The notes beneath the pieces were generated by a model. It did not search any database. It saw only the letters and a program-made list of their open reading frames with translations, and had not been told where the DNA came from. Both the position numbers and the translations under genes were made by a program. From Candidatus Pacearchaeota archaeon (lineage in GTDB: Archaea > Nanobdellota > Nanobdellia > Pacearchaeales > JAPDKA01), in assembly GCA_038890875.1 (NCBI GenBank), contig JAWAFA010000002.1:35356-99355 (forward strand): a DNA stretch of 64,000 nucleotides, read 5' to 3'. Shown piece by piece: positions 1 to 64,000 of this stretch. The number at the start of each line of letters is the position of its first letter. Positions within the stretch are counted from its first letter, which is position 1.

Positions 1-89
1 GCATAGTTGATTGTGAAATTTTCTTCATAAGCATAGGCAAAGCTAATAATAAAAAATATAAAAAGAATAACTAAAAAAACTTTTTTCAT
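1..89 (-). CDS. N-terminal fragment (signal-peptide-like) of a secreted or membrane protein that continues past the left window edge
   Basis: Reverse strand has ATG at 89..87, then MKKVFLVILFIFFIISFAYAYEENFTINY, open to position 1. Absent from the ORF track because it is truncated. Confidence 0.35.
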   Translation of the reverse strand, partial: MKKVFLVILFIFFIISFAYAYEENFTINY

Positions 90-645
90 TTTTATACATT
101 TTCCTTGTTTTACCTCTTTTATTTTATAATAAAAAATTAATTTAAAAACTTTTCATATTTTAAAAATGCCCAGTTTGTAACCATTATTTTGGCACAAGAT
201 AAATGAAAAATTCTTGTTGTTTTTGAAGATTTTCCTTTTAATTGTCTTAGCAATTTCCTGCTCTACAAAATTGCCGACATGGCTTTTAAGCTGTGGCAAA
301 ATAGGATTTGAGTTTAGATCAGCTATAGAGGGAAAAGCGAGAGCTTTAAAATAAGCGCAATGAATGATTATGCATTTTCGCGAAATCTTTCAAAGAAAGA
401 TAAAAGCTCCAAATGTTTTTCTATTTGATTTAAAGGACTTGGCCAGAATTTTAAAATTATGAGAACTAAAAAATTAGGGTGAAGCTGAGCGGCAGAGCAA
501 AGGCAGAGAGTAGTCCGGAAACTCAACTTAGACCAATACTTCTTAATGAAGTTATGATAAAACATAAAATTTATATACCAAAAGAGAATATAACTGGTTG
601 AGCATAAAAAAATTAAACATATTCCGAGAAGGAAGGTAAGATAAG

Positions 646-2160
646 ATGAAATCTAATGGTGCAAATTTAGGTTTTGAACAAAAACTATGGCAAGCAGCAG
701 ACAAGTTAAGAAGCAATATGGATGCTGCAGAATATAAGCATATTGTTTTAGGCTTGATTTTCTTAAAATACATTTCTGACTCTTTTAAAGAAGTTTATGA
801 CGAATTGAAAAAAGATCCAGAAGCTGATCCAGAAGATGTTGATGAATATATTGCAAGAAGAGTTTTTTGGGTTCCTAAAGAAGCGCGATGGGAATACTTA
901 CAGGCTAATGCAAAAAAACCAGAGATAGGCGAGTTAATAGATCATGCGATGGATATTATCGAAAGAGACAATCCGTCATTAAAAGGAGTTCTTCCAAAAA
1001 TTTATGCTAGACCTGCATTAAGTAAACAACGCTTAGGAGAGCTAATAGATTTAATTGGTACTATTGGTTTAGGTGATAAAGAAAATAAAAGTAAAGATAT
1101 TCTTGGCAGAGTTTATGAATATTTTCTTGGACAATTTGCAGATGCTGAGGGCAAGAAAGGCGGCCAATTCTACACGCCTAGGTGCATTGTAAAATTACTT
1201 GTTGAAATGCTCGAACCATACAAAGGAAGGATATTTGACCCTTGCTGTGGTTCAGGAGGAATGTTTGTTCAATCAGAAAAATTTGTTGAGGCTCATGGCG
1301 GGAAAATAGGAGACATCTCAATTTACGGCCAAGAAAGCAATCAAACAACATGGCGTTTATGCAAAATGAACCTTGCGATAAGAAGAATTGATGCAAACAT
1401 AAAGTGGGGCGATTCATTTCATGATGATCAGTTTAAAGATTTAAAAGCAGATTTTATTCTTGCTAATCCTCCTTTTAATGACTCTGACTGGGGTGGCGAA
1501 TTATTACAGGAAGATGTTAGATGGAAGTTTGGTATTCCTCCAAAAGGAAATGCTAATTTTGCATGGGTTCAGCATTTTATCCATCATTTGTCACCAACAG
1601 GAATTGCTGGTTTTGTTCTTGCTAACGGCTCTTTAAGCTCAATGACTTCTAATGAAGGTGAGATAAGAAAAAATATTGTTAAAGCTGACTTAGTTGATTG
1701 CATAGTTGCTTTACCTTCTCAGTTGTTCTATAATACAATGATTCCAGCTTGCTTATGGTTTATTTCTCGTGATAAAAAAGATAACAAGTTTAAGGATAGA
1801 AGAGGCAAGATTTTGTTTATTGATGCAAGAAAAATGGGGGTGATGGTTGATAGGAGACATAGGGAATTGACAGATGAAGAAATAAAGAAAATTGCTGATA
1901 CATATCATGCATGGAGAGGAGAAAATAAACTTGAGTATAAAGATATTCCTGGCTTTTGTAAATCTGCCACATTAGAAGAAGTTGAAAAAAATAATTTTAT
2001 CTTAACACCAGGCCGTTATGTTGGCTTTGAAGAGCAAGAAGAGCCAGAAGAAGTTTTTGAAGAAAAAATGAAAAAGCTCACAGCAGAACTAAAACAACAA
2101 ATGGAAGAAAGCAAAAAGCTCGACGAAGAAATCAAAAGAAATTTGGAGATGCTGGGATAG
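646..2160 (+). CDS. hsdM: Type I restriction-modification system, DNA methyltransferase subunit HsdM
   Basis: N-terminal HsdM-type helix (LWQAADKLR), AdoMet motif [10 protein letters not shown], catalytic NPPF (FILANPPFN). First gene of an hsdM/S/R operon. Confidence 0.93.
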
Positions 2161-2170
2161 AGAGTTTGAG

Positions 2171-4003
2171 ATGAAAATTAATGAAGATTTTTTATTAGCT
2201 GTTGATGATATATTTGGTATCTTGAACTGTATCAAAATAGTAAGTAATCTAGAGAATTTCAAAAATTGGTTAAAAAGTGAACATAAATTAAAAAATGTTG
2301 AAGGCGTGTTTGATGGATACAAGTTTTTTCTAGAATCTGCAATTAGGACATTTTTAAATACGTTAATTTACAATTCTTCTTTGGGCATAGATGAAGATTT
2401 TGTTTTTTATAGAGCAAGATTTGTAGGAGTAGAATTAAATAAAATACCTAACACTTGTGAAAAAACTATTTTGATTAAAAATATCAATGAAAAATTGAAA
2501 TTAATAAAGAAATCGAAGAATTATGAAGAATTAAAATCTGCTATAATCCAATTTAATAGTATTTTAGATATTTTCAAGATAATATATGATAATAATGTAG
2601 AAGTTAATCCTAAACTAAATATAAACAAAGATTTAGCTCTGAAGTATTTAACTATGTTTTATACATATATTTATCTGAATGATACTTCAAGATTTATACC
2701 ACATGGATATTGGGTCAGCATATTGAATAACGAAATTCCGCCCGAAAAGCTCAAGAAAAATTTCAAAGGATATAAATATACTCTTCAATTTTTATGGTCT
2801 GTCTTATTAGGAGAAAAATATGTTTCAACGAGTATTGCTAATTTACATAAAGCCGATGATTGGAGTAGTGAAGATGATTTCCTGTTTGATTTAAGTCGTG
2901 AAAATAAAACAATAACTCAAAGAGAAGATTTAGATAGTTATTTTAGAAAGATTCGAAAGGAAATAATCGAGCCAATAGAGAAGGAATTAAAGATAAATTT
3001 AAATTTCACTAAAATTCTTTACTTGAGAAATAAAATTTTAAAAAAGATTTTTAAAGATTTATTAAAACAACCTAAAGAGCCGCAATTAAATGAAAAAGAG
3101 AAATTGGATTATAATTTATTATGGTATCAGATTGAGTTTTTGGATTCTTCAAAGATCCGTATTTTCGATGGAGTGCCAGCCTTTATTTCATTATTAGTTG
3201 GAACTGCTGAACTTAAAAGAATATTTTCAGAAAATGAAAAGGCGTATATTTGTAAATTTATCCATCCGAATAAATCAGTAAATGGGAATGATTTTAGTTA
3301 TGGGGTTTTAATAGAGGCGTTTGGAAGTATTGGTGATTACTCAGGTTGGATTTTGTTTTTTGATTGTTGTGGCGATTATTCGGGACTTTCTGGTTCTGAG
3401 CATACTATGGCCGAAAAGTTTATTGAAGAATACAAAAAGAAAGGCCGGATAGAAGTCAGAGAAATGACTATAAGTAAAGATAAACTAAAAGAATATATTG
3501 CTGATAAAATAACAAGTGGGAAAAGAGAAGAAATTTTGCAGGCTCTAAAAAAAGAAGCTAGAATAAGACAAGAAAGAGATATTATTAGCGAAGCACAAGG
3601 TTTAGTTCTTGAACTGATAACTTATTATACTCTTTCAAAAAAGATTTATGATTTAGTTGATTGGAATGTAAATCTAAATAAAGATCAATTAGACATAATC
3701 GTAGAAACAAAAAATGAATTTAAACTTATAGAGTGCAAGTCTACTCCTAATAACATAAACATAAATGACGAGATCAATAAATTAAGAACAAAATTGAAAA
3801 ATTGTAACACAAATAAGACTAAGAAAGGTGAATTTTGGTTTTGGATACGACCTACAGAAAACATAATTAAAAAACTAAATAAAGAGGGGATAAGTTTTGT
3901 AGTAGTTTCTGAGTTAATAGATTTGGATGATATTTGGAAAAACAAAAAGAAAGACAAACTTAAAACAATTTTTAATTTTAATAAAAAAATAATGAGGAAT
4001 TAG
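2171..4003 (+). CDS. Uncharacterised 610-aa protein with a C-terminal PD-(D/E)XK nuclease-like motif, embedded in the Type I R-M operon
   Basis: Long ORF starting 10 nt after hsdM and ending 4 nt before hsdS. C-terminal pattern: E481 (LVLELI), D508 (QLDIIV), E521-C-K523 (LIECK). Duplicated GDYSG motif at residues 388-405. I recognise no named family. Confidence 0.6.
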   Translation: MKINEDFLLAVDDIFGILNCIKIVSNLENFKNWLKSEHKLKNVEGVFDGYKFFLESAIRTFLNTLIYNSSLGIDEDFVFYRARFVGVELNKIPNTCEKTILIKNINEKLKLIKKSKNYEELKSAIIQFNSILDIFKIIYDNNVEVNPKLNINKDLALKYLTMFYTYIYLNDTSRFIPHGYWVSILNNEIPPEKLKKNFKGYKYTLQFLWSVLLGEKYVSTSIANLHKADDWSSEDDFLFDLSRENKTITQREDLDSYFRKIRKEIIEPIEKELKINLNFTKILYLRNKILKKIFKDLLKQPKEPQLNEKEKLDYNLLWYQIEFLDSSKIRIFDGVPAFISLLVGTAELKRIFSENEKAYICKFIHPNKSVNGNDFSYGVLIEAFGSIGDYSGWILFFDCCGDYSGLSGSEHTMAEKFIEEYKKKGRIEVREMTISKDKLKEYIADKITSGKREEILQALKKEARIRQERDIISEAQGLVLELITYYTLSKKIYDLVDWNVNLNKDQLDIIVETKNEFKLIECKSTPNNININDEINKLRTKLKNCNTNKTKKGEFWFWIRPTENIIKKLNKEGISFVVVSELIDLDDIWKNKKKDKLKTIFNFNKKIMRN

Positions 4004-4007
4004 AAAT

Positions 4008-5288
4008 ATGAAACCCCAAACCCAAACTAAAAAATTCAAACAAACCGAAATCGGAATGATTCCTGAGGATTGGGAAGAAACAACAATTGGGGTTATCTGC
4101 AATATTAAAAATGGTAAAACTAACACGCAGGATGCTGTAGAGGATGGAGAATACCCTTTATTTGATCGTTCAGCGCAAATTAAACGAAGTAACAAATTTA
4201 TATTTGATTGTGAAGCAATAATTGTGCCTGGTGAAGGAAAAGAATTTCTACCACGATATTTTGAAGGGAAATTTGATTTACACCAAAGATCTTATGCTAT
4301 TTGGAAAAAAGAAAATGTTAATCTAAAGTTTGTTTATTATTGGATTCTTAAAAATAGAGATTATCTCTCTAGAGTTGCTGTTGGTTCTACTGTTAGATCT
4401 CTAAGAATTGGTCATTTACAAAGTTTTCCATTAGGTTTACCTCCCCTTCCCGAGCAACGCGCCATTGCTAAAGTTCTTTCGGCATTTGATGATAAAATCG
4501 AATTATTGCAAAAAATGAACAAAACCCTTGAGGCAATTGGCCAGGCAATTTTCAAGCACTGGTTTGTTGATTTTGAATTTCCAAACGAGGAAGGCAAGCC
4601 CTACAAGTCATCAGGAGGAGAAATGGTTTATAATGAAGAATTAGGCAAAGAAATACCGAAGGGGTGGAGGGTTGGAAAGTTGGGGGAGATTGGAATTTTC
4701 AAAAATGGAGTTAATTATCTAAGAGATGGAAAAGGAGATACAGAATTTTTTATTGTGAATGTTAGAGACATAGCAAATAATAAATTTCTATTAAAAGAGA
4801 AATTAGATAAGATAAGGATAGAATATAATAAAGCAAAAGATTATTTATTATTACCAAACGATATCATTATTGCAAGGAGTGCAAGCCCTGGGGAGGTTTC
4901 TCTGGTTGTTGGCGATACTAATAATATAATTTTCTCGGGGTTCAGCATTCGCTTAAGATTACATAATATTAATAATTGGTTGTATATTTTTTTATTATTG
5001 CAGAATCTAAAACAACAATTAACTAGTTTTTCTATAGGAACGACACTTACTAGTGTTAATCAAGAAACATTAAAAAATATGCCAATCATTCTACCATCTG
5101 AAACTGTTTTAAGTAATTTTAATAAAATCATTGAAATTGTCTTTAACAGGATTGCATATAATCTCAATCAGTTCCTCACTCTCTCCGCTCTTCGCGATTC
5201 TCTCCTTCCTAAACTTATGTCTGGCAAAATCAGAGTTCCTGTGGAGATGATAAAAGAAATGGAAAAGGAGATTGAAAAATCTGCTTAA
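4008..5288 (+). CDS. hsdS: Type I restriction-modification system, specificity subunit HsdS
   Basis: Two target-recognition halves separated by the conserved central helix (LPPLPEQRAIAKVLSAFDDKIELL). Conserved C-terminal helix (LRDSLLPKLMSGKIRV). Confidence 0.9.
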   Translation: MKPQTQTKKFKQTEIGMIPEDWEETTIGVICNIKNGKTNTQDAVEDGEYPLFDRSAQIKRSNKFIFDCEAIIVPGEGKEFLPRYFEGKFDLHQRSYAIWKKENVNLKFVYYWILKNRDYLSRVAVGSTVRSLRIGHLQSFPLGLPPLPEQRAIAKVLSAFDDKIELLQKMNKTLEAIGQAIFKHWFVDFEFPNEEGKPYKSSGGEMVYNEELGKEIPKGWRVGKLGEIGIFKNGVNYLRDGKGDTEFFIVNVRDIANNKFLLKEKLDKIRIEYNKAKDYLLLPNDIIIARSASPGEVSLVVGDTNNIIFSGFSIRLRLHNINNWLYIFLLLQNLKQQLTSFSIGTTLTSVNQETLKNMPIILPSETVLSNFNKIIEIVFNRIAYNLNQFLTLSALRDSLLPKLMSGKIRVPVEMIKEMEKEIEKSA

Positions 5289-5295
5289 AGCAAAA

Positions 5296-5395
5296 TGTTA
5301 ATATTTTTTAACACTTGTTAATTATTTTTAACATTAGATTTTATTATGGTTTAATTTTCAAAAGATTTAAATATTAATGTTAATTATTCTTAACA
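5296..5395. promoter_or_regulatory. Internal promoter/operator region: three copies of the palindrome TGTTAA-N6-TTAACA plus a TATA-like box
   Basis: Palindromes at 5296..5313, 5316..5333 and 5378..5395. The first two are spaced 20 bp apart. TTTAAATA sits at 5366..5373, about 24 nt before the ATG at 5397. The third palindrome lies between the TATA box and the start codon. Confidence 0.5.
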
Positions 5396-5396
5396 T

Positions 5397-5909
5397 ATGT
5401 TAGAAATATTTAACACTTTGAAACCTTTCTTTGAAGATTGTTATAGACGTATTAATGTTCGCGAATATGCAAGAATTCAAAAAATAAGCCCTCCGACAGC
5501 TTCAAAGATTCTTGAAAAATTGCATAAAGAAGGTTTGCTAAAAAAAGAAAAAGAGAATCTTTATAATTATTATTTCGCAAATAAAGATTCTGAGTTTTTC
5601 ATAGAATTATCAAGAATTTATTGGAAAAGAATATTAGAAGATTCAGGATTGTTAGAAGAGCTAGAAAAAAACCTGCTAAATCCGATAATTTATCTTTTTG
5701 GTTCTTTATCAAAAGCAGAAGCGAAAGTTGATTCTGACATTGATATAGCAATTTTTACACCAAAGAAAAAAGAAATTAATCTTGAAAAATTTGAAAAACT
5801 TCTAAAAAGGAAAATACAGATTTTTGTTTTTAAGGATATGAAAGATGTAAAAAATGAAGAACTGCTTAAAAATATACTAAATGGATTTAAAATAAAAGGA
5901 AGCTGGTAA
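5397..5909 (+). CDS. Minimal nucleotidyltransferase (MNT) with an N-terminal winged-helix DNA-binding domain
   Basis: wHTH-like segment VREYARIQKISPPTASKILEKLHKEGLL. Pol-beta NTase motif GSLSKAEAKVDSDIDIAIF. Confidence 0.8.
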   Translation: MLEIFNTLKPFFEDCYRRINVREYARIQKISPPTASKILEKLHKEGLLKKEKENLYNYYFANKDSEFFIELSRIYWKRILEDSGLLEELEKNLLNPIIYLFGSLSKAEAKVDSDIDIAIFTPKKKEINLEKFEKLLKRKIQIFVFKDMKDVKNEELLKNILNGFKIKGSW

Positions 5910-6314
5910 ATGGACTGGAAAGAGTGCTTAAAACAAAGAATTGTGAAAGAAACAAAAGAAGATAAAAATCTAGTAAAATCTTTATTAGAAACAGCAGAAA
6001 TAAAATTAAAGTCTGCTGATTCTTTGGCCGATGAATTTTTTATAAGTAAAATTTCTCTATTATATGATTCTCTAAGAGAAATTCTAGAAGCACTAGCTAT
6101 TAAAAAAGGATTTAGGATTTATAACCATGAATGCTATGTTGCTTTTCTAAAGGAGATAATGGGTTTATCAAGAGAAGCAGAAATTTTTAATAATTTGAGA
6201 AAAACTAGAAATGATATAAATTATTATGGAAAAAAACTTGAAAAAGAAGAAGCAAAAGTAATTATAGGAAAATTAAAGAATTTAATTTCGAAATTTAAAA
6301 ATGTGATAAAATGA
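5910..6314 (+). CDS. HEPN-domain protein, partner of the preceding MNT
   Basis: About 130 aa and all-helical. Starts at the base after the MNT stop and overlaps hsdR by 4 nt. Motif [12 protein letters not shown] resembles the HEPN Rx4-6H region but has Tyr where His is expected. Confidence 0.65.
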
Positions 6315-9300
6315 AAAAAGCAATCTCTGAATCAGATGTTGAAGAATTTGTTTTGTCTTTGCTAGAGAAATTAGGTTATGAAATAATCAGAGGGAATAAT
6401 GAGAATTACTTGCCAAATGGAAAATATGCGCTAAGGCAAAGATATGAAGATGTTGTGCTTGTTGATAGATTGCGACAGGCTTTGAGAAGGATTAATCCAC
6501 AGGTATCAGAAGAAGCTAGAGAACAAGTAATAAAAGAAATTCTAAGAATAGGAAGCCAAAAGTTGCTTGTTGACAATGAAACCTTTCACAGAATGCTTAC
6601 TGATGGAGTCAGCATTCCTATAAAAAAAGAAGGTGAAGAAAGACACGTTTTGATTAATCTATTTGATTTTAAAGATATAAAAAATAATGATTTTCTCGCT
6701 GTTAATCAATTTACAGTAATAGAAAAAGATGAAAGAAGACTTGATATTGTTTTATTTGTTAATGGTTTGCCTCTAGTTGTTATAGAGTTAAAAAATCCTA
6801 CTGATGAAAATGCAACAATCTGGACAGCATATAATCAACTTCAAACATATAAAGAGCAGATACCATCTTTGTTCAAGTATAATGAAATTTTAGTTATTAG
6901 TGATGGAATAGAAGCAAGAGCAGGTACAATTACATCTGAGCCAGAGAGGTTTATGCAGTGGAAAACAATAGATGGAGAAAAACCAAAAAAGGGGTTAACA
7001 GAGATAGAAATTTTAATTAGAGGTATGTTTGGCAAAAACAGACTTCTGGATATTGTAAGAAACTTTATTGTTTTTGAAAAAGATAAAGAAACAAAAAAGA
7101 AATTAGCGGCATATCACCAATATTGGGCGGCAAATAAAGCAATAGAATCAACATTGCAAGCAAGAAAAACAAACAAAAAAGCAGGCATTGTATGGCATAC
7201 TCAAGGTTCTGGAAAATCTTTAACAATGATTTTTTATGCTGGAAAAATAATCCGAGAGATGGATAATCCAACAATAGTTGTTATTACAGATAGAAATGAT
7301 CTTGATGACCAGTTATTTGGAACTTTTAGCAAGTGTCAAGATATATTAAGGCAAAAACCAGTTAAGGCAAACACAAGAAAAGAATTAATGGAATTGCTTA
7401 AAGTTTCTTCTGGTGGAGTTGTCTTTACAACAATTCAAAAATTCTTTCCTGAAGAGGATAGAGAAAAATACCCTACACTATCAGAGCGAGATAATATTAT
7501 TGTAATAGCGGATGAAGCTCATAGAAGTCAATATGGATTTCCTGCAAAAATACTAAAGAAAGAAGATAAAGCATTAATTACTTATGGCTATGCAAAGTAC
7601 TTAAGAGATGCTTTACCAAATGCTTCATTTATTGGTTTCACAGGAACTCCAATAGAAAAAGCAGATAGATCAACACCAGCAGTATTTGGAAAATATGTTG
7701 ATGTTTATGATATAGAACAAGCAGTGAATGACGGCGCTACTGTAAGAATATTTTATGAAAGTAGATTGGCAAAGTTAGATTTAAAACCAGAAGAAAGACC
7801 AAAGATTGATCCTGAATTTGAGGAGGTAACAGAAGGCGAAGAAGTAGAACATAAAGAAAAATTAAAGAGCAAATGGGCAAGACTCGAAAAGATTGCAGGC
7901 GCTCCTAAAAGAATAAGAAGGATTGCAAAAGACATCGTGAATCATTTTGAGCAAAGGCTTTCTGTTCTTGATGGAAAAGGAATGATTGTATGCATGTCAA
8001 GAAGAATATGTATTGACCTTTATAATGAGATAATAAAACTAAGGCCAGAGTGGCATAATCAAGATGATGATAAAGGCTTTATCAAAGTCGTAATAACAGG
8101 CTCTGCTTCTGACCCGAAAGAATGGCAGCAATATATAAGAAACAAAGCCAGAAGAAAGAAAATAGGTGATAATTTTAAAGACCCAAAACATGAAACTAAA
8201 TTGCTTATTGTAAGAGATATGTTCTTGACAGGTTTTGATGTACCATCTTTACATACAATGTATCTTGATAAACCAATGAAGGGCCATACTTTAATGCAAG
8301 CTATAGCGAGAGTAAACAGAGTTTATCCTGGAAAGGAAGGTGGTTTAGTTGTTGACTATATGGGTGTTGGTGCTGAATTGAAAAAAGCTTTGATGGAGTA
8401 CACAGAAAGCGGGGGTAAAGGGAAACCAACACTAGATCAAGAAGAGGCAGTAAGATTAATGTTAGAAAAATATGAAATTGTAAAAGATATGTTTTATGGT
8501 TTTAATTACAAGAAATTTTTTGAGCTTTCGCCAAAAGAAAGGTTAGCTTTCATACCAAATGCAATAGAGCATATACTAAAAGAGCCTGGTAAAAAAGAAA
8601 GATTTGAAAAAGAAGCCACTGCTCTTGTTAAAGCATTTTCTTTAGCAGTTCCTCATGAAAAGGCAATGAAAATTAAGGAAGAAGTTGGTTTCTTCCAGGC
8701 ATTAAAATCAACAATATCAAAAACAATTGAAACTAAAAAAGACACAAAGGAACAGTACGAAACAGCGATCAAACAGATTATCTCAAAAGCAGTAATCTCT
8801 GATAGAATTATAGATATATTTGAAGCTGCTGGAATTCAAAAGCCGGAACTTTCTATTCTATCAGAGGGCTTTTTGGCCGAAGTAAAAGAGATGCCTCAGA
8901 AAAACTTAGCATTTGAAGCGCTAAAAAAATTATTGAACGATGAGATTAAAATAATTTCAAAAAGAAACCTTGTTCAAGGCAAATCTTTTATGGAGATGCT
9001 AGACAGAACAATAAAAAAATATACGAATAGAGCTGTAGAGGCCGCGCAAGTTATAGAAGAATTAATAGAGTTAGCAAGAAAAGTTAGAGAAGAAAAAAAC
9101 AGAGGAAAAGAGTTAGGAATGAGTGAAGATGAACTTGCATTTTATGATGCACTTGAAGTTAATGATAGCGCGGTTAAAATACTTGGTGATGAGACTCTAC
9201 GAAAAATAGCACTCGAACTAACACAAATGATAAGAAAAAGTGTTACAATAGACTGGACACAAAGAGAAAGTGTTCAAGCAGAGTTGCGCCTCAAAGTAAA

Positions 9301-9406
9301 GAAAATACTAAGAAAATACGGCTATCCACCTGATAAAGAGAAAAAGGCAACAGAAACAGTTTTAAAACAGGCAGAGTTAGTTGCCGGAAATTTAGTTGGT
9401 GTGTGA
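6311..9406 (+). CDS. hsdR: Type I restriction enzyme, restriction (helicase/endonuclease) subunit HsdR
   Basis: N-terminal nuclease core ([17 protein letters not shown]). SF2 motifs: [12 protein letters not shown] ([10 protein letters not shown]), [12 protein letters not shown]. Confidence 0.93.
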
Positions 9407-9502
9407 GGCCAGACATTTGCCAATTCATTTAACTTAAGAAATCTCCACGTTATTGCGAACGATTGTGGCAAGATTTTTAAAAACTAAATTCATGCTTTTT
9501 TT

Positions 9503-11425
9503 ATGAAGGCGTTATTTTTGCATTGCAACAGTATTTATTTTAGGCCGCTACAAAAAGCGATACCCAGTGCTGAAGAAGTTTCGGAGAAATTAAAAAAAGA
9601 AGGTGAAAAAATTAATGAAGCATTAGTTGTATTTACGAGTGTAGAAGTTAATGACGATGAAGGTTGTGTTCTACAACTTACTGATGAGATAAAAAATGTT
9701 TTAAAGCAAATCAAGGCAAAAAATGTTGTTATCTACCCTTATGTCCACTTAAGCCAAAGTCCAGCTCAACCTAGTCTCGCATTAGACCTTTTAATGAAAG
9801 CAGAGAAAGAAGTAAAAAAACTTAAAGGGATAGAAGTTGTAAGAGCTCCATTTGGCTGGTATAAAGAGTTTGATATTAATGTTAAGGGCCATCCATTATC
9901 AGAATTAAGTCGAGAAATAAAACCTAGCGAAGCGAAAAGCAAAGAAAAAAAAGTTAGTGAAAAAGAGGAAATAAGTAAAGCATTAAAGGCTGAAGAAAAG
10001 GCAATAAGTAGTTGGTATATTCTTGATCTAGATGGAAATCTTCATAAAATAACTTTGAAAGGAGAAGAGATTAGTGGGTTTGATTTTTCTGAATATGAAA
10101 ATTTAGAAAAATTTGCAAGATATGAAATGAAAAAAATCAGAGCGGTTAATGTTGAACCACCACATGTTAAATACATGCGTGAGCTTGAACTTGTCGATTA
10201 TGAGAATGCTAGCGATCCAGGAAACTTTAGATTTTACCCCAAAGGTAAGATTATAAAGGCATTACTTGAGGAATTTGTAACAAAACAGATTCTTGATTAT
10301 GGTGCTCTTGAAGTTGAGACGCCAATTATGTATGACTTTGAACATCCAGCTTTAAAAGCATATCTTAATAAGTTTCCTGCTAGACAGTATTCAATTATCA
10401 CTCCAAATAAAAAAGTTTTTTTAAGATTTGCCGCTTGCTTTGGCCAATTCATTATGGCAAGCCAAGCAGGAATAAGTTATAAACACTTGCCACTTAGACT
10501 TTATGAACTTACAAAATATAGCTTTAGAGTTGAGCAGCATGGTGAGTTAGTCGGTTTACGTCGATTGCGTACTTTTACCATGCCTGATTGCCATTGCTTA
10601 TGCAAAGATTTAGAACAAGCTAAAGAAGAAATGAAGATAAGATTTGAATTAGCTAAAAGAACTTTAAAAGGGATTGGTTTCACCTTTCCAGATGATTTCG
10701 AATTAGGTATCAGAGTTACAAAAGATTTTTGGCAAGAGAATAATGAGTTTATTAAATCATTAGTAAAACTTTTTGGTAAACCAGCATTAATTGAAATGTG
10801 GCCAGAACGCTATTTTTATTTTGTGCTAAAATATGAGCTAAATTTTATAGATGCACTAAATAAAGCATCAGCACTAGCAACCGATCAAATTGATGTAGGC
10901 AATGCTCAAAATTATGGGATAACTTATATCGACAGTAATAATGAGAAAAAATATCCAGTAATCTTACATCTATCTCCTAGTGGGAGCATAGAGCGGGTTA
11001 TGTATGCTTTGCTTGAAAAAGCTTACCTTCAGGAAAAAGCTAGAAAAAAACCAAGTTTACCATTTTGGCTTAGCCCAATTCATGCAAGAATTGTCCCTGT
11101 TAGTGAAAAATATGTTGACGAAGCTATTGAAATAGCTAAAGACCTTAATGAGCATAATGAACTTAGAGTAGATGTTGATGATCGTGATTTACATGTTGGT
11201 TATAAAATTAGGCAAGCCGAAATGGAATGGATCCCTTATATTATTGTCATAGGCAAGAAAGAATTAGAGAACGAAGTGTTTACTGTAAGGATCCGCGAAA
11301 CTGGAGAAATTAAAGAGATACCTCCAGGAAAGTTTAGAGAGATGGTTAAAAATAAAATGGAAGGAATGCCGTTTCGACCTCTCTCTCTTCCATTCCTTCT
11401 TAGTAAAAGACCTAGATTTGTGTAA
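9503..11425 (+). CDS. thrS: Threonyl-tRNA synthetase, archaeal type with an N-terminal editing domain
   Basis: 640 aa. Archaeal-style N-terminus (MKALFLHCNSIYFRP), class II catalytic core and C-terminal anticodon-binding domain. Confidence 0.9.
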   Translation: MKALFLHCNSIYFRPLQKAIPSAEEVSEKLKKEGEKINEALVVFTSVEVNDDEGCVLQLTDEIKNVLKQIKAKNVVIYPYVHLSQSPAQPSLALDLLMKAEKEVKKLKGIEVVRAPFGWYKEFDINVKGHPLSELSREIKPSEAKSKEKKVSEKEEISKALKAEEKAISSWYILDLDGNLHKITLKGEEISGFDFSEYENLEKFARYEMKKIRAVNVEPPHVKYMRELELVDYENASDPGNFRFYPKGKIIKALLEEFVTKQILDYGALEVETPIMYDFEHPALKAYLNKFPARQYSIITPNKKVFLRFAACFGQFIMASQAGISYKHLPLRLYELTKYSFRVEQHGELVGLRRLRTFTMPDCHCLCKDLEQAKEEMKIRFELAKRTLKGIGFTFPDDFELGIRVTKDFWQENNEFIKSLVKLFGKPALIEMWPERYFYFVLKYELNFIDALNKASALATDQIDVGNAQNYGITYIDSNNEKKYPVILHLSPSGSIERVMYALLEKAYLQEKARKKPSLPFWLSPIHARIVPVSEKYVDEAIEIAKDLNEHNELRVDVDDRDLHVGYKIRQAEMEWIPYIIVIGKKELENEVFTVRIRETGEIKEIPPGKFREMVKNKMEGMPFRPLSLPFLLSKRPRFV

Positions 11426-11429
11426 AGAG

Positions 11430-11939
11430 ATGATAAAACAAAAGTTTGCTGAGTTGAAAAGACAACCAATATTTAAGCTTGAAAAAGGCTTTCAACTTTT
11501 TCTTGTTTTTTGCATAACTGATTCAAGCCTGAATATTGAGCAGATTGATTTCAGTTTTATAAGTTCAAATTCAAGCGGCAAAAATAAAAATGAGAAGGAA
11601 TATAAACCTCATAAAATAAAAAATTTCTCTTTTAAAGGAGGGGTTTGGCAGTTTCACAAAAGTGAAGAAGAAAAAAATTTTGGCACGATTAATATTAAGG
11701 ATGTAAAAGATATTCCAGAGCTTTTACCAAAAATTAAACACCTTTTGGAAGATAAAAAACTTAGTATTGACAAATTTATTTTTATACTAGAGAATAAAAA
11801 AGGCTCTGAAATTTACAGTGTGACTTGCCTGTGCAAAGACTTTTTTGTCTATAAGATAACATTTGACGCAAAAACTTTAAACTTACTCGATACAAAAATG
11901 CATAACTTGTTCGACTTTTTCCAGATTAAAAAAGTATAA
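11430..11939 (+). CDS. Hypothetical protein
   Basis: The ORF is open from a TTG at 11418. The first ATG, at 11430, lies just after the thrS stop. No recognisable motif. Confidence 0.4.
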   Translation: MIKQKFAELKRQPIFKLEKGFQLFLVFCITDSSLNIEQIDFSFISSNSSGKNKNEKEYKPHKIKNFSFKGGVWQFHKSEEEKNFGTINIKDVKDIPELLPKIKHLLEDKKLSIDKFIFILENKKGSEIYSVTCLCKDFFVYKITFDAKTLNLLDTKMHNLFDFFQIKKV

Positions 11940-11977
11940 AAGTATAAAAACTTATTGCTGCAAAAAGAAGCTGCTGA

Positions 11978-12429
11978 TTTTGCTTTTTCTCGCATTACTC
12001 TTTTTGTTGGTTTTATAAGCAAAATTCTTCAAAATTTGTCTCGAAAGCTAGCAATGAGATAGTAATTAATAACTTTGCTTTTGATCCACCAGAATTGATT
12101 GTTGATGCTGATACAGAAGTGATATGGAGGCAAGAAGACGATGTTGTTCACAATATTGTTTCAGATGAAAATTTATTTATGAGCGATGTGTTAAAAAAAA
12201 GGGAATCAAACAAAATTGCGGCTCTAAAAAAACAAAAGAAGATTGGGAAACTGTTTAAAGAGACATTGATTGTTAGTATTTGTGTCTCGTCTTAGATTTT
12301 TTATTTCACCTTCTTTTAACAAGACCGATGGAATCTTTGACTTACTTTATCATAAAACTTCTGGCTTTTTTTCTCGCAACAGGAATGCTTAGTTTAGCGA
12401 TTTTTAAAATAAAGAAAAAAAGAATATAG
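11978..12429 (+). pseudogene. Possible decayed cupredoxin-like (plastocyanin-fold) gene with a detached C-terminal membrane anchor
   Basis: Frame open from 11978 with no ATG. It reads NNFAFDPPELIVDADTEVIWRQEDDVVHNIVSDENLF, a cupredoxin N-terminal pattern that includes the first His ligand. It then stops (ICVSS*) where the Cys-His-Met ligand loop is expected. A separate 33-codon TM-anchor ORF occupies 12328..12429. Confidence 0.3.
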
Positions 12430-12622
12430 ATCATAACTTTAACTATTTGATTTTTAGCACTCTAATGTCAATTTATTATAGGGCATGGGAGCTAGGAGAA
12501 GCAAAAGTTTCATTTGGCTCGAGAGCGCCGGATATTATTTTTTTATCTCGAGACACCATCTTGTTTAGTCTAACATGGGGCTTGGGCATGCTTTGTTTTT
12601 TATTGTAGGAGTTATAATTGCA

Positions 12623-13765
12623 CTAAGTTAAAAAATTCCGTAAGAGCCACATCTCCTTTCTCACTTTACTTGTTGAACAATGTAGGGATTTACTTAGTTC
12701 TTCTACAAGTTTTTTTTCTTCACTAACCTTCCTTCGATAAAGTTCAATAAAATAAGAAGGATAGCTATATTTTACAAATACTTTAGTTTTTTTATTAGCA
12801 ATGTTAGCATAAGGCCCAACTGCGCATAAAAAGATGTTTACATAAGCAAGAAAACGCCAATACTGCCATCTTATGATTCTGTGAATGTATAGATCTGCCA
12901 AGCTAAGCATTTCATAAGCTCTTGCTAATGCTTCTTTTTCATACTCACGATACAAATTTTCATCAATCCATCTAATAATCTCTTCCATTTCAATATCAAC
13001 ATTTTCAAAAAGTTCTGATGTAAGGATAGTTGAATTAAACAATAACCTTAGTGCATCAAAAATTTTTTGTTCTTTGTCTCTTGACGAAAATCGCAAGTAT
13101 TCACTCACTTCCCCAAGTAAAACTTTTTTATTCCTCTCAGCAAGAGTTTGCAAGTCATTTATAGCTGCACGTGCATCACCTTTAGCATTAGCTGCAATAA
13201 GTTTTAATGTTTCATCACTAACATCGATCTTCTCATTTTTTGCAACTCGTTTTAGTATTTTTATAATATCAACGATGCTCAATTTCTTTGTTTCGATGAT
13301 TAATTGATGTTTTTTTCTTAATTCCGTGAATCTTTTATTGTAAGGATCATTAGTAATCAAGAGAATTGGGTAGGGAGAACTATCAATAATTAATGAAAGT
13401 TCAGCTAAACCGCCCCTATCTTCTTGCCCTGAAATACCTTCTAATTCATCAATAATTATCAACTTGTTTTTATCAAATAAACTCTTCTGTTTTATTGCTT
13501 CACTAACTGTTTGTTTTATGTGTGCTTTGTCACGAAAATCACTGGCATTTAGCTCTATGAGCTCGAGTTTAAGTTGATTGGCTAAGGCATAAGCTAAAGC
13601 AGTTTTGCCTGTACCAGGCGGTCCATAGATTATGCATGCTTTAGCTTTTTCTTTTATATTTTCATAATTTTTGATAAAACTATATACTTTTATCTTTTCT
13701 TCTTCCAAATTTTGTAATTCATTTAAATTGCGTGGCCTATATTTTTCCGCCCATATTTCAGCCAT
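12623..13765 (-). CDS. rfcL: Replication factor C, large subunit
   Basis: WAEKYRP start, Walker A GPPGTGKTA, Walker B IIIDELEG. Adjacent to rfcS. Confidence 0.85.
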   Translation of the reverse strand: MAEIWAEKYRPRNLNELQNLEEEKIKVYSFIKNYENIKEKAKACIIYGPPGTGKTALAYALANQLKLELIELNASDFRDKAHIKQTVSEAIKQKSLFDKNKLIIIDELEGISGQEDRGGLAELSLIIDSSPYPILLITNDPYNKRFTELRKKHQLIIETKKLSIVDIIKILKRVAKNEKIDVSDETLKLIAANAKGDARAAINDLQTLAERNKKVLLGEVSEYLRFSSRDKEQKIFDALRLLFNSTILTSELFENVDIEMEEIIRWIDENLYREYEKEALARAYEMLSLADLYIHRIIRWQYWRFLAYVNIFLCAVGPYANIANKKTKVFVKYSYPSYFIELYRRKVSEEKKLVEELSKSLHCSTSKVRKEMWLLRNFLT

Positions 13766-13775
13766 TTTGGTGTTT

Positions 13776-14762
13776 TTATTTTCCCAATGAAGAAATAAAA
13801 GCGATCAAGCTTTCTAATTGAATTAACTCATCAGCTCCTTCAACAAGTCTAAATTCAATCTCAGCAATTTTTTCTATTAATTTTACCTTTTTTTCGATTG
13901 GCATATCCCTTTCAAGTAATTCTTTTTGTATTGTTTTTATAATATCAGTTCCATAAACTCCTTGATTGATTAAAATTTTAAAAAGAATTTCTCGTGCTTT
14001 CTCAAAATTTCCATTTAAGGCATTTGTTAGCATTTCCGCAACATCTTTTGGTTTAGCTTCAGCAATAATACTATAAACAACATCTTCAGTAATTATTTTA
14101 TTAACACTAGCACATGTTTGCAACAAATTTATTGCTCTTCGGCAATCCCCTTCGCTAATATCATAAAGCGCCCTAATAGCATTTTTATCTATTTTCAATT
14201 TTTCTGCTTTTGCAATTTTCTCAATAATTTTTTCAATATCATTTTCTGTCAAGGGTTTAAATCGGAAAAGGCTAGTTCTTGATTGTATTGGATCGATAAT
14301 CTTACTTGAATAATTACAACTTAAGATGAAGCGACAAGTTGTAGTAAAATTTTCCATTGTCCTTCTTAGTGCTTGTTGCGCTTCTTTTGTTAATGCATCT
14401 GCTTCATCAAGGAATATGATCTTGAATGGCACATTACCAATAGCTTTAGTCCTAGCAAAATCTTTAACTTTTAGTCTTATTACATTTATTCCTCGCTCAT
14501 CACTTGCATTTAGTTCAAGATAGTTTTCTCTCCAATTTTTTCCGAATAGATTTTTTACAATTACTAATGCCAATGTAGTTTTGCCTGTCCCTGCCGGGCC
14601 AGCGAAAAGCAGGTGAGGCATATTTCGCTGTTCAACGAAAGCTTTAGCACGCCTTACAATTTCATCTTGGCCGATGATTTCACTAAACTCGCTTGGTCTA
14701 TATTTCTCTGCCCACACTGTTTCTTCGTAACTCTCAAGCTTGCCTTCTTTTATTTCTTTCAT
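13776..14762 (-). CDS. rfcS: Replication factor C, small subunit
   Basis: WAEKYRP, GPAGTGKTT, IIFLDEADALT, and an SRC-region equivalent (IQSRTSLFRF). Confidence 0.93.
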   Translation of the reverse strand: MKEIKEGKLESYEETVWAEKYRPSEFSEIIGQDEIVRRAKAFVEQRNMPHLLFAGPAGTGKTTLALVIVKNLFGKNWRENYLELNASDERGINVIRLKVKDFARTKAIGNVPFKIIFLDEADALTKEAQQALRRTMENFTTTCRFILSCNYSSKIIDPIQSRTSLFRFKPLTENDIEKIIEKIAKAEKLKIDKNAIRALYDISEGDCRRAINLLQTCASVNKIITEDVVYSIIAEAKPKDVAEMLTNALNGNFEKAREILFKILINQGVYGTDIIKTIQKELLERDMPIEKKVKLIEKIAEIEFRLVEGADELIQLESLIAFISSLGK

Positions 14763-14791
14763 TTTTGTTTTTTATTTATTTTCACTTATTT

Positions 14792-15508
14792 TTACTTATT
14801 TTTAACTTTTTTTGTCGGTCTTATCAATGACATTATTTCATCATCACTTATTGAACAACCATACGCTTTAGCCCCGTACATCAGAGCATCTAATCCTTCT
14901 CTTTCTTCTTCAAAACCAGTTTTCTTTTTTTCATAACCAATAAACAAAATCTCACTAGAGCGAATTATTTTTATCCTTTTACTCTTGAAAAATGTGGCAA
15001 GTTCATTGTCTATATAAATTTTTTTATGGACTTTATTTGCAATAAGTTCAGCAACGCTTGCCGGATTTTCCAGAATCATCCTTGTTGTCCTTTCATCAAT
15101 AACTAAAGCTTTGTTATTTATTTTTAATAATTCATAGACAGCAATACAGCTTGCCTCTCCTCGATGAACTAAATTTATTTTTTCATGGTCAGTATAAACT
15201 ATTGAATTAATTTTTTCCAGTATCTCTTGAGTTTTTGTAATTATTTCCTGACCACCAACAACTTCTAATACTCTACCTTCAACCAGTTTTTTTATCATAA
15301 GTGCCCGTAACTCATATTTTTTTATTTCCATAGGCACATTTACACATTCATTATAGACATCTTGTGTAATTAAAAACTTACCATCAAAACCAACTTTAAG
15401 TTCCTTTAATAGATCATTCATTCCTAACATATTTAAAGTTATTAGACTTGATGAATCAAAGATTAATGCCTTATTTGCTTTTATTTCATCAATTTTTAAT
15501 ATCCTCAT
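14792..15508 (-). CDS. PIN-domain protein (COG2405/DUF3368-like) with a C-terminal extension
   Basis: Acidic and PIN-type motifs: LIFDSSSLI, YNEC, RGEASCIAVYELL, LVIDERTTR. The preferred ATG at 15508 lies 1 nt after the upstream stop. The track ORF extends to 15547. Confidence 0.5.
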   Translation of the reverse strand: MRILKIDEIKANKALIFDSSSLITLNMLGMNDLLKELKVGFDGKFLITQDVYNECVNVPMEIKKYELRALMIKKLVEGRVLEVVGGQEIITKTQEILEKINSIVYTDHEKINLVHRGEASCIAVYELLKINNKALVIDERTTRMILENPASVAELIANKVHKKIYIDNELATFFKSKRIKIIRSSEILFIGYEKKKTGFEEEREGLDALMYGAKAYGCSISDDEIMSLIRPTKKVKNK

Positions 15509-15509
15509 T

Positions 15510-16139
15510 TTATTCAAAAAGTTCATGCACAATTTTGATCCTTTCAAAGATCGGCTTGGTGATTGTTAAAGGTACATTTGCTATACCTGTTTGGCCAATA
15601 TATTCTGCTAATTCCCATTGCGTTATTCCTAAAATCTCAGCAGTCTTACCAAAACTTATACCATGTTCATATATTCGCGAACCTTTGTTTATTCTTGCTT
15701 TTCTAAAAACTTGAATAACATAATCTCGTAGATGACCACTTAATTTATTAACACTTGTAGTTATATTATTTAAACTAGTTCTAAACATTTCTAAATTTTT
15801 TTCTTTCAAAGCCTGGTAACATATTTCGACATCTTTTTTAATTGTCTCATAAAATTCTGGCCATTCTTTATATTCTCTATATTTTGGTCTTTCTATTATT
15901 TTTGCTAAAGCATAGATAATGACGGCAATGCTTATGCTCTCAGTATCTTGATAAATACTTGCACTGTGAATAGTAAGATTACTTAACTCTTTAATTTTAA
16001 GTGCATTCCCTTCTTTAAGGTAAATATTTAAATTTTCGAAGATTTTTAGAACATGTTCATGCTCTCTTAATTCTCTTAACCCTCCTAATTCTTTATTTTC
16101 TTGGCTTTGATTATTTGTCATAGAAAAAAATAAAAACAA
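15510..16139 (-). CDS. UPF0175-like HTH protein (antitoxin-like C-terminus) with a long N-terminal helical domain
   Basis: C-terminal GISFGKTAEILGITQWELAEYIGQTGI matches the UPF0175/COG2886 pattern. Sits immediately upstream of the PIN gene. An alternative start exists at 16121. Confidence 0.45.
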   Translation of the reverse strand: MFLFFSMTNNQSQENKELGGLRELREHEHVLKIFENLNIYLKEGNALKIKELSNLTIHSASIYQDTESISIAVIIYALAKIIERPKYREYKEWPEFYETIKKDVEICYQALKEKNLEMFRTSLNNITTSVNKLSGHLRDYVIQVFRKARINKGSRIYEHGISFGKTAEILGITQWELAEYIGQTGIANVPLTITKPIFERIKIVHELFE

Positions 16140-16157
16140 GTATATATAAGTCTTTTT

Positions 16158-16445
16158 ATGACAATTATGATTAATTTTGAAATCCCTAAGCTAATAAGAT
16201 TAATAAAAGCGAAAAAAGCAAAACTTGTGCTACTTCAGTTCCCTGATGGTTTAAAACCAAGAGCATTAGAAATTGCGAGTGCTATTGAAAGTAAAACAAA
16301 GGCGAGATGTTTTATTTGGCTTGGAAGTTGCTTTGGTGCTTGCGATATCCCTCAAAATGAAAAAATTGAAAATTTTGATTTGATAATTAGTTTTGGTCAT
16401 TCTCTCTGGCCTTTTAAGAAAAAAATCAAAGCTAAAGAGCTTTAA
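16158..16445 (+). pseudogene. dph2: Truncated Dph2 (diphthamide synthesis radical-SAM enzyme) N-terminal fragment
   Basis: 95 aa: EIPKLIRLIKAKKAKLVLLQFPDGL...GACDIP...DLIISFGHS matches the first ~85 residues of archaeal Dph2 (~340 aa). The ORF then stops, and a convergent gene begins 13 nt later. Confidence 0.55.
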
Positions 16446-16457
16446 GAATTTGATGCC

Positions 16458-17870
16458 TTACTCAGTTTCAGATTCTTTTTCAATAAATAAAGTAGCTGTA
16501 TTACTTTGTTTGATAATCTTGTGACCTTTTACATCAATGTACTTTAGCTTGGCTGGAGGCAACTCAAGACGGCCTTCATATTTTAATTTACTCACACAAA
16601 TATAATTTATGTTTTTCTCCTCTCCAGGAAGTATTTCTCCAATCTTCCAATAAAGCTTATTATTCTCAACTTTATCAGGAATAGTTATCCCATACTCGTG
16701 ATATTTCATTGATAGAGGAATGAAATCAAGTAAAGCAACATCTTTTAATGGCGAAAAGGTTTTGTTTTTTATTGTTAAATATACTCTAAGTGCGAAACCT
16801 GCTTTTGTTTTAACTTTTCTTGCTTCTTTTATTATGACTATGTATTGTCTCATAGTAAAGTAAACAAGTAAAGCGAGTATAATGATAATTACTAGAGGTA
16901 TAATAAGCCAAGCATAATTAACTTTAATATCAATACTCACACTCTCGCCAGGCTGTAAGAAGCTTTCAAAAACATAAACATATTTTCCTTCTCTTTTCTT
17001 AACTTCAATTGGCTCTGCACTAGCTTTGGCAAAAAGCTTTTCAAAAGCACTAAGAGGTATTTCAAATATGACTTTAGTTGCGGCATTGCCTAAATTTGTC
17101 TTTTTAACTCCAATTGTTTTTCCAATAAAGATTATATTTTCATAAGTTTTACTTACAATATTTTTATATTCACTAATCAAGATACTTGCCTCAAATCTGT
17201 ATTTTTCATTTTCTTTTTCACCTGATGCCAAAACAAAAACAACAAGTTTTTCACCAGCTTTCTCCTGCATTAATTTTTCATTAATTTTTAGTGTCAATTC
17301 TTTTTCTTCGTAAGGCTTTAAAGAAATCTCTTGTTTTCCTTCAATAAATTCAGACTCGGAACTAAAGATTAGCTTATCAAAACCAATATTAAGATTATTT
17401 TTTATTTTTACCTTAAGTTCACTATCTCCATAGTTGAGAGGTTGAAAAACAATATTAAATGCATTTTTTGCTTTGATTATTTCAAAAGTATACCTATCTT
17501 CATAAACTTCTTGGGAATTTTTAATATAATAAGTATAAGTATATTTTCCTGGAATTCTTAATTTAGGATAAATAGTGAGTTTGATATCTTTAGTTTCCAT
17601 TCCATCAAATTTTATTGAATCTGAAGGGAAAAGCAAAACATCAAGCAAGGAGAAAAATTTATAATAATCAGTAAAAATTTGAGTATTTTTAACTTGAAGA
17701 GTATATTCAAGAGGGATATTAGCAAATTCTGCAACAATTATATCTCTTACTGGTGTTTTTTTAAATACAAATGTTTCTTGAGCTTGAACTAAAGAACTAA
17801 ACAATATTATGATTAGAAAAATTTCAAACAAATAAACCAGCTCATTTTTTATTTTAATCATTGCATTCAT
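16458..17870 (-). CDS. Membrane protein with a large beta-rich extracellular region and a DUF11/CARDB-like C-terminal domain
   Basis: N-terminal signal anchor. TM helix near residue 320 (YAWLIIPLVIIIILALLVYF). Beta-strand-like repeats. No enzyme motif. Confidence 0.55.
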   Translation of the reverse strand: MNAMIKIKNELVYLFEIFLIIILFSSLVQAQETFVFKKTPVRDIIVAEFANIPLEYTLQVKNTQIFTDYYKFFSLLDVLLFPSDSIKFDGMETKDIKLTIYPKLRIPGKYTYTYYIKNSQEVYEDRYTFEIIKAKNAFNIVFQPLNYGDSELKVKIKNNLNIGFDKLIFSSESEFIEGKQEISLKPYEEKELTLKINEKLMQEKAGEKLVVFVLASGEKENEKYRFEASILISEYKNIVSKTYENIIFIGKTIGVKKTNLGNAATKVIFEIPLSAFEKLFAKASAEPIEVKKREGKYVYVFESFLQPGESVSIDIKVNYAWLIIPLVIIIILALLVYFTMRQYIVIIKEARKVKTKAGFALRVYLTIKNKTFSPLKDVALLDFIPLSMKYHEYGITIPDKVENNKLYWKIGEILPGEEKNINYICVSKLKYEGRLELPPAKLKYIDVKGHKIIKQSNTATLFIEKESETE

Positions 17871-17981
17871 TGTAAAAGCATATGCTTATTTCTTTAAAAA
17901 CTTTTCTCTACTTGAATACTAAAAATATAGCTGACGAAAAATTTAAAAATAAAAACCTACTAACTTTTTAGTTAAAATAAG

Positions 17982-18137
17982 ATGGCAGAGTTAAAAAAAT
18001 TTCAATGTGGAAATTGTGGGTATGAATTTAATTCATATAGACAACCAAAACTTTGTCCCTATTGTGGCAAGGAAAATAGTGTTACGCCTATAAAAACAGC
18101 AAGTGAAATTTTAAATGAGATAACTAGTGAAGAATAA
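17982..18137 (+). CDS. Small zinc-ribbon protein (51 aa)
   Basis: MAELKKFQCGNCGYEFNSYRQPKLCPYCGKENSV... has CxxC-x13-CxxC. Below the ORF-track size cutoff. Confidence 0.45.
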   Translation: MAELKKFQCGNCGYEFNSYRQPKLCPYCGKENSVTPIKTASEILNEITSEE

Positions 18138-18240
18138 AACAAGAGATTAAAAAGACAGCTTGAATTCATCATATTTTTCACAAGCTTCGTTGATATCGAA
18201 AGATTTTTAAATAAAATATTTTTAAAATTAAATTCAAAAA

Positions 18241-18270
18241 GTTCAAATAAGTTTAAATAAGTTTAAATAA
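18241..18270 (+). promoter_or_regulatory. Tandem 10-bp repeat carrying consensus TATA boxes upstream of rpoH
   Basis: gttcaaataa / gtttaaataa / gtttaaataa. TTTAAATA at 18252..18259 and 18262..18269. The rpoH ATG is at 18284, so the mRNA is probably leaderless or has a very short leader. Confidence 0.4.
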
Positions 18271-18283
18271 GTGTTTATCAATC

Positions 18284-18505
18284 ATGGTGCACGTATTACA
18301 ACCAAAACATTCTATATTGAGTAAGAAAGAAGGTGAAGAATTATTAGAAAAATATAATATAAGTAAAGAGCAGTTACCAAAGATAAAAGTAAGTGATCCT
18401 GCTCTACCAAAAGAAGCAAAAGTAGGAGATATAATCAAGATAGAAAGGAAAAGCGAAGAAGGCGAGGGAAAAAAAGTTGTTTATTATAGAGTTGTTGTTA
18501 AGTAA
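18284..18505 (+). CDS. rpoH: DNA-directed RNA polymerase subunit H (Rpb5 homologue)
   Basis: HVLQPKHSILSKKEGEELLEKYNI...LPKI...DP...GDIIKIER...YYRVV. First gene of the RNAP operon. Confidence 0.9.
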   Translation: MVHVLQPKHSILSKKEGEELLEKYNISKEQLPKIKVSDPALPKEAKVGDIIKIERKSEEGEGKKVVYYRVVVK

Positions 18506-18506
18506 A

Positions 18507-21500
18507 ATGGAAAAAAACTTTGATTTTGATGTTGAGAAAGGAAATTTGTTAATAAAAAGTTATCTAAACGAATTCTCGTTAACTCAATCAAATCTAGACA
18601 GCTTCAATGATTTCTTTGAGAGGAGAATACAACAGCTAATTGAAAGTTTAAATGAGCAATTGAAGCAAGACAAATCAGAGATAGAATTAGGGAGAATATG
18701 GCTTGGAAAAGCTGAGTTTATAGAAGTTGATGGAACGAAAAAAGAGATAAAGCCCATAGAATGTAGAATAAGAAAATTAACATATACTGCTCCTCTTTTT
18801 TTAGAAATTTCTTATAAAGGAAAAGAAAAGCAAGCTATCGAAATCGCAAGAATTCCAGTGATGGTTAAAAGTAAACTTTGTAATACTTATGGTTTAAGTC
18901 CTAATGAGCTTATCGCTGTTGGCGAAGACCCGATGGATCCTGGAGGTTATTTTATTATTAATGGTAATGAGAGAGCAATTATGATGATGGAAGATTTGGC
19001 AAGTAATAATATTTTTGTTGAAGAAACTGACAAGGGGCTTAGTTTGCGTTTATTTAGCCAGCGAGATAGTTATAGGATACCATTGCAGATTTATCTCGAT
19101 AAAGAAGGAATAATTAAAGTTAATTTCTCGCGCTTTAAAGATATCCCGGCTATAATTCTAATCAAAGCGCTTGGATTAACAAAAGATGCTGAAATTGCTG
19201 AAAAAATTGGATTAGAAAATGATGAAGTTATTGTCAATATTTATGAATTTGCTGAAATAAACAGCGTCGATAGTGCATGGCAATGGTTAACAGAAAAATT
19301 TGAACTTAGCGGAACAGCTAAAGAAATTAAAGATATAATAAAAACAAGACTTGATAATGGACTTTTACCGCATATAGGCTTTAAACCTTCTGATAGGGTG
19401 AGTAAGGCAGAATTGCTTTGTAAATTGATAAAATTATTCTTGATTTATAAGCAAGAGAAGATTATGACTGATAAGGATCATTGTGCTAATAAGCGCATAA
19501 GATTGTCAGGAGACTTACTTTATGATCTTTTTAAGGCTCATCTAACATTATTTGTTAAGGATATTGAGCAAAGCATTGAGAAATATGCTCGACGAGGAAA
19601 ACTTCCTGATTTACGAACAATTGCAAAATCAATTCTATTGAGTAACCGTATTGAGTCAAGCATTGCAACAGGAAATTGGGTTGGTGAAAAAAGAGGTGTA
19701 ACTCAAAATATAGATAAAACGAATCACTTGTCAAAACTTTCACAACTTTTACGTGTTGTAAGTTTATTAAGTTCTGAGCAAGAAAACTTTCTTGCCAGAA
19801 CACTCCACCCAACACAATATGGTCGATTTTGCCCGGTTGAAACACCTGAAGGAACAAATATTGGTTTAAGAAAAAATCTTGCTCTTTTAGCAAGAGTAAC
19901 AACTGAAATTGTATTAGATCATAATAAGTTTGTCAATTTTCTTTCTAATATTGGTTTAACTGATAGAGGGGAGTATGATGTATTATGGAATGGAAAATTT
20001 ATTGGTAAATCAAATTTAGATTTTGTAAAGAATTTTAAAGAAAAAAGAAGAAAAGGGGAGATAAATAAATTTGTAAGTATAAGTTACGATTCAAGTGCAA
20101 AAATAATAAGTATATTCTCTGACGCAGGCAGAGTTGTTAGGCCATTGATAGTAGTTAAAGAAGGAAAGCCAGCGTTAACAGAAGAGCATTTAAATTTATT
20201 GCGAGAAAATAAATTAAAATTTAGTGATTTGTTAAACGCTGGTATTATTGAATTCATTGATGCTAGTGAAGAAGAAAATTCGCTGGTCGCTTTAAATGTT
20301 GAACAATTGAATAATCCTAATAATCAAGAATATGATTATCTTGAAGTAGATCCTCTAGCTATGCTTGGTGTAGTAACAGCCTTAGTTCCTTATGCGAATT
20401 GTAATCAAACATCAAGACTTAATAGGGGTAGTAAAACTCAAAAGCAGGCGCTCGGCTTATATGCAGCAAACTTTTCTTTGCTTACTGACACAGATGTACA
20501 TCTTTTGCATTATCCCCAACTTCCTCTTGTCAGAAGCATAGTTTATGATAGTGTAAAAAAGTGGCCTGCTGGTCAGAACATGATCGTAGCTGTCACTCCC
20601 TACTATTCCTACAATATTGAGGATGCAATTATTTTAAATAAAGGGAGTGTTGACAGAGCTCTTGCAAGAAGTCATTATTTCAGACCATATTCAACAGTCG
20701 AGATGCGCTATACAGGAAACTTACGTGATAGAATTTGTATCCCTGAAAAAGATGTTAAAGGCTACAAAGCTGAAAAGCTTTACAATCATCTTGAAGATGA
20801 TGGGATCGCTTATGTTGAAGAAGAGGTTGATCAAGGAGAAGTTGTTATTGGAAAAGTGAGTCCACCAAAATTCTTGATAGAGATGGAAGAATTAACAATA
20901 GAAAAAGTAAAAAAAGAAAATTCCGTGACTGTGAAAGAAGAAGAAAAAGGTATCATCGATGCAGTATTCATAAGTCTTGATGCTAATGGTGATAAAATTG
21001 TTCAAGTAAGAACTCGGGAAGAGAGAATTCCTGAAATAGGAGATAAATTTTCTAGTTACCATGGACAAAAGGGGGTGGTAGGATTTATATTTGATGAAGT
21101 TGACATGCCCTTCACAGCAAGAGGAATAAGGCCAGATGTTATTTTTAATCCACATAGTATTCCTAGCAGGATGAGTGTTGGTTATTTGCTTGAGTTACTT
21201 GCTGGGAAAACAGCTAGTTGTCTTGGTAAAATTGTTGAAGGAACGGCTTTTCGCAAACCTAATGAAGAAGAGCTTGAAAAAATGCTTCTTAAGCTTGGTT
21301 TTAGGCCAGATGGTAAAGAGATGATGATAGACCCAATTAGTGGAAGAACCTTCGAAGCCAAGATATATATTGGAAGTATGTATTATCTAAGGTTGAAATA
21401 TATGGCGGCGAACAAATTGCATGTCAGAGGGTTTGGAAAAGTTGCTCTTCTGACAAGACAACCGGTTGAAGGTAGGGCCAAAGGTGGTGGGTTAAGGCTG

Positions 21501-21773
21501 GGAGAAATGGAAAAAGATTGTCTTGTCGCTCATGGAGCAAGCTTGCTTTTAAAAGAGCGTTTTGGCAGTGATGATGTTGTAATCTATGTCTGCCAAAATT
21601 GTGGTTCTATCGGCTACAAGGACTATTTAAAAAATAAACCAGTCTGTCCTTTGTGCAACGGCAACCGTCTTGATCCTGTTGAAATAGCTTATGCTTCAAA
21701 ACTCCTTTTTGAAGAATTACAAAGTATGCATATTAAAATCGATCTTAAACTAAAAAATAAATTTGAAGAATAA
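18507..21773 (+). CDS. rpoB: DNA-directed RNA polymerase subunit B (unsplit)
   Basis: About 1088 aa from the ATG at 18507, 1 nt after the rpoH stop. Conserved Rpb2 blocks (GEMEKDCLVAHGA) and a C-terminal Zn ribbon CQNCGS...CPLCNG. Confidence 0.95.
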   Translation: MEKNFDFDVEKGNLLIKSYLNEFSLTQSNLDSFNDFFERRIQQLIESLNEQLKQDKSEIELGRIWLGKAEFIEVDGTKKEIKPIECRIRKLTYTAPLFLEISYKGKEKQAIEIARIPVMVKSKLCNTYGLSPNELIAVGEDPMDPGGYFIINGNERAIMMMEDLASNNIFVEETDKGLSLRLFSQRDSYRIPLQIYLDKEGIIKVNFSRFKDIPAIILIKALGLTKDAEIAEKIGLENDEVIVNIYEFAEINSVDSAWQWLTEKFELSGTAKEIKDIIKTRLDNGLLPHIGFKPSDRVSKAELLCKLIKLFLIYKQEKIMTDKDHCANKRIRLSGDLLYDLFKAHLTLFVKDIEQSIEKYARRGKLPDLRTIAKSILLSNRIESSIATGNWVGEKRGVTQNIDKTNHLSKLSQLLRVVSLLSSEQENFLARTLHPTQYGRFCPVETPEGTNIGLRKNLALLARVTTEIVLDHNKFVNFLSNIGLTDRGEYDVLWNGKFIGKSNLDFVKNFKEKRRKGEINKFVSISYDSSAKIISIFSDAGRVVRPLIVVKEGKPALTEEHLNLLRENKLKFSDLLNAGIIEFIDASEEENSLVALNVEQLNNPNNQEYDYLEVDPLAMLGVVTALVPYANCNQTSRLNRGSKTQKQALGLYAANFSLLTDTDVHLLHYPQLPLVRSIVYDSVKKWPAGQNMIVAVTPYYSYNIEDAIILNKGSVDRALARSHYFRPYSTVEMRYTGNLRDRICIPEKDVKGYKAEKLYNHLEDDGIAYVEEEVDQGEVVIGKVSPPKFLIEMEELTIEKVKKENSVTVKEEEKGIIDAVFISLDANGDKIVQVRTREERIPEIGDKFSSYHGQKGVVGFIFDEVDMPFTARGIRPDVIFNPHSIPSRMSVGYLLELLAGKTASCLGKIVEGTAFRKPNEEELEKMLLKLGFRPDGKEMMIDPISGRTFEAKIYIGSMYYLRLKYMAANKLHVRGFGKVALLTRQPVEGRAKGGGLRLGEMEKDCLVAHGASLLLKERFGSDDVVIYVCQNCGSIGYKDYLKNKPVCPLCNGNRLDPVEIAYASKLLFEELQSMHIKIDLKLKNKFEE

Positions 21774-24700
21774 GAACAAAATGAGATTAATGCTTCCATT
21801 AAGAAAGCAGGTAAAGGAAATAGGGTTTAGACTTTTTAGTCCCGAAGAGATAAAAAAAATAGCTAAAGTCAAAATCATAACTCCTGAACTTTATGATGTA
21901 GATGGATATCCTGTAGATGGTGGGCTCATGGATTTAAGAATGGGGGCAATTGATCCAGGGGTTAGATGTAGAACTTGTGGTGGTAGCTTCAAGGAATGCT
22001 TGGGACATTTTAGCTATATTGCTCTTGCCAGACCAGTATTGCACATAAGCTTTATTTCGATTATTGAGCTTTTCCTAAAAACAACTTGTGAAGAGTGTGG
22101 TCGAGTTTTAACAACGAAAAAGATTAGCCTTAATGAAATAAAAAAATTAAGGAGTGTAAAAAAATGTCCGCACTGTGGGGCGATTCAACAAAGAATAAAG
22201 CTTGAAAAACCATACTTTTTTTACAAAGGTCAAAACCGACTTTTTCCAACAGAAATTAGAAGTTGGTTAGCAAAGATTCCTAATGAAGACCTTTTACTTT
22301 ATGGATTTAATCCTGAAACATTTAGGCCAGAGAATGCTGTCTTAACTGTTCTTCTTGTACCTCCAGTCACAATAAGGCCATCGATTACTCTTGAAACCGG
22401 AGAAAGAAGTGAAGATGATTTAACCCATAAGATTGGTGATATCGTGAGAAGTAATCAAAGGTTAACAGAGAACATTAATGCAGGAGCACCAGAAGTTATT
22501 ATTGAAGATCTTTGGGACTTACTTCAATATCATGTAGCCACATTTATTGATAATGAAATATCACAATTACCACCAGCAAGACATAGAGGAGGGCAGCCAT
22601 TGAAAACTATAAGTGAAAGAATTAAAGGAAAAGAAGGGCATATAAGACATAATCTTGCGGGAAAGAGAGTTAATTATAGTAGCAGAAGCGTCATCAGCCC
22701 TGACCCTAATATTAATATCAATGAAGTTGGAGTTCCTTTTGAGGTAGCTAGAGTTTTAACCATTCCTGAAAAAGTTACCCAGTATAATATTGATTATTTA
22801 AAAAAACTCATCTCAAATTATCCTAACTACCCTAGTGCTGAATACATAATCAGACCAAATGGCCAGAAAAAGAAAATAACTGACGAAACAAAAGATGAAA
22901 TACTCAATGAGCTGGAGATAGGATGTATTGTTGAAAGACATATAAGAGACGGGGATGTTGTTCTTTTCAATCGCCATCCATCATTGCATAAAGCAAGTAT
23001 TATGGCACATTTTGTTAAAGTATTAAAAGGAAAAACATTCCGATTACATCCAGCAATATGTTTCCCATATAATGCTGACTTTGATGGAGATGAAATGAAT
23101 ATTCATGCTCCTCAGACAGAAGAAGCGCGAGCTGAAGCAGAAATAATTCTTAATTCAGCTAACTCACTTATAAGCCCTAAAAATAATACAAACCTAATTG
23201 GTTGCATAAGAGACGCGATAACTGGATGTTACTTATTAAGTAAAGCTAACCTAACTAAAGATGAAGCTATCCAATTATTAATCAGTTCAGGCATCGACGT
23301 TGATGAAATCGATCCTAACGATTTCGGTGAAAAAGTAGCTGGCTTGAAAGTATTTTCAGTTATATTGCCAAAAAATTTGAATTTTGAAATAAAAACAAAA
23401 GAATGTAAAGGAAGTGGTTGTGAAAATTGTAAAAAACCAGATTCCACTTGTAAGCTTGTGATAAAGAATGGTAAAGTTTTAAGAGGAGTATTTGACAGCA
23501 ACTCAATTGGAACAGAAAAAGATGGATTAATAAAAGAATTGGACAAAATACTTAGCAAAAGCGAGACAATAAAAGTGGTAAAAAGAATATTTAGTCTTGG
23601 GGTAAATTATTTAAGTAAGATCGGGTTTACTCTTGGAGTAAGTGATGTCAAACCAAATGATGTTCTTGTTAAATCATCAAATGAGATAATAAAAAAAGCT
23701 TATGCCCAATGCAATGAAGTTATAAAAAACTATAATGAGGGTAAACTTGAAATAATTCCGGGTAAGAGCTTGGAGGAAACAAGAGAAATAAAAATTATCC
23801 AAATTTTAAATGAAGCAAGAACACAGGTAGGGGAAGTTGTTAAAGAAACTATTGACGACAAAAATTCAGTCAAAGTTTTAATTACAAGTGGAGCTGGAGG
23901 AAACATATTACATCTTGTTCAGATTACTGGGTTTGTCGGACAACAAGTATTATGGGCAAAAAGAATTGGCCTCGGTTATAAAAATAGAACTTTAAGTTTC
24001 TTCAAAGCTAATGATTTAAGTCCTGAAGCGAGAGGTTTCATCGAAAGCAGCTACTTTACCTCTCTTAAACCATATGAATTTTTCTTTGCTTGTATTACCG
24101 GAAGAGATGGTCTCATGGATACTGCTTTAAGAACACCAAAATCAGGATATTTATATAGAAGGTTAGTTAATGCATTGCAAGATTTGAGAGTTGAATATGA
24201 TGGAAGTGTGAGAGACAGTGGAAGTAGATTAATCCAGTTTGTGTATGGTGAAGACGGAGTAGATGTAAGTAAGGCTCATAAGCAAGATTCAAAAATTGAA
24301 CCTGCTGAAGCTGTTGGCGTTATAACAAGCCAAAGTTTTGGTGAGCCAGCAACTCAGATGACGTTAAATGTGTTCCATTTTGCTGGGGTAAGCGAAATGC
24401 AGATTACTACAGGTTTGCCAAGACTTATCGAGATCTTTGATGCAAGAAAAACTCCAAGTACACCACAAATGGAGATATATCTTGAAAAAGAATTTAATAA
24501 CGCTGATGGGGCAAAAAAGATTGCTGAAAAAATAAAGCAAGTGCTTTTAAAAGAGGTTGTTAATGAAATAAGTGTTGATTATGCTAATAGAAAAATAAAT
24601 ATTATCCTCGATAAACAGTCCTTGAGAGAAAAAGGACTTAATATAGATAAGATTTCGGAGATGATAAAAATAAAAGATTTTAAGAAAACGGTTAAAGATA

Positions 24701-25311
24701 ATGAAATAACTTTAAGTGAGATAAGCAAAGGAAAAGAGATGCGAAAACTTTCAGAACTTTATAAAATTAAAGAAAGATTAAAAGAAACGATTGTTGGTGG
24801 TATCGAAGGAATAACACAAATTTTGATAGTTAAACGCGATCGAGATTATGTTATCTTAACTGCAGGGAGCAATTTAAAAGAAGTTTTAAAAATTAAGGGA
24901 GTTGACACTGAAAAAACATTAACGAATGATATTTTTGAAATGCAAGAAGTTTTTGGTATTGAAGCAGCAAGAGAGACGATAATAAGAGAGGTAAAGAAAG
25001 TTTTAAAAGAACAAGGTTTAGAAATTGATGAAAGGCACATTAAGTTAGTTGCTGACACTATGACATTTAATGGAGAGGTTAAGGGAACTACAAGGACAGG
25101 TATTGTTGAAGATAAAAAATCAGTCTTAGCTCGAGCAAGTTTTGAAATTCCAATAAGGCAATTTGTAAAAGCAGTTCTTGTTGGGAGCAGGGATCAGTTG
25201 ATTAGTGTGATTGAAAATATAATGCTTAACCAACCAGTTCCAGTTGGTACTGGCCTTCCTGGTTTGATGGTTAAAGTAACAGACATGAATGCTTTAGCTT
25301 TGCCCAAATAA
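21763..25311 (+). CDS. rpoA: DNA-directed RNA polymerase subunit A, with A' and A'' fused in one ORF
   Basis: N-terminal Zn motifs, catalytic NADFDGDEMN, and the A''-type block EPAEAVGVITSQSFGEPATQMTLNVFHFAG near nt 24300. No intervening stop. 1182 aa. Confidence 0.93.
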   Translation: MKNKNKMRLMLPLRKQVKEIGFRLFSPEEIKKIAKVKIITPELYDVDGYPVDGGLMDLRMGAIDPGVRCRTCGGSFKECLGHFSYIALARPVLHISFISIIELFLKTTCEECGRVLTTKKISLNEIKKLRSVKKCPHCGAIQQRIKLEKPYFFYKGQNRLFPTEIRSWLAKIPNEDLLLYGFNPETFRPENAVLTVLLVPPVTIRPSITLETGERSEDDLTHKIGDIVRSNQRLTENINAGAPEVIIEDLWDLLQYHVATFIDNEISQLPPARHRGGQPLKTISERIKGKEGHIRHNLAGKRVNYSSRSVISPDPNININEVGVPFEVARVLTIPEKVTQYNIDYLKKLISNYPNYPSAEYIIRPNGQKKKITDETKDEILNELEIGCIVERHIRDGDVVLFNRHPSLHKASIMAHFVKVLKGKTFRLHPAICFPYNADFDGDEMNIHAPQTEEARAEAEIILNSANSLISPKNNTNLIGCIRDAITGCYLLSKANLTKDEAIQLLISSGIDVDEIDPNDFGEKVAGLKVFSVILPKNLNFEIKTKECKGSGCENCKKPDSTCKLVIKNGKVLRGVFDSNSIGTEKDGLIKELDKILSKSETIKVVKRIFSLGVNYLSKIGFTLGVSDVKPNDVLVKSSNEIIKKAYAQCNEVIKNYNEGKLEIIPGKSLEETREIKIIQILNEARTQVGEVVKETIDDKNSVKVLITSGAGGNILHLVQITGFVGQQVLWAKRIGLGYKNRTLSFFKANDLSPEARGFIESSYFTSLKPYEFFFACITGRDGLMDTALRTPKSGYLYRRLVNALQDLRVEYDGSVRDSGSRLIQFVYGEDGVDVSKAHKQDSKIEPAEAVGVITSQSFGEPATQMTLNVFHFAGVSEMQITTGLPRLIEIFDARKTPSTPQMEIYLEKEFNNADGAKKIAEKIKQVLLKEVVNEISVDYANRKINIILDKQSLREKGLNIDKISEMIKIKDFKKTVKDNEITLSEISKGKEMRKLSELYKIKERLKETIVGGIEGITQILIVKRDRDYVILTAGSNLKEVLKIKGVDTEKTLTNDIFEMQEVFGIEAARETIIREVKKVLKEQGLEIDERHIKLVADTMTFNGEVKGTTRTGIVEDKKSVLARASFEIPIRQFVKAVLVGSRDQLISVIENIMLNQPVPVGTGLPGLMVKVTDMNALALPK

Positions 25312-25325
25312 AATAAAGATATAAA

Positions 25326-25661
25326 ATGGCAAAACAAGAAAAAGAAAAAATAAAAGAAAAAAAGGAAGGAATAGAGAAGAAAAAGAAAGAAGAAAGTGAA
25401 AAAAACAAAGATAAGGTAAGAAAAGAAAAAAGTGAAAAGATTATTGGATTCAAAAGAACAATAAAATTCTTGAAGCTAGGGAAAATAAAGAGTATAATTT
25501 TGGCCAAAGATTTTGAAGAGAAAAAGAAAAAAATATTGTTCGAGCTAGCAAAGGAAAAAAATGTCGAGATAGTTGAAAGTAAAAAAACAAGGCAAGAGAT
25601 TAGTGAGGAACTAAGAAAACCTTTTTATATAGGCTGTCTCGGAATTCTTAAGGAAAAGTAA
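25326..25661 (+). CDS. rpl30e: Ribosomal protein L30e with a Lys/Glu-rich N-terminal extension
   Basis: L30e/L7Ae-like core (IKFLKLGKIKSIILAKD...YIGCLGI). Canonical position between rpoA and nusA. Confidence 0.75.
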   Translation: MAKQEKEKIKEKKEGIEKKKKEESEKNKDKVRKEKSEKIIGFKRTIKFLKLGKIKSIILAKDFEEKKKKILFELAKEKNVEIVESKKTRQEISEELRKPFYIGCLGILKEK

Positions 25662-25662
25662 A

Positions 25663-26085
25663 ATGCAAATATCGAAAATTGATGCAGCGAAGATTCGCTA
25701 TCTAATTGCTTTTGAAAAGTATACAAGAATAAAGACGATTGAATGCTTTGAATTTAATGAATCATTAGTTTTTGTGATAAATCCTTCATTGCTAAAGATT
25801 GCTCTAGCAAAAAGAAAGCGCTTACAAGAGTTATCAAAATTTTTAAACAAAAAAGTTAAAGTTCTAGCCATCCCTTTACAAAAAAACGAAGAGAATATTA
25901 CAAAATTTATAGATTCTTTAATCTCTCCAAACAAAATTAAAAATGTGCAATTAAAAGACAACACTTTAATAATCAATGCAGGTCTAAGCAAAGCATTATT
26001 AATTGGAAAAGAAAGAAAGAATATTGTTTTATTAAAAGAGATTTTTAAAAAATATTTTGATATCGAAAAGATAGAAATAAAATAA
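25663..26085 (+). CDS. nusA: Archaeal NusA-like KH-domain transcription factor
   Basis: 140 aa with a two-KH architecture. Conserved operon position after rpl30e. Confidence 0.7.
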   Translation: MQISKIDAAKIRYLIAFEKYTRIKTIECFEFNESLVFVINPSLLKIALAKRKRLQELSKFLNKKVKVLAIPLQKNEENITKFIDSLISPNKIKNVQLKDNTLIINAGLSKALLIGKERKNIVLLKEIFKKYFDIEKIEIK

Positions 26086-26103
26086 GAGTATTTTATAACA
26101 ACT

Positions 26104-26811
26104 ATGAAGACTAAAGCAGCAATTCTGCTTTCTGGAGGCAAGGATAGTGTCTATGCTTATCATCAAGCAAGAGGCAAGAATATTGATATTGATACGGCAA
26201 TAATAATAATCCCTCAAAATCCTGCTTCTTGGATGTTTCATGCTATTAATGCCAAATATGCAGTGCATGTAGCTAAAGCACTAGGAATAAAGAATATCAT
26301 CACAAAAGAGACAAGTGGGATAAAAGATAAAGAGCTTGATGATTTAGAGAAAATAATAAAACAAGCAAAGGAAAAATTTAAGATTAAGATAATAGTAACT
26401 GGAGCAATTGCCAGTAAATACCAAAAGAACAATGTGGAAAAAATTCTAAAAAAGTATAAGATTGAACATTATGCACCAAGTTGGCAAAATCAAACTAATC
26501 AAGAGAATCAATATAAATATATGAAAGAGCTACTTAGTTATGGGATTAAATTTATTATCGTCGGGATTTTTTGTGAAGGTATCGATGCTAGCTATCTAGG
26601 GAAGATTATAACAAAAGATGATCTCGATAAGCTTTATGAAGCAAGTAAAAAGTATGGTTTTAACATAAGCTTTGAAGGCGGCGAAGCTGAGACTTTGGCG
26701 ATTGATGGGCCTCTTTTTAAGAAAAAGTTAAAAGTAAAAGGAAAGAAAATCAAGCTTAATAGCTATGAATGGGTCTTTGATATTGAAAATGTTAAACTAA
26801 TAGATAAATGA
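26104..26811 (+). CDS. dph6: PP-loop ATPase of the MJ0570 / diphthine-ammonia ligase (Dph6) family
   Basis: AILLSGGKDSVYAYHQA PP-loop. Size and layout match the MJ0570 family. Confidence 0.7.
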   Translation: MKTKAAILLSGGKDSVYAYHQARGKNIDIDTAIIIIPQNPASWMFHAINAKYAVHVAKALGIKNIITKETSGIKDKELDDLEKIIKQAKEKFKIKIIVTGAIASKYQKNNVEKILKKYKIEHYAPSWQNQTNQENQYKYMKELLSYGIKFIIVGIFCEGIDASYLGKIITKDDLDKLYEASKKYGFNISFEGGEAETLAIDGPLFKKKLKVKGKKIKLNSYEWVFDIENVKLIDK

Positions 26812-26819
26812 TTGATAAA

Positions 26820-27821
26820 TCAAAGCGTGCAATCTTCTAGCTTTTTATCAAAGCGCAAGCGCAAGAAGCTAGGCGCTCGAAGTTCATCCGCCCTCGTTAA
26901 CTCAAGAAACTTAACTTCAGCAATTAAACTTGGTTTGATCCATACAACCTCACTTGACGGCTTTTCCTTGTAAATTTTCTCTTGTTCTTTAGCATCAAGT
27001 ACTGAATTTTTTGTTTTTAGTTTCTTCATCATTTCATAAAGCTGGTTTAACAAAGCTTTATCAAATCCTGTTCCTACTCTACCAATATAAACAAGTTTGC
27101 CTTCTTTGTAAGCTGCCAATATCAGAGCACCAAAGTTTCTTACTTTTGAGCCAAGAGTAAAACCTACAATTATTGCGTCGATTGTGTTTAAATTTTTTAT
27201 CTTAAGCCATTCATGCGAGCGTTTAAATTCATATATTGAATCAAGACGTTTTGCCATAACTCCTTCTAAGCCTTGCTCAACAACTTTTTTCCAGAGCTCT
27301 TTTCCATTTGTGGTGTAGGGACACAGCACAATATAAGGCGAGTCTTGGATAAGAGCTTTGAGCTTTTCTTTTCTTTCATAAAGCCTTCTATTGACATAAC
27401 TCTCACCATTAACTTCAAGCAAATCAAAAACAAAAAGCGTGGCAGGAAATTTCTTGCTTCTTAACTCAATTAAAAACCTTTTATCAAGCTGCTCTCTTTG
27501 TTGTAATAAATTAAAATTTGGCTTGCCACTTTTGTCAAGCACAACAAGTTCTGCATCAAGTATGCAGTGCTTTGCCCTTATATTTTTGCCAATCTCAGCT
27601 AATTCAGGATAACGATATGTTATATCATTTTTCCTTCGGTTTATTAATCTTATCCTATTTTTATTTTTATAAACTAGCACGCGTGTTCCATCAAGCTTTG
27701 GCTCATAAATCCAGCCCTTTAAGCTAAGATCTGCCTTGCTCCCAATTTCTGCAAGCATAACATTTGTGCCACTGCCCTTGCCATTTATGCTTTTGCCATT
27801 CCTCATTTTTTCGAGACCCAA
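26820..27821 (-). CDS. ATP-dependent DNA ligase (compact, LigD-ligase-domain-like)
   Basis: Motif I YEPKLDGTR, motif IV EGVMAK, motif V WLKIK. The start is uncertain: the ORF start overlaps mpg by 19 nt, and internal Met codons lie at 27806 and 27758. Confidence 0.85.
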   Translation of the reverse strand: MGLEKMRNGKSINGKGSGTNVMLAEIGSKADLSLKGWIYEPKLDGTRVLVYKNKNRIRLINRRKNDITYRYPELAEIGKNIRAKHCILDAELVVLDKSGKPNFNLLQQREQLDKRFLIELRSKKFPATLFVFDLLEVNGESYVNRRLYERKEKLKALIQDSPYIVLCPYTTNGKELWKKVVEQGLEGVMAKRLDSIYEFKRSHEWLKIKNLNTIDAIIVGFTLGSKVRNFGALILAAYKEGKLVYIGRVGTGFDKALLNQLYEMMKKLKTKNSVLDAKEQEKIYKEKPSSEVVWIKPSLIAEVKFLELTRADELRAPSFLRLRFDKKLEDCTL

Positions 27822-28492
27822 GGATTATCTTTTATATAAAAACGCCATGGCAGATTCTTGCATTCCATTGCATACTCAATTCCAATTCGCTTGGTTGCTA
27901 CGATCTGATTTGGCTTTATTTTTTCGCCTTCAGCAAGCCAAACACGCTTACTTTTGCAAAGATCTTCACCATAAAAACTTGCATCAAGTTTAAAGTTTGT
28001 GCAAAAAAGGCCTGGCCCTTTTGCACCCTTAAAGTTTGATATTGGCTCAGCTGCTCTAATTAAAACGCACTCAGGAACTCCTTCTTGCGAGGTTGTTACA
28101 TTACACTGGTAATAGTTTCCATAGATTAAATAAATGTAAATATGTCCCCCTTTTAAATATTCGGCGATATTTCTATAGGTAACCTTTCCTTTACCTTTAA
28201 TCAACCTTAAAATAAACTTTTCTTTATTATCAACATAATTGCTTATCCTCTGAAAAGCTTTTTTTATTACTTTTAATTTTTCTTTTTCTGTTTGAATTTT
28301 TTTTGAATAAGCATGTGAAGCTTTATCATCAGGTCCAATATAAGCTTCTGTTTCCACAATTTTACCGACAAGCAATTTTCCCTTATAGTTTCGCACAAAA
28401 TATTTTCCCAGCAATTCTTTTGCAGCTTTTAAAGTCGGTTGCATATAAAAACTTCGCCCAAGCCTTTGAAAGTAAATACTTGATGTTTGCAT
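27803..28492 (-). CDS. mpg: 3-methyladenine (alkylpurine) DNA glycosylase, AAG/Mpg family
   Basis: LLGKYFV...GKIVETEAYIGPDDKASHAY...GGHIYIYLIYG. It carries an insertion of ~40 aa after ASHAY. Confidence 0.85.
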   Translation of the reverse strand: MQTSSIYFQRLGRSFYMQPTLKAAKELLGKYFVRNYKGKLLVGKIVETEAYIGPDDKASHAYSKKIQTEKEKLKVIKKAFQRISNYVDNKEKFILRLIKGKGKVTYRNIAEYLKGGHIYIYLIYGNYYQCNVTTSQEGVPECVLIRAAEPISNFKGAKGPGLFCTNFKLDASFYGEDLCKSKRVWLAEGEKIKPNQIVATKRIGIEYAMECKNLPWRFYIKDNPWVSKK

Positions 28493-28497
28493 CTTTT

Positions 28498-29268
28498 TTA
28501 TTTCTCTTTTTCTTCTTTTCTTTCTTCCTTTCCTTCTTTTTTTATACTAAGCTGCAAGGCTTCTAAAAGTTTTTTAGGGCTTGGTTTCTTAACCTTTTCA
28601 ACTTTTCCCAAAATTACTTGCTTAAGTTTTTCTTCAAAACTATCTTTATATTTTTCTAACTCCGGCTCTTTAACTAAACTCAAAACAAGTTTTTTCGCAA
28701 GTTCAAATTCCTCTTTTTTAAATGTAACTTTTTCTTTTAATTCTCTAAAAACAGTTATATCACGAATTTCATAAGTATAATGTAAAGTTGTGAGAAGAAG
28801 GCCGCCTAAATATGGTCTTATTAAGGCAATATGTTCTTTGTTATGCAAAATTATTTTCGCTAGAGCAACTTTTGCAATAGCTCGAAGAACATCCCTTAAC
28901 AAAGAATAAGCTTTTGCATCTCCTTGAGGGATAACATAATAATTGCTTGCAAAGTAAATAGGATCAAAGTTATCAAAATTTGTAAAACTAATAATCTCGA
29001 TTTGTTCAGCTTTTGCTGGCTTTAACTTTGCTAGCTGTTCTCTTGTAAAAATATGCCATTTGCCTTTCTCTATAGCAAAACCATAAAGCACATTTTGCCA
29101 TGCTACTTCAGCTTTACATTTAGGACAAAAACGCTGATATTTTAAAGGCGTCTTGCATTTTCCACAGAGCATATGAAATGAAAATTGTTTTGGCTCAACT
29201 GCATTATAAAGTTTTACTGGAATACTCACAAGCCCAAAAGATATCACTCCCTTCCAAATAGCCTTCAT
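28498..29268 (-). CDS. ku: Ku protein (prokaryotic NHEJ end-binding protein)
   Basis: MKAIWKGVISFGLVSIPVKLYNA, an internal Cys pair region (CGKCKTPLKYQRFCPKCK), and a basic Lys/Glu-rich tail. Confidence 0.92.
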   Translation of the reverse strand: MKAIWKGVISFGLVSIPVKLYNAVEPKQFSFHMLCGKCKTPLKYQRFCPKCKAEVAWQNVLYGFAIEKGKWHIFTREQLAKLKPAKAEQIEIISFTNFDNFDPIYFASNYYVIPQGDAKAYSLLRDVLRAIAKVALAKIILHNKEHIALIRPYLGGLLLTTLHYTYEIRDITVFRELKEKVTFKKEEFELAKKLVLSLVKEPELEKYKDSFEEKLKQVILGKVEKVKKPSPKKLLEALQLSIKKEGKEERKEEKEK

Positions 29269-29327
29269 CTCAAAAGAAATTAATTAATGTTTAAAAAGTT
29301 TCTTTTTAGCTTTTTACTTCTCCTTCT

Positions 29328-29612
29328 TTATTTTTCCTTTTCCTTAATTGATGTTGCTGCGTAAATTGTAAGTCCTAAGAATATTCCTGCCATTATTCCA
29401 TATGCAAATCCGGGAATGATATCAGGACCGACAATTTTTTGCGCTGCCTCACTGGCTTTCTCAATAGCTTTATATGTTATATTTGATTCTCTTGATAAGT
29501 AATCTTGCACCAATGCAGTTTTTGTAGCTGCATAATCAATAAAATTTTTAGCTGAAAGAGCTGTAAGTAGCCCTGTAATTCCCCCACTTAGTATCGTAAG
29601 TTCTAATTTCAT
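29328..29612 (-). CDS. Small membrane protein (two hydrophobic helices)
   Basis: 94 aa with Gly/Ala-rich helices at both ends. No motif. Confidence 0.4.
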   Translation of the reverse strand: MKLELTILSGGITGLLTALSAKNFIDYAATKTALVQDYLSRESNITYKAIEKASEAAQKIVGPDIIPGFAYGIMAGIFLGLTIYAATSIKEKEK

Positions 29613-29775
29613 TTTAAATTAATTTTTCTTTTTTTTTTATAAATCTTTCGCTTTTATCACTTTTAAAGTACAATATACCTCCAGATTTTCTATTTCTTCA
29701 GAATTTAAAAAAGTTTTTAAAGGTTTTGGTTATAAAATAATATAAAAAACAGAATAAAAACAGAAAAGAGGTAAA

Positions 29776-29934
29776 ATGGTAAGAGATTCTGAAGGCATAA
29801 GAGAGGCAGAAAATAAGATAAGAGATATAATAAATAACATTGAGATAATGGTAGTTGATGAAAAAATTGATCCTGAAGCGGCTGATGAACTAAAGGATCA
29901 GCTAAAAGAACTTGCAGGGCTCTTAGGGTTTTGA
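29776..29934 (+). CDS. Small acidic helical protein (52 aa), hypothetical
   Basis: ATG preceded by aaagaggtaaa. MVRDSEGIREAENKIRDIINN...LKELAGLLGF. Below the track cutoff. Confidence 0.3.
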   Translation: MVRDSEGIREAENKIRDIINNIEIMVVDEKIDPEAADELKDQLKELAGLLGF

Positions 29935-29939
29935 TTAAG

Positions 29940-30377
29940 ATGAAAAAAGTTAAGAGAAAGCATGATGTTTTAATAATAGCCTTAGTACTAATAATAATTA
30001 TAGTAATACTTTCAACTTATTTCTTACTTTCACGTCCAGTTAATTGCCAAGATGAAAACTGTTTTTTGACAAACCTTAAAAATTGCCAAAAAACTAAGTA
30101 TAGCAGTGAAGAATGGTATTTTAAAATCAGAGGTACACAAAATGAAAAGTGCCGGGTTTATGTTGAGAATATTGAGCTAAAAGATGCGGAAGCTGATATT
30201 GTTGAAAGATTGAAAGGGAAGAGTATGGAATGCTGGATTCCATTAAGTGAAGCTGGTAGTTATTTGCCACATGAAAACATTGATGTTTGTCATGGTGAGC
30301 TAAAAGAGGAAGTTCTTAACTTGATGATAGAAAAACTTCATCTCTATATAGTGCAGCAAATAGGCCAAATTAAATAA
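29940..30377 (+). CDS. Membrane-anchored Cys-containing protein, hypothetical
   Basis: N-terminal TM helix followed by a domain with six Cys. The ATG at 29940 is preferred over the TTG at 29931. Confidence 0.45.
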   Translation: MKKVKRKHDVLIIALVLIIIIVILSTYFLLSRPVNCQDENCFLTNLKNCQKTKYSSEEWYFKIRGTQNEKCRVYVENIELKDAEADIVERLKGKSMECWIPLSEAGSYLPHENIDVCHGELKEEVLNLMIEKLHLYIVQQIGQIK

Positions 30378-30386
30378 TAAGGTCTC

Positions 30387-31220
30387 TTAATAACCTCCCA
30401 ATTTTATTCCAAGTTTAGCAAATATATCTTTAATTTTAAGTGCATCCTTGTCTGGCCAGGGCTTTGATTCAGCAATGATTGTAATGCTGCACTTTCTTTT
30501 CAAGATTTCTTTTGCAAGAGGCAAGAAATCAGGGCATTTATCAATCATTTGATGTATATCAACATAGCCCTTTTTCTTTGCATCATATTTCATATTTGAG
30601 AAATGGCTATTTATGTGTTCAAGCTTGAGGGGCTTCAATTTTTCAAAAATCTCAGCATAATCGATACTAGCTTTATAACAAAAGATATGGGCCCAGTCAA
30701 TATAAGGAACTACTTGTTTATGTTTGATATCTTGACAAAAGGCAATGCATTCATCAAGTGTTGGAAACTGATTTGGCTTTGCCATTGTTTCTATACCGAG
30801 CTTTACATTTTTTATTCCAGCTTTTTTTATCCTTTCCAATACTTCAAGAAGTTCTGCTTTAACAATCTCAGCAGTTTTTTCACGTTGCTTGGCATAATAT
30901 GCTATGTGCACTGCGATTGCATCAGCTCCAAGCCTTTCAGCCCTATCAGCGCTATCAAAAAGCATTCTTTTGCTTGCTTCAACAACAGCCTTGCTCTCAC
31001 TGGCAAGATTTATGAAGTACGGCGCATGAACAGAAAGCCTTATGCCAAGTTGTTTAGCAAGTTTGCCAACGGCCTCAGCTCTCTCAGGCTTTAAATAAAT
31101 GCTCCTAACAAACTCTATTTCCTGCGCATTAAGCCCGTTCTCCGCAAGCCACTTCAGCGAGCCCTCTGTGCCAGGCTCCTTAGCCATGCTCGCATTCCCC
31201 GCCGGCCCAACAAATATCAT
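30387..31220 (-). CDS. AP endonuclease family 2 / endonuclease IV-like TIM-barrel protein
   Basis: FVGPAGN...LNAQEIEFVR...IRLSVHAPYFINLAS. His and Glu metal-ligand blocks are present later in the protein. Confidence 0.7.
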   Translation of the reverse strand: MIFVGPAGNASMAKEPGTEGSLKWLAENGLNAQEIEFVRSIYLKPERAEAVGKLAKQLGIRLSVHAPYFINLASESKAVVEASKRMLFDSADRAERLGADAIAVHIAYYAKQREKTAEIVKAELLEVLERIKKAGIKNVKLGIETMAKPNQFPTLDECIAFCQDIKHKQVVPYIDWAHIFCYKASIDYAEIFEKLKPLKLEHINSHFSNMKYDAKKKGYVDIHQMIDKCPDFLPLAKEILKRKCSITIIAESKPWPDKDALKIKDIFAKLGIKLGGY

Positions 31221-31290
31221 AAGCTTAATTGCTTCTATGATTTTTAATTTTTTTGTTTAAATAAGAATAGCTTCAGATTTTTGACTTCAC

Positions 31291-31322
31291 AAAAGAAAAA
31301 AAAGAAAAAAGAAAAAGAAAAA
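31291..31322 (-). terminator. Oligo-T tract terminator downstream of the S-layer gene
   Basis: On the minus strand, runs of T (TTTTTCTTTTTCTTTTTTCTTTTTTTTCTTTT) begin ~16 nt after the stop at 31338. Confidence 0.4.
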
Positions 31323-31337
31323 CAAGCAGCGTTATCT

Positions 31338-33740
31338 TTATTCAGCAATTACTGCTGTTGCAGCACTTGTGTCAAGCCTTACGCTTGCCTTGCCAGCAAT
31401 GCCTGGAATACCTTCAACAAGTGCCTTTGCAGCTTTTCTCGTATCACTACCACTCCATCCAGCTACTAGCAATGCTTGCTTGCCAGCAGTGTATGGATTG
31501 TCAAGCAACTTCAAGATAGCTTGACCTTCTCCAGTCACTCCAGTAGCAGTTTGCCATGCATTACTGCTACCATATGTTGGGTATGGCAAGTCAAGTGCTT
31601 CAGCAGCTGCTCTGTTAATCGCGCTACCTCCAACAATGATCAAGTTCTTAGCCTTAACTTCAGATGTCAACTCTGTATCAAGCACAACTGGATTTCCAAG
31701 GCTTACTGGTGCTCCACTGGCTCCAGCTACAAGTTCTGGTATTGTAGCTAGCTCCTCAGAAACATAAACATTAGCAACTACTTTATCTTCAGGGTATTCA
31801 ATCGTTAAATCCTGTTTTTCTTTACCGTCGTACCTAACAAAAGTTCCCCATCCTGCGTTATCTCTTGCAACTTGCCAATCAGAGTTCTCTTCTTCTTTTA
31901 ATGGGGAAGTTATATCTTCAGGGCTTGCAAATTCAATATCTTGATCTGAACTTTCATCAACAGTGAAACCCACTTGAGCTACTGGCGTGCTCTCTGAATT
32001 GTAAAGTTTAAATTTAACTCCACTAGCACCTAGATTTTCCAAGTCAACATAGCCTAACAATGATGTTCTAAAGTCATACGTAGGACATTTCATTGTATCT
32101 ACAGCCGCGACAACATCATTAGTTTCACTTATGTTTAACGTTACTTTGGTAAATCCTAAATCGAATTCTGTATCATCTTCTGGAGTGTAGGTAAATGTCT
32201 CTTCCACTCCCTTAAACTTTATTTCATGTGTTCCTTCTCTTATTCTAGCAATTTCTATAATTCTAGCTTCGCAACCATCTGATACTGCCAAGAACTTCAT
32301 TCCGTTAACATTGTCTAAGTCAGTGTCGGCATCGAATTGATCAACACCTACACCGCCATCTCCTATCAACAAGTTACCAATGCTTGGTTGACCATCTGTT
32401 GTGGTCGTAACGGAGCTTCCTGGTATTGTTGTCATTTCAGTAGCAGCTAGCATATCACCAAAAGATACTTGACCACTATCATCGTTAATTAATGGTATAA
32501 CTAATTTATCTTCTTTGACATTTTTCAATGTGATGCTGCCATCATCACTTCCACCTTCAAATGTTATTGTTTCTGTGTTCTTTTTAATGCCTTGGAAAGT
32601 ATACTTAAATCTTCCAAGCACAGGATCGGTCCAACTTTCACCTTTGTCAAGGTAGACCTCGTCTTCTGGTGATGCCCATATATAAATGGCTTTTAGTTTA
32701 TGGTTGGTTGTGTCTACATCCAAAAGAGCCTCTGAACCGTCAATCTCTTTATCATTTACTCTTACTGCTTCTCCTGAAGTAAGCTCAATTTTTTCAGCTC
32801 CTAACCAAAATTGTACTCTATCATTTCCAGGCGCTCCTGGAACCGGACCCTCTGATCCTTCATTAGCTAGCGTAGCCTTAATACCAATCGTTGTCCCATC
32901 ACTTAAAGTATAGATCTCGCCTTCTGCCAACTTATCTGTTACTTCTCCATTAACCTTTAACAGCACTGATACTGGCTGTTCATTGTCATATACCCCTACA
33001 ACTTCAACTGTATAGGTCTTTCCCATAAATTGGTAAGTTTGGGTGGTATATTCTACTTGGTCAGCTTCTAGTGCACCGCCCATTAATGTCAAGCCTGTTA
33101 AGTCCCCGCTGCTATCTGTTTCAACATCGACAATTGTATAGTCCCTCCCAAGCATATTTAATTTTGTTAGTCTAAAGTCTTTCAATGTTTGGGCAGGATC
33201 ATACCTTACAGCAGTGTCAAATTTCAAACTATAGTTATAAGCAGGTAAGTTATAGTTGTCATCGATGAATAAGTAGTTCGTAGCTTTCCTTGGAGATTCT
33301 CTTTCACGCAAAAGATCGAAAGTATTTGTATTATCTACAAATTCTAACTTTTGCGTGTAAGTTACAGTATTTACTGTTACTTTTTGGTCATTGTATTTTC
33401 CATCTGCTAACAATATAGGTAAGTCTGTTTTATCTAATACTTCATCAACATCCGCAAAGCTTTCACCATAGTTTAACTCATTTCCTGGAGCTTTTATCAA
33501 ATGAGCCTCACCAGTTACAGGCGTTGTTGCGGCACCGCTCAAAGCAGCTTGCAAAGCAGCTGTAAAGTCATTACTTGCAATTGTATCTTCGCTAGCAGCA
33601 TTGGCACCGATAATTATCGCTGTATCAGTGCCGAAGCTTTTCCATTGATCAACACTTGAGATTGCGGCAGCAGCAAAGCTACTACCAACTAGCAAAGCGC
33701 TAGTTAAAATTGGAATTGCTTTTTTTAAGTTCAGTTTCAT
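31338..33740 (-). CDS. S-layer (surface) protein
   Basis: Signal peptide MKLNLKKAIPILTSALLVGSSFAAA. 800 aa, Thr/Asp/Gly/Val-rich and Cys-poor. C-terminal block NLIIVGGSAINRAAAEAL resembles archaeal S-layer C-terminal domains. Codon usage is visibly more GC-rich than in neighbouring genes. Confidence 0.75.
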   Translation of the reverse strand: MKLNLKKAIPILTSALLVGSSFAAAAISSVDQWKSFGTDTAIIIGANAASEDTIASNDFTAALQAALSGAATTPVTGEAHLIKAPGNELNYGESFADVDEVLDKTDLPILLADGKYNDQKVTVNTVTYTQKLEFVDNTNTFDLLRERESPRKATNYLFIDDNYNLPAYNYSLKFDTAVRYDPAQTLKDFRLTKLNMLGRDYTIVDVETDSSGDLTGLTLMGGALEADQVEYTTQTYQFMGKTYTVEVVGVYDNEQPVSVLLKVNGEVTDKLAEGEIYTLSDGTTIGIKATLANEGSEGPVPGAPGNDRVQFWLGAEKIELTSGEAVRVNDKEIDGSEALLDVDTTNHKLKAIYIWASPEDEVYLDKGESWTDPVLGRFKYTFQGIKKNTETITFEGGSDDGSITLKNVKEDKLVIPLINDDSGQVSFGDMLAATEMTTIPGSSVTTTTDGQPSIGNLLIGDGGVGVDQFDADTDLDNVNGMKFLAVSDGCEARIIEIARIREGTHEIKFKGVEETFTYTPEDDTEFDLGFTKVTLNISETNDVVAAVDTMKCPTYDFRTSLLGYVDLENLGASGVKFKLYNSESTPVAQVGFTVDESSDQDIEFASPEDITSPLKEEENSDWQVARDNAGWGTFVRYDGKEKQDLTIEYPEDKVVANVYVSEELATIPELVAGASGAPVSLGNPVVLDTELTSEVKAKNLIIVGGSAINRAAAEALDLPYPTYGSSNAWQTATGVTGEGQAILKLLDNPYTAGKQALLVAGWSGSDTRKAAKALVEGIPGIAGKASVRLDTSAATAVIAE

Positions 33741-34030
33741 TTTATCCTCTTTTTTGATTTAATTTAATTTTTAGAGCTTACTTTTTGCATGCACTTGTAA
33801 GCTCTCGAGCTTATGCTCCCTATGCCTCTTTTTCTGAAGCTTGCTTGCTATGCAAGCAGGTCGCATAAGCTAATTTGGTTTCGAGAATTACTTCTACACT
33901 ACACTTTCCGCTGCAGCGCTTATTATACTTAGCTAAGTTCCTGCCAAAAGCAATGCTTTTGGCGTAAGATACCATATTTCGACCCTTTAAAAAGCTTTTT
34001 CTTTTCAGGGAAAAAACAGCCAAGAATCAG
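33741..34030 (-). promoter_or_regulatory. Stem-rich, GC-enriched leader or independent structured RNA candidate upstream of the S-layer gene
   Basis: Hairpins or helices at 33773..33805, 33840..33860, 33944..33962. Long-range pair 33808..33816 with 33863..33871. Palindrome at 33909..33918. AT-rich TATA-like sequence lies beyond ~34040. Confidence 0.3.
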
Positions 34031-34382
34031 TGTTTTATTTAAAAATCTTACAGTGCCACTTTTAAATAGATATAAATAATTTACTTTGTTTGTTTATTTT
34101 TTGCTATTTTTTATTTATTTTTAAGTAAATTTTAAACCCCCTTTATTAATACAATCATTCCAATTAAATACTTTTTTTAAACCCCTAACTAAAAGATAAC
34201 TTTTAAAAAATATTTTTTTCTCGACGGACTTTTTACTAAATAATTTATTTTTGATGCATAATCAAAATCTTGCTTTATTTTTTTATAGTTTTTGCTATAA
34301 TTTTAATAATAATTGCTCTTAATTTATACTGAATGTCAGCAGCTTTGCAAAAACTATAAAAAGCACAGGAGTTTATATTTTT

Positions 34383-36107
34383 ATGGTTTTGCTTGATGAA
34401 CAGCTAATTAAGGCATATGCCCTAGAAAATGCATTGCTGCATGATGGTAAAGCTAGAGTTGATGCTGTATTAGCTAAGCTCTTTAGGCATGGACTAAGTA
34501 AGAGCGATATTCCTGAAATAATGCCTTTAATAGAGCAGATTGTTGAACAAGTTAATAGTATGGATGAAGCAAAGCAAAGTGCACTTTTTGAAGGTTTGAA
34601 AGTGTTGCTTCCTGAAAAACAGCGCGAAAGAAGGCTTGAATTACCTAATGTTAAAGGTAAGGTTGTCTTGCGGCTTGCACCTTTTCCAAGCGGACCCTTG
34701 CATATTGGCAATGCTAGGCCCTGTGTGCTCAATGATTATTTTGTAAAAAAGTATGGGGGTAAGCTCTTATTTGTAATTGACGATACTATTGGAAGTGAAG
34801 AAAAGCAAATTGTGAAAGAAGCTTACGAGCTTATTCCTGAAGGGCTTAGATGGCTTGAAGTTAGCTTTGAAGAGCCTATAATCTATAAAAGCGATAGGCT
34901 TGAAACTTACTATAAATATGGTGAGAAGCTTATCGAGCTTGGAAAGGCTTATGTTTGTTTTTGCAATGCTGAAACATTGCGCAAGAATAGGGAGAAAGGT
35001 ATCGAATGCGAGCATAGAGCGTGGAGTACAGATAAAAACCTTGACGAATGGCAGGCTATGCTCAATGGTAAATATAGGGAAGGAGAAGCTGTAGTGCGCA
35101 TTAAAACAAGTATGAAGCATAGCAATCCTGCATTTCGTGATCGCGTGCTCTTTCGAATTAGCGAACGGGAACATCCGAGAGTTAAGGCGAGAGTGTGGCC
35201 AATGATGGAAATGGCCTGGGCAATAGACGATTATTTACTTGGAGTAACACATGTTATAAGGGGCAAGGAACTTGCTATAGAAACTGACATGGAGAAACTT
35301 ATCTTCGATATATTTGGATGGCCTAAACCAGAGTTTATCCATACTGGTCTATTTGAAATAGAAGGACTAAAGCTTAGTAAAAGCAAAAGCCAAGAAGAAG
35401 TTGCCAAAGGTATTTACTTTGGTTGGGATGATCCAAGAACATGGAGCCTACAAAGTTTAAAGCGCCGTGGTTTTAAGCCTGAAGCAATTCGCGAGTTTTG
35501 TTTAAGTTTTGGTCTACAACAAAGTGAGGTTACTGTTCCTCTCGAGCTTCTCTATAGCTTTAACCGCAAGTATGTTGAGGAAAGCAATCGCTACTTTTTC
35601 ATTGCAAACCCTGTAGCAATAGAGATACAAGCTGCTCCGAATTTAAAAGCCCAGATGCCATTACATCCTGATAAGCCTGAAAGAGGCCATCGCATTTTAT
35701 GGACCGATAAGGACTTTTGGATAAGTTTAAATGATTATCAACAGATAAGGAAAGCCAAAGAAGGCACAATCTTCAGATTTATGTATCTTTTCAATTTTTA
35801 TAAGAAAGGGGAGATTTTATATTTTCATAGTATTGAGTACAATAAGGAGTTAAAAACAAAAATGCTCCACTGGCTGCCACAAAAAGAAAATCTTAGTGCA
35901 AGAGTACTGATGCCAAATGGTGAATGGATTCCAGGATTGCTTGAAAAGAATGCTAAACTAAGACCAGGGGATATCGTCCAATTTGAGCGTTTTGGCTTTG
36001 TGCGACTTGATGGGATTAAGAAAATTAAAGAAAAAAATGAGATTGAACTTGAAGAAGAGAAAAAAAGAAAAGAAAGGGTTTATGAATTTTGGTTTACGCA
36101 TCCTTAG
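34383..36107 (+). CDS. gltX: Glutamyl-tRNA synthetase (archaeal/eukaryal type)
   Basis: HIGH motif PSGPLHIGNA and KMSKS-like LKLSKSKS. 574 aa. Confidence 0.92.
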   Translation: MVLLDEQLIKAYALENALLHDGKARVDAVLAKLFRHGLSKSDIPEIMPLIEQIVEQVNSMDEAKQSALFEGLKVLLPEKQRERRLELPNVKGKVVLRLAPFPSGPLHIGNARPCVLNDYFVKKYGGKLLFVIDDTIGSEEKQIVKEAYELIPEGLRWLEVSFEEPIIYKSDRLETYYKYGEKLIELGKAYVCFCNAETLRKNREKGIECEHRAWSTDKNLDEWQAMLNGKYREGEAVVRIKTSMKHSNPAFRDRVLFRISEREHPRVKARVWPMMEMAWAIDDYLLGVTHVIRGKELAIETDMEKLIFDIFGWPKPEFIHTGLFEIEGLKLSKSKSQEEVAKGIYFGWDDPRTWSLQSLKRRGFKPEAIREFCLSFGLQQSEVTVPLELLYSFNRKYVEESNRYFFIANPVAIEIQAAPNLKAQMPLHPDKPERGHRILWTDKDFWISLNDYQQIRKAKEGTIFRFMYLFNFYKKGEILYFHSIEYNKELKTKMLHWLPQKENLSARVLMPNGEWIPGLLEKNAKLRPGDIVQFERFGFVRLDGIKKIKEKNEIELEEEKKRKERVYEFWFTHP

Positions 36108-36115
36108 GTTTTGGA

Positions 36116-36913
36116 TTAATATGTTTTAGAGATAGCCTTAGAATGGCTTAAAACATAATTTTTTATTAACTCTTCAAAACAAGTAACTGCATCTTCCCAG
36201 AGTTTTATGACTTGTTCTTTGTTTTGACAAAGCTTATTTAGCCTTTTCGGATCGCACATTAAGTATTTTATCTTATTTAAGGTTTCTAAAGTTTTATAAC
36301 TAAAATTGAACTCATTTCTCTGCTTTATTTTTTCATAAGCAGTTTCCCAGTTATAGTTTTCTCCAAGCATACAAAGTAAATTCTGAGGAGCACGTTTAAC
36401 AAAATGAAGTGTTTGATAAAAATGTTCAAATATCGATTCAATTTTGCCATGCCTGTAGTAAAGTAAACTTTTCCTTGATTCACTCAAAGTATAGCGTAGG
36501 CGAGCCTGGCCATTTAGTAAAGGTAGAGTATAATGAAATTTATTTCGGTAATCAGGACCAAAGAAAACTTTACCACTATCAATTACTTCTTTAAAGCTAG
36601 GTTCATAGACGTTAAATCTTCCATCAATAAGCAACTCGATATCAAAAACTCTTAAGTCTAGAGGAATTTTCTTCTTTACTGAAGTAAATATATGGGCTAC
36701 TTCACTAAGGAAAGATTTATCAATTATGAATTTATCAGGAAAAACTAAAATTCCGTCAATATCGCTTCTTCCAGGGACAAATCTTTTTTTATTCAAGTAA
36801 GAACCAAAAACCAAAAAGCTTAAGTTTTTATTGCCAAGCTTTTCTAGGTTTTTAACAAAATTCTCAATAAAACTGTTATAGTCCTTTCTTTTCAGCCTTA
36901 ACAACTCAAGCAT
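36116..36913 (-). CDS. Pol-beta superfamily nucleotidyltransferase-domain protein
   Basis: LVFGSYLNKKRFVPGRSDIDGILVF (GS...DxD), followed by a helical C-terminal domain. Confidence 0.55.
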   Translation of the reverse strand: MLELLRLKRKDYNSFIENFVKNLEKLGNKNLSFLVFGSYLNKKRFVPGRSDIDGILVFPDKFIIDKSFLSEVAHIFTSVKKKIPLDLRVFDIELLIDGRFNVYEPSFKEVIDSGKVFFGPDYRNKFHYTLPLLNGQARLRYTLSESRKSLLYYRHGKIESIFEHFYQTLHFVKRAPQNLLCMLGENYNWETAYEKIKQRNEFNFSYKTLETLNKIKYLMCDPKRLNKLCQNKEQVIKLWEDAVTCFEELIKNYVLSHSKAISKTY

Positions 36914-37016
36914 GTATTAGTATTTTTCAAAAGTTTTTAAACCTTATGATTGTAATTATTTAAAAATTACAACAAAAACTTCAAAAAAATTTTAAAGATT
37001 TTTATCAACAAAGCGA

Positions 37017-37526
37017 ATGAGGCTTGAGAAGGATGATTATTATCTTAGGATTGCTCAAGAAGTTGCTAAGAGATCATCATGCACTAGGAGAAAATATGGT
37101 GCGATTATAGTTAAAAATGATGCTATCGTGAGTACTGGTTACAATGGTACTGCCAGAGGAAGTATTAATTGCTATGAAGTTAGATGTATAAAAGATATAC
37201 TTAATCTACAGCATGGTTCTGCTTATGATCTCTGTCCAGCAGTACATGCTGAAGAAAATGCAATTATAAATGCTGCAAGACAAGGAAGTTCTGTTTATGG
37301 AGGAAGTCTTTACATAGCTGGTTATGAAGAAAAAGAAAGCAAGGATATCATTGTTGATGCTGTTCCTTGTCAGCGCTGTAAAAGGGCCATTATAAATGCT
37401 GGGATTGAAAAAGTTATTATGAGAAAGATAAATGATATTGAAGTTGTGCTTGTTGAAAGTTGGATAAAAGAAGATAAAGAAGAATACTTAAAAAACCTCG
37501 AAAAGTTTTTAAGAGGCGGCCAATAA
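37017..37526 (+). CDS. dCMP deaminase (ComEB/Dcd-type cytidine/deoxycytidylate deaminase)
   Basis: Zinc motifs HAEENAI and PCQRCKRAI. Confidence 0.88.
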   Translation: MRLEKDDYYLRIAQEVAKRSSCTRRKYGAIIVKNDAIVSTGYNGTARGSINCYEVRCIKDILNLQHGSAYDLCPAVHAEENAIINAARQGSSVYGGSLYIAGYEEKESKDIIVDAVPCQRCKRAIINAGIEKVIMRKINDIEVVLVESWIKEDKEEYLKNLEKFLRGGQ

Positions 37527-37533
37527 TTTAATT

Positions 37534-38784
37534 ATGCTTGATCCAAAGTTGATAAGGCAGAATCCAAGAATTATAAAAGAGGTTCTAAGAAAAAGGTTCA
37601 TGGATACCTCACTAGTTGATGAATTCTTAAAAGTTGATAAATCTTTTTTGCAACTAAAAAAGAAAGTTGATGATTTAAGAAAAGAGAAAAATAAGATTAA
37701 TGCAGAAATAAGTAAGATAGGGAAGGATGAGAAGAAGGCAGCACTTATTAAGAAAAGTAAAGAAATTGAAAAAGAATTGCGTGAGATTGAAAAACAGCTT
37801 CTTGAAATTGAGCAAAAGCATAGTCAGTTACTTTATAGTTTTCCCAACTTGCTTTCTGATGAAGTTCCTATTGGTAACGAAAAAGCAAATAAGGTTATTA
37901 AGCAGAGTGGTAAAACAGAGAAGAAAGCTCCACATCATCAAGACATCTTGCCATCAAGCTTACTTGATACAGAAAAAGCAAGTGAGGTTAGCGGAGCTAG
38001 ATTTTTTTATTTGAAAGGCAAGCTTGCTGAGCTTAATTTGGCTTTGCAAAAGTTTGCCCTCGATAAAATTGTTGCTAAGGGGTATATGGCTATAATACCC
38101 CCTTATATGATAAAAAGAAGGCCATATGAAGGGGTTATTAGTTTTGAAACATTTGCTGATGCAATTTATAAAATTGAACAAGAAGATTTGTATTTAATAG
38201 CAACAAGTGAGCATAGTATAGCCGCTTTGCATATGAATGAAGTGTTAAATGAAAAAGACTTGCCATTAAAATATGTTGGTATAAGTCCTTGTTTTAGAAA
38301 AGAAGCAGGAGCGCATGGTAAAGATACTAAAGGAATCTTTAGAATTCATCAGTTCAACAAAGTCGAGCAGTTTATTTTCTGCAGACCTGAAGATAGTCAG
38401 AAATTACATGAAGAAATAATAGCTAATAGTGAAGAGATCATCAAAGCTTTAGAGATTCCTTATCGTCTTGTCCTCCTTTCAAGTGGAGAAACAGGAAAAA
38501 TTAGTGCAAAAACTTATGATATTGAAGCCTGGTTTCCTGGACAGCAAGCATATCGTGAAATTGTAAGTGGAAGTAATTGTCTTGATTTTCAGGCAAGAAG
38601 ATTAGGGATAAAGTATTATAAGAATGGAGAGCGGATTTTTGTACATACTCTAAATTGTACCGGTTTAGCTATCGAGCGGACATTGGCATGTCTTGTTGAA
38701 AATCACTATGATGCAAAAAGCAAAAGCATAAAAATTCCTAAAGCACTTTGGCCTTATACAGGCTTTAAAGAGATTAAGTTATAA
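37534..38784 (+). CDS. serS: Seryl-tRNA synthetase
   Basis: N-terminal coiled-coil arm plus class II core (FRKEAGAHGKDTKGIFRIHQF, GSNC). Confidence 0.93.
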   Translation: MLDPKLIRQNPRIIKEVLRKRFMDTSLVDEFLKVDKSFLQLKKKVDDLRKEKNKINAEISKIGKDEKKAALIKKSKEIEKELREIEKQLLEIEQKHSQLLYSFPNLLSDEVPIGNEKANKVIKQSGKTEKKAPHHQDILPSSLLDTEKASEVSGARFFYLKGKLAELNLALQKFALDKIVAKGYMAIIPPYMIKRRPYEGVISFETFADAIYKIEQEDLYLIATSEHSIAALHMNEVLNEKDLPLKYVGISPCFRKEAGAHGKDTKGIFRIHQFNKVEQFIFCRPEDSQKLHEEIIANSEEIIKALEIPYRLVLLSSGETGKISAKTYDIEAWFPGQQAYREIVSGSNCLDFQARRLGIKYYKNGERIFVHTLNCTGLAIERTLACLVENHYDAKSKSIKIPKALWPYTGFKEIKL

Positions 38785-38804
38785 ATTATATAACTTTTTC
38801 TAAA

Positions 38805-39347
38805 TTAACTTTTCTTCAACTTTCTAAAAAATTGCTTAAGATCATTTAACCACTCTTTTTGCAATTTTTTGAATCTCATGACAGCAGATGGGTGATAGGT
38901 AGAGAAAAAGAGAATTCCATTCTTTTCAAAAAATTTTCCTCGTACAGTTTTAAGTTCTTTAGAAAGTAAAGCTTTTGTTGCAATCTCACCAAGTAGCAAG
39001 ACAGCTTTTGGTTTTATGGTTTCAATTTGTGCTAGAGTATATGGTAAGCATGTAGCAATTTCATCTTGCCTTGGTTTTCGGTTGCGTAAAGGAAAACATT
39101 TGACAATTGAGGTGATAAAAAAATTATTTCGCTGTTTACCAAACTGTTCAAGAGTTGAAGTTAAGAATCTTCCTGCTCTGCCAACAAAAGGTCTTCCTGT
39201 AGCATCTTCTTTCTTTCCTGGAGCCTGACCTATTATCATTATTTCTGCTTTTGCATTACCTTCACCAGGTACTGCATGCTTGCGTGTTTTCCACAGCCTG
39301 CATTTCCTGCATTTAGAAATCTCTTTTGCCAGTTCTTCCAGTTTCAT
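38805..39347 (-). CDS. udg: Uracil-DNA glycosylase, family 4 (Fe-S type)
   Basis: CRKCRLW, GEGNAKAEIMIIGQAPG, YHPSA. The start is moved to the Met at 39347 because the track ORF N-terminus (to 39404) runs into tRNA-Tyr. Confidence 0.85.
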   Translation of the reverse strand: MKLEELAKEISKCRKCRLWKTRKHAVPGEGNAKAEIMIIGQAPGKKEDATGRPFVGRAGRFLTSTLEQFGKQRNNFFITSIVKCFPLRNRKPRQDEIATCLPYTLAQIETIKPKAVLLLGEIATKALLSKELKTVRGKFFEKNGILFFSTYHPSAVMRFKKLQKEWLNDLKQFFRKLKKS

Positions 39348-39357
39348 TTCAAAAAAG

Positions 39358-39507
39358 TCCCCGCGGCCGGACTCGAACCAGCAACCCCTCGGTATCTGCA
39401 TCATAACTTAAATGAGCACGAGCTGGACAGCTCTCATTGATGCTTAAGCTTGGCTTAAGCTGCTCAAGCTTCTACAGCCGAGTGCTCTACCGTTGAGCTA
39501 CGCGGGG
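39358..39507 (-). tRNA. tRNA-Tyr (GTA) with an intron of ~78 nt at the canonical 37/38 position
   Basis: Acceptor CCCCGCG/CGCGGGG with C1:G72 and discriminator A. D arm GCTC-AACGGTA-GAGC. Anticodon stem CTCGG/CCGAG interrupted after CTGTAG. T arm GCTGG-TTCGAGT-CCGGC. No encoded CCA. Confidence 0.85.
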
Positions 39508-39542
39508 ATAAAGAATAAAGTAAAAACAATATTTAAATTTTT

Positions 39543-40643
39543 TTAAGACAATTTTAATTCCATTAACTTATTATAAATCTCTTTTTTATTATAAAAAAGA
39601 ATGTCATGACAAAAATTTTCTAATTCCCATTGACATCTTTTACAATGATCAAATTGTGGAGATGCAATGAAAGGAACAAAACTTTTCCCGAAATCTCTGA
39701 TTAATGTTATTAAGTAATTTACATCAATATCGTCTCTACCTGTTGGTTTTTCACAAATTTCAAGATCTTTATTGCTGGCAAATAAGGGTAAGAAATATAA
39801 GATAATTGCTGGTTCTATAGAGCGCGGGACTTTTATGATTCCTTCGTCTCTTAAAGCATTGAAGGCAAGTTTATAAATTGTAAGTTGCACTGACAAATCT
39901 CTAGTTATATTACTTACAGGGTTTCCTGTTTTATAATCAATTATTGCAATTTTATCTTGATTTAATTCAACTTTGTCAAATACTCCCACAAATCTATAAG
40001 TAGTTCCTTTAAGATTGATTTTTACATCAAATTTATATTCAATAAGTAGATTAGTCCTCGGTTTATCTTTTTCTTTTTCATAAAATTTTTCCAAGATTTT
40101 TTTTCCATTATTAAAAATTATATACGGCTGTTCTTTATAGTCGAAGTATATATCTTCTGAATGCACTTGTCTGTACCATCTTGCTTTCCATCCAAGAATT
40201 TTACTTTTCTTTCTATTTTTGACTATCTCTTTCCCATCAATTAATTCTTCAAGAGTAGAAAGATTACCTCTATTAAAATCAGCAATTACGTTATGCATAG
40301 CTGCTCCAGCTTTAATGTTTACTGGAACTTTTCTTGGTTTAAGGTTCATTACATATTGTAAAAAATAAGCAAAGGGGCAGCCACGATAAGTTGTTAATTT
40401 TGATGCACTTATTTCACTAATTACATCCTTATTTTTAATTAAAGTAGGCTCCTTAAGTTCATCGAGTTTTGCATTTATTTTTTCACAGATTTCTTCTATG
40501 CTCTCTTTGCTTTTCTTTGCACCATCCACTTGTGTTTTATCTATTTTAATTCCCGATTCTTCAATCCTCTTTTGCTTTATTTCTTCAATTTTATATTGGG
40601 GAAGGCTATATTTCTCAATATTGAACAAATTTTTCCTCACCAT
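39543..40643 (-). CDS. PD-(D/E)XK nuclease of the Cas4/RecB-AddB type with Fe-S cluster cysteines
   Basis: N-terminal Cys (YRGCPFAYFLQY), IIDYKTG motif, C-terminal CKRCQWELENFC. Confidence 0.7.
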   Translation of the reverse strand: MVRKNLFNIEKYSLPQYKIEEIKQKRIEESGIKIDKTQVDGAKKSKESIEEICEKINAKLDELKEPTLIKNKDVISEISASKLTTYRGCPFAYFLQYVMNLKPRKVPVNIKAGAAMHNVIADFNRGNLSTLEELIDGKEIVKNRKKSKILGWKARWYRQVHSEDIYFDYKEQPYIIFNNGKKILEKFYEKEKDKPRTNLLIEYKFDVKINLKGTTYRFVGVFDKVELNQDKIAIIDYKTGNPVSNITRDLSVQLTIYKLAFNALRDEGIIKVPRSIEPAIILYFLPLFASNKDLEICEKPTGRDDIDVNYLITLIRDFGKSFVPFIASPQFDHCKRCQWELENFCHDILFYNKKEIYNKLMELKLS

Positions 40644-40651
40644 TATAAAAA

Positions 40652-40924
40652 TTATTTCAAATATTCTACCTTATCTTCAATTGTTCTTGATTTTTGTACT
40701 TCATTTAAGCTTTTATAACTTCCATCGTTTTGTTGTAAGTAAATAAATTTATCTCCTCGTTTTGTTGTTACAACTATATCAGGTCTGTTATCCCCATTTA
40801 TGTCATTAATATACACTGAATCAGGTTTAAAACTCCATTGTAAAAAGCTGAACCACATGATTGATACCCCTAAAAGAAAATATGTCGATATAAAGTATGA
40901 TCTTTCATTTTTTTCTTCTTTCAT
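40652..40924 (-). CDS. Small membrane-anchored protein with a single FG-GAP/VCBS-like repeat
   Basis: One TM helix, then DINGDNRPDIVVTTKRGDKFIYLQQNDGS. Confidence 0.45.
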   Translation of the reverse strand: MKEEKNERSYFISTYFLLGVSIMWFSFLQWSFKPDSVYINDINGDNRPDIVVTTKRGDKFIYLQQNDGSYKSLNEVQKSRTIEDKVEYLK

Positions 40925-41032
40925 CTTCCAATTCTAATTTTTAACTTCATTAGGTTATTTGATTATACTTTATAAATCTTACTATTTTTATCACTTAAAA
41001 AAGAATATAAAAGATTATGATAACAAACTCAA

Positions 41033-41106
41033 TGCGCCGGCCGGGATTCGAACCCAGGTTACGAGCTTGGCAAGCTCGTGTCATAGCCAGTCTAGACCAC
41101 CGGCGC
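41033..41106 (-). tRNA. tRNA-Gly (GCC)
   Basis: Cloverleaf: GCGCCGG acceptor, anticodon stem CGAGC/GCTCG with loop TTGCCAA, T arm CTGGG-TTCGAAT-CCCGG. Confidence 0.92.
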
Positions 41107-41162
41107 TTTAATAAAGGAAAGTGCTAAATTTTATAAAACTTATTATAAACTTACTTTTAAGC

Positions 41163-41354
41163 TTACTTTTGCTCTTTGTTTTCTTCGTAAGAAATTAAAC
41201 CTTGCCATAAATCTCCTCTTGTCTTAGCTTCTTCCATTCTATTTATAATTGTTCGAAACATTCTTTCACCCCACACTTTGTTCCCACAATCATCGCATAC
41301 ATCGACGGGACGTTCGTCATTTATTTGAGCATTGCAATAAACACACTTCTTCAT
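41163..41354 (-). CDS. Small zinc-ribbon protein
   Basis: MKKCVYCNAQINDERPVDVCDDCGNKVWGERMF. The Met at 41354 is preferred over the track start at 41399. Confidence 0.45.
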   Translation of the reverse strand: MKKCVYCNAQINDERPVDVCDDCGNKVWGERMFRTIINRMEEAKTRGDLWQGLISYEENKEQK

Positions 41355-41422
41355 TTTCACACTTTTTATCCTCTTTTTTATTTTTCGTTCTTCCTTCAAT
41401 CACCTTTTATTTAAAAATTTTA

Positions 41423-41495
41423 TGGCCCCGCCAGGATTCGAACCTGGGACCTTTCGCACGTCAAGCGAACGTCTTAACCACTAGACCACGGGGCC
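41423..41495 (-). tRNA. tRNA-Val (GAC)
   Basis: GGCCCCG acceptor, D arm GTCT-AGTGGTTA-AGAC, anticodon stem TTCGC/GCGAA with loop TTGACGT, T arm CCAGG-TTCGAAT-CCTGG. Confidence 0.92.
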
Positions 41496-41526
41496 TAAAA
41501 TAATTAAGTTATCACTTTTAAAAATT

Positions 41527-43083
41527 TTAATCCTTGTACAATTTTTTTCTTAGATCCGCAAATTCATGTTGCCCACCGAGAAGCAAAGTTGTGATAGGGG
41601 CTTCTTGCTTAACCAAATAAGAGATATTATTAAAAAGTTTCCTTATTTCCCATTGGGCATTTTCATCTTCTCTAGTTCGCGAAAGATGATAGAGTTGTCG
41701 CAAATTTGTTGCCAGCAAAACTCTTCTCTTATGTGCATTTGTTAAGCAATATTCAGCAGCTTTGCCATATTTTGAAAATTCATAATAGAGTTCACTTGAA
41801 GCATCGCAAACTTCTTTTAATTTTTTATCAAAACCAATTTCTTGAATATTTGGGGGGATAGTATAGCCAAGTTCAGGATTATAGTCCTGGGCGAGGAGAG
41901 TGTTCATTCGGTGTCGTTTTAACTGAGCAAAACAACTTGCGCTAACAATTGCTTCAAAAATTAATCCTGAGATTTCAAATTCTCTAGGCATTTTGTCATA
42001 TTCACTTAAGTATTTTAACCCTTCAAGAAAAAAATTTTTATCATCATTATTTTGGATTAATAAAATTGCTAATGCATAACATTCTACGATACTTAATTTG
42101 GAATTTCTATGGATTAATGCGGCAAGAATATTTACATCAAGATTACCATGGATAACACGAATAACGTTTCTATCAGGGCTTTTGTTTGTAAAAAGAGTTT
42201 CACAAGTTTCGACATTAATTTTTTTTAAATATTTTTTTATTGTTTTTTCAACCACTTCTTCCAAATTTTTTCGTGTAGACTTAAAATTATCTTCAACGAG
42301 TTTTTTGCCTTGAATCTGCTCAAATAATTCAGCATCAGTCAATTGAATTAATGAAGGTGCTATCTTAACTGTTTCTTCAAAAAGCTTTTTTGCAAATTCT
42401 CGCTGTTCATCGAGCTTGCCATATTTGTTCACTCTTATTGCATATTCTAAAGTTTGGCCAGTATAAGAACAACCAAGCTGTGTTTCTGTTGCCAAACTAA
42501 GGCTATATCTTGCATCCTCCTTAGCCGAATTTTCTAATTTTTTTAAAATTTTTTCTTTTTCGTTTTCACTCTTCATTTCTCCAATTTTTTTAGCGTATTT
42601 CTCCTTTAGATAATCAAACAGTTTTTTATTAGCTTCGAAATAAAAATTATTTTGTAAGGCAACTAGTTTTTCAAATTTTTCTAAATCTTCTTGTGAAAAT
42701 TCTTTTGGCCTTACATAATCGCCAGTTAAGGTAACATATCTTTGTGATTTTTCTGTATAGCCGGCGAGACGTCTTTCTTCAATAGCTTCAACAGCAAGTC
42801 TTGAAACTTTTTGGATATTAAAATTAAATATTGCATGATCAGCTATACTTTGATGTCCGATGCCAAGAATATTAGTGATCGACCTTCGCGCACTTTCAGT
42901 GTCATTAATTGAGTTTTCAAGCAATTCATCAACTGAAAGATTACTTCGTGAAATTCTGGCATAAGCAGCAGTTATTGTCTCAGGAGTTAATGCATTTTTT
43001 TCTGCGTCACTTAAACTTAAGCCTTGCTTTATTTTCTCGAGGAGCTTTAAAGGAACGTTAATCCCAACTAATTTAACTTCCAT
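41527..43083 (-). CDS. thyX: FAD-dependent thymidylate synthase ThyX, tandem-domain form
   Basis: First half: GHQSIADHAIFNF...VSRLAVEAIEERRLAGYTEKSQRY (degenerate RHR-S motif). Second half: LKRHRMNTLLAQ. 518 aa. Confidence 0.7.
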   Translation of the reverse strand: MEVKLVGINVPLKLLEKIKQGLSLSDAEKNALTPETITAAYARISRSNLSVDELLENSINDTESARRSITNILGIGHQSIADHAIFNFNIQKVSRLAVEAIEERRLAGYTEKSQRYVTLTGDYVRPKEFSQEDLEKFEKLVALQNNFYFEANKKLFDYLKEKYAKKIGEMKSENEKEKILKKLENSAKEDARYSLSLATETQLGCSYTGQTLEYAIRVNKYGKLDEQREFAKKLFEETVKIAPSLIQLTDAELFEQIQGKKLVEDNFKSTRKNLEEVVEKTIKKYLKKINVETCETLFTNKSPDRNVIRVIHGNLDVNILAALIHRNSKLSIVECYALAILLIQNNDDKNFFLEGLKYLSEYDKMPREFEISGLIFEAIVSASCFAQLKRHRMNTLLAQDYNPELGYTIPPNIQEIGFDKKLKEVCDASSELYYEFSKYGKAAEYCLTNAHKRRVLLATNLRQLYHLSRTREDENAQWEIRKLFNNISYLVKQEAPITTLLLGGQHEFADLRKKLYKD

Positions 43084-43205
43084 TCGTCAAAAAAATTTAG
43101 TAATAAATAAATCTTTGTAATTGAATACCAGTAATAAAATCAACTACATTTTTGTCTATTAATAAATTTTCAAAAAATTTTTATATTTTAGCTTTAAGAT
43201 TAAGT

Positions 43206-43460
43206 ATGATCTCAGACAAATTATTTACAATTGGTATCTCCCTTATAATTATAGGGATAATAATTGTATTTATCGCATCTCTAGGTAGTTTGTTTGGAAA
43301 AAAAACAAAAACTGAGGTAGGTTTTGGTGGGTTTATAGGCCCAATCCCTTTTGGAGTTTTTTCTAGCAAGCAAGCCTTCTGGATTTGGCTTGCTCTTTTC
43401 TTACTTTTTATATTTATCTTAATTATTTTTATTATTATTAACAAATTTATCTTCAAGTAA
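43206..43460 (+). CDS. Small membrane protein (DUF131/TIGR00304-like)
   Basis: Two TM helices flank GFGGFIGPIPFGVFSS. The ATG at 43206 is preferred over the TTG at 43152. Confidence 0.5.
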   Translation: MISDKLFTIGISLIIIGIIIVFIASLGSLFGKKTKTEVGFGGFIGPIPFGVFSSKQAFWIWLALFLLFIFILIIFIIINKFIFK

Positions 43461-43461
43461 C

Positions 43462-45267
43462 ATGTGTGGCATAGTGGGCTATGTAGGCAAAGAAATTGAG
43501 GTCAGCAAGGTAGCAATTAAAGCTTTGAAAAGACTGGAGTATAGAGGTTATGATAGTGCTGGGATTGCGTTTAAAAAAAGTAATATTGTGGAGATAAGAA
43601 AAAATAAAGGGAAAATAGATTCTATTAAAGAACTTATCTTCAACCATAGAGAGAGCTCATTCATTGCCCATACGAGATGGGCGACGCACGGAGCTCCAAA
43701 TCAGATCAATGCGCATCCTCATGCCGATTGTAAAAATACTTTAGCTATAGTCCACAATGGTATTATAGAAAATTATTCATCGCTTAAAGAAATATTAATC
43801 AAAGAGGGACACAAATTTAAAAGTGAAACAGATAGCGAGGTTATTGCTCACTTAATAGAAAAATTTTATGAAGGCGATTTTATTGAAGCATTCAAAAAAA
43901 CATTAATGCTTCTCGAAGGAGCTTATGCAATAGTTGCGTTACACAGAGATCATGATTTTTTATTAGCTACAAGAAAAGGAAGCCCTCTTGTTATTGGTAT
44001 AAAAGATAAAGAAAAATTTGTTGCTTCTGATGTTGCCGCTTTTTTAGAGTATACAAAAAAAGTCATCTATCTTGAAGATAATGAAATTGCTTTATTAGCG
44101 AAAGATAAAGTAAAAGTTTTTCATAAAGACAAAGCAATTACAAAAGAAATACAACAAGTTGAGTGGAATCTTGAGCAATTAGAAAAAAAAGGCTACAAAC
44201 ATTTTATGTTAAAAGAGATAATGGAACAGCCGGAAGCAGTTGAAAACACATTAAGGGGTAGGCTAAAGAAAAGGATAAAGATAAGTGTGAATGTTCCAGA
44301 AAAAATTAATAAAATTATTATTATTGGTTGCGGTACAAGCTGGCATGCTGCTCTGGTTGGTAAGTATATTATAGAAAGTTTAACTAGAATTCCTGTTGAG
44401 GTAGACTATGCTTCTGAATTTCGGTATAGAAATCCTATAATAAATAAAGATGATCTCCTTGTTGTTATAAGTCAATCAGGTGAAACTATAGACAGTCTAT
44501 TTGCATTAAAGCTTGCCAAAGAAAAAGGAGCTAAAACTTTAGGCATAGTTAATGTTGTAGGTTCTACTATAGCAAGAGAAGTTGATTCAGGAATTTACTT
44601 GCATGCTGGTCCTGAAATTGGGGTTGCATCAACAAAAGCATTTACATGCCAAATTGCGGCATTAACATTGCTTGCACTTTATCTTAATGAAAAAATTAAC
44701 AAAGTTGATTGGAAAATTGATTGGAAAATAAAAAGCTTTAAACAAGAGCTTAAAAAAATCCCTGAAAAAATTGAAGAAATACTTAAAAATCATAAGAAAA
44801 TTAAAAAAATTGCAGAAAAATTTAAAGATGCAAAAAACTTTTTGTTTCTTGCTAGAGGGATTAATTTTCCAACAGCTTTAGAAGGAGCCTTAAAATTAAA
44901 AGAGATAAGCTATATACATGCTGAAGGTTATCCTGCTGGAGAAATGAAACATGGGCCTATTGCTTTAGTAGATGAGAATGTTCCTAGTATATTTATAGCA
45001 ATTAAAGGTAAAGATCACAAAAAAATTTTAAATAACATGCAAGAAATCAAGGCACGGAAAGGAAAAATTATAGCAATAGCCACTAAAAAAGATGATGAAA
45101 TAAAAAAGTTTGCTGATTATTTAATTTATATTCCTAAAACAATTGAAGAGCTATCACCAATGTTGACTGTTATTCCATTACAACTTCTTGCTTATTATAT
45201 AGCAGATTTAAAAGGGTGTGATGTTGATAAACCAAGAAACTTGGCTAAAAGTGTAACAGTTGAATAA
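43462..45267 (+). CDS. glmS: Glutamine--fructose-6-phosphate aminotransferase
   Basis: MCGIVGYVG N-terminal nucleophile, two SIS domains, C-terminal KSVTVE. Confidence 0.95.
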   Translation: MCGIVGYVGKEIEVSKVAIKALKRLEYRGYDSAGIAFKKSNIVEIRKNKGKIDSIKELIFNHRESSFIAHTRWATHGAPNQINAHPHADCKNTLAIVHNGIIENYSSLKEILIKEGHKFKSETDSEVIAHLIEKFYEGDFIEAFKKTLMLLEGAYAIVALHRDHDFLLATRKGSPLVIGIKDKEKFVASDVAAFLEYTKKVIYLEDNEIALLAKDKVKVFHKDKAITKEIQQVEWNLEQLEKKGYKHFMLKEIMEQPEAVENTLRGRLKKRIKISVNVPEKINKIIIIGCGTSWHAALVGKYIIESLTRIPVEVDYASEFRYRNPIINKDDLLVVISQSGETIDSLFALKLAKEKGAKTLGIVNVVGSTIAREVDSGIYLHAGPEIGVASTKAFTCQIAALTLLALYLNEKINKVDWKIDWKIKSFKQELKKIPEKIEEILKNHKKIKKIAEKFKDAKNFLFLARGINFPTALEGALKLKEISYIHAEGYPAGEMKHGPIALVDENVPSIFIAIKGKDHKKILNNMQEIKARKGKIIAIATKKDDEIKKFADYLIYIPKTIEELSPMLTVIPLQLLAYYIADLKGCDVDKPRNLAKSVTVE

Positions 45268-45279
45268 TCAATCGAGTAA

Positions 45280-46485
45280 TTAATTGAGCCATTTTCTTTT
45301 TAATTTTAAAAATTTTCCTTCTAAAATTGATTGTCTTATTTCATCAAGAAGATATTTAAAATAGTGGACATTATGATAACTAAGCAATGTATAAGCTAAA
45401 AGTTCTTTATTAATAAATAAAAACCTGATGTAAGCTCGAGAAAAGTTCTTACAAACATAACAATTGCAATGCTTATCCAGAGGAGAATTATCATATTTAA
45501 AGGTTGCTGCCTTAATGTTAGCCCGAAATTTATTACTTTGCTTTCCTCCACTTTCCGGCCTAATAAAGAAATATCCAACTCTTGCAAGCCTAGTTGGAGT
45601 TACACAATCAAACATATCAATTCCTTGCTCAATACAAAAGAATAAATCTTCAATTGTGCCGATACCAAGCATATGCAATGGTTTTTCTCTATCGAGATAT
45701 TTTAAAGTGTATTTTGTCAGTTCTTGCATTTCATTTTTGTTTCTTCCAAGAAAGCCACCGATACCTATACCATCAAAATCATGTGCTGAGACAAATTCTG
45801 CTGATTCACGTCGTAGATCTTTAAAAATTCCTCCCTGGATAATACCAAAAAGTGCATTTTTACTCTTTTTTGCTTCAAGACATCGAAGTGCCCACCTATG
45901 TGTTCTTAAGAGGGATAGTTTTGTATAGGCATAATTATTAAAGACAGATGTGCACTCATCAAAAACAAACATGATATCAGAACCAAGTTTTTCTTGTATG
46001 TTTATACTTTTTTCAGGGGTAAATCTATGAATCGAACCATCAATGTAAGACTTAAATGTCACACCTTTATCATCGACATAAGCAAATTTTTCTTTTGGCT
46101 TTAAATTTTTTCTTATTTTTTCCACTATATCAGCATCATCATTAAAATAACCTATTTTATTTATTCCATGTTCAATGTAAAAGCCAAGACTAAAAACCTG
46201 GAAACCGCCGGAATCTGTGATAATTGGTTTTTTCCATCCAATAAATTTATGTAAACCTCCTTGTTTAGCTATATAATCAATGTTACCTTTCAAATATAAA
46301 TGAAAAGCATTGCTAAGAATTGCTTCAACTCCGATTTCTTCAAGCTGTGCTGGGGTCAGAGCTTTAACACTCCCAGCAGTTGCTATTGGAAATAAAATTG
46401 GAGTTTTAAAAATTCCATGATTTGTTTTTATTCTCCCAATTCTTGCTTCTGTTTTCCCATCCTCAGCTAAAATTTCAAATTTCAT
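45280..46485 (-). CDS. tgt: tRNA-guanine transglycosylase, catalytic domain only (bacterial/eukaryal-looking)
   Basis: MKFEILAEDGKTEARIG...TPILFPIAT...ITDSGGFQVFSLG, LFGIIQGG, Zn site CNCYVCKNFSRAYIRFL...HN. There are no C-terminal PUA-type domains. Confidence 0.85.
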   Translation of the reverse strand: MKFEILAEDGKTEARIGRIKTNHGIFKTPILFPIATAGSVKALTPAQLEEIGVEAILSNAFHLYLKGNIDYIAKQGGLHKFIGWKKPIITDSGGFQVFSLGFYIEHGINKIGYFNDDADIVEKIRKNLKPKEKFAYVDDKGVTFKSYIDGSIHRFTPEKSINIQEKLGSDIMFVFDECTSVFNNYAYTKLSLLRTHRWALRCLEAKKSKNALFGIIQGGIFKDLRRESAEFVSAHDFDGIGIGGFLGRNKNEMQELTKYTLKYLDREKPLHMLGIGTIEDLFFCIEQGIDMFDCVTPTRLARVGYFFIRPESGGKQSNKFRANIKAATFKYDNSPLDKHCNCYVCKNFSRAYIRFLFINKELLAYTLLSYHNVHYFKYLLDEIRQSILEGKFLKLKRKWLN

Positions 46486-47330
46486 TTTATAATTTCAATT
46501 TGCTCTTGATTTTCCAAAATTATTTCCGGCTTTCCTTTATATTCTTTTATAATTCCTTTCACTTTAACAATTTTGTTTTTATAAATACTTACATCTTGAA
46601 AATTATTTAGGCTAGAAGAAAAAATAACTGCAGTGAAACATTGATAAGGGTATGGTTTTTCAAAATTTAAGAAAGTAGTGTTTGTCTTACTCTTGCCGAT
46701 ATCAACAACTGTTCCCTCAACAATTTTTTCTTCACCAATATAGTTTTTCGCATCGCAAGCATAAATAGAATCATTCAAATTCTGTAAGTTAGCTGGTCTT
46801 AAGGATTCTGAAAAGGTGTTGTTCCATTTGCATCCCATCCTATTTTCTCTCGCTTCCCTTTCCGCCTCAATAAATAGATCTTTATAAGGGTCATCACTCA
46901 CGCGAGCAATAACATCTCCCTCTCTTACAAGTTTCAAATTAATATTTTCTCCATTTAAGATTATATATCGCAACATTCTTCCATAAGAATCCCTATCTTC
47001 ATTGAAGTATTCTAAATAAACTTCTTCATTGAGCAAGAATTCTTCAAGCCGCTTTTTGGCTGCATTGTAACAAGGATAACCCTTTTCATCAGCATCAACA
47101 CCGAGAAGTCTAACACTCTCGCCTTCGATAATTATAGTATCTCCATCAATTATTTTTGTCACCACTTTTGGCCCACTCACATGTTTTTCAAATTTTTCAA
47201 ACCTTGAATCATCAACACTACTACCATCCCCTCCTCTATTTTTTTCTTTTAGATAGTCAATAGCAACAAAAAGTATTATGGCAATCAATATTACTACTAA
47301 CCCTTTAATCAGATTGCTCTTGAATTCCAT
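46482..47330 (-). CDS. Membrane-anchored staphylococcal-nuclease (SNase) homologue with a C-terminal OB-fold
   Basis: IDGDTIIIEGESVRLLGVDADEKG and GRMLRYI, followed by an OB-like C-terminus (VEGTVVDIG...VKVKGIIKEYKGKPEI). 4-nt overlap with tgt. Confidence 0.78.
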   Translation of the reverse strand: MEFKSNLIKGLVVILIAIILFVAIDYLKEKNRGGDGSSVDDSRFEKFEKHVSGPKVVTKIIDGDTIIIEGESVRLLGVDADEKGYPCYNAAKKRLEEFLLNEEVYLEYFNEDRDSYGRMLRYIILNGENINLKLVREGDVIARVSDDPYKDLFIEAEREARENRMGCKWNNTFSESLRPANLQNLNDSIYACDAKNYIGEEKIVEGTVVDIGKSKTNTTFLNFEKPYPYQCFTAVIFSSSLNNFQDVSIYKNKIVKVKGIIKEYKGKPEIILENQEQIEIIK

Positions 47331-47383
47331 AAAGGAAGAAAAGTTTTTAAAATAAAAACTTATCTAAAATAAAGAAGAAAAGA

Positions 47384-48061
47384 ATGAAAACAAAATCAAA
47401 TTTTATATTTGTTTTTCTCTTAGTCTTAGTCTTAACTATAATCTTTCTTGCTGGATGCAAAAAAAGTGCTCAAAAACAAGTAGAAGAAAGCATTACAACT
47501 GAAACAGAAGAAGTAGGAAAAGAAAGCATAGGATTACCTGCTGAAATAATCTGGCTGTTTGAAAAAAGTGCAAATGTCAAGAGTATGCAATATGTTTATG
47601 TAAGCTCAGTTTTGGTAGACAATGATAAATACAAAGTTAAAGGCAATAAAATAAAAGTAGAATTAATGCATATGTATAGATTTAATAAAACTGATTACTA
47701 CGATGTTGTTTATCTTGATACTAACGAGAAAAAAGCAAAAGCTTATTGTGAGCTTGACAGAGATTGTTATGCAATAAAGGATAGAGAGTACGAAGTTGGT
47801 TTTGCTTATTATTATCGAAACACACCTCTTGATTGGATTGAAAAACTCAAAAGTGCTAAAGATTTTGTGAAACTCAACACAGAGCTCATTGAGAATAAAC
47901 AATCAGTACATTATTCTTTCACTCTGGAAAATAAGAGTGGGGAAGTTTGGATATGGGAATATTGGGGCCTCCCACTTAAGATTATTTTGAATGGCAAGAG
48001 CTATGCATTCATTGGGCTTACGGTTAATAGCTTACAAGATAGTGATGTTGTGAGAGGGTAA
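47384..48061 (+). CDS. Secreted or lipobox-bearing protein, hypothetical
   Basis: Signal peptide ending IIFLAGCKK. No other motif. Confidence 0.5.
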   Translation: MKTKSNFIFVFLLVLVLTIIFLAGCKKSAQKQVEESITTETEEVGKESIGLPAEIIWLFEKSANVKSMQYVYVSSVLVDNDKYKVKGNKIKVELMHMYRFNKTDYYDVVYLDTNEKKAKAYCELDRDCYAIKDREYEVGFAYYYRNTPLDWIEKLKSAKDFVKLNTELIENKQSVHYSFTLENKSGEVWIWEYWGLPLKIILNGKSYAFIGLTVNSLQDSDVVRG

Positions 48062-48100
48062 TGGGACAATATAAATGTGGTACAAACTTTCTAATAAAAA

Positions 48101-48493
48101 ATGAATGAGCATAAATTAAATAAAGTTGAAGGGTATAAAGAGGTAATCCCTTATGTATATGTTGGAATGAACAAATGTTGTCGACCAACTTTTGCAATGA
48201 TTAATGGAGAAAAAGTTGATATAAATTTTAATGGACCACTAAATACAGATCTGCTAGGTAATGGAGCAAATTTTATTGCTTCACTTATTAAACAAAAAAT
48301 AAAGGTTTGTATAAATTATGAAAACCAGAATACAAAAGCAATATTTTTTCTTATTGCTTATTTTATTATGAAAGGAAAAAGCATCGATGATTCAATAAGC
48401 CTTATAAAGAAAAAAATAAATATATTTAATATAAATAATCAAGAAAAAAAATTGCTTCAGGATTTCCAAAAACAATTTAAAAATGAAAACTAG
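48101..48493 (+). CDS. Hypothetical protein with a degenerate dual-specificity-phosphatase-like layout
   Basis: VYVGMN...IKVCINYENQNTKAIFFLIAYFIMKGKSIDDSISLIKKK resembles the DSP P-loop region, but the HCxxGxxR catalytic signature is absent. Confidence 0.3.
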   Translation: MNEHKLNKVEGYKEVIPYVYVGMNKCCRPTFAMINGEKVDINFNGPLNTDLLGNGANFIASLIKQKIKVCINYENQNTKAIFFLIAYFIMKGKSIDDSISLIKKKINIFNINNQEKKLLQDFQKQFKNEN

Positions 48494-49400
48494 ATTGCCT
48501 TACTCTGATGTTGAACTTATGAAAAAGATTCCTTGCAGCAAAGAAGAACTTCTAATGTTCAAAAAAGTAAGAGAAGAAACATTGAAAGAAGCAGCAGCAT
48601 ATAAAAAAAGATATTTTTCTAAGCAAATAAAAATTTTAGGCATAAGTGGAAGTATGCGAGCTAAAGATGATTGCCCAAAAGAAGATTCAACCACAGAATT
48701 TCTTTTGAAAGCAGCATTAAAGAAAGCTAATCAGCTTGGTGCAAGGACTGAACTTTTAAAATTAAGAGAGTACGAAATAAGGCCATGTAAAGGATGTTAT
48801 AGTACAACCAACACTCAATGCCATTTTCCTTGTAGTTGCTATCCTTTCGGCGAGTATGGAGATGACATGACAAATAAGTTATATTGGAAAGTTTTGGATG
48901 CTGATGGGATTATTTGGGCCACACCAGTGCATAATTTCAAAATTTCTTCATTAATGGCCCTCTTTCTTGATAGGTTAATAAGCATGGATGGAAGTTTAAG
49001 ACCGGCCAATCTAAATGATATAAAAAATAAAGAGCTAAACATAAAGCATACAAAGTTTATAGAATTAACAGCCGATGATAAAATTTTTGGATCTGGTTTT
49101 TTGAGAAGATTTATTGGAAAAGTTGCTGGGATAATTGTAAGTGGGCATGAAGTAGGAGCATCACTAACTATTTCCTCTCTTTTCATGACACTAAATCATT
49201 TTGGAATGATTTTTCCTCCATTTAGTAATATATATGCGATAAATACTGTTTGTGAAGGTACTTATCATGACTCGAAAAAACTAAAAAGTGAATGTTACTT
49301 AAAAGAAGCAGAGAGACTAGCTGAGAATATTATTACAACAATAAAAATTGTCAAGCAAAATCCAAGGTTATTTTGGAAGTATGACCAAAAGAGTAACTAA
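48483..49400 (+). CDS. NADPH-dependent FMN reductase / iron-sulfur flavoprotein-like protein
   Basis: ILGISGSMR flavodoxin-like start. Cys cluster CKGCYSTTNTQCHFPCSC. Confidence 0.65.
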   Translation: MKTRLPYSDVELMKKIPCSKEELLMFKKVREETLKEAAAYKKRYFSKQIKILGISGSMRAKDDCPKEDSTTEFLLKAALKKANQLGARTELLKLREYEIRPCKGCYSTTNTQCHFPCSCYPFGEYGDDMTNKLYWKVLDADGIIWATPVHNFKISSLMALFLDRLISMDGSLRPANLNDIKNKELNIKHTKFIELTADDKIFGSGFLRRFIGKVAGIIVSGHEVGASLTISSLFMTLNHFGMIFPPFSNIYAINTVCEGTYHDSKKLKSECYLKEAERLAENIITTIKIVKQNPRLFWKYDQKSN

Positions 49401-49423
49401 ATAATATAAAAATATAAAAGATC

Positions 49424-49936
49424 ATGAAAAACCGAATTGTTGGTTTTATCATATTAGGAATCGCTGTTCTAATTGGGTATATAATATTATCATTCAATAG
49501 AGCGCTAACCAGTATAGTGAATGCTATATGTACTCATGGACCTTCTTGTCCGATGTCAGGAACAATCAAATTTCAAACAAATGTAAGCTTAGGAATAATG
49601 ATTTTTATTATTATTATTGCACTTTATCTAATTTTCTTTGGCGAAGAAGAGAAGGTAATAACAAAGACTAGAACAATTAGACCACGAATTGAACCAAGGA
49701 AAATTACAAAAGAACATTATCAAAAAATATTAAAAAGTTTAAGTGATGATGAAAGGGCTGTTTTAGAAAGAATAATTGAATCTGAAGGAGCTATATTTCA
49801 ATCAGATTTAGTTGATAAGGCTGGATTAAGTAAAGTTAAAATTACAAGAATTCTTGATAAATTAGAAGGGAGAGGGTTAGTTGAAAGGAGAAGAAGAGGA
49901 ATGACAAATGTTGTGATTCTTAAGCATGAAGCATAA
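49424..49936 (+). CDS. Membrane-tethered winged-helix transcriptional regulator (COG2512-like) with a Cys/His/Met loop
   Basis: Two TM helices flank ICTHGPSCPMSG. C-terminal wHTH: ERAVLERIIESEGAIFQSDLVDKAGLSKVKITRILDKLEGRGLVERRRRG. Confidence 0.65.
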   Translation: MKNRIVGFIILGIAVLIGYIILSFNRALTSIVNAICTHGPSCPMSGTIKFQTNVSLGIMIFIIIIALYLIFFGEEEKVITKTRTIRPRIEPRKITKEHYQKILKSLSDDERAVLERIIESEGAIFQSDLVDKAGLSKVKITRILDKLEGRGLVERRRRGMTNVVILKHEA

Positions 49937-49938
49937 AG

Positions 49939-50112
49939 CTAGTGGCAACAACTGGGGCCATGATTCTTTTTTTCATGCGTTTTTAATTGTTTTTTATATT
50001 CATTTAAACATTTCTGTGAGCAAAACCACTCTCCATACTTTTTAATTCCTCTGCCTTTTTCTTCTTTCATTCCACATATTGGATCTTTTTTCTTAAATAA
50101 ACTAAATACCAT
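49939..50112 (-). CDS. YHS/TRASH-domain metal-binding mini-protein (57 aa)
   Basis: MVFSLFKKKDPICGMKEEKGRGIKKYGEWFCSQKCLNEY...NHGPSCCH (DPxCGM...FCSxxC). Below the ORF-track cutoff. Confidence 0.7.
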   Translation of the reverse strand: MVFSLFKKKDPICGMKEEKGRGIKKYGEWFCSQKCLNEYKKQLKTHEKKNHGPSCCH

Positions 50113-50148
50113 TTTGTAGCATATTCTTATATTTTAAATTTTTTACTC

Positions 50149-50997
50149 TTATTTTTTTTCTAAAATCTTTAGCTCAATAATTACATCAAGGCCAGCAAAT
50201 TCTGGATTGCTGTCTAGCACAATAGACGTTTCATTTAAATTCACTACTTTTCCTTGAGTATTGCCTAAAATAATTATATTGTCAAGAGCAGGAGTTAACG
50301 TAAGATAGATGTAATCTTTATCTATTGAAATTGTCAAATTACCGGCAGGAATCTTGATTGTCTGTTCATATGCATTAAGCTTTGCCTTTATTTTATCCGA
50401 AGTAACTTCAGTTATGTTCATGAACATTATTTCATTTAAAGGGATTATTTTTCCTGGTTGGGCATCTATGATCAGCTCAACATCCGTGCCATTTATTTTC
50501 AACACTTTATACTGTAGAGGATCTCCAGGAACGTTATATGTTTTGTTTACAACTGGCGTTTCACCAAAAACTTGAATAACATTTTGTAAAGGAAGATTAA
50601 AGATTCTATCCATTTCTCTTTCTCTAATAATTTTTTCTGTTCGATTGATAATAAAAACCTTATTTAAATCATACTCACCGAAAGCATCCTTTGCTGCAAG
50701 CTTTAAATGTACTTCTTCGCCTTCACTCATGTTAATAATTTTATTATCAATAACAAGAGAGTTAAGACCTAAGTCACGAGAAACTTTTCCAATTACAGAA
50801 TCAAGCATTCCTGATTTAAGAACAGTTTCATTTTCAAGTTTTATTACATATTGTAGCTTTACGCTTGATATTGCCTTTGTCGTCAATTCATTCTTTATTC
50901 CCGAAATAATAAAGAGGTTGGCAATAAAAATTATTATTATCACTGATGCTAAGAGCAAAGTAATTTTGTTAAAATCAAATTTTTTCATTTTTTGCAA
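50149..50997 (-). CDS. Membrane-anchored protein with an FKBP-type PPIase-like segment
   Basis: N-terminal TM helix. GEEVHLKLAAKDAFGEYDLNKV resembles the FKBP/SlyD core. Weak call. Confidence 0.4.
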   Translation of the reverse strand: MQKMKKFDFNKITLLLASVIIIIFIANLFIISGIKNELTTKAISSVKLQYVIKLENETVLKSGMLDSVIGKVSRDLGLNSLVIDNKIINMSEGEEVHLKLAAKDAFGEYDLNKVFIINRTEKIIREREMDRIFNLPLQNVIQVFGETPVVNKTYNVPGDPLQYKVLKINGTDVELIIDAQPGKIIPLNEIMFMNITEVTSDKIKAKLNAYEQTIKIPAGNLTISIDKDYIYLTLTPALDNIIILGNTQGKVVNLNETSIVLDSNPEFAGLDVIIELKILEKK

Positions 50998-51050
50998 GCT
51001 TTATTATTTATAAAGTTAACTAGGAAATGCTTAAATTTGGCAATTCCATC

Positions 51051-51257
51051 TCAACAACCTCCTACCATCCCTGTTGATCGTGCACTTGAAGTAGTGCTTG
51101 GACTTGAAATTGAACTCTGTGTCGATTGTGTTAAACTTGTTTTTATGCTAAAACCAGACAACTTTGCTTTTATACTGCCAAGTTCAATTGTCTGCACGAT
51201 GGAAAAGACTAAAAGCACTCCAAGTACTATTGCTAAGATTATTTCAATTTTTACCAT
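51051..51257 (-). CDS. Small membrane-anchored protein with a Ser/Thr-rich linker, ending in MVGGC
   Basis: MVKIEIILAIVLGVLLVFSIVQTIELGSIKAKLSG...STTSSARSTGMVGGC*. The ATG at 51257 lies 1 nt after the upstream stop. Confidence 0.55.
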   Translation of the reverse strand: MVKIEIILAIVLGVLLVFSIVQTIELGSIKAKLSGFSIKTSLTQSTQSSISSPSTTSSARSTGMVGGC

Positions 51258-51258
51258 T

Positions 51259-51948
51259 TTAACAACCACCCACCATTTCTCCACCAGAAGTGGTTCCTCT
51301 TTCTATTCCTCTATATTTATTTGAAGCAAGATTAATATAATTAAGCTCTATGCCTTTTTCTTTTAAAACAGCCGCCTTTTGCTCATGAATGCCTGGAAAG
51401 AATAATACTTTCCATTTTCCTAATTCCTCTAATATTTGTTCATTTGACATCTCTGGATGATATGTCAATAAATATTTTGCTAATCCGCGCATTGCATAGC
51501 TATGAGCGCAACCACAAGCCGGGCTTCCATCTTTGAAAATAATTGCTGCCGCACCACAGCAATATTCACATGATATTTGTAAGCCTATTTCTATATATCT
51601 CTGCAATTTTTCACCACTTAAAGTTATTTTATTATCAAAAGACCCTAATTTAGCGATTGTCTCATCAGCAAGTCTTGGATTGTTGGGAGATACATCATCA
51701 TATCTTATCCCTAACTCAGAGCCATAAACTGGTGGAACTCCTGTCGGGATAATATCAGAAATAGTAAAACCTGTTATTTGAGCTGAGTTCGAACTTATTT
51801 TTTTCGCGATCGAAGAAATTTGAAATTGATTATAAACTAACAAAATCGCGATAATAAACATAAGGCCTATTAGGGTATACAACAAATTATTTTTGCTTTT
51901 TCCTTTTTCAACATCATAACTTGTATCACTTATTTTACTCATATTCAT
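51259..51948 (-). CDS. Membrane-anchored Cys-rich (CxxCCG / ACGCAH) protein, also ending in MVGGC
   Basis: TM anchor plus QFQISSIAKKISS. Cys block ISCEYCCGAAAIIFKDGSPACGCAHSY. C-terminus TTSGGEMVGGC*. Confidence 0.6.
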   Translation of the reverse strand: MNMSKISDTSYDVEKGKSKNNLLYTLIGLMFIIAILLVYNQFQISSIAKKISSNSAQITGFTISDIIPTGVPPVYGSELGIRYDDVSPNNPRLADETIAKLGSFDNKITLSGEKLQRYIEIGLQISCEYCCGAAAIIFKDGSPACGCAHSYAMRGLAKYLLTYHPEMSNEQILEELGKWKVLFFPGIHEQKAAVLKEKGIELNYINLASNKYRGIERGTTSGGEMVGGC

Positions 51949-52014
51949 TATTTCATCTTTTTTGATTTTGCTTCGTTTTTGTTTTTACTTTAATTTTTTC
52001 ATCCTAAGTTCCTA

Positions 52015-52071
52015 TTTGAAACACTTTAAAAACTTATCTATGAAACTAGTTTCAAACAAAGCTTTAAAAAC
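52015..52071. promoter_or_regulatory. Divergent control region: perfect 14-bp palindrome flanked by repeated TATA-like decamers
   Basis: TGAAACTAGTTTCA at 52041..52054, an extra half-site TTTGAAAC at 52015..52022, and CTTTAAAAAC at 52024..52033 and 52062..52071. Lies between divergently transcribed genes. Confidence 0.3.
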
Positions 52072-52131
52072 CATTTCTCACAAACGAATAAAAGAAATAA
52101 AAGAAAATTAAATTTAATTGTTGATATAACA

Positions 52132-52554
52132 ATGAGTGAGGATTCGATGAAGATAATTTCAGTGCTTATTATAGCAGGATTAGTGGCGGCAGGATTTTTG
52201 ATATTTGTGCTTCCAGCAATAACTGGGAATATAGTTAGAGATGGAAGATTACCACCATATGCTCAAAGTGGAAAAATAAGAGAGGCTTATCAATTTGCCG
52301 CTACAAATCCTTCTGACCTAGAAGGAATTCCCTGTTCATGCGGATGTATGCAGCATTTACATGATGGTAGGATACATAGGAGGGGCCTACTCGATTGCTT
52401 TATGAGAGAAGATGGTAACTTTGAGAGACATGGTTCACAATGTGAGATGTGTATAAACGCTGTGCTTGATGTTAAAGAATGGAAAGAACAGGGATTTAGT
52501 TATGATGAAATCAAAGCAAAGATAATTAAAAAATATGGTGGTGGATTTTATTAA
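52132..52554 (+). CDS. PCYCGC-motif family-like membrane-anchored protein
   Basis: TM anchor, then GIPCSCGCMQHLHDGRIHRRGLLDCF and CEMC. Confidence 0.6.
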   Translation: MSEDSMKIISVLIIAGLVAAGFLIFVLPAITGNIVRDGRLPPYAQSGKIREAYQFAATNPSDLEGIPCSCGCMQHLHDGRIHRRGLLDCFMREDGNFERHGSQCEMCINAVLDVKEWKEQGFSYDEIKAKIIKKYGGGFY

Positions 52555-52555
52555 A

Positions 52556-53044
52556 ATGAAAAATGCAAAGAAAACATTAATTGTTTTAGCTATTTTAATA
52601 TTGATAAGCTCTTTTGTCTTTGCCCATACGCAGGAAGAAATTGTTGAGGCCAAAAAGATTATTGATGCTAATATAAGTTGCAGTAATCTTTCAGAAGAGC
52701 AGTTAAATATTTTAGGAGATTATTTTATGGAGCAAATGCATCCTGGAGAGGTGCATGAATTAATGCATGAAATGATGGGCGGTGAAAATTCCTCTTTGGT
52801 GAAACAGATGCATATTAACATGGCAAGAATGATGTATTGTAATGGAGGGTATGAGGAAAGAATAACGGAAGGAAGAATGATGGGAGCTTGTATGATGGGA
52901 AGAATGATGGATATGGATAATATTTATAATTATAAACAAAATTCTTATCAAAGTATATTTTATATAACCATGGCCTTACTTGCAATTTCGTTAGTTTTGC
53001 TTATAGCAATAATAATGTTAGTTATTATTAAAGCAAAAAAATAA
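52556..53044 (+). CDS. Secreted Met/His-rich protein with a C-terminal TM anchor (probable Cu-binding)
   Basis: MEQMHPGEVHELMHEMMGG...MHINMARMMYC...GRMMGACMMGRMMDMD. The ATG at 52556 lies 1 nt after the upstream stop. Confidence 0.55.
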   Translation: MKNAKKTLIVLAILILISSFVFAHTQEEIVEAKKIIDANISCSNLSEEQLNILGDYFMEQMHPGEVHELMHEMMGGENSSLVKQMHINMARMMYCNGGYEERITEGRMMGACMMGRMMDMDNIYNYKQNSYQSIFYITMALLAISLVLLIAIIMLVIIKAKK

Positions 53045-53051
53045 AGAAAAA

Positions 53052-53561
53052 ATGAAAAAAAATTTAATCTTCCAAACTTCAATCTTGCTTGCAATTTTGT
53101 TTCCCTTAATTATTCCACTTGCCTCCGCTCACTGCCCATTATGTACTGCAGGAGCCGCTGTTGCTGCAGGAGCAGCCACATGGTTAGGAGTTAATATTAT
53201 GGTAATAGGTTTGTTTATTGGAGCATTCGCAACTTCACTTGGGTTTTGGGTATCTAATCTATTAAGAAAAAAGTTCGTAAGTTTCCCTCTGCAAACATTA
53301 TTAATTGTAACAGTTTCATTTTTGCTAACAGTACTTCCGATTATTCCTGTGGTTGAAGGTAGTGATGTTAATTTTTCAGTTAGTAGAGTTAATAACTTCT
53401 TGATTGGGAGCGTGATTGGTTTAGTAATCGTTGCATTATCCCCTCTTTTAAGTAGCGGGATGACAAAAATAAGGAAAGGAAAATTCTTCCCATTCCAAGG
53501 TATAATAATTACAATATTATTATTAATTGTAGCAGGAGTAATCATTCAATTTTTAACTTAA
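53052..53561 (+). CDS. Polytopic membrane protein with an N-terminal CPLC motif
   Basis: Signal-like start, then SAHCPLCTAGAAVAAGAA, then about four TM helices. Confidence 0.5.
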   Translation: MKKNLIFQTSILLAILFPLIIPLASAHCPLCTAGAAVAAGAATWLGVNIMVIGLFIGAFATSLGFWVSNLLRKKFVSFPLQTLLIVTVSFLLTVLPIIPVVEGSDVNFSVSRVNNFLIGSVIGLVIVALSPLLSSGMTKIRKGKFFPFQGIIITILLLIVAGVIIQFLT

Positions 53562-53562
53562 A

Positions 53563-54024
53563 ATGAATCTCTTTTATATAACTCTAGCAATAACCTTGCT
53601 TTTCTTTGTGCTTTTAATAGTGAAAGCAGTGATAAATAAATTCAAAAAGTTTGATTTTTGTGTTATCTGCGCTTCTGTTAGCTTAACCTGGCTTTTCTTA
53701 CTTGTTCTTTTTTATTTAGGGTTATATGGGAATATCGTATTAATTGCCCTATTAATGGGTGGGAGTGTTGTTGGACTTTTTTATTTTATTGAAAGAAAGA
53801 TAGCCAAAACAAAAAATAAAGAGCTTACATTGTTCAGGCTTCCCTTTTTATTAACATTGATATTTATTGCCTATACTCTTTTATTTTATTCATATTTTGA
53901 TATAAGAGTAGTTTATTTACTTGCCTTACTGTGGCTTCTATTCTTTTTTATTTTTTTATATAGAAAAAATCCTAAATTAAAAAAAATAATAAATAAAATC
54001 ATTGAATGTTGCAAAAGATGGTAA
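53563..54024 (+). CDS. Polytopic membrane protein with an intramembrane CVIC motif and a C-terminal CC
   Basis: Four or five TM helices, FDFCVICASVSL, ...IECCKRW. A DsbB/VKOR-like role is only a guess. Confidence 0.45.
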   Translation: MNLFYITLAITLLFFVLLIVKAVINKFKKFDFCVICASVSLTWLFLLVLFYLGLYGNIVLIALLMGGSVVGLFYFIERKIAKTKNKELTLFRLPFLLTLIFIAYTLLFYSYFDIRVVYLLALLWLLFFFIFLYRKNPKLKKIINKIIECCKRW

Positions 54025-54491
54025 AAAAAAATGCAAGAAATAAAGTAATAGTTAAATCAGTTTTAAAAGGAATTTTGGCTTCAATTATCCTACTTGCATT
54101 TTTCTTCCTAATTTTTACTTGGGTAAGTGGCATTACTTTTGCTTTAAATCAGTTAATGCTACTCTGGCCATTCGTTTTTGCTTTATCGTTTGGTTTTGGC
54201 TTACAGTTTGGGCTTTATTCTTTTTTAAAAGATGCTTTAAAAATAAAAAATATAGTAGCTAAAACTACAGTAACTGGGAGCGGAGTTATTTCTACTGGCT
54301 CTATGGCTGCTTGTTGTGCGCATTTTATTCCTTCCTTAATACCTATTTTAGGATTGTCTATTGCTCCTGGCCTCTCAGGAGTTTTGATAGAATCAATGAG
54401 ATATCAAAAACTGTTCTTTAGCATCGGTATCATAGCAAATATCATTGGAATTATAACGATGGTAAGAATGATAAAAACAAGGCCTAAATAA
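54006..54491 (+). CDS. Polytopic membrane protein with a vicinal-Cys motif (AACCAHF)
   Basis: Four TM helices and GSMAACCAHFIPSLIP. The start is uncertain (54006 or 54018). Confidence 0.45.
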   Translation: MLQKMVKKNARNKVIVKSVLKGILASIILLAFFFLIFTWVSGITFALNQLMLLWPFVFALSFGFGLQFGLYSFLKDALKIKNIVAKTTVTGSGVISTGSMAACCAHFIPSLIPILGLSIAPGLSGVLIESMRYQKLFFSIGIIANIIGIITMVRMIKTRPK

Positions 54492-54492
54492 A

Positions 54493-54762
54493 ATGAAAAA
54501 AGAAAAAATAAAAGAAGAAAAGGAAATAAAAGAAAATAAAAACAATAAAGCTAAGTATTTTATAATTAGTTTTTTAATTTTTTTATTAGTTTTATCAATC
54601 ATTGGTTTTATAATATTGAGCAAAACAAGTACAACGATGACGATAACGCAGAGTTACATTGACTCAGATAAATGTAAGCCTCCCGCAGGGTATAATGAAG
54701 AAGAGTGGCGAGAACATATGAGCCATCATCCAAACATATATAAGGAATGTTTAAATAATTAA
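54493..54762 (+). CDS. Membrane-anchored small protein with a Cys...HH...Cys ectodomain
   Basis: Lys/Glu-rich N-terminus, one TM helix, then DKCKPPAGYNEEEWREHMSHHPNIYKEC. Confidence 0.45.
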   Translation: MKKEKIKEEKEIKENKNNKAKYFIISFLIFLLVLSIIGFIILSKTSTTMTITQSYIDSDKCKPPAGYNEEEWREHMSHHPNIYKECLNN

Positions 54763-54794
54763 ATTTTGTATATTAATACAAATTAACATAGAAA

Positions 54795-55013
54795 ATGGCT
54801 GAAGATAAAACTTTGAGGTTAATAGTCGGGGTAATACTTGTAATAATTGCTCTGCCTAGTTTAGGGATGATAACTATGATGAGTTCGATGGGTTTTGGAA
54901 TGATGTGGTATAATAATTTTGGTTTTTTGATGATGTACCTTACAGGCTATTTGTTAACAATAGGGTTATTAATTTTAGGGATCTACTTAATTTATCAAGG
55001 TTTGAAAGAGTAA
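54795..55013 (+). CDS. Small two-TM Met-rich membrane protein
   Basis: MITMMSSMGFGMMWYNNFGFLMMYL. Confidence 0.4.
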   Translation: MAEDKTLRLIVGVILVIIALPSLGMITMMSSMGFGMMWYNNFGFLMMYLTGYLLTIGLLILGIYLIYQGLKE

Positions 55014-55020
55014 ATGTAAT

Positions 55021-55629
55021 ATGGTAAATAAAAAAATAAAAATTTTGATTGTAGTAATTGTTCTAATCCTAATAGCAATATATTTTATAGCAAAATCTAA
55101 GACGTTAAAGATAGATCTTAACGAGCCTACAATTGGTTATGATAATGCTAGCATAACAATTACTGAATTTAGTGATTTTGAATGCCCTTTTTGTGCTAGG
55201 TATAGCAGGGAGGTTTTTCCGATAATCAATGAAGAGTACATAAAAACAGGCAAAGTCAAATATATTTTTAGAAATTTTCCTTTAAGCATTCATAAAAACT
55301 CTAAAGAAGCTGCTGAAGCTTCAGAATGTGCAAATGAGCAAGGAAAGTTTTGGGAATATCATGAGATATTATTTGAGAGACAAAGTGAATGGAGTAATAA
55401 TTTAAAAAAGTTGAATGATTATGCGAGTGATCTTGGGCTCGATATTGAAAAATTTAATGCATGTCTGGCTTCTAAAAAATATAGGTGGGAGGTTAAGGAA
55501 GATTTTGCTGATGGATTGAAGTTAGGGGTAAGTGGAACACCAACATTTTTTATAAATAATATTAAGATTGTTGGCGTGCAAAATTTTAACATTTTTAAGC
55601 AAGTCATAGAGCGAGAATTAAATAAATAA
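55021..55629 (+). CDS. DsbA-like thioredoxin-fold thiol:disulfide oxidoreductase, membrane-anchored
   Basis: TM anchor, FSDFECPFCARY (CPFC active site), and GVSGTPTFFIN cis-Pro loop. Confidence 0.85.
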   Translation: MVNKKIKILIVVIVLILIAIYFIAKSKTLKIDLNEPTIGYDNASITITEFSDFECPFCARYSREVFPIINEEYIKTGKVKYIFRNFPLSIHKNSKEAAEASECANEQGKFWEYHEILFERQSEWSNNLKKLNDYASDLGLDIEKFNACLASKKYRWEVKEDFADGLKLGVSGTPTFFINNIKIVGVQNFNIFKQVIERELNK

Positions 55630-55644
55630 AATAATAAAGAAAAT

Positions 55645-56253
55645 ATGGCAACAACAAAAGAAAAGTATAATGCTATAGCAAGGTTTTATGACATTTATGA
55701 AAAAATTCCAGAAAAGCTTTTGTTTAGCAAATGGCGCACGCGATATTTAAGCAAATTGAAAGGTAAAATTCTTGAAGTTGGTATTGGAACAGGCAAGAGC
55801 CTTGATTATTACAATGATAAAGCAAGAGTAATCGGTATTGATTTTTCTGAAGAAATGCTAAAAAAAGCAAAACAAAAATTAAAAAAACTTGGAAAAAAGA
55901 ATATTATTTTAAAACAAGGCGACGTTGAAAATCTAAAGTTTAAAAGTAATAGCTTTGACTATGTTGTAACATTTTTTGTTTTTTGTTCTGTGCCAGATCC
56001 AGTAAAGGGGTTGAAAGAAATAAAGCGAGTTTTAAAACCGCGAGGGAAGGCTATTTTTATAGAGCATGTGCTTAGTAAAAATAAATTTATTGCTTTTTTC
56101 CAGCATTTATTTAATCCTTTGAGCAGAGCATTATCAGGAGTAAATATAAATCGAAATACCAAATTGAATATCCTTAAGGCAGGACTAAGAATAGAAAAAG
56201 AAAAAAATCTTGCTCTCGGAGATATTTTTAAATTATTTGTTGCAAAAAAATAG
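55645..56253 (+). CDS. Class I SAM-dependent methyltransferase
   Basis: ILEVGIGTGKSL motif I, then DYVVTFFVF and LKPRGKAIFIEH. Confidence 0.85.
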   Translation: MATTKEKYNAIARFYDIYEKIPEKLLFSKWRTRYLSKLKGKILEVGIGTGKSLDYYNDKARVIGIDFSEEMLKKAKQKLKKLGKKNIILKQGDVENLKFKSNSFDYVVTFFVFCSVPDPVKGLKEIKRVLKPRGKAIFIEHVLSKNKFIAFFQHLFNPLSRALSGVNINRNTKLNILKAGLRIEKEKNLALGDIFKLFVAKK

Positions 56254-56265
56254 AAAATAATAAAA

Positions 56266-56412
56266 ATGATTAAAATAGTTAAATATTATGCTTGTAGCAA
56301 ATGTGGATTAAAATATAAGTCTAAGAGATTGGCTAAAAAATGCGAAGAATGGTGTAAAAAATATAAAAGCTGCAATCTCAAGATCGCTAAACATGCAATA
56401 AAGGATCAATAA
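56266..56412 (+). CDS. Small Cys-rich protein (48 aa)
   Basis: MIKIVKYYACSKCGLKYKSKRLAKKCEEWCKKYKSCNLKIAKH (CxxC-x12-C-x3-C-x5-C). Abuts the next gene. Below the track cutoff. Confidence 0.45.
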   Translation: MIKIVKYYACSKCGLKYKSKRLAKKCEEWCKKYKSCNLKIAKHAIKDQ

Positions 56413-57018
56413 GTGAAAATGAAAGAACCTAAAATGAAAGAATTTTGTATATATCATCTCAAAAATTTAGATAAAAACAGAGAAAAGATAAAAAGTAAGC
56501 TAGAGCTAGGCCACCCAATTCATACTTTAATGTCCGAGCATGAAATAATTTTAAGTTTCTTAGATAAAATTAAAAAAATTAATTCAAAAATTCAAAAGAT
56601 GAAGAGCTATAGAAAGGATAAGAGTTTTGAAATTTTAAAAAATACTGCAGAGCATTTAATAGAAGCTGAATCTCATCACGAAAGAGAAGAAAAAGTTTTA
56701 TTTCCAGAACTAGAGAAAAGAGGTATTTTTGGTCCACCAGAGGTAATGAAAGAGGAACATAGAATCTTAAGAAAAGCTAAGAAGGAACTTTCAGGTCTAG
56801 CTAAAATGCCGATCAAAAATTTTTCTCAATTTAAAGAAAGATTAAAAGAGCTGGAGAATTTGATTACTCCAACATTAAAAGATCATATTGCCAAAGAAGA
56901 CAATATCCTTTATCCAATGTCTTTGCAAGTGATTAAAAACGAAAAAGAATGGGCAATGATCAAGAAAAAATGCGATAAGATAGGATATTGTTGTTTTACA
57001 CCAAACAAAAAATGTTAA
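56413..57018 (+). CDS. Hemerythrin-like (HHE cation-binding) domain protein with a Cys-rich tail
   Basis: HPIHTLMSEHEIIL, ESHHEREEKVLFPELE, MKEEHR, DHIAKEDNILYP. Tail CDKIGYCCFTPNKKC. The start is GTG at 56413 or ATG at 56419. Confidence 0.65.
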   Translation: MKMKEPKMKEFCIYHLKNLDKNREKIKSKLELGHPIHTLMSEHEIILSFLDKIKKINSKIQKMKSYRKDKSFEILKNTAEHLIEAESHHEREEKVLFPELEKRGIFGPPEVMKEEHRILRKAKKELSGLAKMPIKNFSQFKERLKELENLITPTLKDHIAKEDNILYPMSLQVIKNEKEWAMIKKKCDKIGYCCFTPNKKC

Positions 57019-57102
57019 CTAGTACAAGAATATTTATCTTAAAGGGATTATATAATCATTTCATCTTTTGCACAGTTTTGGAAACAAAGTCAAGATAAAA
57101 AA

Positions 57103-59520
57103 ATGGGGAAAATGAAAAAAATAATAATTCCAATTTCAGGAATGCATTGTGCTTCTTGTGCCCAAAAAATAGAATCAACTATTCAGCGATTAAAAGGGGT
57201 TGTTAAGGCGAGTGTTAACTTCGCTACAGAAAAAGCGATTGTTGAATTTGATGAGGCTTTGATTAATGAAAATGAGATAAATAATGCTATTGAGCAACTT
57301 GGCTATAAAGTTATCAGCGAGAAAGAAGAAACAAGAGAGATTAGATTAAAGATAATTGGTATGGATAACCCACATTGTATTAACGAAGTTAGCAATGCTC
57401 TAAAGATAAGGGGAGTTATTTCTAAAGAGCTTTTGCAGAATGAAAAAGGAATTATAAAGTATAATCCTAAAATAATCGACGCAGAAAAAATAAAGAAAGT
57501 AATAAAAAATGCCGGATATGAGCCAATTGAAGAAGAGGAAGAGTTAGTTGATAGAGAAAAGGAAGTGCGAGAGAAGGAAATTAGAAGATTAAAAAATCTT
57601 TTTTTAATTTCGCTTATACTATCAATTCCTATTTTTATTCTTTCATATCCTCAATGGTTCAAAATAACGATTCCTTACGAGAATATTGTGCTCTTTATTC
57701 TTACAACTCCAGTTCAATTATTTGTAGGATATAGGTTTTACAAAGGGGCTTTTTTTGCGCTAAAAGCAAAAACAGCCACAATGGACACTCTTATTGTTAT
57801 TGGTACATCAGCTGCTTATATTTATAGTATACTTGCGACATTCACACCTTATTTTGGCAATTATACTTATTTTGAAGTTTCTGCAATAATAATAACATTT
57901 ATTATTTTAGGAAAATGGCTTGAAGCTGTAACAAAAGGGAAGGCATCAGAGGCTATTAAAAAATTAATAGGTTTACAGCCAAAAAATGCAATTGTTATAA
58001 GAGAAGGGAAAGAAATACAAGTTCCAATAAATAATGTTGTTGTTGGTGATATTGTTGTCGTAAAACCAGGACAAAAAATACCCGTCGATGGTGTAGTTAT
58101 AGATGGCCATTCCTCAGTTGATGAATCGATGATTACAGGAGAAAGTATACCTGTAGAAAAAAAGAAGGGGGATATAGTAATAGGAGGAACAATCAATAAA
58201 CATGGCTCATTCAAGTTCAAAGCAACAAAAGTTGGGAAGGACACTGTCCTTAATCAAATAATAAGGTTAGTTGAAGAAGCTCAAGGAAGCAAAGCACCAA
58301 TACAAAAATTAGCAGATAAAGTTAGTGGTTATTTTGTTCCGACAGTTATTATTATTGCAGTTTTAGCTTTCATAATCTGGTATTTTGTTGTAGGCCAAAG
58401 CTTTGTTTTTTCACTTAGCATCTTCATAGCAGTCTTGATTATAGCTTGTCCTTGTGCACTTGGCCTTGCAACGCCAACAGCGATAATGGTAGGAACTGGC
58501 AGAGTAGCTCAGCTAGGAATATTGATTAAAGAAGCTGAAGCATTAGAAAAAGCCCACAAATTAACAACTATTGTCTTTGATAAAACTGGAACCTTAACAG
58601 AAGGAAAACCTATTGTTACTGATATTCTCGCTATAGATAAAGTTGATAAAAAAGAAATTTTAAAATATGCTGCAACTGCCGAGAAAAGCTCCGAGCACCC
58701 CCTTGCTGATGCTATAATTAATAAAGCAAAAGAAGAAAAAATTAAAATTCCTGATGCTAATTTTTTTGAAGCAGTTCCCGGACAGGGGATTATTGCAAAA
58801 TATGAAAGAAAAAAGATTTTTTTTGGTAATAGGGCTTTAATGAAAAAGTGGGGGATAAAATTTGAAACCATTGAAGAAACAATTAGAAGTTTAGAAAATG
58901 AGGGAAAAACAGTCATGATCTTAGCGATTAACAAAAAAATTGTTGGCCTAATTGCTGTTGCTGACACCCTAAAAAAATTTTCTAAAGAAGCCGTCCAAAA
59001 ATTGAAAAAAATGGGTAAAGAAGTTATCATGATTACCGGCGATAATAAAAGAACGGCCAATGCTATAGCAAGACAGCTGGGCATTGATTATGTTCTTGCT
59101 GAAGTTTTTCCAGAGGATAAAGAAAAAAAGATTAGCCAATTACAAAAGAAAGGTAAAATAGTGGCAATGGTTGGTGATGGCATAAATGATGCTCCTGCAC
59201 TTGCGAAAGCTGATATTGGCATTGCTATTGGGGCTGGAACAGATGTCGCACTGGAAACAGCGCAAATAGTTTTGATTAAAAATGATTTAAGAGATGTAAT
59301 AACTGCAATCGATTTAAGTAGTTATACTATTAAAAAAATTAAACAAAATCTTTTTTGGGCATTTTTTTATAATTCTGCAGGCATACCTATAGCCGCAGGC
59401 ATTTTATATCCCTTCACAGGATTTTTACTTAATCCAATTATTGCCGGAATGGCTATGGCATTTAGCTCTGTTTCTGTTGTTTCAAATTCTCTACTGATGA
59501 GAAGATATAACCCTAAATAA
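57103..59520 (+). CDS. copA: Copper-translocating P1B-type ATPase
   Basis: HMA domain GMHCASCA, a second degenerate HMA ([10 protein letters not shown]), TGES, CPC ([11 protein letters not shown]), [15 protein letters not shown]. Confidence 0.95.
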
Positions 59521-59579
59521 AAGCTAAATTGTAAAAAAGAGATAATAAAATTTATTAACTCAATTTCTTTTTCTTTTAA

Positions 59580-60857
59580 ATGAGAATAAAACCAGGAAAG
59601 ATAGTAAAAATAGTAAAAAAAGATGGTGAAACGGTTGAAGGAGTAGTAATACCGACTTCTGAAGAAATTGAAGGGATTGTTATCAAATTAGAGAGCGGTT
59701 ATAATATTGGGATAAAAAAAGAAGAGATAAAAGAGATAAAGGAAGTAGGTGAGTCCAAACTTGAAAGGTTTCCTGAGGCCATGATTATTAGTAAAGCTAA
59801 TAAAACGATAGCAGTTGTTATTGCTGGCGGAACAATAAGTAGTAGAGTTGATTATACAACTGGAGCTGTAAGTTCACTAATGAAGCCAGAAAACTTGCTT
59901 TTTCTTGTGCCAGAACTGGCAAAGCTTGCAAATATAAAAATAGATTTTGCTTTTTCTATACTTAGTGAAAATATCACAGCTGATCACTGGAAAATTTTAG
60001 CAAAAAAGTGTGAGAAGTTATTAAATGATAAAAGTATCGATGGGATTATAATCACCCATGGTACAGATACACTACATTATACAGCTGCTACGCTTAGTTT
60101 TATGCTGAAAAATATCAACAAACCAGTCGTTATTACATATGCCCAACGAAGTTCTGATAGACCATCTACAGATGCTGTTTTAAATTTAAAAGCAGCAGCT
60201 ATTACTGCTTTGAGTGATATTGCTGAAGTTGTAGTTGTTGGGCACGCAGGTATTAATGACGATACTTGTTTTGTGTTGAGAGGAACAAAAGTAAGAAAAA
60301 TGCATACAACAAGAAGAGATACATTTAGACCAATAAATACCTTACCAATTGCAATAATTAAAGATGATAAAATGGAAATGATTAGTGAGTATAACAAAAG
60401 GCAAGCAAAAAAAGAAAAAGCGATTGCTGATACAGCTTGGGAGGATAAAGTTGCGCTGATAAAATTTCATCCAAATGCTGATCCAAAAATTTTGGATTTT
60501 TATGCAAAAGAAGGTTATAAAGGAGTTATCATAGAAGCTACGGGCATGGGTCATGTAGCTATCGAAGGTAAAAAAAGTTGGCTTGATAAAATAAAAAATC
60601 TAAGCAAGAAGATGCTCATATGTTTTGCACCACAAACAATTTATGGTTCACTAAATCAAAATGTTTATAGTACGGCAAGATTGCTTGAAAAAGCGGGAGT
60701 TGTTTATTTGCACGATATGCTTCCTGAAACTGCTTATGTTAAGCTTTCTTATGTTTTAGGAAAAACGAAGAATATGGAAAAAGCAAAAGAGATGATGTTA
60801 GAAAACATTGCGCACGAAATCAATATACGTGAGATTCCTGAAAGCTTTCTTTATTAG
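59580..60857 (+). CDS. gatD: Glutamyl-tRNA(Gln) amidotransferase subunit D
   Basis: GatD-type N-terminal beta domain, plus asparaginase motifs AGGTISS and THGTDT. Confidence 0.9.
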   Translation: MRIKPGKIVKIVKKDGETVEGVVIPTSEEIEGIVIKLESGYNIGIKKEEIKEIKEVGESKLERFPEAMIISKANKTIAVVIAGGTISSRVDYTTGAVSSLMKPENLLFLVPELAKLANIKIDFAFSILSENITADHWKILAKKCEKLLNDKSIDGIIITHGTDTLHYTAATLSFMLKNINKPVVITYAQRSSDRPSTDAVLNLKAAAITALSDIAEVVVVGHAGINDDTCFVLRGTKVRKMHTTRRDTFRPINTLPIAIIKDDKMEMISEYNKRQAKKEKAIADTAWEDKVALIKFHPNADPKILDFYAKEGYKGVIIEATGMGHVAIEGKKSWLDKIKNLSKKMLICFAPQTIYGSLNQNVYSTARLLEKAGVVYLHDMLPETAYVKLSYVLGKTKNMEKAKEMMLENIAHEINIREIPESFLY

Positions 60858-60859
60858 TT

Positions 60860-63781
60860 TTATAATTTCAAACTTATAACTTTACTTACTCCATCTTGCA
60901 TCGAAACTCCATAAATAAGATCGCCTTTGCTGATTGTTGCATCATTGTGACTAACAATTATACATTGACTATTCCCAATATGCTCCTTTAGAAGATTAGC
61001 CACACGTTCGCTATTATGTTTATCTAACTCAGCATCAATTTCATCAAAAATATAGAATGGATAAGGACTTAATTTTTGAATAGCAAATATAAAAGAGAGA
61101 GCCACGAGAACCTTTTCACCACCACTAAAGCTCATGGAATCAAATTGCTTTCTTCCAACCTGGATTATAACATCAACTCCTTTTTCAAATATGTTTTTTT
61201 CATCTTCCAATACTAGCTTAGCTTCTCTACCTTTCCAATCAAGTTTACTAAAATTCGTATTGAACTCTGAATTAATCTTTTCAAAAGTAGTTAAAAAAAC
61301 TTTTCTTTTCTCTTTATTTATTTTTTCTATTTGATTAATTATTTCCTGCTTTTCTAGAATTATTTTATTAAGTTTTTCATTAACCTCTTCATATTCTTTT
61401 TTTACTTTCTCATAAGTTTCTAAAGCAAGAAGGTTGACATTACCAAACTCTTCTAACTTTATTTTTGTTTTTTGAAACTTTTCCTCAAGTTTTTCTAAAG
61501 GAAGTTTTATTTTTTTGAGTTCTTTTCCTGTAAATTCTTTCATTTCCTCCTCAAGTGCTTTTAATTCTGCATCATATTTAGCAAGGTTTATATTCATCTC
61601 ATTAATTTTATTATCAATAATAAAAATTTCAGAGTGCAAACTTGAGGATCTTGCCTCTGTTTTGATTATCTCTTCATGTAGAATTTTTTTCTTTTCAATA
61701 AGATTCGAAAATTTTTTATAAATTTCATCATATTTTTCTTGTTTTTCTTTTAAAAGTGCAGAAATTTCTTGCAATTCATCTTCAACATTTTTTAAATTTT
61801 CTTCAGCTTTTGCTTTTTCTTTTTCTGTTCTGGTAAGAACGTCTTGTGCATTCTCAATTTCTCTTTCCTTTAATTCAACATCAAGAGTTAGCTGTTTATC
61901 AAAATCAAGTTTTTGTTTTATTTTTTCTTTTTCCAACAAATATGAATTAAGTTTACTTTTTATTTCAGAAAACTCTTCTTCTATCAAATCTTTTCCGCCA
62001 ACATCTGCTTCAAGCTCAGAAATTTTTTTATTTAAAGTTTCTATTTTGCTTACAATTTCTTTCTTTTCTTTTAATAAATTCTCAATTTGGCTTTTTAATT
62101 CTTTAATTTTATAATTAATAAGTTCATTCTCTTTTTCTTTAGCATCTTCTTTTTCTTTTTCTTTCATAATATCTAAAATTTTAATTTGTAGATTTTTATT
62201 CTCAGCTGTCAATACCTTTATCTCGGCCAAGGCATTTTTTTCTTTTACTTCAATATTTTTGATTTTTTCGTTATATTCATGTTCAAGCTTTTTTTTATGC
62301 TCATCTTCAAGCTCACGCTTGCATTTAGGGCAAATTCTTAATTCCTGTAAATCTTGCCATTCTTTCATATAAAGTTCTTTCTCTCGCAAAAGGCTAGCAA
62401 TTAGTTTTTCTTTTTCCTGGAGAGTATTGTTATTTTCCTCAAACTTTTTTTGTAAATTTTGCAATTCGGAACCGATCTCTTTATTCACCACATTTAATTT
62501 TGATTTTAATTCAGTTAGCGAGGCCTTCTTTTTTGTTATTTCTTCGCTTAATGTTAAAAAGTTTTTATTTAAGAAAGTGAGTCTTTCTTTTGATAATACT
62601 AATTCTCGTGCATTAGCTTCTAAAGTTTCCAACCTCTTTGTTAAATAGCTATATCTTTTTCTAGTTTCATCAATCTTTTTCTCACTACTTTCTAACTTTT
62701 TGTTTTCATCTTCCGCTAGCCTTTCTTTTTGTCTTCTCTTTAATTCACTAAGATCTTTTAAGCTTAGTTCAATTTCTTCTCTTAATTTTTTGATTTTTTC
62801 ATCAGCTGAAGCAAGTTGAGTTTTCAATGAACTTCGTTTCATTTCAAGCTTGGTTACTTGTGTTTTAAGTTCAAGAATACTTGCTTGCATTTCTTTAAGC
62901 TCGACTCCAGAAATACTTTCAATATAACTATCGATAGATTCTATTTCCTTCTTTATTTGCTCAATGTTTTCCTTTAATTTTTTTTGTTCTTGCTCTTTTG
63001 CATTTCTTTTACTCTCTTCTTTTCTGAGCAAATTCAATAGCTTTTCTTTTTCATTAGTTTTTTCGCTCAGTTTTCTCTCAACAATAGAATATTTCAGATT
63101 TTCAAGATGTTGTTTTATTTGATTATAAAAAAGTGCTTGTTTACGCTCAGCTTCAAGATTTTTTAGAAAATGCTCCTTCTCACTAGAAATCGCTCTTATC
63201 TCTCTTATTTTTTCTTCTGTTTTTTCGAGCTCGCGCAAAGCTCTTTCTTTTCTTTCTTCATAAACACTTATTCCAGCAATATCTTCTATTAATCTTCGTC
63301 TTTCTTCTCCCCGCATTTCTACAAATTTAACTATCTCTCGCTGCTGAATCAAATTAAATCCATAAGGGCTCAAGTGTGCTTGCGTTAATAATTCTAAAAT
63401 TTCACTTCTTGTTTTTGTTTTACCATTGATTTTATATATACTCGAACCATCTTCCTTCAGTATTCTTTCAATAACTACTTCTTCTGGAGTTTCATTATCT
63501 ATCACAAAAGACTTATCATGATTATTGAAGACAAGCTGAAGATGGGCTCGGTCACTTCCACCAACATTCTTGCTTCCTTTAAAAAGTAAACTTTGGGCGC
63601 TATCTGCACGTAAACTTTTCATCGCTAATCTACCTAACACAAAACAGATTGCATCGATAATATTACTTTTCCCACTTCCATTTGGTCCGACAATTACATT
63701 TAAACCATCACTAAGGATTATTTCGGTTTTCTTTCCAAAGCTCTTAAATCCATCAATTACTAGTTTTTTTATATAAGCCAT
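60860..63781 (-). CDS. SMC-family ATPase with SMC-type heads, no hinge, and a central CPKC zinc-hook-like motif
   Basis: Head N: FKSFGKK...GPNGSGKSNIIDAICFVLG. Head C: FSGGEKVLVALSFIFAIQKLSPYPFYIFDEIDAELD...YGVSMQDGVSKV. An uninterrupted Lys/Glu coiled coil lies between them. CPKC is at residues 484-487 of 973 (nt 62321..62332). Confidence 0.9.
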   Translation of the reverse strand: MAYIKKLVIDGFKSFGKKTEIILSDGLNVIVGPNGSGKSNIIDAICFVLGRLAMKSLRADSAQSLLFKGSKNVGGSDRAHLQLVFNNHDKSFVIDNETPEEVVIERILKEDGSSIYKINGKTKTRSEILELLTQAHLSPYGFNLIQQREIVKFVEMRGEERRRLIEDIAGISVYEERKERALRELEKTEEKIREIRAISSEKEHFLKNLEAERKQALFYNQIKQHLENLKYSIVERKLSEKTNEKEKLLNLLRKEESKRNAKEQEQKKLKENIEQIKKEIESIDSYIESISGVELKEMQASILELKTQVTKLEMKRSSLKTQLASADEKIKKLREEIELSLKDLSELKRRQKERLAEDENKKLESSEKKIDETRKRYSYLTKRLETLEANARELVLSKERLTFLNKNFLTLSEEITKKKASLTELKSKLNVVNKEIGSELQNLQKKFEENNNTLQEKEKLIASLLREKELYMKEWQDLQELRICPKCKRELEDEHKKKLEHEYNEKIKNIEVKEKNALAEIKVLTAENKNLQIKILDIMKEKEKEDAKEKENELINYKIKELKSQIENLLKEKKEIVSKIETLNKKISELEADVGGKDLIEEEFSEIKSKLNSYLLEKEKIKQKLDFDKQLTLDVELKEREIENAQDVLTRTEKEKAKAEENLKNVEDELQEISALLKEKQEKYDEIYKKFSNLIEKKKILHEEIIKTEARSSSLHSEIFIIDNKINEMNINLAKYDAELKALEEEMKEFTGKELKKIKLPLEKLEEKFQKTKIKLEEFGNVNLLALETYEKVKKEYEEVNEKLNKIILEKQEIINQIEKINKEKRKVFLTTFEKINSEFNTNFSKLDWKGREAKLVLEDEKNIFEKGVDVIIQVGRKQFDSMSFSGGEKVLVALSFIFAIQKLSPYPFYIFDEIDAELDKHNSERVANLLKEHIGNSQCIIVSHNDATISKGDLIYGVSMQDGVSKVISLKL

Positions 63782-64000
63782 GGGATACTAGCGAGAAAAT
63801 CTTTTAATTTTTTTTGTTTTGTTTTTTGTGTTTGCTTTTTTTTATAAGTTGCCCAGCTCTTTCTCATAAATTTTAATTTTTCATCGAGTTTTTTAAACTT
63901 TGAATAATTTTCTAAAAATTTAATAGTCCGAGGATCTGCAGGATAACCAGACCCAAAATCATAATTAAGAATTTTTTTTAATTTTGCTATTTCTCTTTCA
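63769..64000 (-). CDS. rnhB: Ribonuclease HII, C-terminal part (the gene continues past the right window edge)
   Basis: Reverse-strand frame open from the window edge: ...ILNYDFGSGYPADPRTIKFLENY...MRKSWATY...* (GSGYPxDPxT motif). The stop at 63769 overlaps the SMC start by 13 nt. Confidence 0.75.
   Translation of the reverse strand, partial: EREIAKLKKILNYDFGSGYPADPRTIKFLENYSKFKKLDEKLKFMRKSWATYKKKQTQKTKQKKLKDFLASIPWLI

What the first reader, a model, noticed from the sequence alone, without database searches (positions are those of the whole stretch)
60860..63781. SMC-type heads joined by a hinge-less coiled coil with a Rad50-like CPKC hook at the exact midpoint
Seen in the sequence:
- The N- and C-terminal head motifs are of the SMC type (FKSF...GPNGSGKSN..DAICFVLG; SGGEK...PFYIFDEIDAELD; YGVSMQDGVSKV).
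- The ~700 residues between them are continuous Lys/Glu/Leu heptad-like sequence. There is no glycine-rich globular hinge.
- The only Cys pair in that span is CPKC at residues 484-487 of 973, which is the arithmetic centre.
- The local context LRICPKCKRELEDEHKKKLEHEY closely resembles the archaeal Rad50 zinc-hook region as I recall it (CPVCGRELTDEH...).

Established knowledge: SMC dimerises through a hinge. Rad50/SbcC dimerises through a Zn-coordinating CxxC hook.

Inference: this protein combines condensin-type heads with hook-type dimerisation. No mre11, scpA or scpB lies next to it; the neighbours are rnhB (13-nt overlap) and gatD.
Basis: partly seen in the sequence, partly recalled or inferred. 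Interest (0 to 1): 0.7.

Follow-up and report, generated by a model that had tools for sequence, protein, structure and literature searches.

The report
Natural SMC with a zinc hook
This archaeal chromosome-organising SMC protein has lost its usual hinge and carries a Rad50-type zinc hook at the tip of its arms, a design so far found only as a laboratory chimera but conserved here across a large group of tiny DPANN archaea.

Summary

- **The gene.** Window 60860..63781 (-) encodes an intact 973-aa protein.
- **Heads.** They are firmly SMC-type. Head-only NCBIfam scores are SMC 199 and 196 bits against Rad50 53 and 25 bits. The best PDB match is the Pyrococcus Smc head (E 3e-99). In a head tree, Rad50 separates from all SMCs in 100% of bootstraps.
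- **No hinge.** There is no Pfam SMC_hinge hit. Sister Woesearchaeota/Nanoarchaeota SMCs of 1153 aa do have one.
- **Hook.** CPKC sits at residues 484-487, at the apex of two predicted arms of about 313 residues each. All 120 listed homologues have a central CPxC. In a 114-sequence alignment, C484, P485 and C487, plus A734, are the only invariant residues in the roughly 600-residue middle.
- **Hook origin.** A profile of the hook region finds the crystallised P. furiosus Rad50 zinc hook (1L8D, E 8e-9).
- **Phylogeny.** The hook family is one clade, sister to hinge-bearing Woesearchaeota/Nanoarchaeota SMCs. This fits a single replacement of hinge by hook.
- **Neighbours.** Housekeeping genes. 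rnhB overlaps the start by 13 nt, and this linkage is conserved. No scpA, scpB or mre11 lies nearby.

Zinc binding, the kleisin partner, and whether this is the only SMC in the genome were not tested. I found no published description of a natural SMC with a zinc hook.

The parts
60860..63781 (-). Whole gene: 973-aa hinge-less SMC with a central zinc hook (stop codon at 60860-60862).
   Evidence: ORF listing and translation. A protein 100% identical over the full length (P0001) and about 60%-identical full-length relatives are in public assemblies.
63272..63781 (-). N-terminal half of the ATPase head (residues 1-170). It holds Walker A GPNGSGKS (63665-63688), the R-loop stretch RLAMKSLRAD (63602-63631) and the Q-loop region (63332-63352).
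   Evidence: SMC_prok_A scores 199 bits on this piece alone, against 53 bits for Rad50. K38, R58 and Q147 are invariant in 114 sequences.
62342..63271 (-). Ascending coiled-coil arm (residues 171-480). It starts with the conserved neck IAGISVYEERKE...
   Evidence: AlphaFold2 predicts helix 171-480 with breaks at 213-221, 353-357 and 428-434. SMC_prok_B aligns residues 3-476 to profile positions 1-473. G170, I171, Y174, E175, K178 and E184 are invariant.
62297..62341 (-). Hook: LRICPKCKRELEDEH (residues 481-495). CPKC itself is at 62321-62332.
   Evidence: This is the only non-helical turn at the apex of the model. C484, P485 and C487 are invariant and H495 is at least 90% conserved. The profile hits the P. 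furiosus Rad50 hook 1L8D (E 8e-9) and Pfam Rad50_zn_hook.
61382..62296 (-). Descending coiled-coil arm (residues 496-800).
   Evidence: AlphaFold2 predicts helices 493-847 with breaks at 596, 625-628, 749-761 and 778-785.
60863..61381 (-). C-terminal half of the ATPase head (residues 801-973). It holds the signature motif FSGGEK (61112-61129), Walker B FYIFDEID (61034-61057) and the H-loop (60941-60955).
   Evidence: SMC_prok_A scores 196 bits on residues 783-973 scanned alone, against 25-30 bits for Rad50, ASRP and RecN. S886, G887, G888, E889, D913, E914, D916 and H945 are invariant.
63769..64000 (-). 3' end of the upstream RNase HII gene (rnhB), cut by the window end. It overlaps the SMC start codon by 13 nt (63769-63781).
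   Evidence: Frame translation ends in ...DFLASIPWLI* and overlaps ATGGCTTATATAA. Pfam RNase_HII genes lie in the same position in relatives L001, L008 and L090, and nearby in L006, L091 and L092.
59580..60857 (+). Convergent downstream neighbour gatD (Glu-tRNA(Gln) amidotransferase subunit D). It is context only and not part of the machine.
   Evidence: Pfam GatD_N, Asparaginase and Asparaginase_C. The same neighbour is found in L001 and L008.

Best explanation
This is the chromosomal SMC (condensin-type) ATPase of a DPANN archaeon close to MAGs that NCBI labels Candidatus Pacearchaeota and Nanoarchaeota. In its lineage the globular hinge was replaced by a Rad50-type CPxC zinc hook.

**Proposed mechanism.**
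1. Each chain folds back on itself at residues 481-492. The two helical arms of about 313 residues pair into one antiparallel coiled coil, roughly 46 nm long at 0.1485 nm rise per residue (my own calculation). This brings the N- and C-terminal halves together into one SMC ATPase head.
2. Two chains are then joined permanently at the arm tips. Four cysteines, C484 and C487 from each chain, hold one Zn2+, as in Rad50.
3. The heads engage and release with ATP, as in Smc.
4. The dimer would therefore do what Smc does (hold and move along chromosomal DNA), with a minimal metal clasp in place of the hinge.

**What is shown and what is inferred.**
- *Shown here:* the SMC identity of heads and arms, the absence of a hinge, sequence similarity of the apex to Rad50 hooks, strict conservation of the hook, single-clade origin next to hinge-bearing relatives, and a housekeeping gene context.
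- *Inferred:* zinc binding, dimerisation through the hook, and the chromosome-organising role.
For: **Heads and arms are SMC.**
- The full protein scores 512 bits against SMC_prok_A. It falls below the 729-bit cut-off, as expected when the hinge part of the profile is unmatched; it matches in two stretches. The best Rad50 model scores 119 bits.
- Head-only scores are 199 and 196 bits for SMC against 53 and 25 for Rad50.
- PDB sequence search: Pyrococcus Smc E 2.8e-99. Foldseek target-normalised TM-score of 0.92-0.93 to the P. furiosus Smc head.
- All catalytic motifs are invariant in 114 sequences.

**No hinge.** No Pfam SMC_hinge hit, while controls are positive. An alignment with 1153-aa Woesearchaeota SMCs shows that their residues from about 507 to 690 are replaced by about 30 residues here.

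**Hook.**
- CPxC is central in 120 of 120 homologues.
- The hook is the only non-helical turn at the apex of the model.
- The hook profile hits Rad50 hook structures 1L8D, 6ZFF and 5GOX and Pfam Rad50_zn_hook.
- Searched against 1.84 billion representative proteins, all top 150 hits carry CPxC. They are either this family, fragments without heads, or archaeal Rad50s.

**Evolution.** The hook clade has 93-100% bootstrap support. Hook clade plus Woesearchaeota/Nanoarchaeota hinge SMCs has 95%. Rad50 is separated in 100%.

**Feasibility.** A B. subtilis Smc with its hinge swapped for the P. furiosus Rad50 hook supports normal growth (PMC5344682). The reverse swap works in fission yeast Rad50 (PMC6969161).

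**Context.** rnhB overlaps the start, gatD lies downstream, and tRNA synthetase and DnaG-like genes are nearby. This arrangement is syntenic in relatives down to about 36% identity. PADLOC defence models score far lower than SMC models: mad3 161 bits and LmuB 98 bits.
Against: - No metal binding or dimerisation has been measured. The structure model is a monomer, and I could not inspect its coordinates.
- No kleisin was found. A ScpA profile built from 17 archaeal loci finds nothing (all E > 4) in the window or in the hook-type loci fetched up to that point (L001-L010). No ScpA, ScpB or Mre11 Pfam hit appears in any hook-type context, including L090-L092.
- I could not scan whole genomes. A second, hinge-bearing SMC in the same cells is not excluded, so the hook protein could be an accessory paralogue.
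- The tree is neighbour-joining on 370 head columns, not maximum likelihood.
- The hook-to-Rad50 similarity covers about 90 residues that are mostly coiled coil. Convergence on a CPxC...H turn cannot be formally excluded.
Confidence: 0.75

Rival explanations
1. It is an accessory SMC-like paralogue used for DNA repair or defence against foreign DNA. It would work beside a canonical hinge-bearing SMC in the same cell, and would not be the cell's condensin.
For: - Whole genomes could not be checked, so a second SMC is not excluded.
- No scpA is linked to it.
- PADLOC gives moderate hits to the SMC-like defence ATPases mad3 (161 bits) and LmuB (98 bits).
- Hook-type apices are otherwise known from repair proteins (Rad50) and from ASRP/ClsN (PMC9389158).
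Against: - SMC equivalog models score three to five times higher than any defence or repair model.
- The family is the sister group of the ordinary Woesearchaeota/Nanoarchaeota SMCs rather than a distant branch.
- None of the 120 best relatives has a hinge.
- The gene context is conserved and housekeeping: rnhB, gatD, tRNA synthetases and a primase-like gene. There are no nuclease or defence partners.
- The hinge-type Woesearchaeota SMC genes also lack an adjacent scpA, so missing linkage does not distinguish the two.
Confidence: 0.15
2. The heads and arms are SMC, but the CPxC turn is only a structural cap or an intramolecular metal or redox site. Dimerisation would then happen elsewhere (arms or heads), or the protein would act as a monomer.
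For: - Zinc binding and dimerisation were not measured.
- The structure model is a monomer.
- Hinge-less SMCs with no Cys at all exist in CPR bacteria and in marine Actinobacteria (PMC12153180). So an SMC arm tip without a classical dimerisation domain does occur.
Against: - C, P and C are three of only four invariant residues in about 600 residues (the fourth is A734).
- The motif, its spacing and the His at +8 match the crystallised Rad50 hook, in which the four Cys of two chains share one Zn (Hopfner 2002 as cited in PMC5344682).
- Two Cys from one chain cannot complete a tetrahedral zinc site.
Confidence: 0.08
3. It is a member of the archaea-specific SMC-related proteins (ASRP: ClsN/coalescin, Sph1/2, arcadin-4). 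These also combine SMC-superfamily heads with a zinc hook.
For: - ASRPs have a zinc hook in most members (PMC9389158).
- NCBIfam ASRP gives a hit of 112 bits.
Against: - The ASRP score is far below its 300-bit cut-off. On the heads alone it is only 27 and 30 bits, against 199 and 196 for SMC.
- The ASRP model is 593 positions long, while this protein has SMC-length arms. Its N-terminal arm aligns to the SMC profiles as far as residue 476.
- The arcadin-4 model scores 31 bits.
Confidence: 0.02
4. It is an ordinary Rad50/SbcC, or the missing hinge is an assembly or sequencing deletion.
For: A central CxxC hook in a long coiled coil is the Rad50 hallmark.
Against: - Heads are SMC by every test.
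- There is no adjacent Mre11. In contrast, the real short Rad50 found in related MAGs sits in an operon with a Metallophos/Mre11-like gene (L089).
- The same hinge-less architecture is found in 120 of 120 homologues from NCBI, JGI, ENA and Logan assemblies.
Confidence: 0.01

Closest known systems
Prokaryotic Smc (Smc-ScpAB condensin), e.g. Pyrococcus and B. subtilis Smc; nearest relatives are the 1153-aa Woesearchaeota/Nanoarchaeota SMCs
   Same: - Head sequence and fold.
- All ATPase motifs: Walker A, R-loop Arg, Q-loop, LSGGE-type signature, Walker B, D-loop and H-loop.
- The conserved neck sequence.
- Arm length of about 310-340 residues per strand, with joint- and elbow-like breaks.
- Housekeeping gene context.
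   Different: - There is no hinge domain (PF06470). About 180 hinge residues are replaced by a turn of about 30 residues carrying CPxC.
- The score is below the NCBIfam SMC equivalog cut-off.
- No scpA lies next to the gene, and no kleisin has been identified.
Rad50/SbcC zinc hook (PDB 1L8D, 6ZFF, 5GOX; Pfam PF04423)
   Same: - A CPxC motif at the exact apex of an antiparallel coiled coil.
- Flanking sequence CPxCxRELxDEH, with His at +8.
- Significant profile matches to the crystallised hooks.
   Different: - The heads are not Rad50-type.
- The arms align to SMC.
- There is no Mre11/SbcD partner gene.
- MAGs labelled Nanoarchaeota/Woesearchaeota carry a separate short (about 685 aa) Rad50 next to an Mre11-like gene.
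Engineered B. subtilis Smc(Zh) chimera: hinge replaced by the P. furiosus Rad50 hook (Buermann et al. 2017, PMC5344682)
   Same: The same domain plan: SMC heads and arms with a Rad50 hook at the tip. The chimera supports growth, which shows the design can work.
   Different: That protein was made in the laboratory. This one is natural, strictly conserved, and has diversified to about 35% identity across many DPANN lineages.
Archaea-specific SMC-related proteins (ASRP: ClsN/coalescin, Sph1/2; PMC9389158)
   Same: Archaeal SMC-superfamily ATPases with a zinc hook and no hinge.
   Different: ASRPs are about 600 aa, with short arms and divergent heads. This protein's heads score six to seven times higher on SMC models than on the ASRP model.
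Hinge-less SMCs without a hook: marine Actinobacteria (Sussfeld et al. 2025, PMC12153180) and the roughly 760-aa CPR SMCs seen here (L023, L041)
   Same: SMC heads, with the hinge domain lost.
   Different: Those proteins have no CxxC (stated in the paper; no central Cys in the CPR proteins). Here a defined replacement dimerisation motif is present.

Membership tests
SMC (prokaryotic Smc, NCBIfam TIGR02169/TIGR02168) | Bipartite ABC-type ATPase head with SMC-specific sequence (Walker A, R-loop, Q-loop, signature, Walker B, H-loop). | tested here: met
   Head-only scores are 199 and 196 bits for SMC_prok_A. PDB Smc heads match at E 1e-99 to 1e-50. Foldseek target-normalised TM-score is 0.92-0.93 to 4I99. 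The motifs are invariant. The protein clusters with SMC and not with Rad50 in 100% of bootstraps.
SMC (prokaryotic Smc, NCBIfam TIGR02169/TIGR02168) | Long intramolecular antiparallel coiled-coil arm of SMC length. | tested here: met
   AlphaFold2 predicts helices 171-480 and 493-847 folding back at 481-492. The N-terminal arm aligns to SMC_prok_B positions 1-473.
SMC (prokaryotic Smc, NCBIfam TIGR02169/TIGR02168) | Globular hinge dimerisation domain (Pfam PF06470) between the two arm strands. | tested here: not met
   No SMC_hinge hit at E <= 1. None of the 120 homologues lists PF06470. Six control SMCs are positive. An alignment shows the hinge segment is absent.
SMC (prokaryotic Smc, NCBIfam TIGR02169/TIGR02168) | Score above the curated equivalog cut-off. 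| tested here: not met
   512 bits against a cut-off of 729.4 for SMC_prok_A, and 470 against 567 for SMC_prok_B. This shortfall is expected when the hinge part of the profile is unmatched.
SMC (prokaryotic Smc, NCBIfam TIGR02169/TIGR02168) | A kleisin partner (ScpA) that bridges the heads. | tested here: inconclusive
   No ScpA Pfam hit among ten unassigned ORFs scanned in the window, nor in any hook-type context. A custom ScpA HMM gives all E > 4 on the whole window and L001-L010. Whole genomes could not be searched. A ScpA homologue search returned only Aenigmatarchaeota.
Rad50/SbcC | CxxC zinc hook at the coiled-coil apex. | tested here: met
   This is met at the sequence level. CPKC is at 484-487. 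The hook profile hits 1L8D at E 8e-9, and Pfam PF04423 scores 24.6 bits on the 95-aa segment.
Rad50/SbcC | Rad50-type ATPase head. | tested here: not met
   The best Rad50 models score 53 bits (N-head) and 25 bits (C-head), against 199 and 196 for SMC. The mean head distance to Rad50 is 2.37, against 0.88 to Woesearchaeota SMCs.
Rad50/SbcC | Operon partner Mre11/SbcD nuclease. | tested here: not met
   No Metallophos/Mre11 gene lies beside the hook-SMC gene in any context examined. A positive control is the short Rad50 in L089, which overlaps an upstream Metallophos gene.
Rad50/SbcC | One Zn2+ shared by four Cys of two chains. | not testable with these tools
   This needs metal analysis and oligomer measurement, or at least a multimer structure prediction.
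ASRP (NCBIfam NF045487; ClsN/Sph) | Score above the family cut-off, with ASRP-type heads and short arms (about 600 aa). | tested here: not met
   112 bits against a cut-off of 300 for the whole protein. The heads score 27 and 30 bits. The protein is 973 aa.

The most novel reading that the evidence does not exclude
In a large DPANN clade the hook protein is the only SMC. It would work with no hinge and with no recognisable ScpA kleisin: either with an undescribed partner or as a bare dimer. It would be coupled to the replication machinery through its conserved, translationally overlapping linkage to RNase HII and its proximity to a DnaG-like primase gene. That would be a natural minimal SMC motor, and it would show that neither the hinge nor a canonical kleisin is required for SMC function.
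Probability: 0.2. Interest if true: 0.85.

Novelty: new variant of a known kind. Interest (0 to 1): 0.66.

Why it matters
What the SMC hinge does is a long-running question. It may be only a clasp, or it may also be a DNA-binding or gate element needed for loading and loop extrusion.

Laboratory chimeras suggested that a Rad50 hook can stand in for the hinge (PMC5344682). This family would be evolution's own version of that experiment. It has been maintained under strict selection across a broad radiation of ultra-small archaea.

It offers several things:
- a natural, compact SMC for structural and single-molecule work;
- a dated domain-swap event between the two great branches of the SMC superfamily;
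- a test case for whether kleisin-dependent ring closure is universal.

It also has a practical consequence for annotation. These proteins are labelled simply 'chromosome segregation SMC family protein', and they fall below the NCBIfam equivalog cut-offs.

Tried and rejected
1. **Looking for the kleisin.**
   - I scanned ten unassigned window ORFs against Pfam and found no ScpA or ScpB.
   - I built a ScpA profile by jackhmmer from scpA genes lying directly downstream of smc in 17 archaeal loci. I searched every ORF of the window and of the hook-type and Woesearchaeota-type loci. Nothing scored better than E = 4.
   - I searched the 5.8-billion-protein set with an Aenigmatarchaeota, unclassified-archaeon and Methanothrix ScpA alignment. 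The 120 listed hits were essentially all Aenigmatarchaeota, so this said nothing about Pacearchaeota.
2. **Testing co-occurrence with Rad50.** I compared 'longest contig' lengths by eye between the hook-SMC list and the short-Rad50 list. I saw no shared contig length, so the test was uninformative.
3. **A conserved neighbour.** A roughly 400-aa gene lies beside the hook-SMC gene in L006, L007, L090 and L091, and I considered it as a possible novel kleisin. It has a signal peptide and a C-terminal membrane anchor, and by eye it resembles a surface protein. I rejected it.
4. **The GTDB genome scan.** It gave useful controls and outgroups but not a taxonomic census.
5. **The first bootstrap tree.** The run with Biopython timed out. 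I redid it with a numpy neighbour-joining routine.
6. **Possible second variant.** P0154 and P0164 looked like a second, shorter-armed hook-SMC type. They are N-terminally truncated fragments of the same family.
7. **Literature.** Four full-text searches found no description of a natural SMC carrying a zinc hook. The library does not hold most subscription-journal papers, so prior mention elsewhere cannot be excluded.


Full report
**1. What is in the sequence**

Window 60860..63781 on the minus strand is one intact ORF of 973 residues.

The protein has only four cysteines: 46, 484, 487 and 940. C484 and C487 form CPKC at 0.497-0.500 of the length.

Residues 171-800 are 45% charged. They contain 1% Gly and a single Pro, which is the Pro of the hook.

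The upstream gene is the 3' end of an RNase HII gene. Its stop codon overlaps the SMC start by 13 nt, ATGGCTTATATAA. The convergent downstream gene is gatD.

The window is about 31% G+C. Its closest protein relatives come from MAGs labelled Candidatus Pacearchaeota, Nanoarchaeota or Woesearchaeota.

**2. The heads and arms are SMC, not Rad50**

| Test | SMC | Rad50 or other |
|---|---|---|
| NCBIfam, whole protein | SMC_prok_A 512 bits; SMC_prok_B 470 bits | best Rad50 119; ASRP 112 |
| NCBIfam, N-head only | 199 bits | Rad50 53 |
| NCBIfam, C-head only | 196 bits | ASRP 30; RecN 29; Rad50 25 |
| PDB sequence search | Pyrococcus Smc head constructs E 2.8e-99 to 1e-84 | Rad50 heads about 1e-10 |

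A head-only scan was run because coiled coil and hook could inflate the Rad50 scores on the whole protein.

An AlphaFold2 model was built on a 114-sequence alignment (mean pLDDT 81.8). Its best Foldseek hits are condensin Smc4 and Pyrococcus Smc. The P. furiosus Smc head bound to ScpA matches at a target-normalised TM-score of 0.92-0.93. Rad50 first appears at rank 13.

The N-terminal arm aligns to the SMC profile almost up to the hook: residues 3-476 against profile positions 1-473. The arm itself is therefore SMC-derived.

In the 114-sequence alignment every catalytic residue is invariant: K38, R58, Q147, S886-G887-G888-E889, D913, E914, D916 and H945. So is the neck just above the head: G170, I171, Y174, E175, K178 and E184.

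**3. There is no hinge**

Pfam finds no SMC_hinge at E <= 1. None of the 120 best homologues lists PF06470.

The same scan finds SMC_hinge with E 1e-27 to 1e-35 in control SMCs fetched here. These are from Woesearchaeota, Nanoarchaeota, Aenigmatarchaeota, Micrarchaeota and a Bacilli MAG.

An alignment with the 1153-aa Woesearchaeota/Nanoarchaeota SMCs shows that their segment from about 507 to 690 is replaced here by about 30 residues around CPKC.

**4. The apex is a Rad50-type hook under strict selection**

- *Conservation.* All 120 listed homologues (945-1064 aa) have CPxC at 0.47-0.505 of their length: CPLC 93, CPKC 14, CPVC 6, CPTC 5.
- *Invariant residues.* Across about 600 residues of arm, the only invariant positions are C484, P485, C487 and A734. 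H495 is conserved in at least 90% of sequences.
- *Structure model.* Helices 171-480 and 493-847 are joined by a non-helical turn at 481-492.
- *Match to solved hooks.* A 95-column profile of the hook region finds the crystallised P. furiosus Rad50 hook (1L8D, E 8.1e-9; 6ZFF, E 6.8e-8) and the human RAD50 hook (5GOX, E 0.0018). These are the three best matches in the PDB.
- *Pfam.* 20 of 28 hook segments hit Pfam Rad50_zn_hook, with a best E of 2.5e-10. The window's own segment scores 24.6 bits against a gathering cut-off of 24.3.
- *Direct comparison.* The window reads CPKCKRELEDEH and P. furiosus Rad50 reads CPVCGRELTDEH.
- *Wide search.* Against 1.84 billion representative proteins the hook profile gives 885 hits at E <= 0.001. 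Every one of the top 150 has CPxC. They are this family (31 with SMC heads), fragments without heads, or archaeal Rad50s of 675-900 aa.

**5. Evolution**

I built a neighbour-joining tree on 370 head columns, with 300 bootstraps.

- Rad50 separates from all SMCs in 100% of replicates.
- The hook family is one clade: 100% without the Rad50 outgroup and 93% with it.
- Hook family plus the hinge-bearing Woesearchaeota/Nanoarchaeota SMCs form a clade in 95%.

The simplest reading is a single replacement of hinge by hook in one DPANN lineage, followed by wide diversification. Members are only about 35% identical to each other.

MAGs labelled Nanoarchaeota or Woesearchaeota also carry a separate short Rad50 (about 685 aa, central CPxC). 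It sits in an operon with a Metallophos/Mre11-like gene. A resident Rad50 is therefore a plausible donor of the hook. I could not single out a donor.

**6. Context**

Outside the window, I examined eight further independent gene contexts (nine in all with the window).

- RNase HII lies directly upstream of the SMC gene in the window, L001, L008 and L090.
- It is one small ORF away in L006, L091 and L092.
- It is convergent downstream in L007.
- It is absent only in L004.
- A Toprim/DnaG-like gene lies 2-6 kb away in seven contexts.
- No ScpA, ScpB or Mre11 domain appears in any of them.

By contrast, scpA sits immediately downstream of smc in 17 hinge-type archaeal loci from other lineages. 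It is absent from the four Woesearchaeota/Nanoarchaeota hinge-type loci as well. Missing linkage is therefore a trait of the wider group and is not specific to the hook proteins.

Defence-system models score much lower than SMC models.

**7. Mechanism proposed**

*Shown:* a functional-looking SMC ATPase head, SMC arms of about 313 residues per strand, and a hook-type apex.

*Inferred:* two chains share one Zn2+ through C484 and C487 of each, as in Rad50 (established from the 1L8D structure). This gives a permanently joined dimer. Its heads cycle with ATP and act on chromosomal DNA as Smc does.

The design is known to be workable. B. subtilis Smc with the P. furiosus Rad50 hook in place of the hinge supports normal growth (PMC5344682). 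Rad50 with a MukB hinge works in fission yeast (PMC6969161).

**8. What remains open**

- Zinc binding and dimerisation.
- The identity or existence of a kleisin partner.
- Whether a second SMC exists in these genomes.
- The exact taxonomic range.

**9. Novelty**

Four full-text searches found the following related work:
- the engineered chimeras;
- the ASRP family, with a zinc hook but short arms and divergent heads;
- a hinge-less actinobacterial SMC explicitly lacking CxxC.

None describes a natural SMC with a zinc hook. Public annotation calls these proteins 'chromosome segregation SMC family protein' without comment. I rate it a new variant of a known kind, with the caveat that the paper library is incomplete.

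Noticed in passing
P0126 (1479 aa) and P0171 (1483 aa), homologues found: Two hook-SMC homologues carry an intein of about 520 residues inserted near the Walker A region. The N-terminal intein splicing motif is at about residues 39-135 and the C-terminal motif at about 542-564. SMC_prok_A still scores about 500 bits on them.
   Followed up: partly
L023, L041, L055, L057, L077 (Saccharibacteria/Patescibacteria MAGs): CPR bacteria have SMCs of only 754-771 aa. L023 and L041, the two scanned, have no Pfam SMC_hinge hit; none of the five has a central cysteine pair. This is a second kind of hinge-less SMC, different from the hook type.
   Followed up: partly
L089:4793-8049 (assembly GCA_040960315.1) and the 120 hits: MAGs labelled Nanoarchaeota or Woesearchaeota encode an unusually short Rad50 (about 685 aa, CPxC near residue 350). 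Its gene overlaps an upstream Metallophos/Mre11-like gene by 4 nt. It scores only about 140-150 bits on Rad50 models, far below their cut-offs.
   Followed up: partly
window 63769-64000 and loci L001, L006, L007, L008, L090, L091, L092: The linkage between RNase HII and the SMC gene is conserved across a family that is only about 36% identical, and in the window it is a 13-nt overlap. A Toprim/DnaG-like gene also lies 2-6 kb away in seven contexts. This hints at co-regulation with lagging-strand replication genes.
   Followed up: partly
window 26820-29268 (-): A cluster of an ATP-dependent DNA ligase (328 aa), a methylpurine-DNA glycosylase (229 aa) and a Ku protein (256 aa). This is a bacterial-style Ku-ligase end-joining pair in a DPANN archaeon.
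   Followed up: partly
window 646-9406 (+): A type I restriction-modification operon: HsdM, HsdS and HsdR. It is interrupted by a 610-aa ORF with no Pfam hit (2171-4003) and by a nucleotidyltransferase (5397-5909) with a small partner ORF that also has no Pfam hit (5910-6314). By eye the pair resembles a minimal NTase/HEPN-type toxin-antitoxin module.
   Followed up: partly
L011 (labelled Methanosarcinales) and L032 (labelled Obscuribacteraceae): The SMC of L011 groups inside the Woesearchaeota/Nanoarchaeota hinge-type clade. L032 carries an archaeal-type SMC followed by an archaeal-type ScpA. Both look like mis-binned contigs or horizontal transfers.
   Followed up: no
window 41527-43083 (-) and L092:11247-12791: A double-length ThyX of 518 aa with two Thy1 stretches. 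In relative L092 the equivalent gene (514 aa) lies directly downstream of the hook-SMC gene.
   Followed up: no
window 14792-15526 (-), 11430-11939 (+), 25663-26085 (+), 36116-36913 (-), 50149-50988 (-): Five ORFs of 140-279 aa have no Pfam match at E <= 0.01. One of them (36116-36913) has a counterpart of similar size, also with no Pfam hit, at the syntenic position in L001.
   Followed up: no
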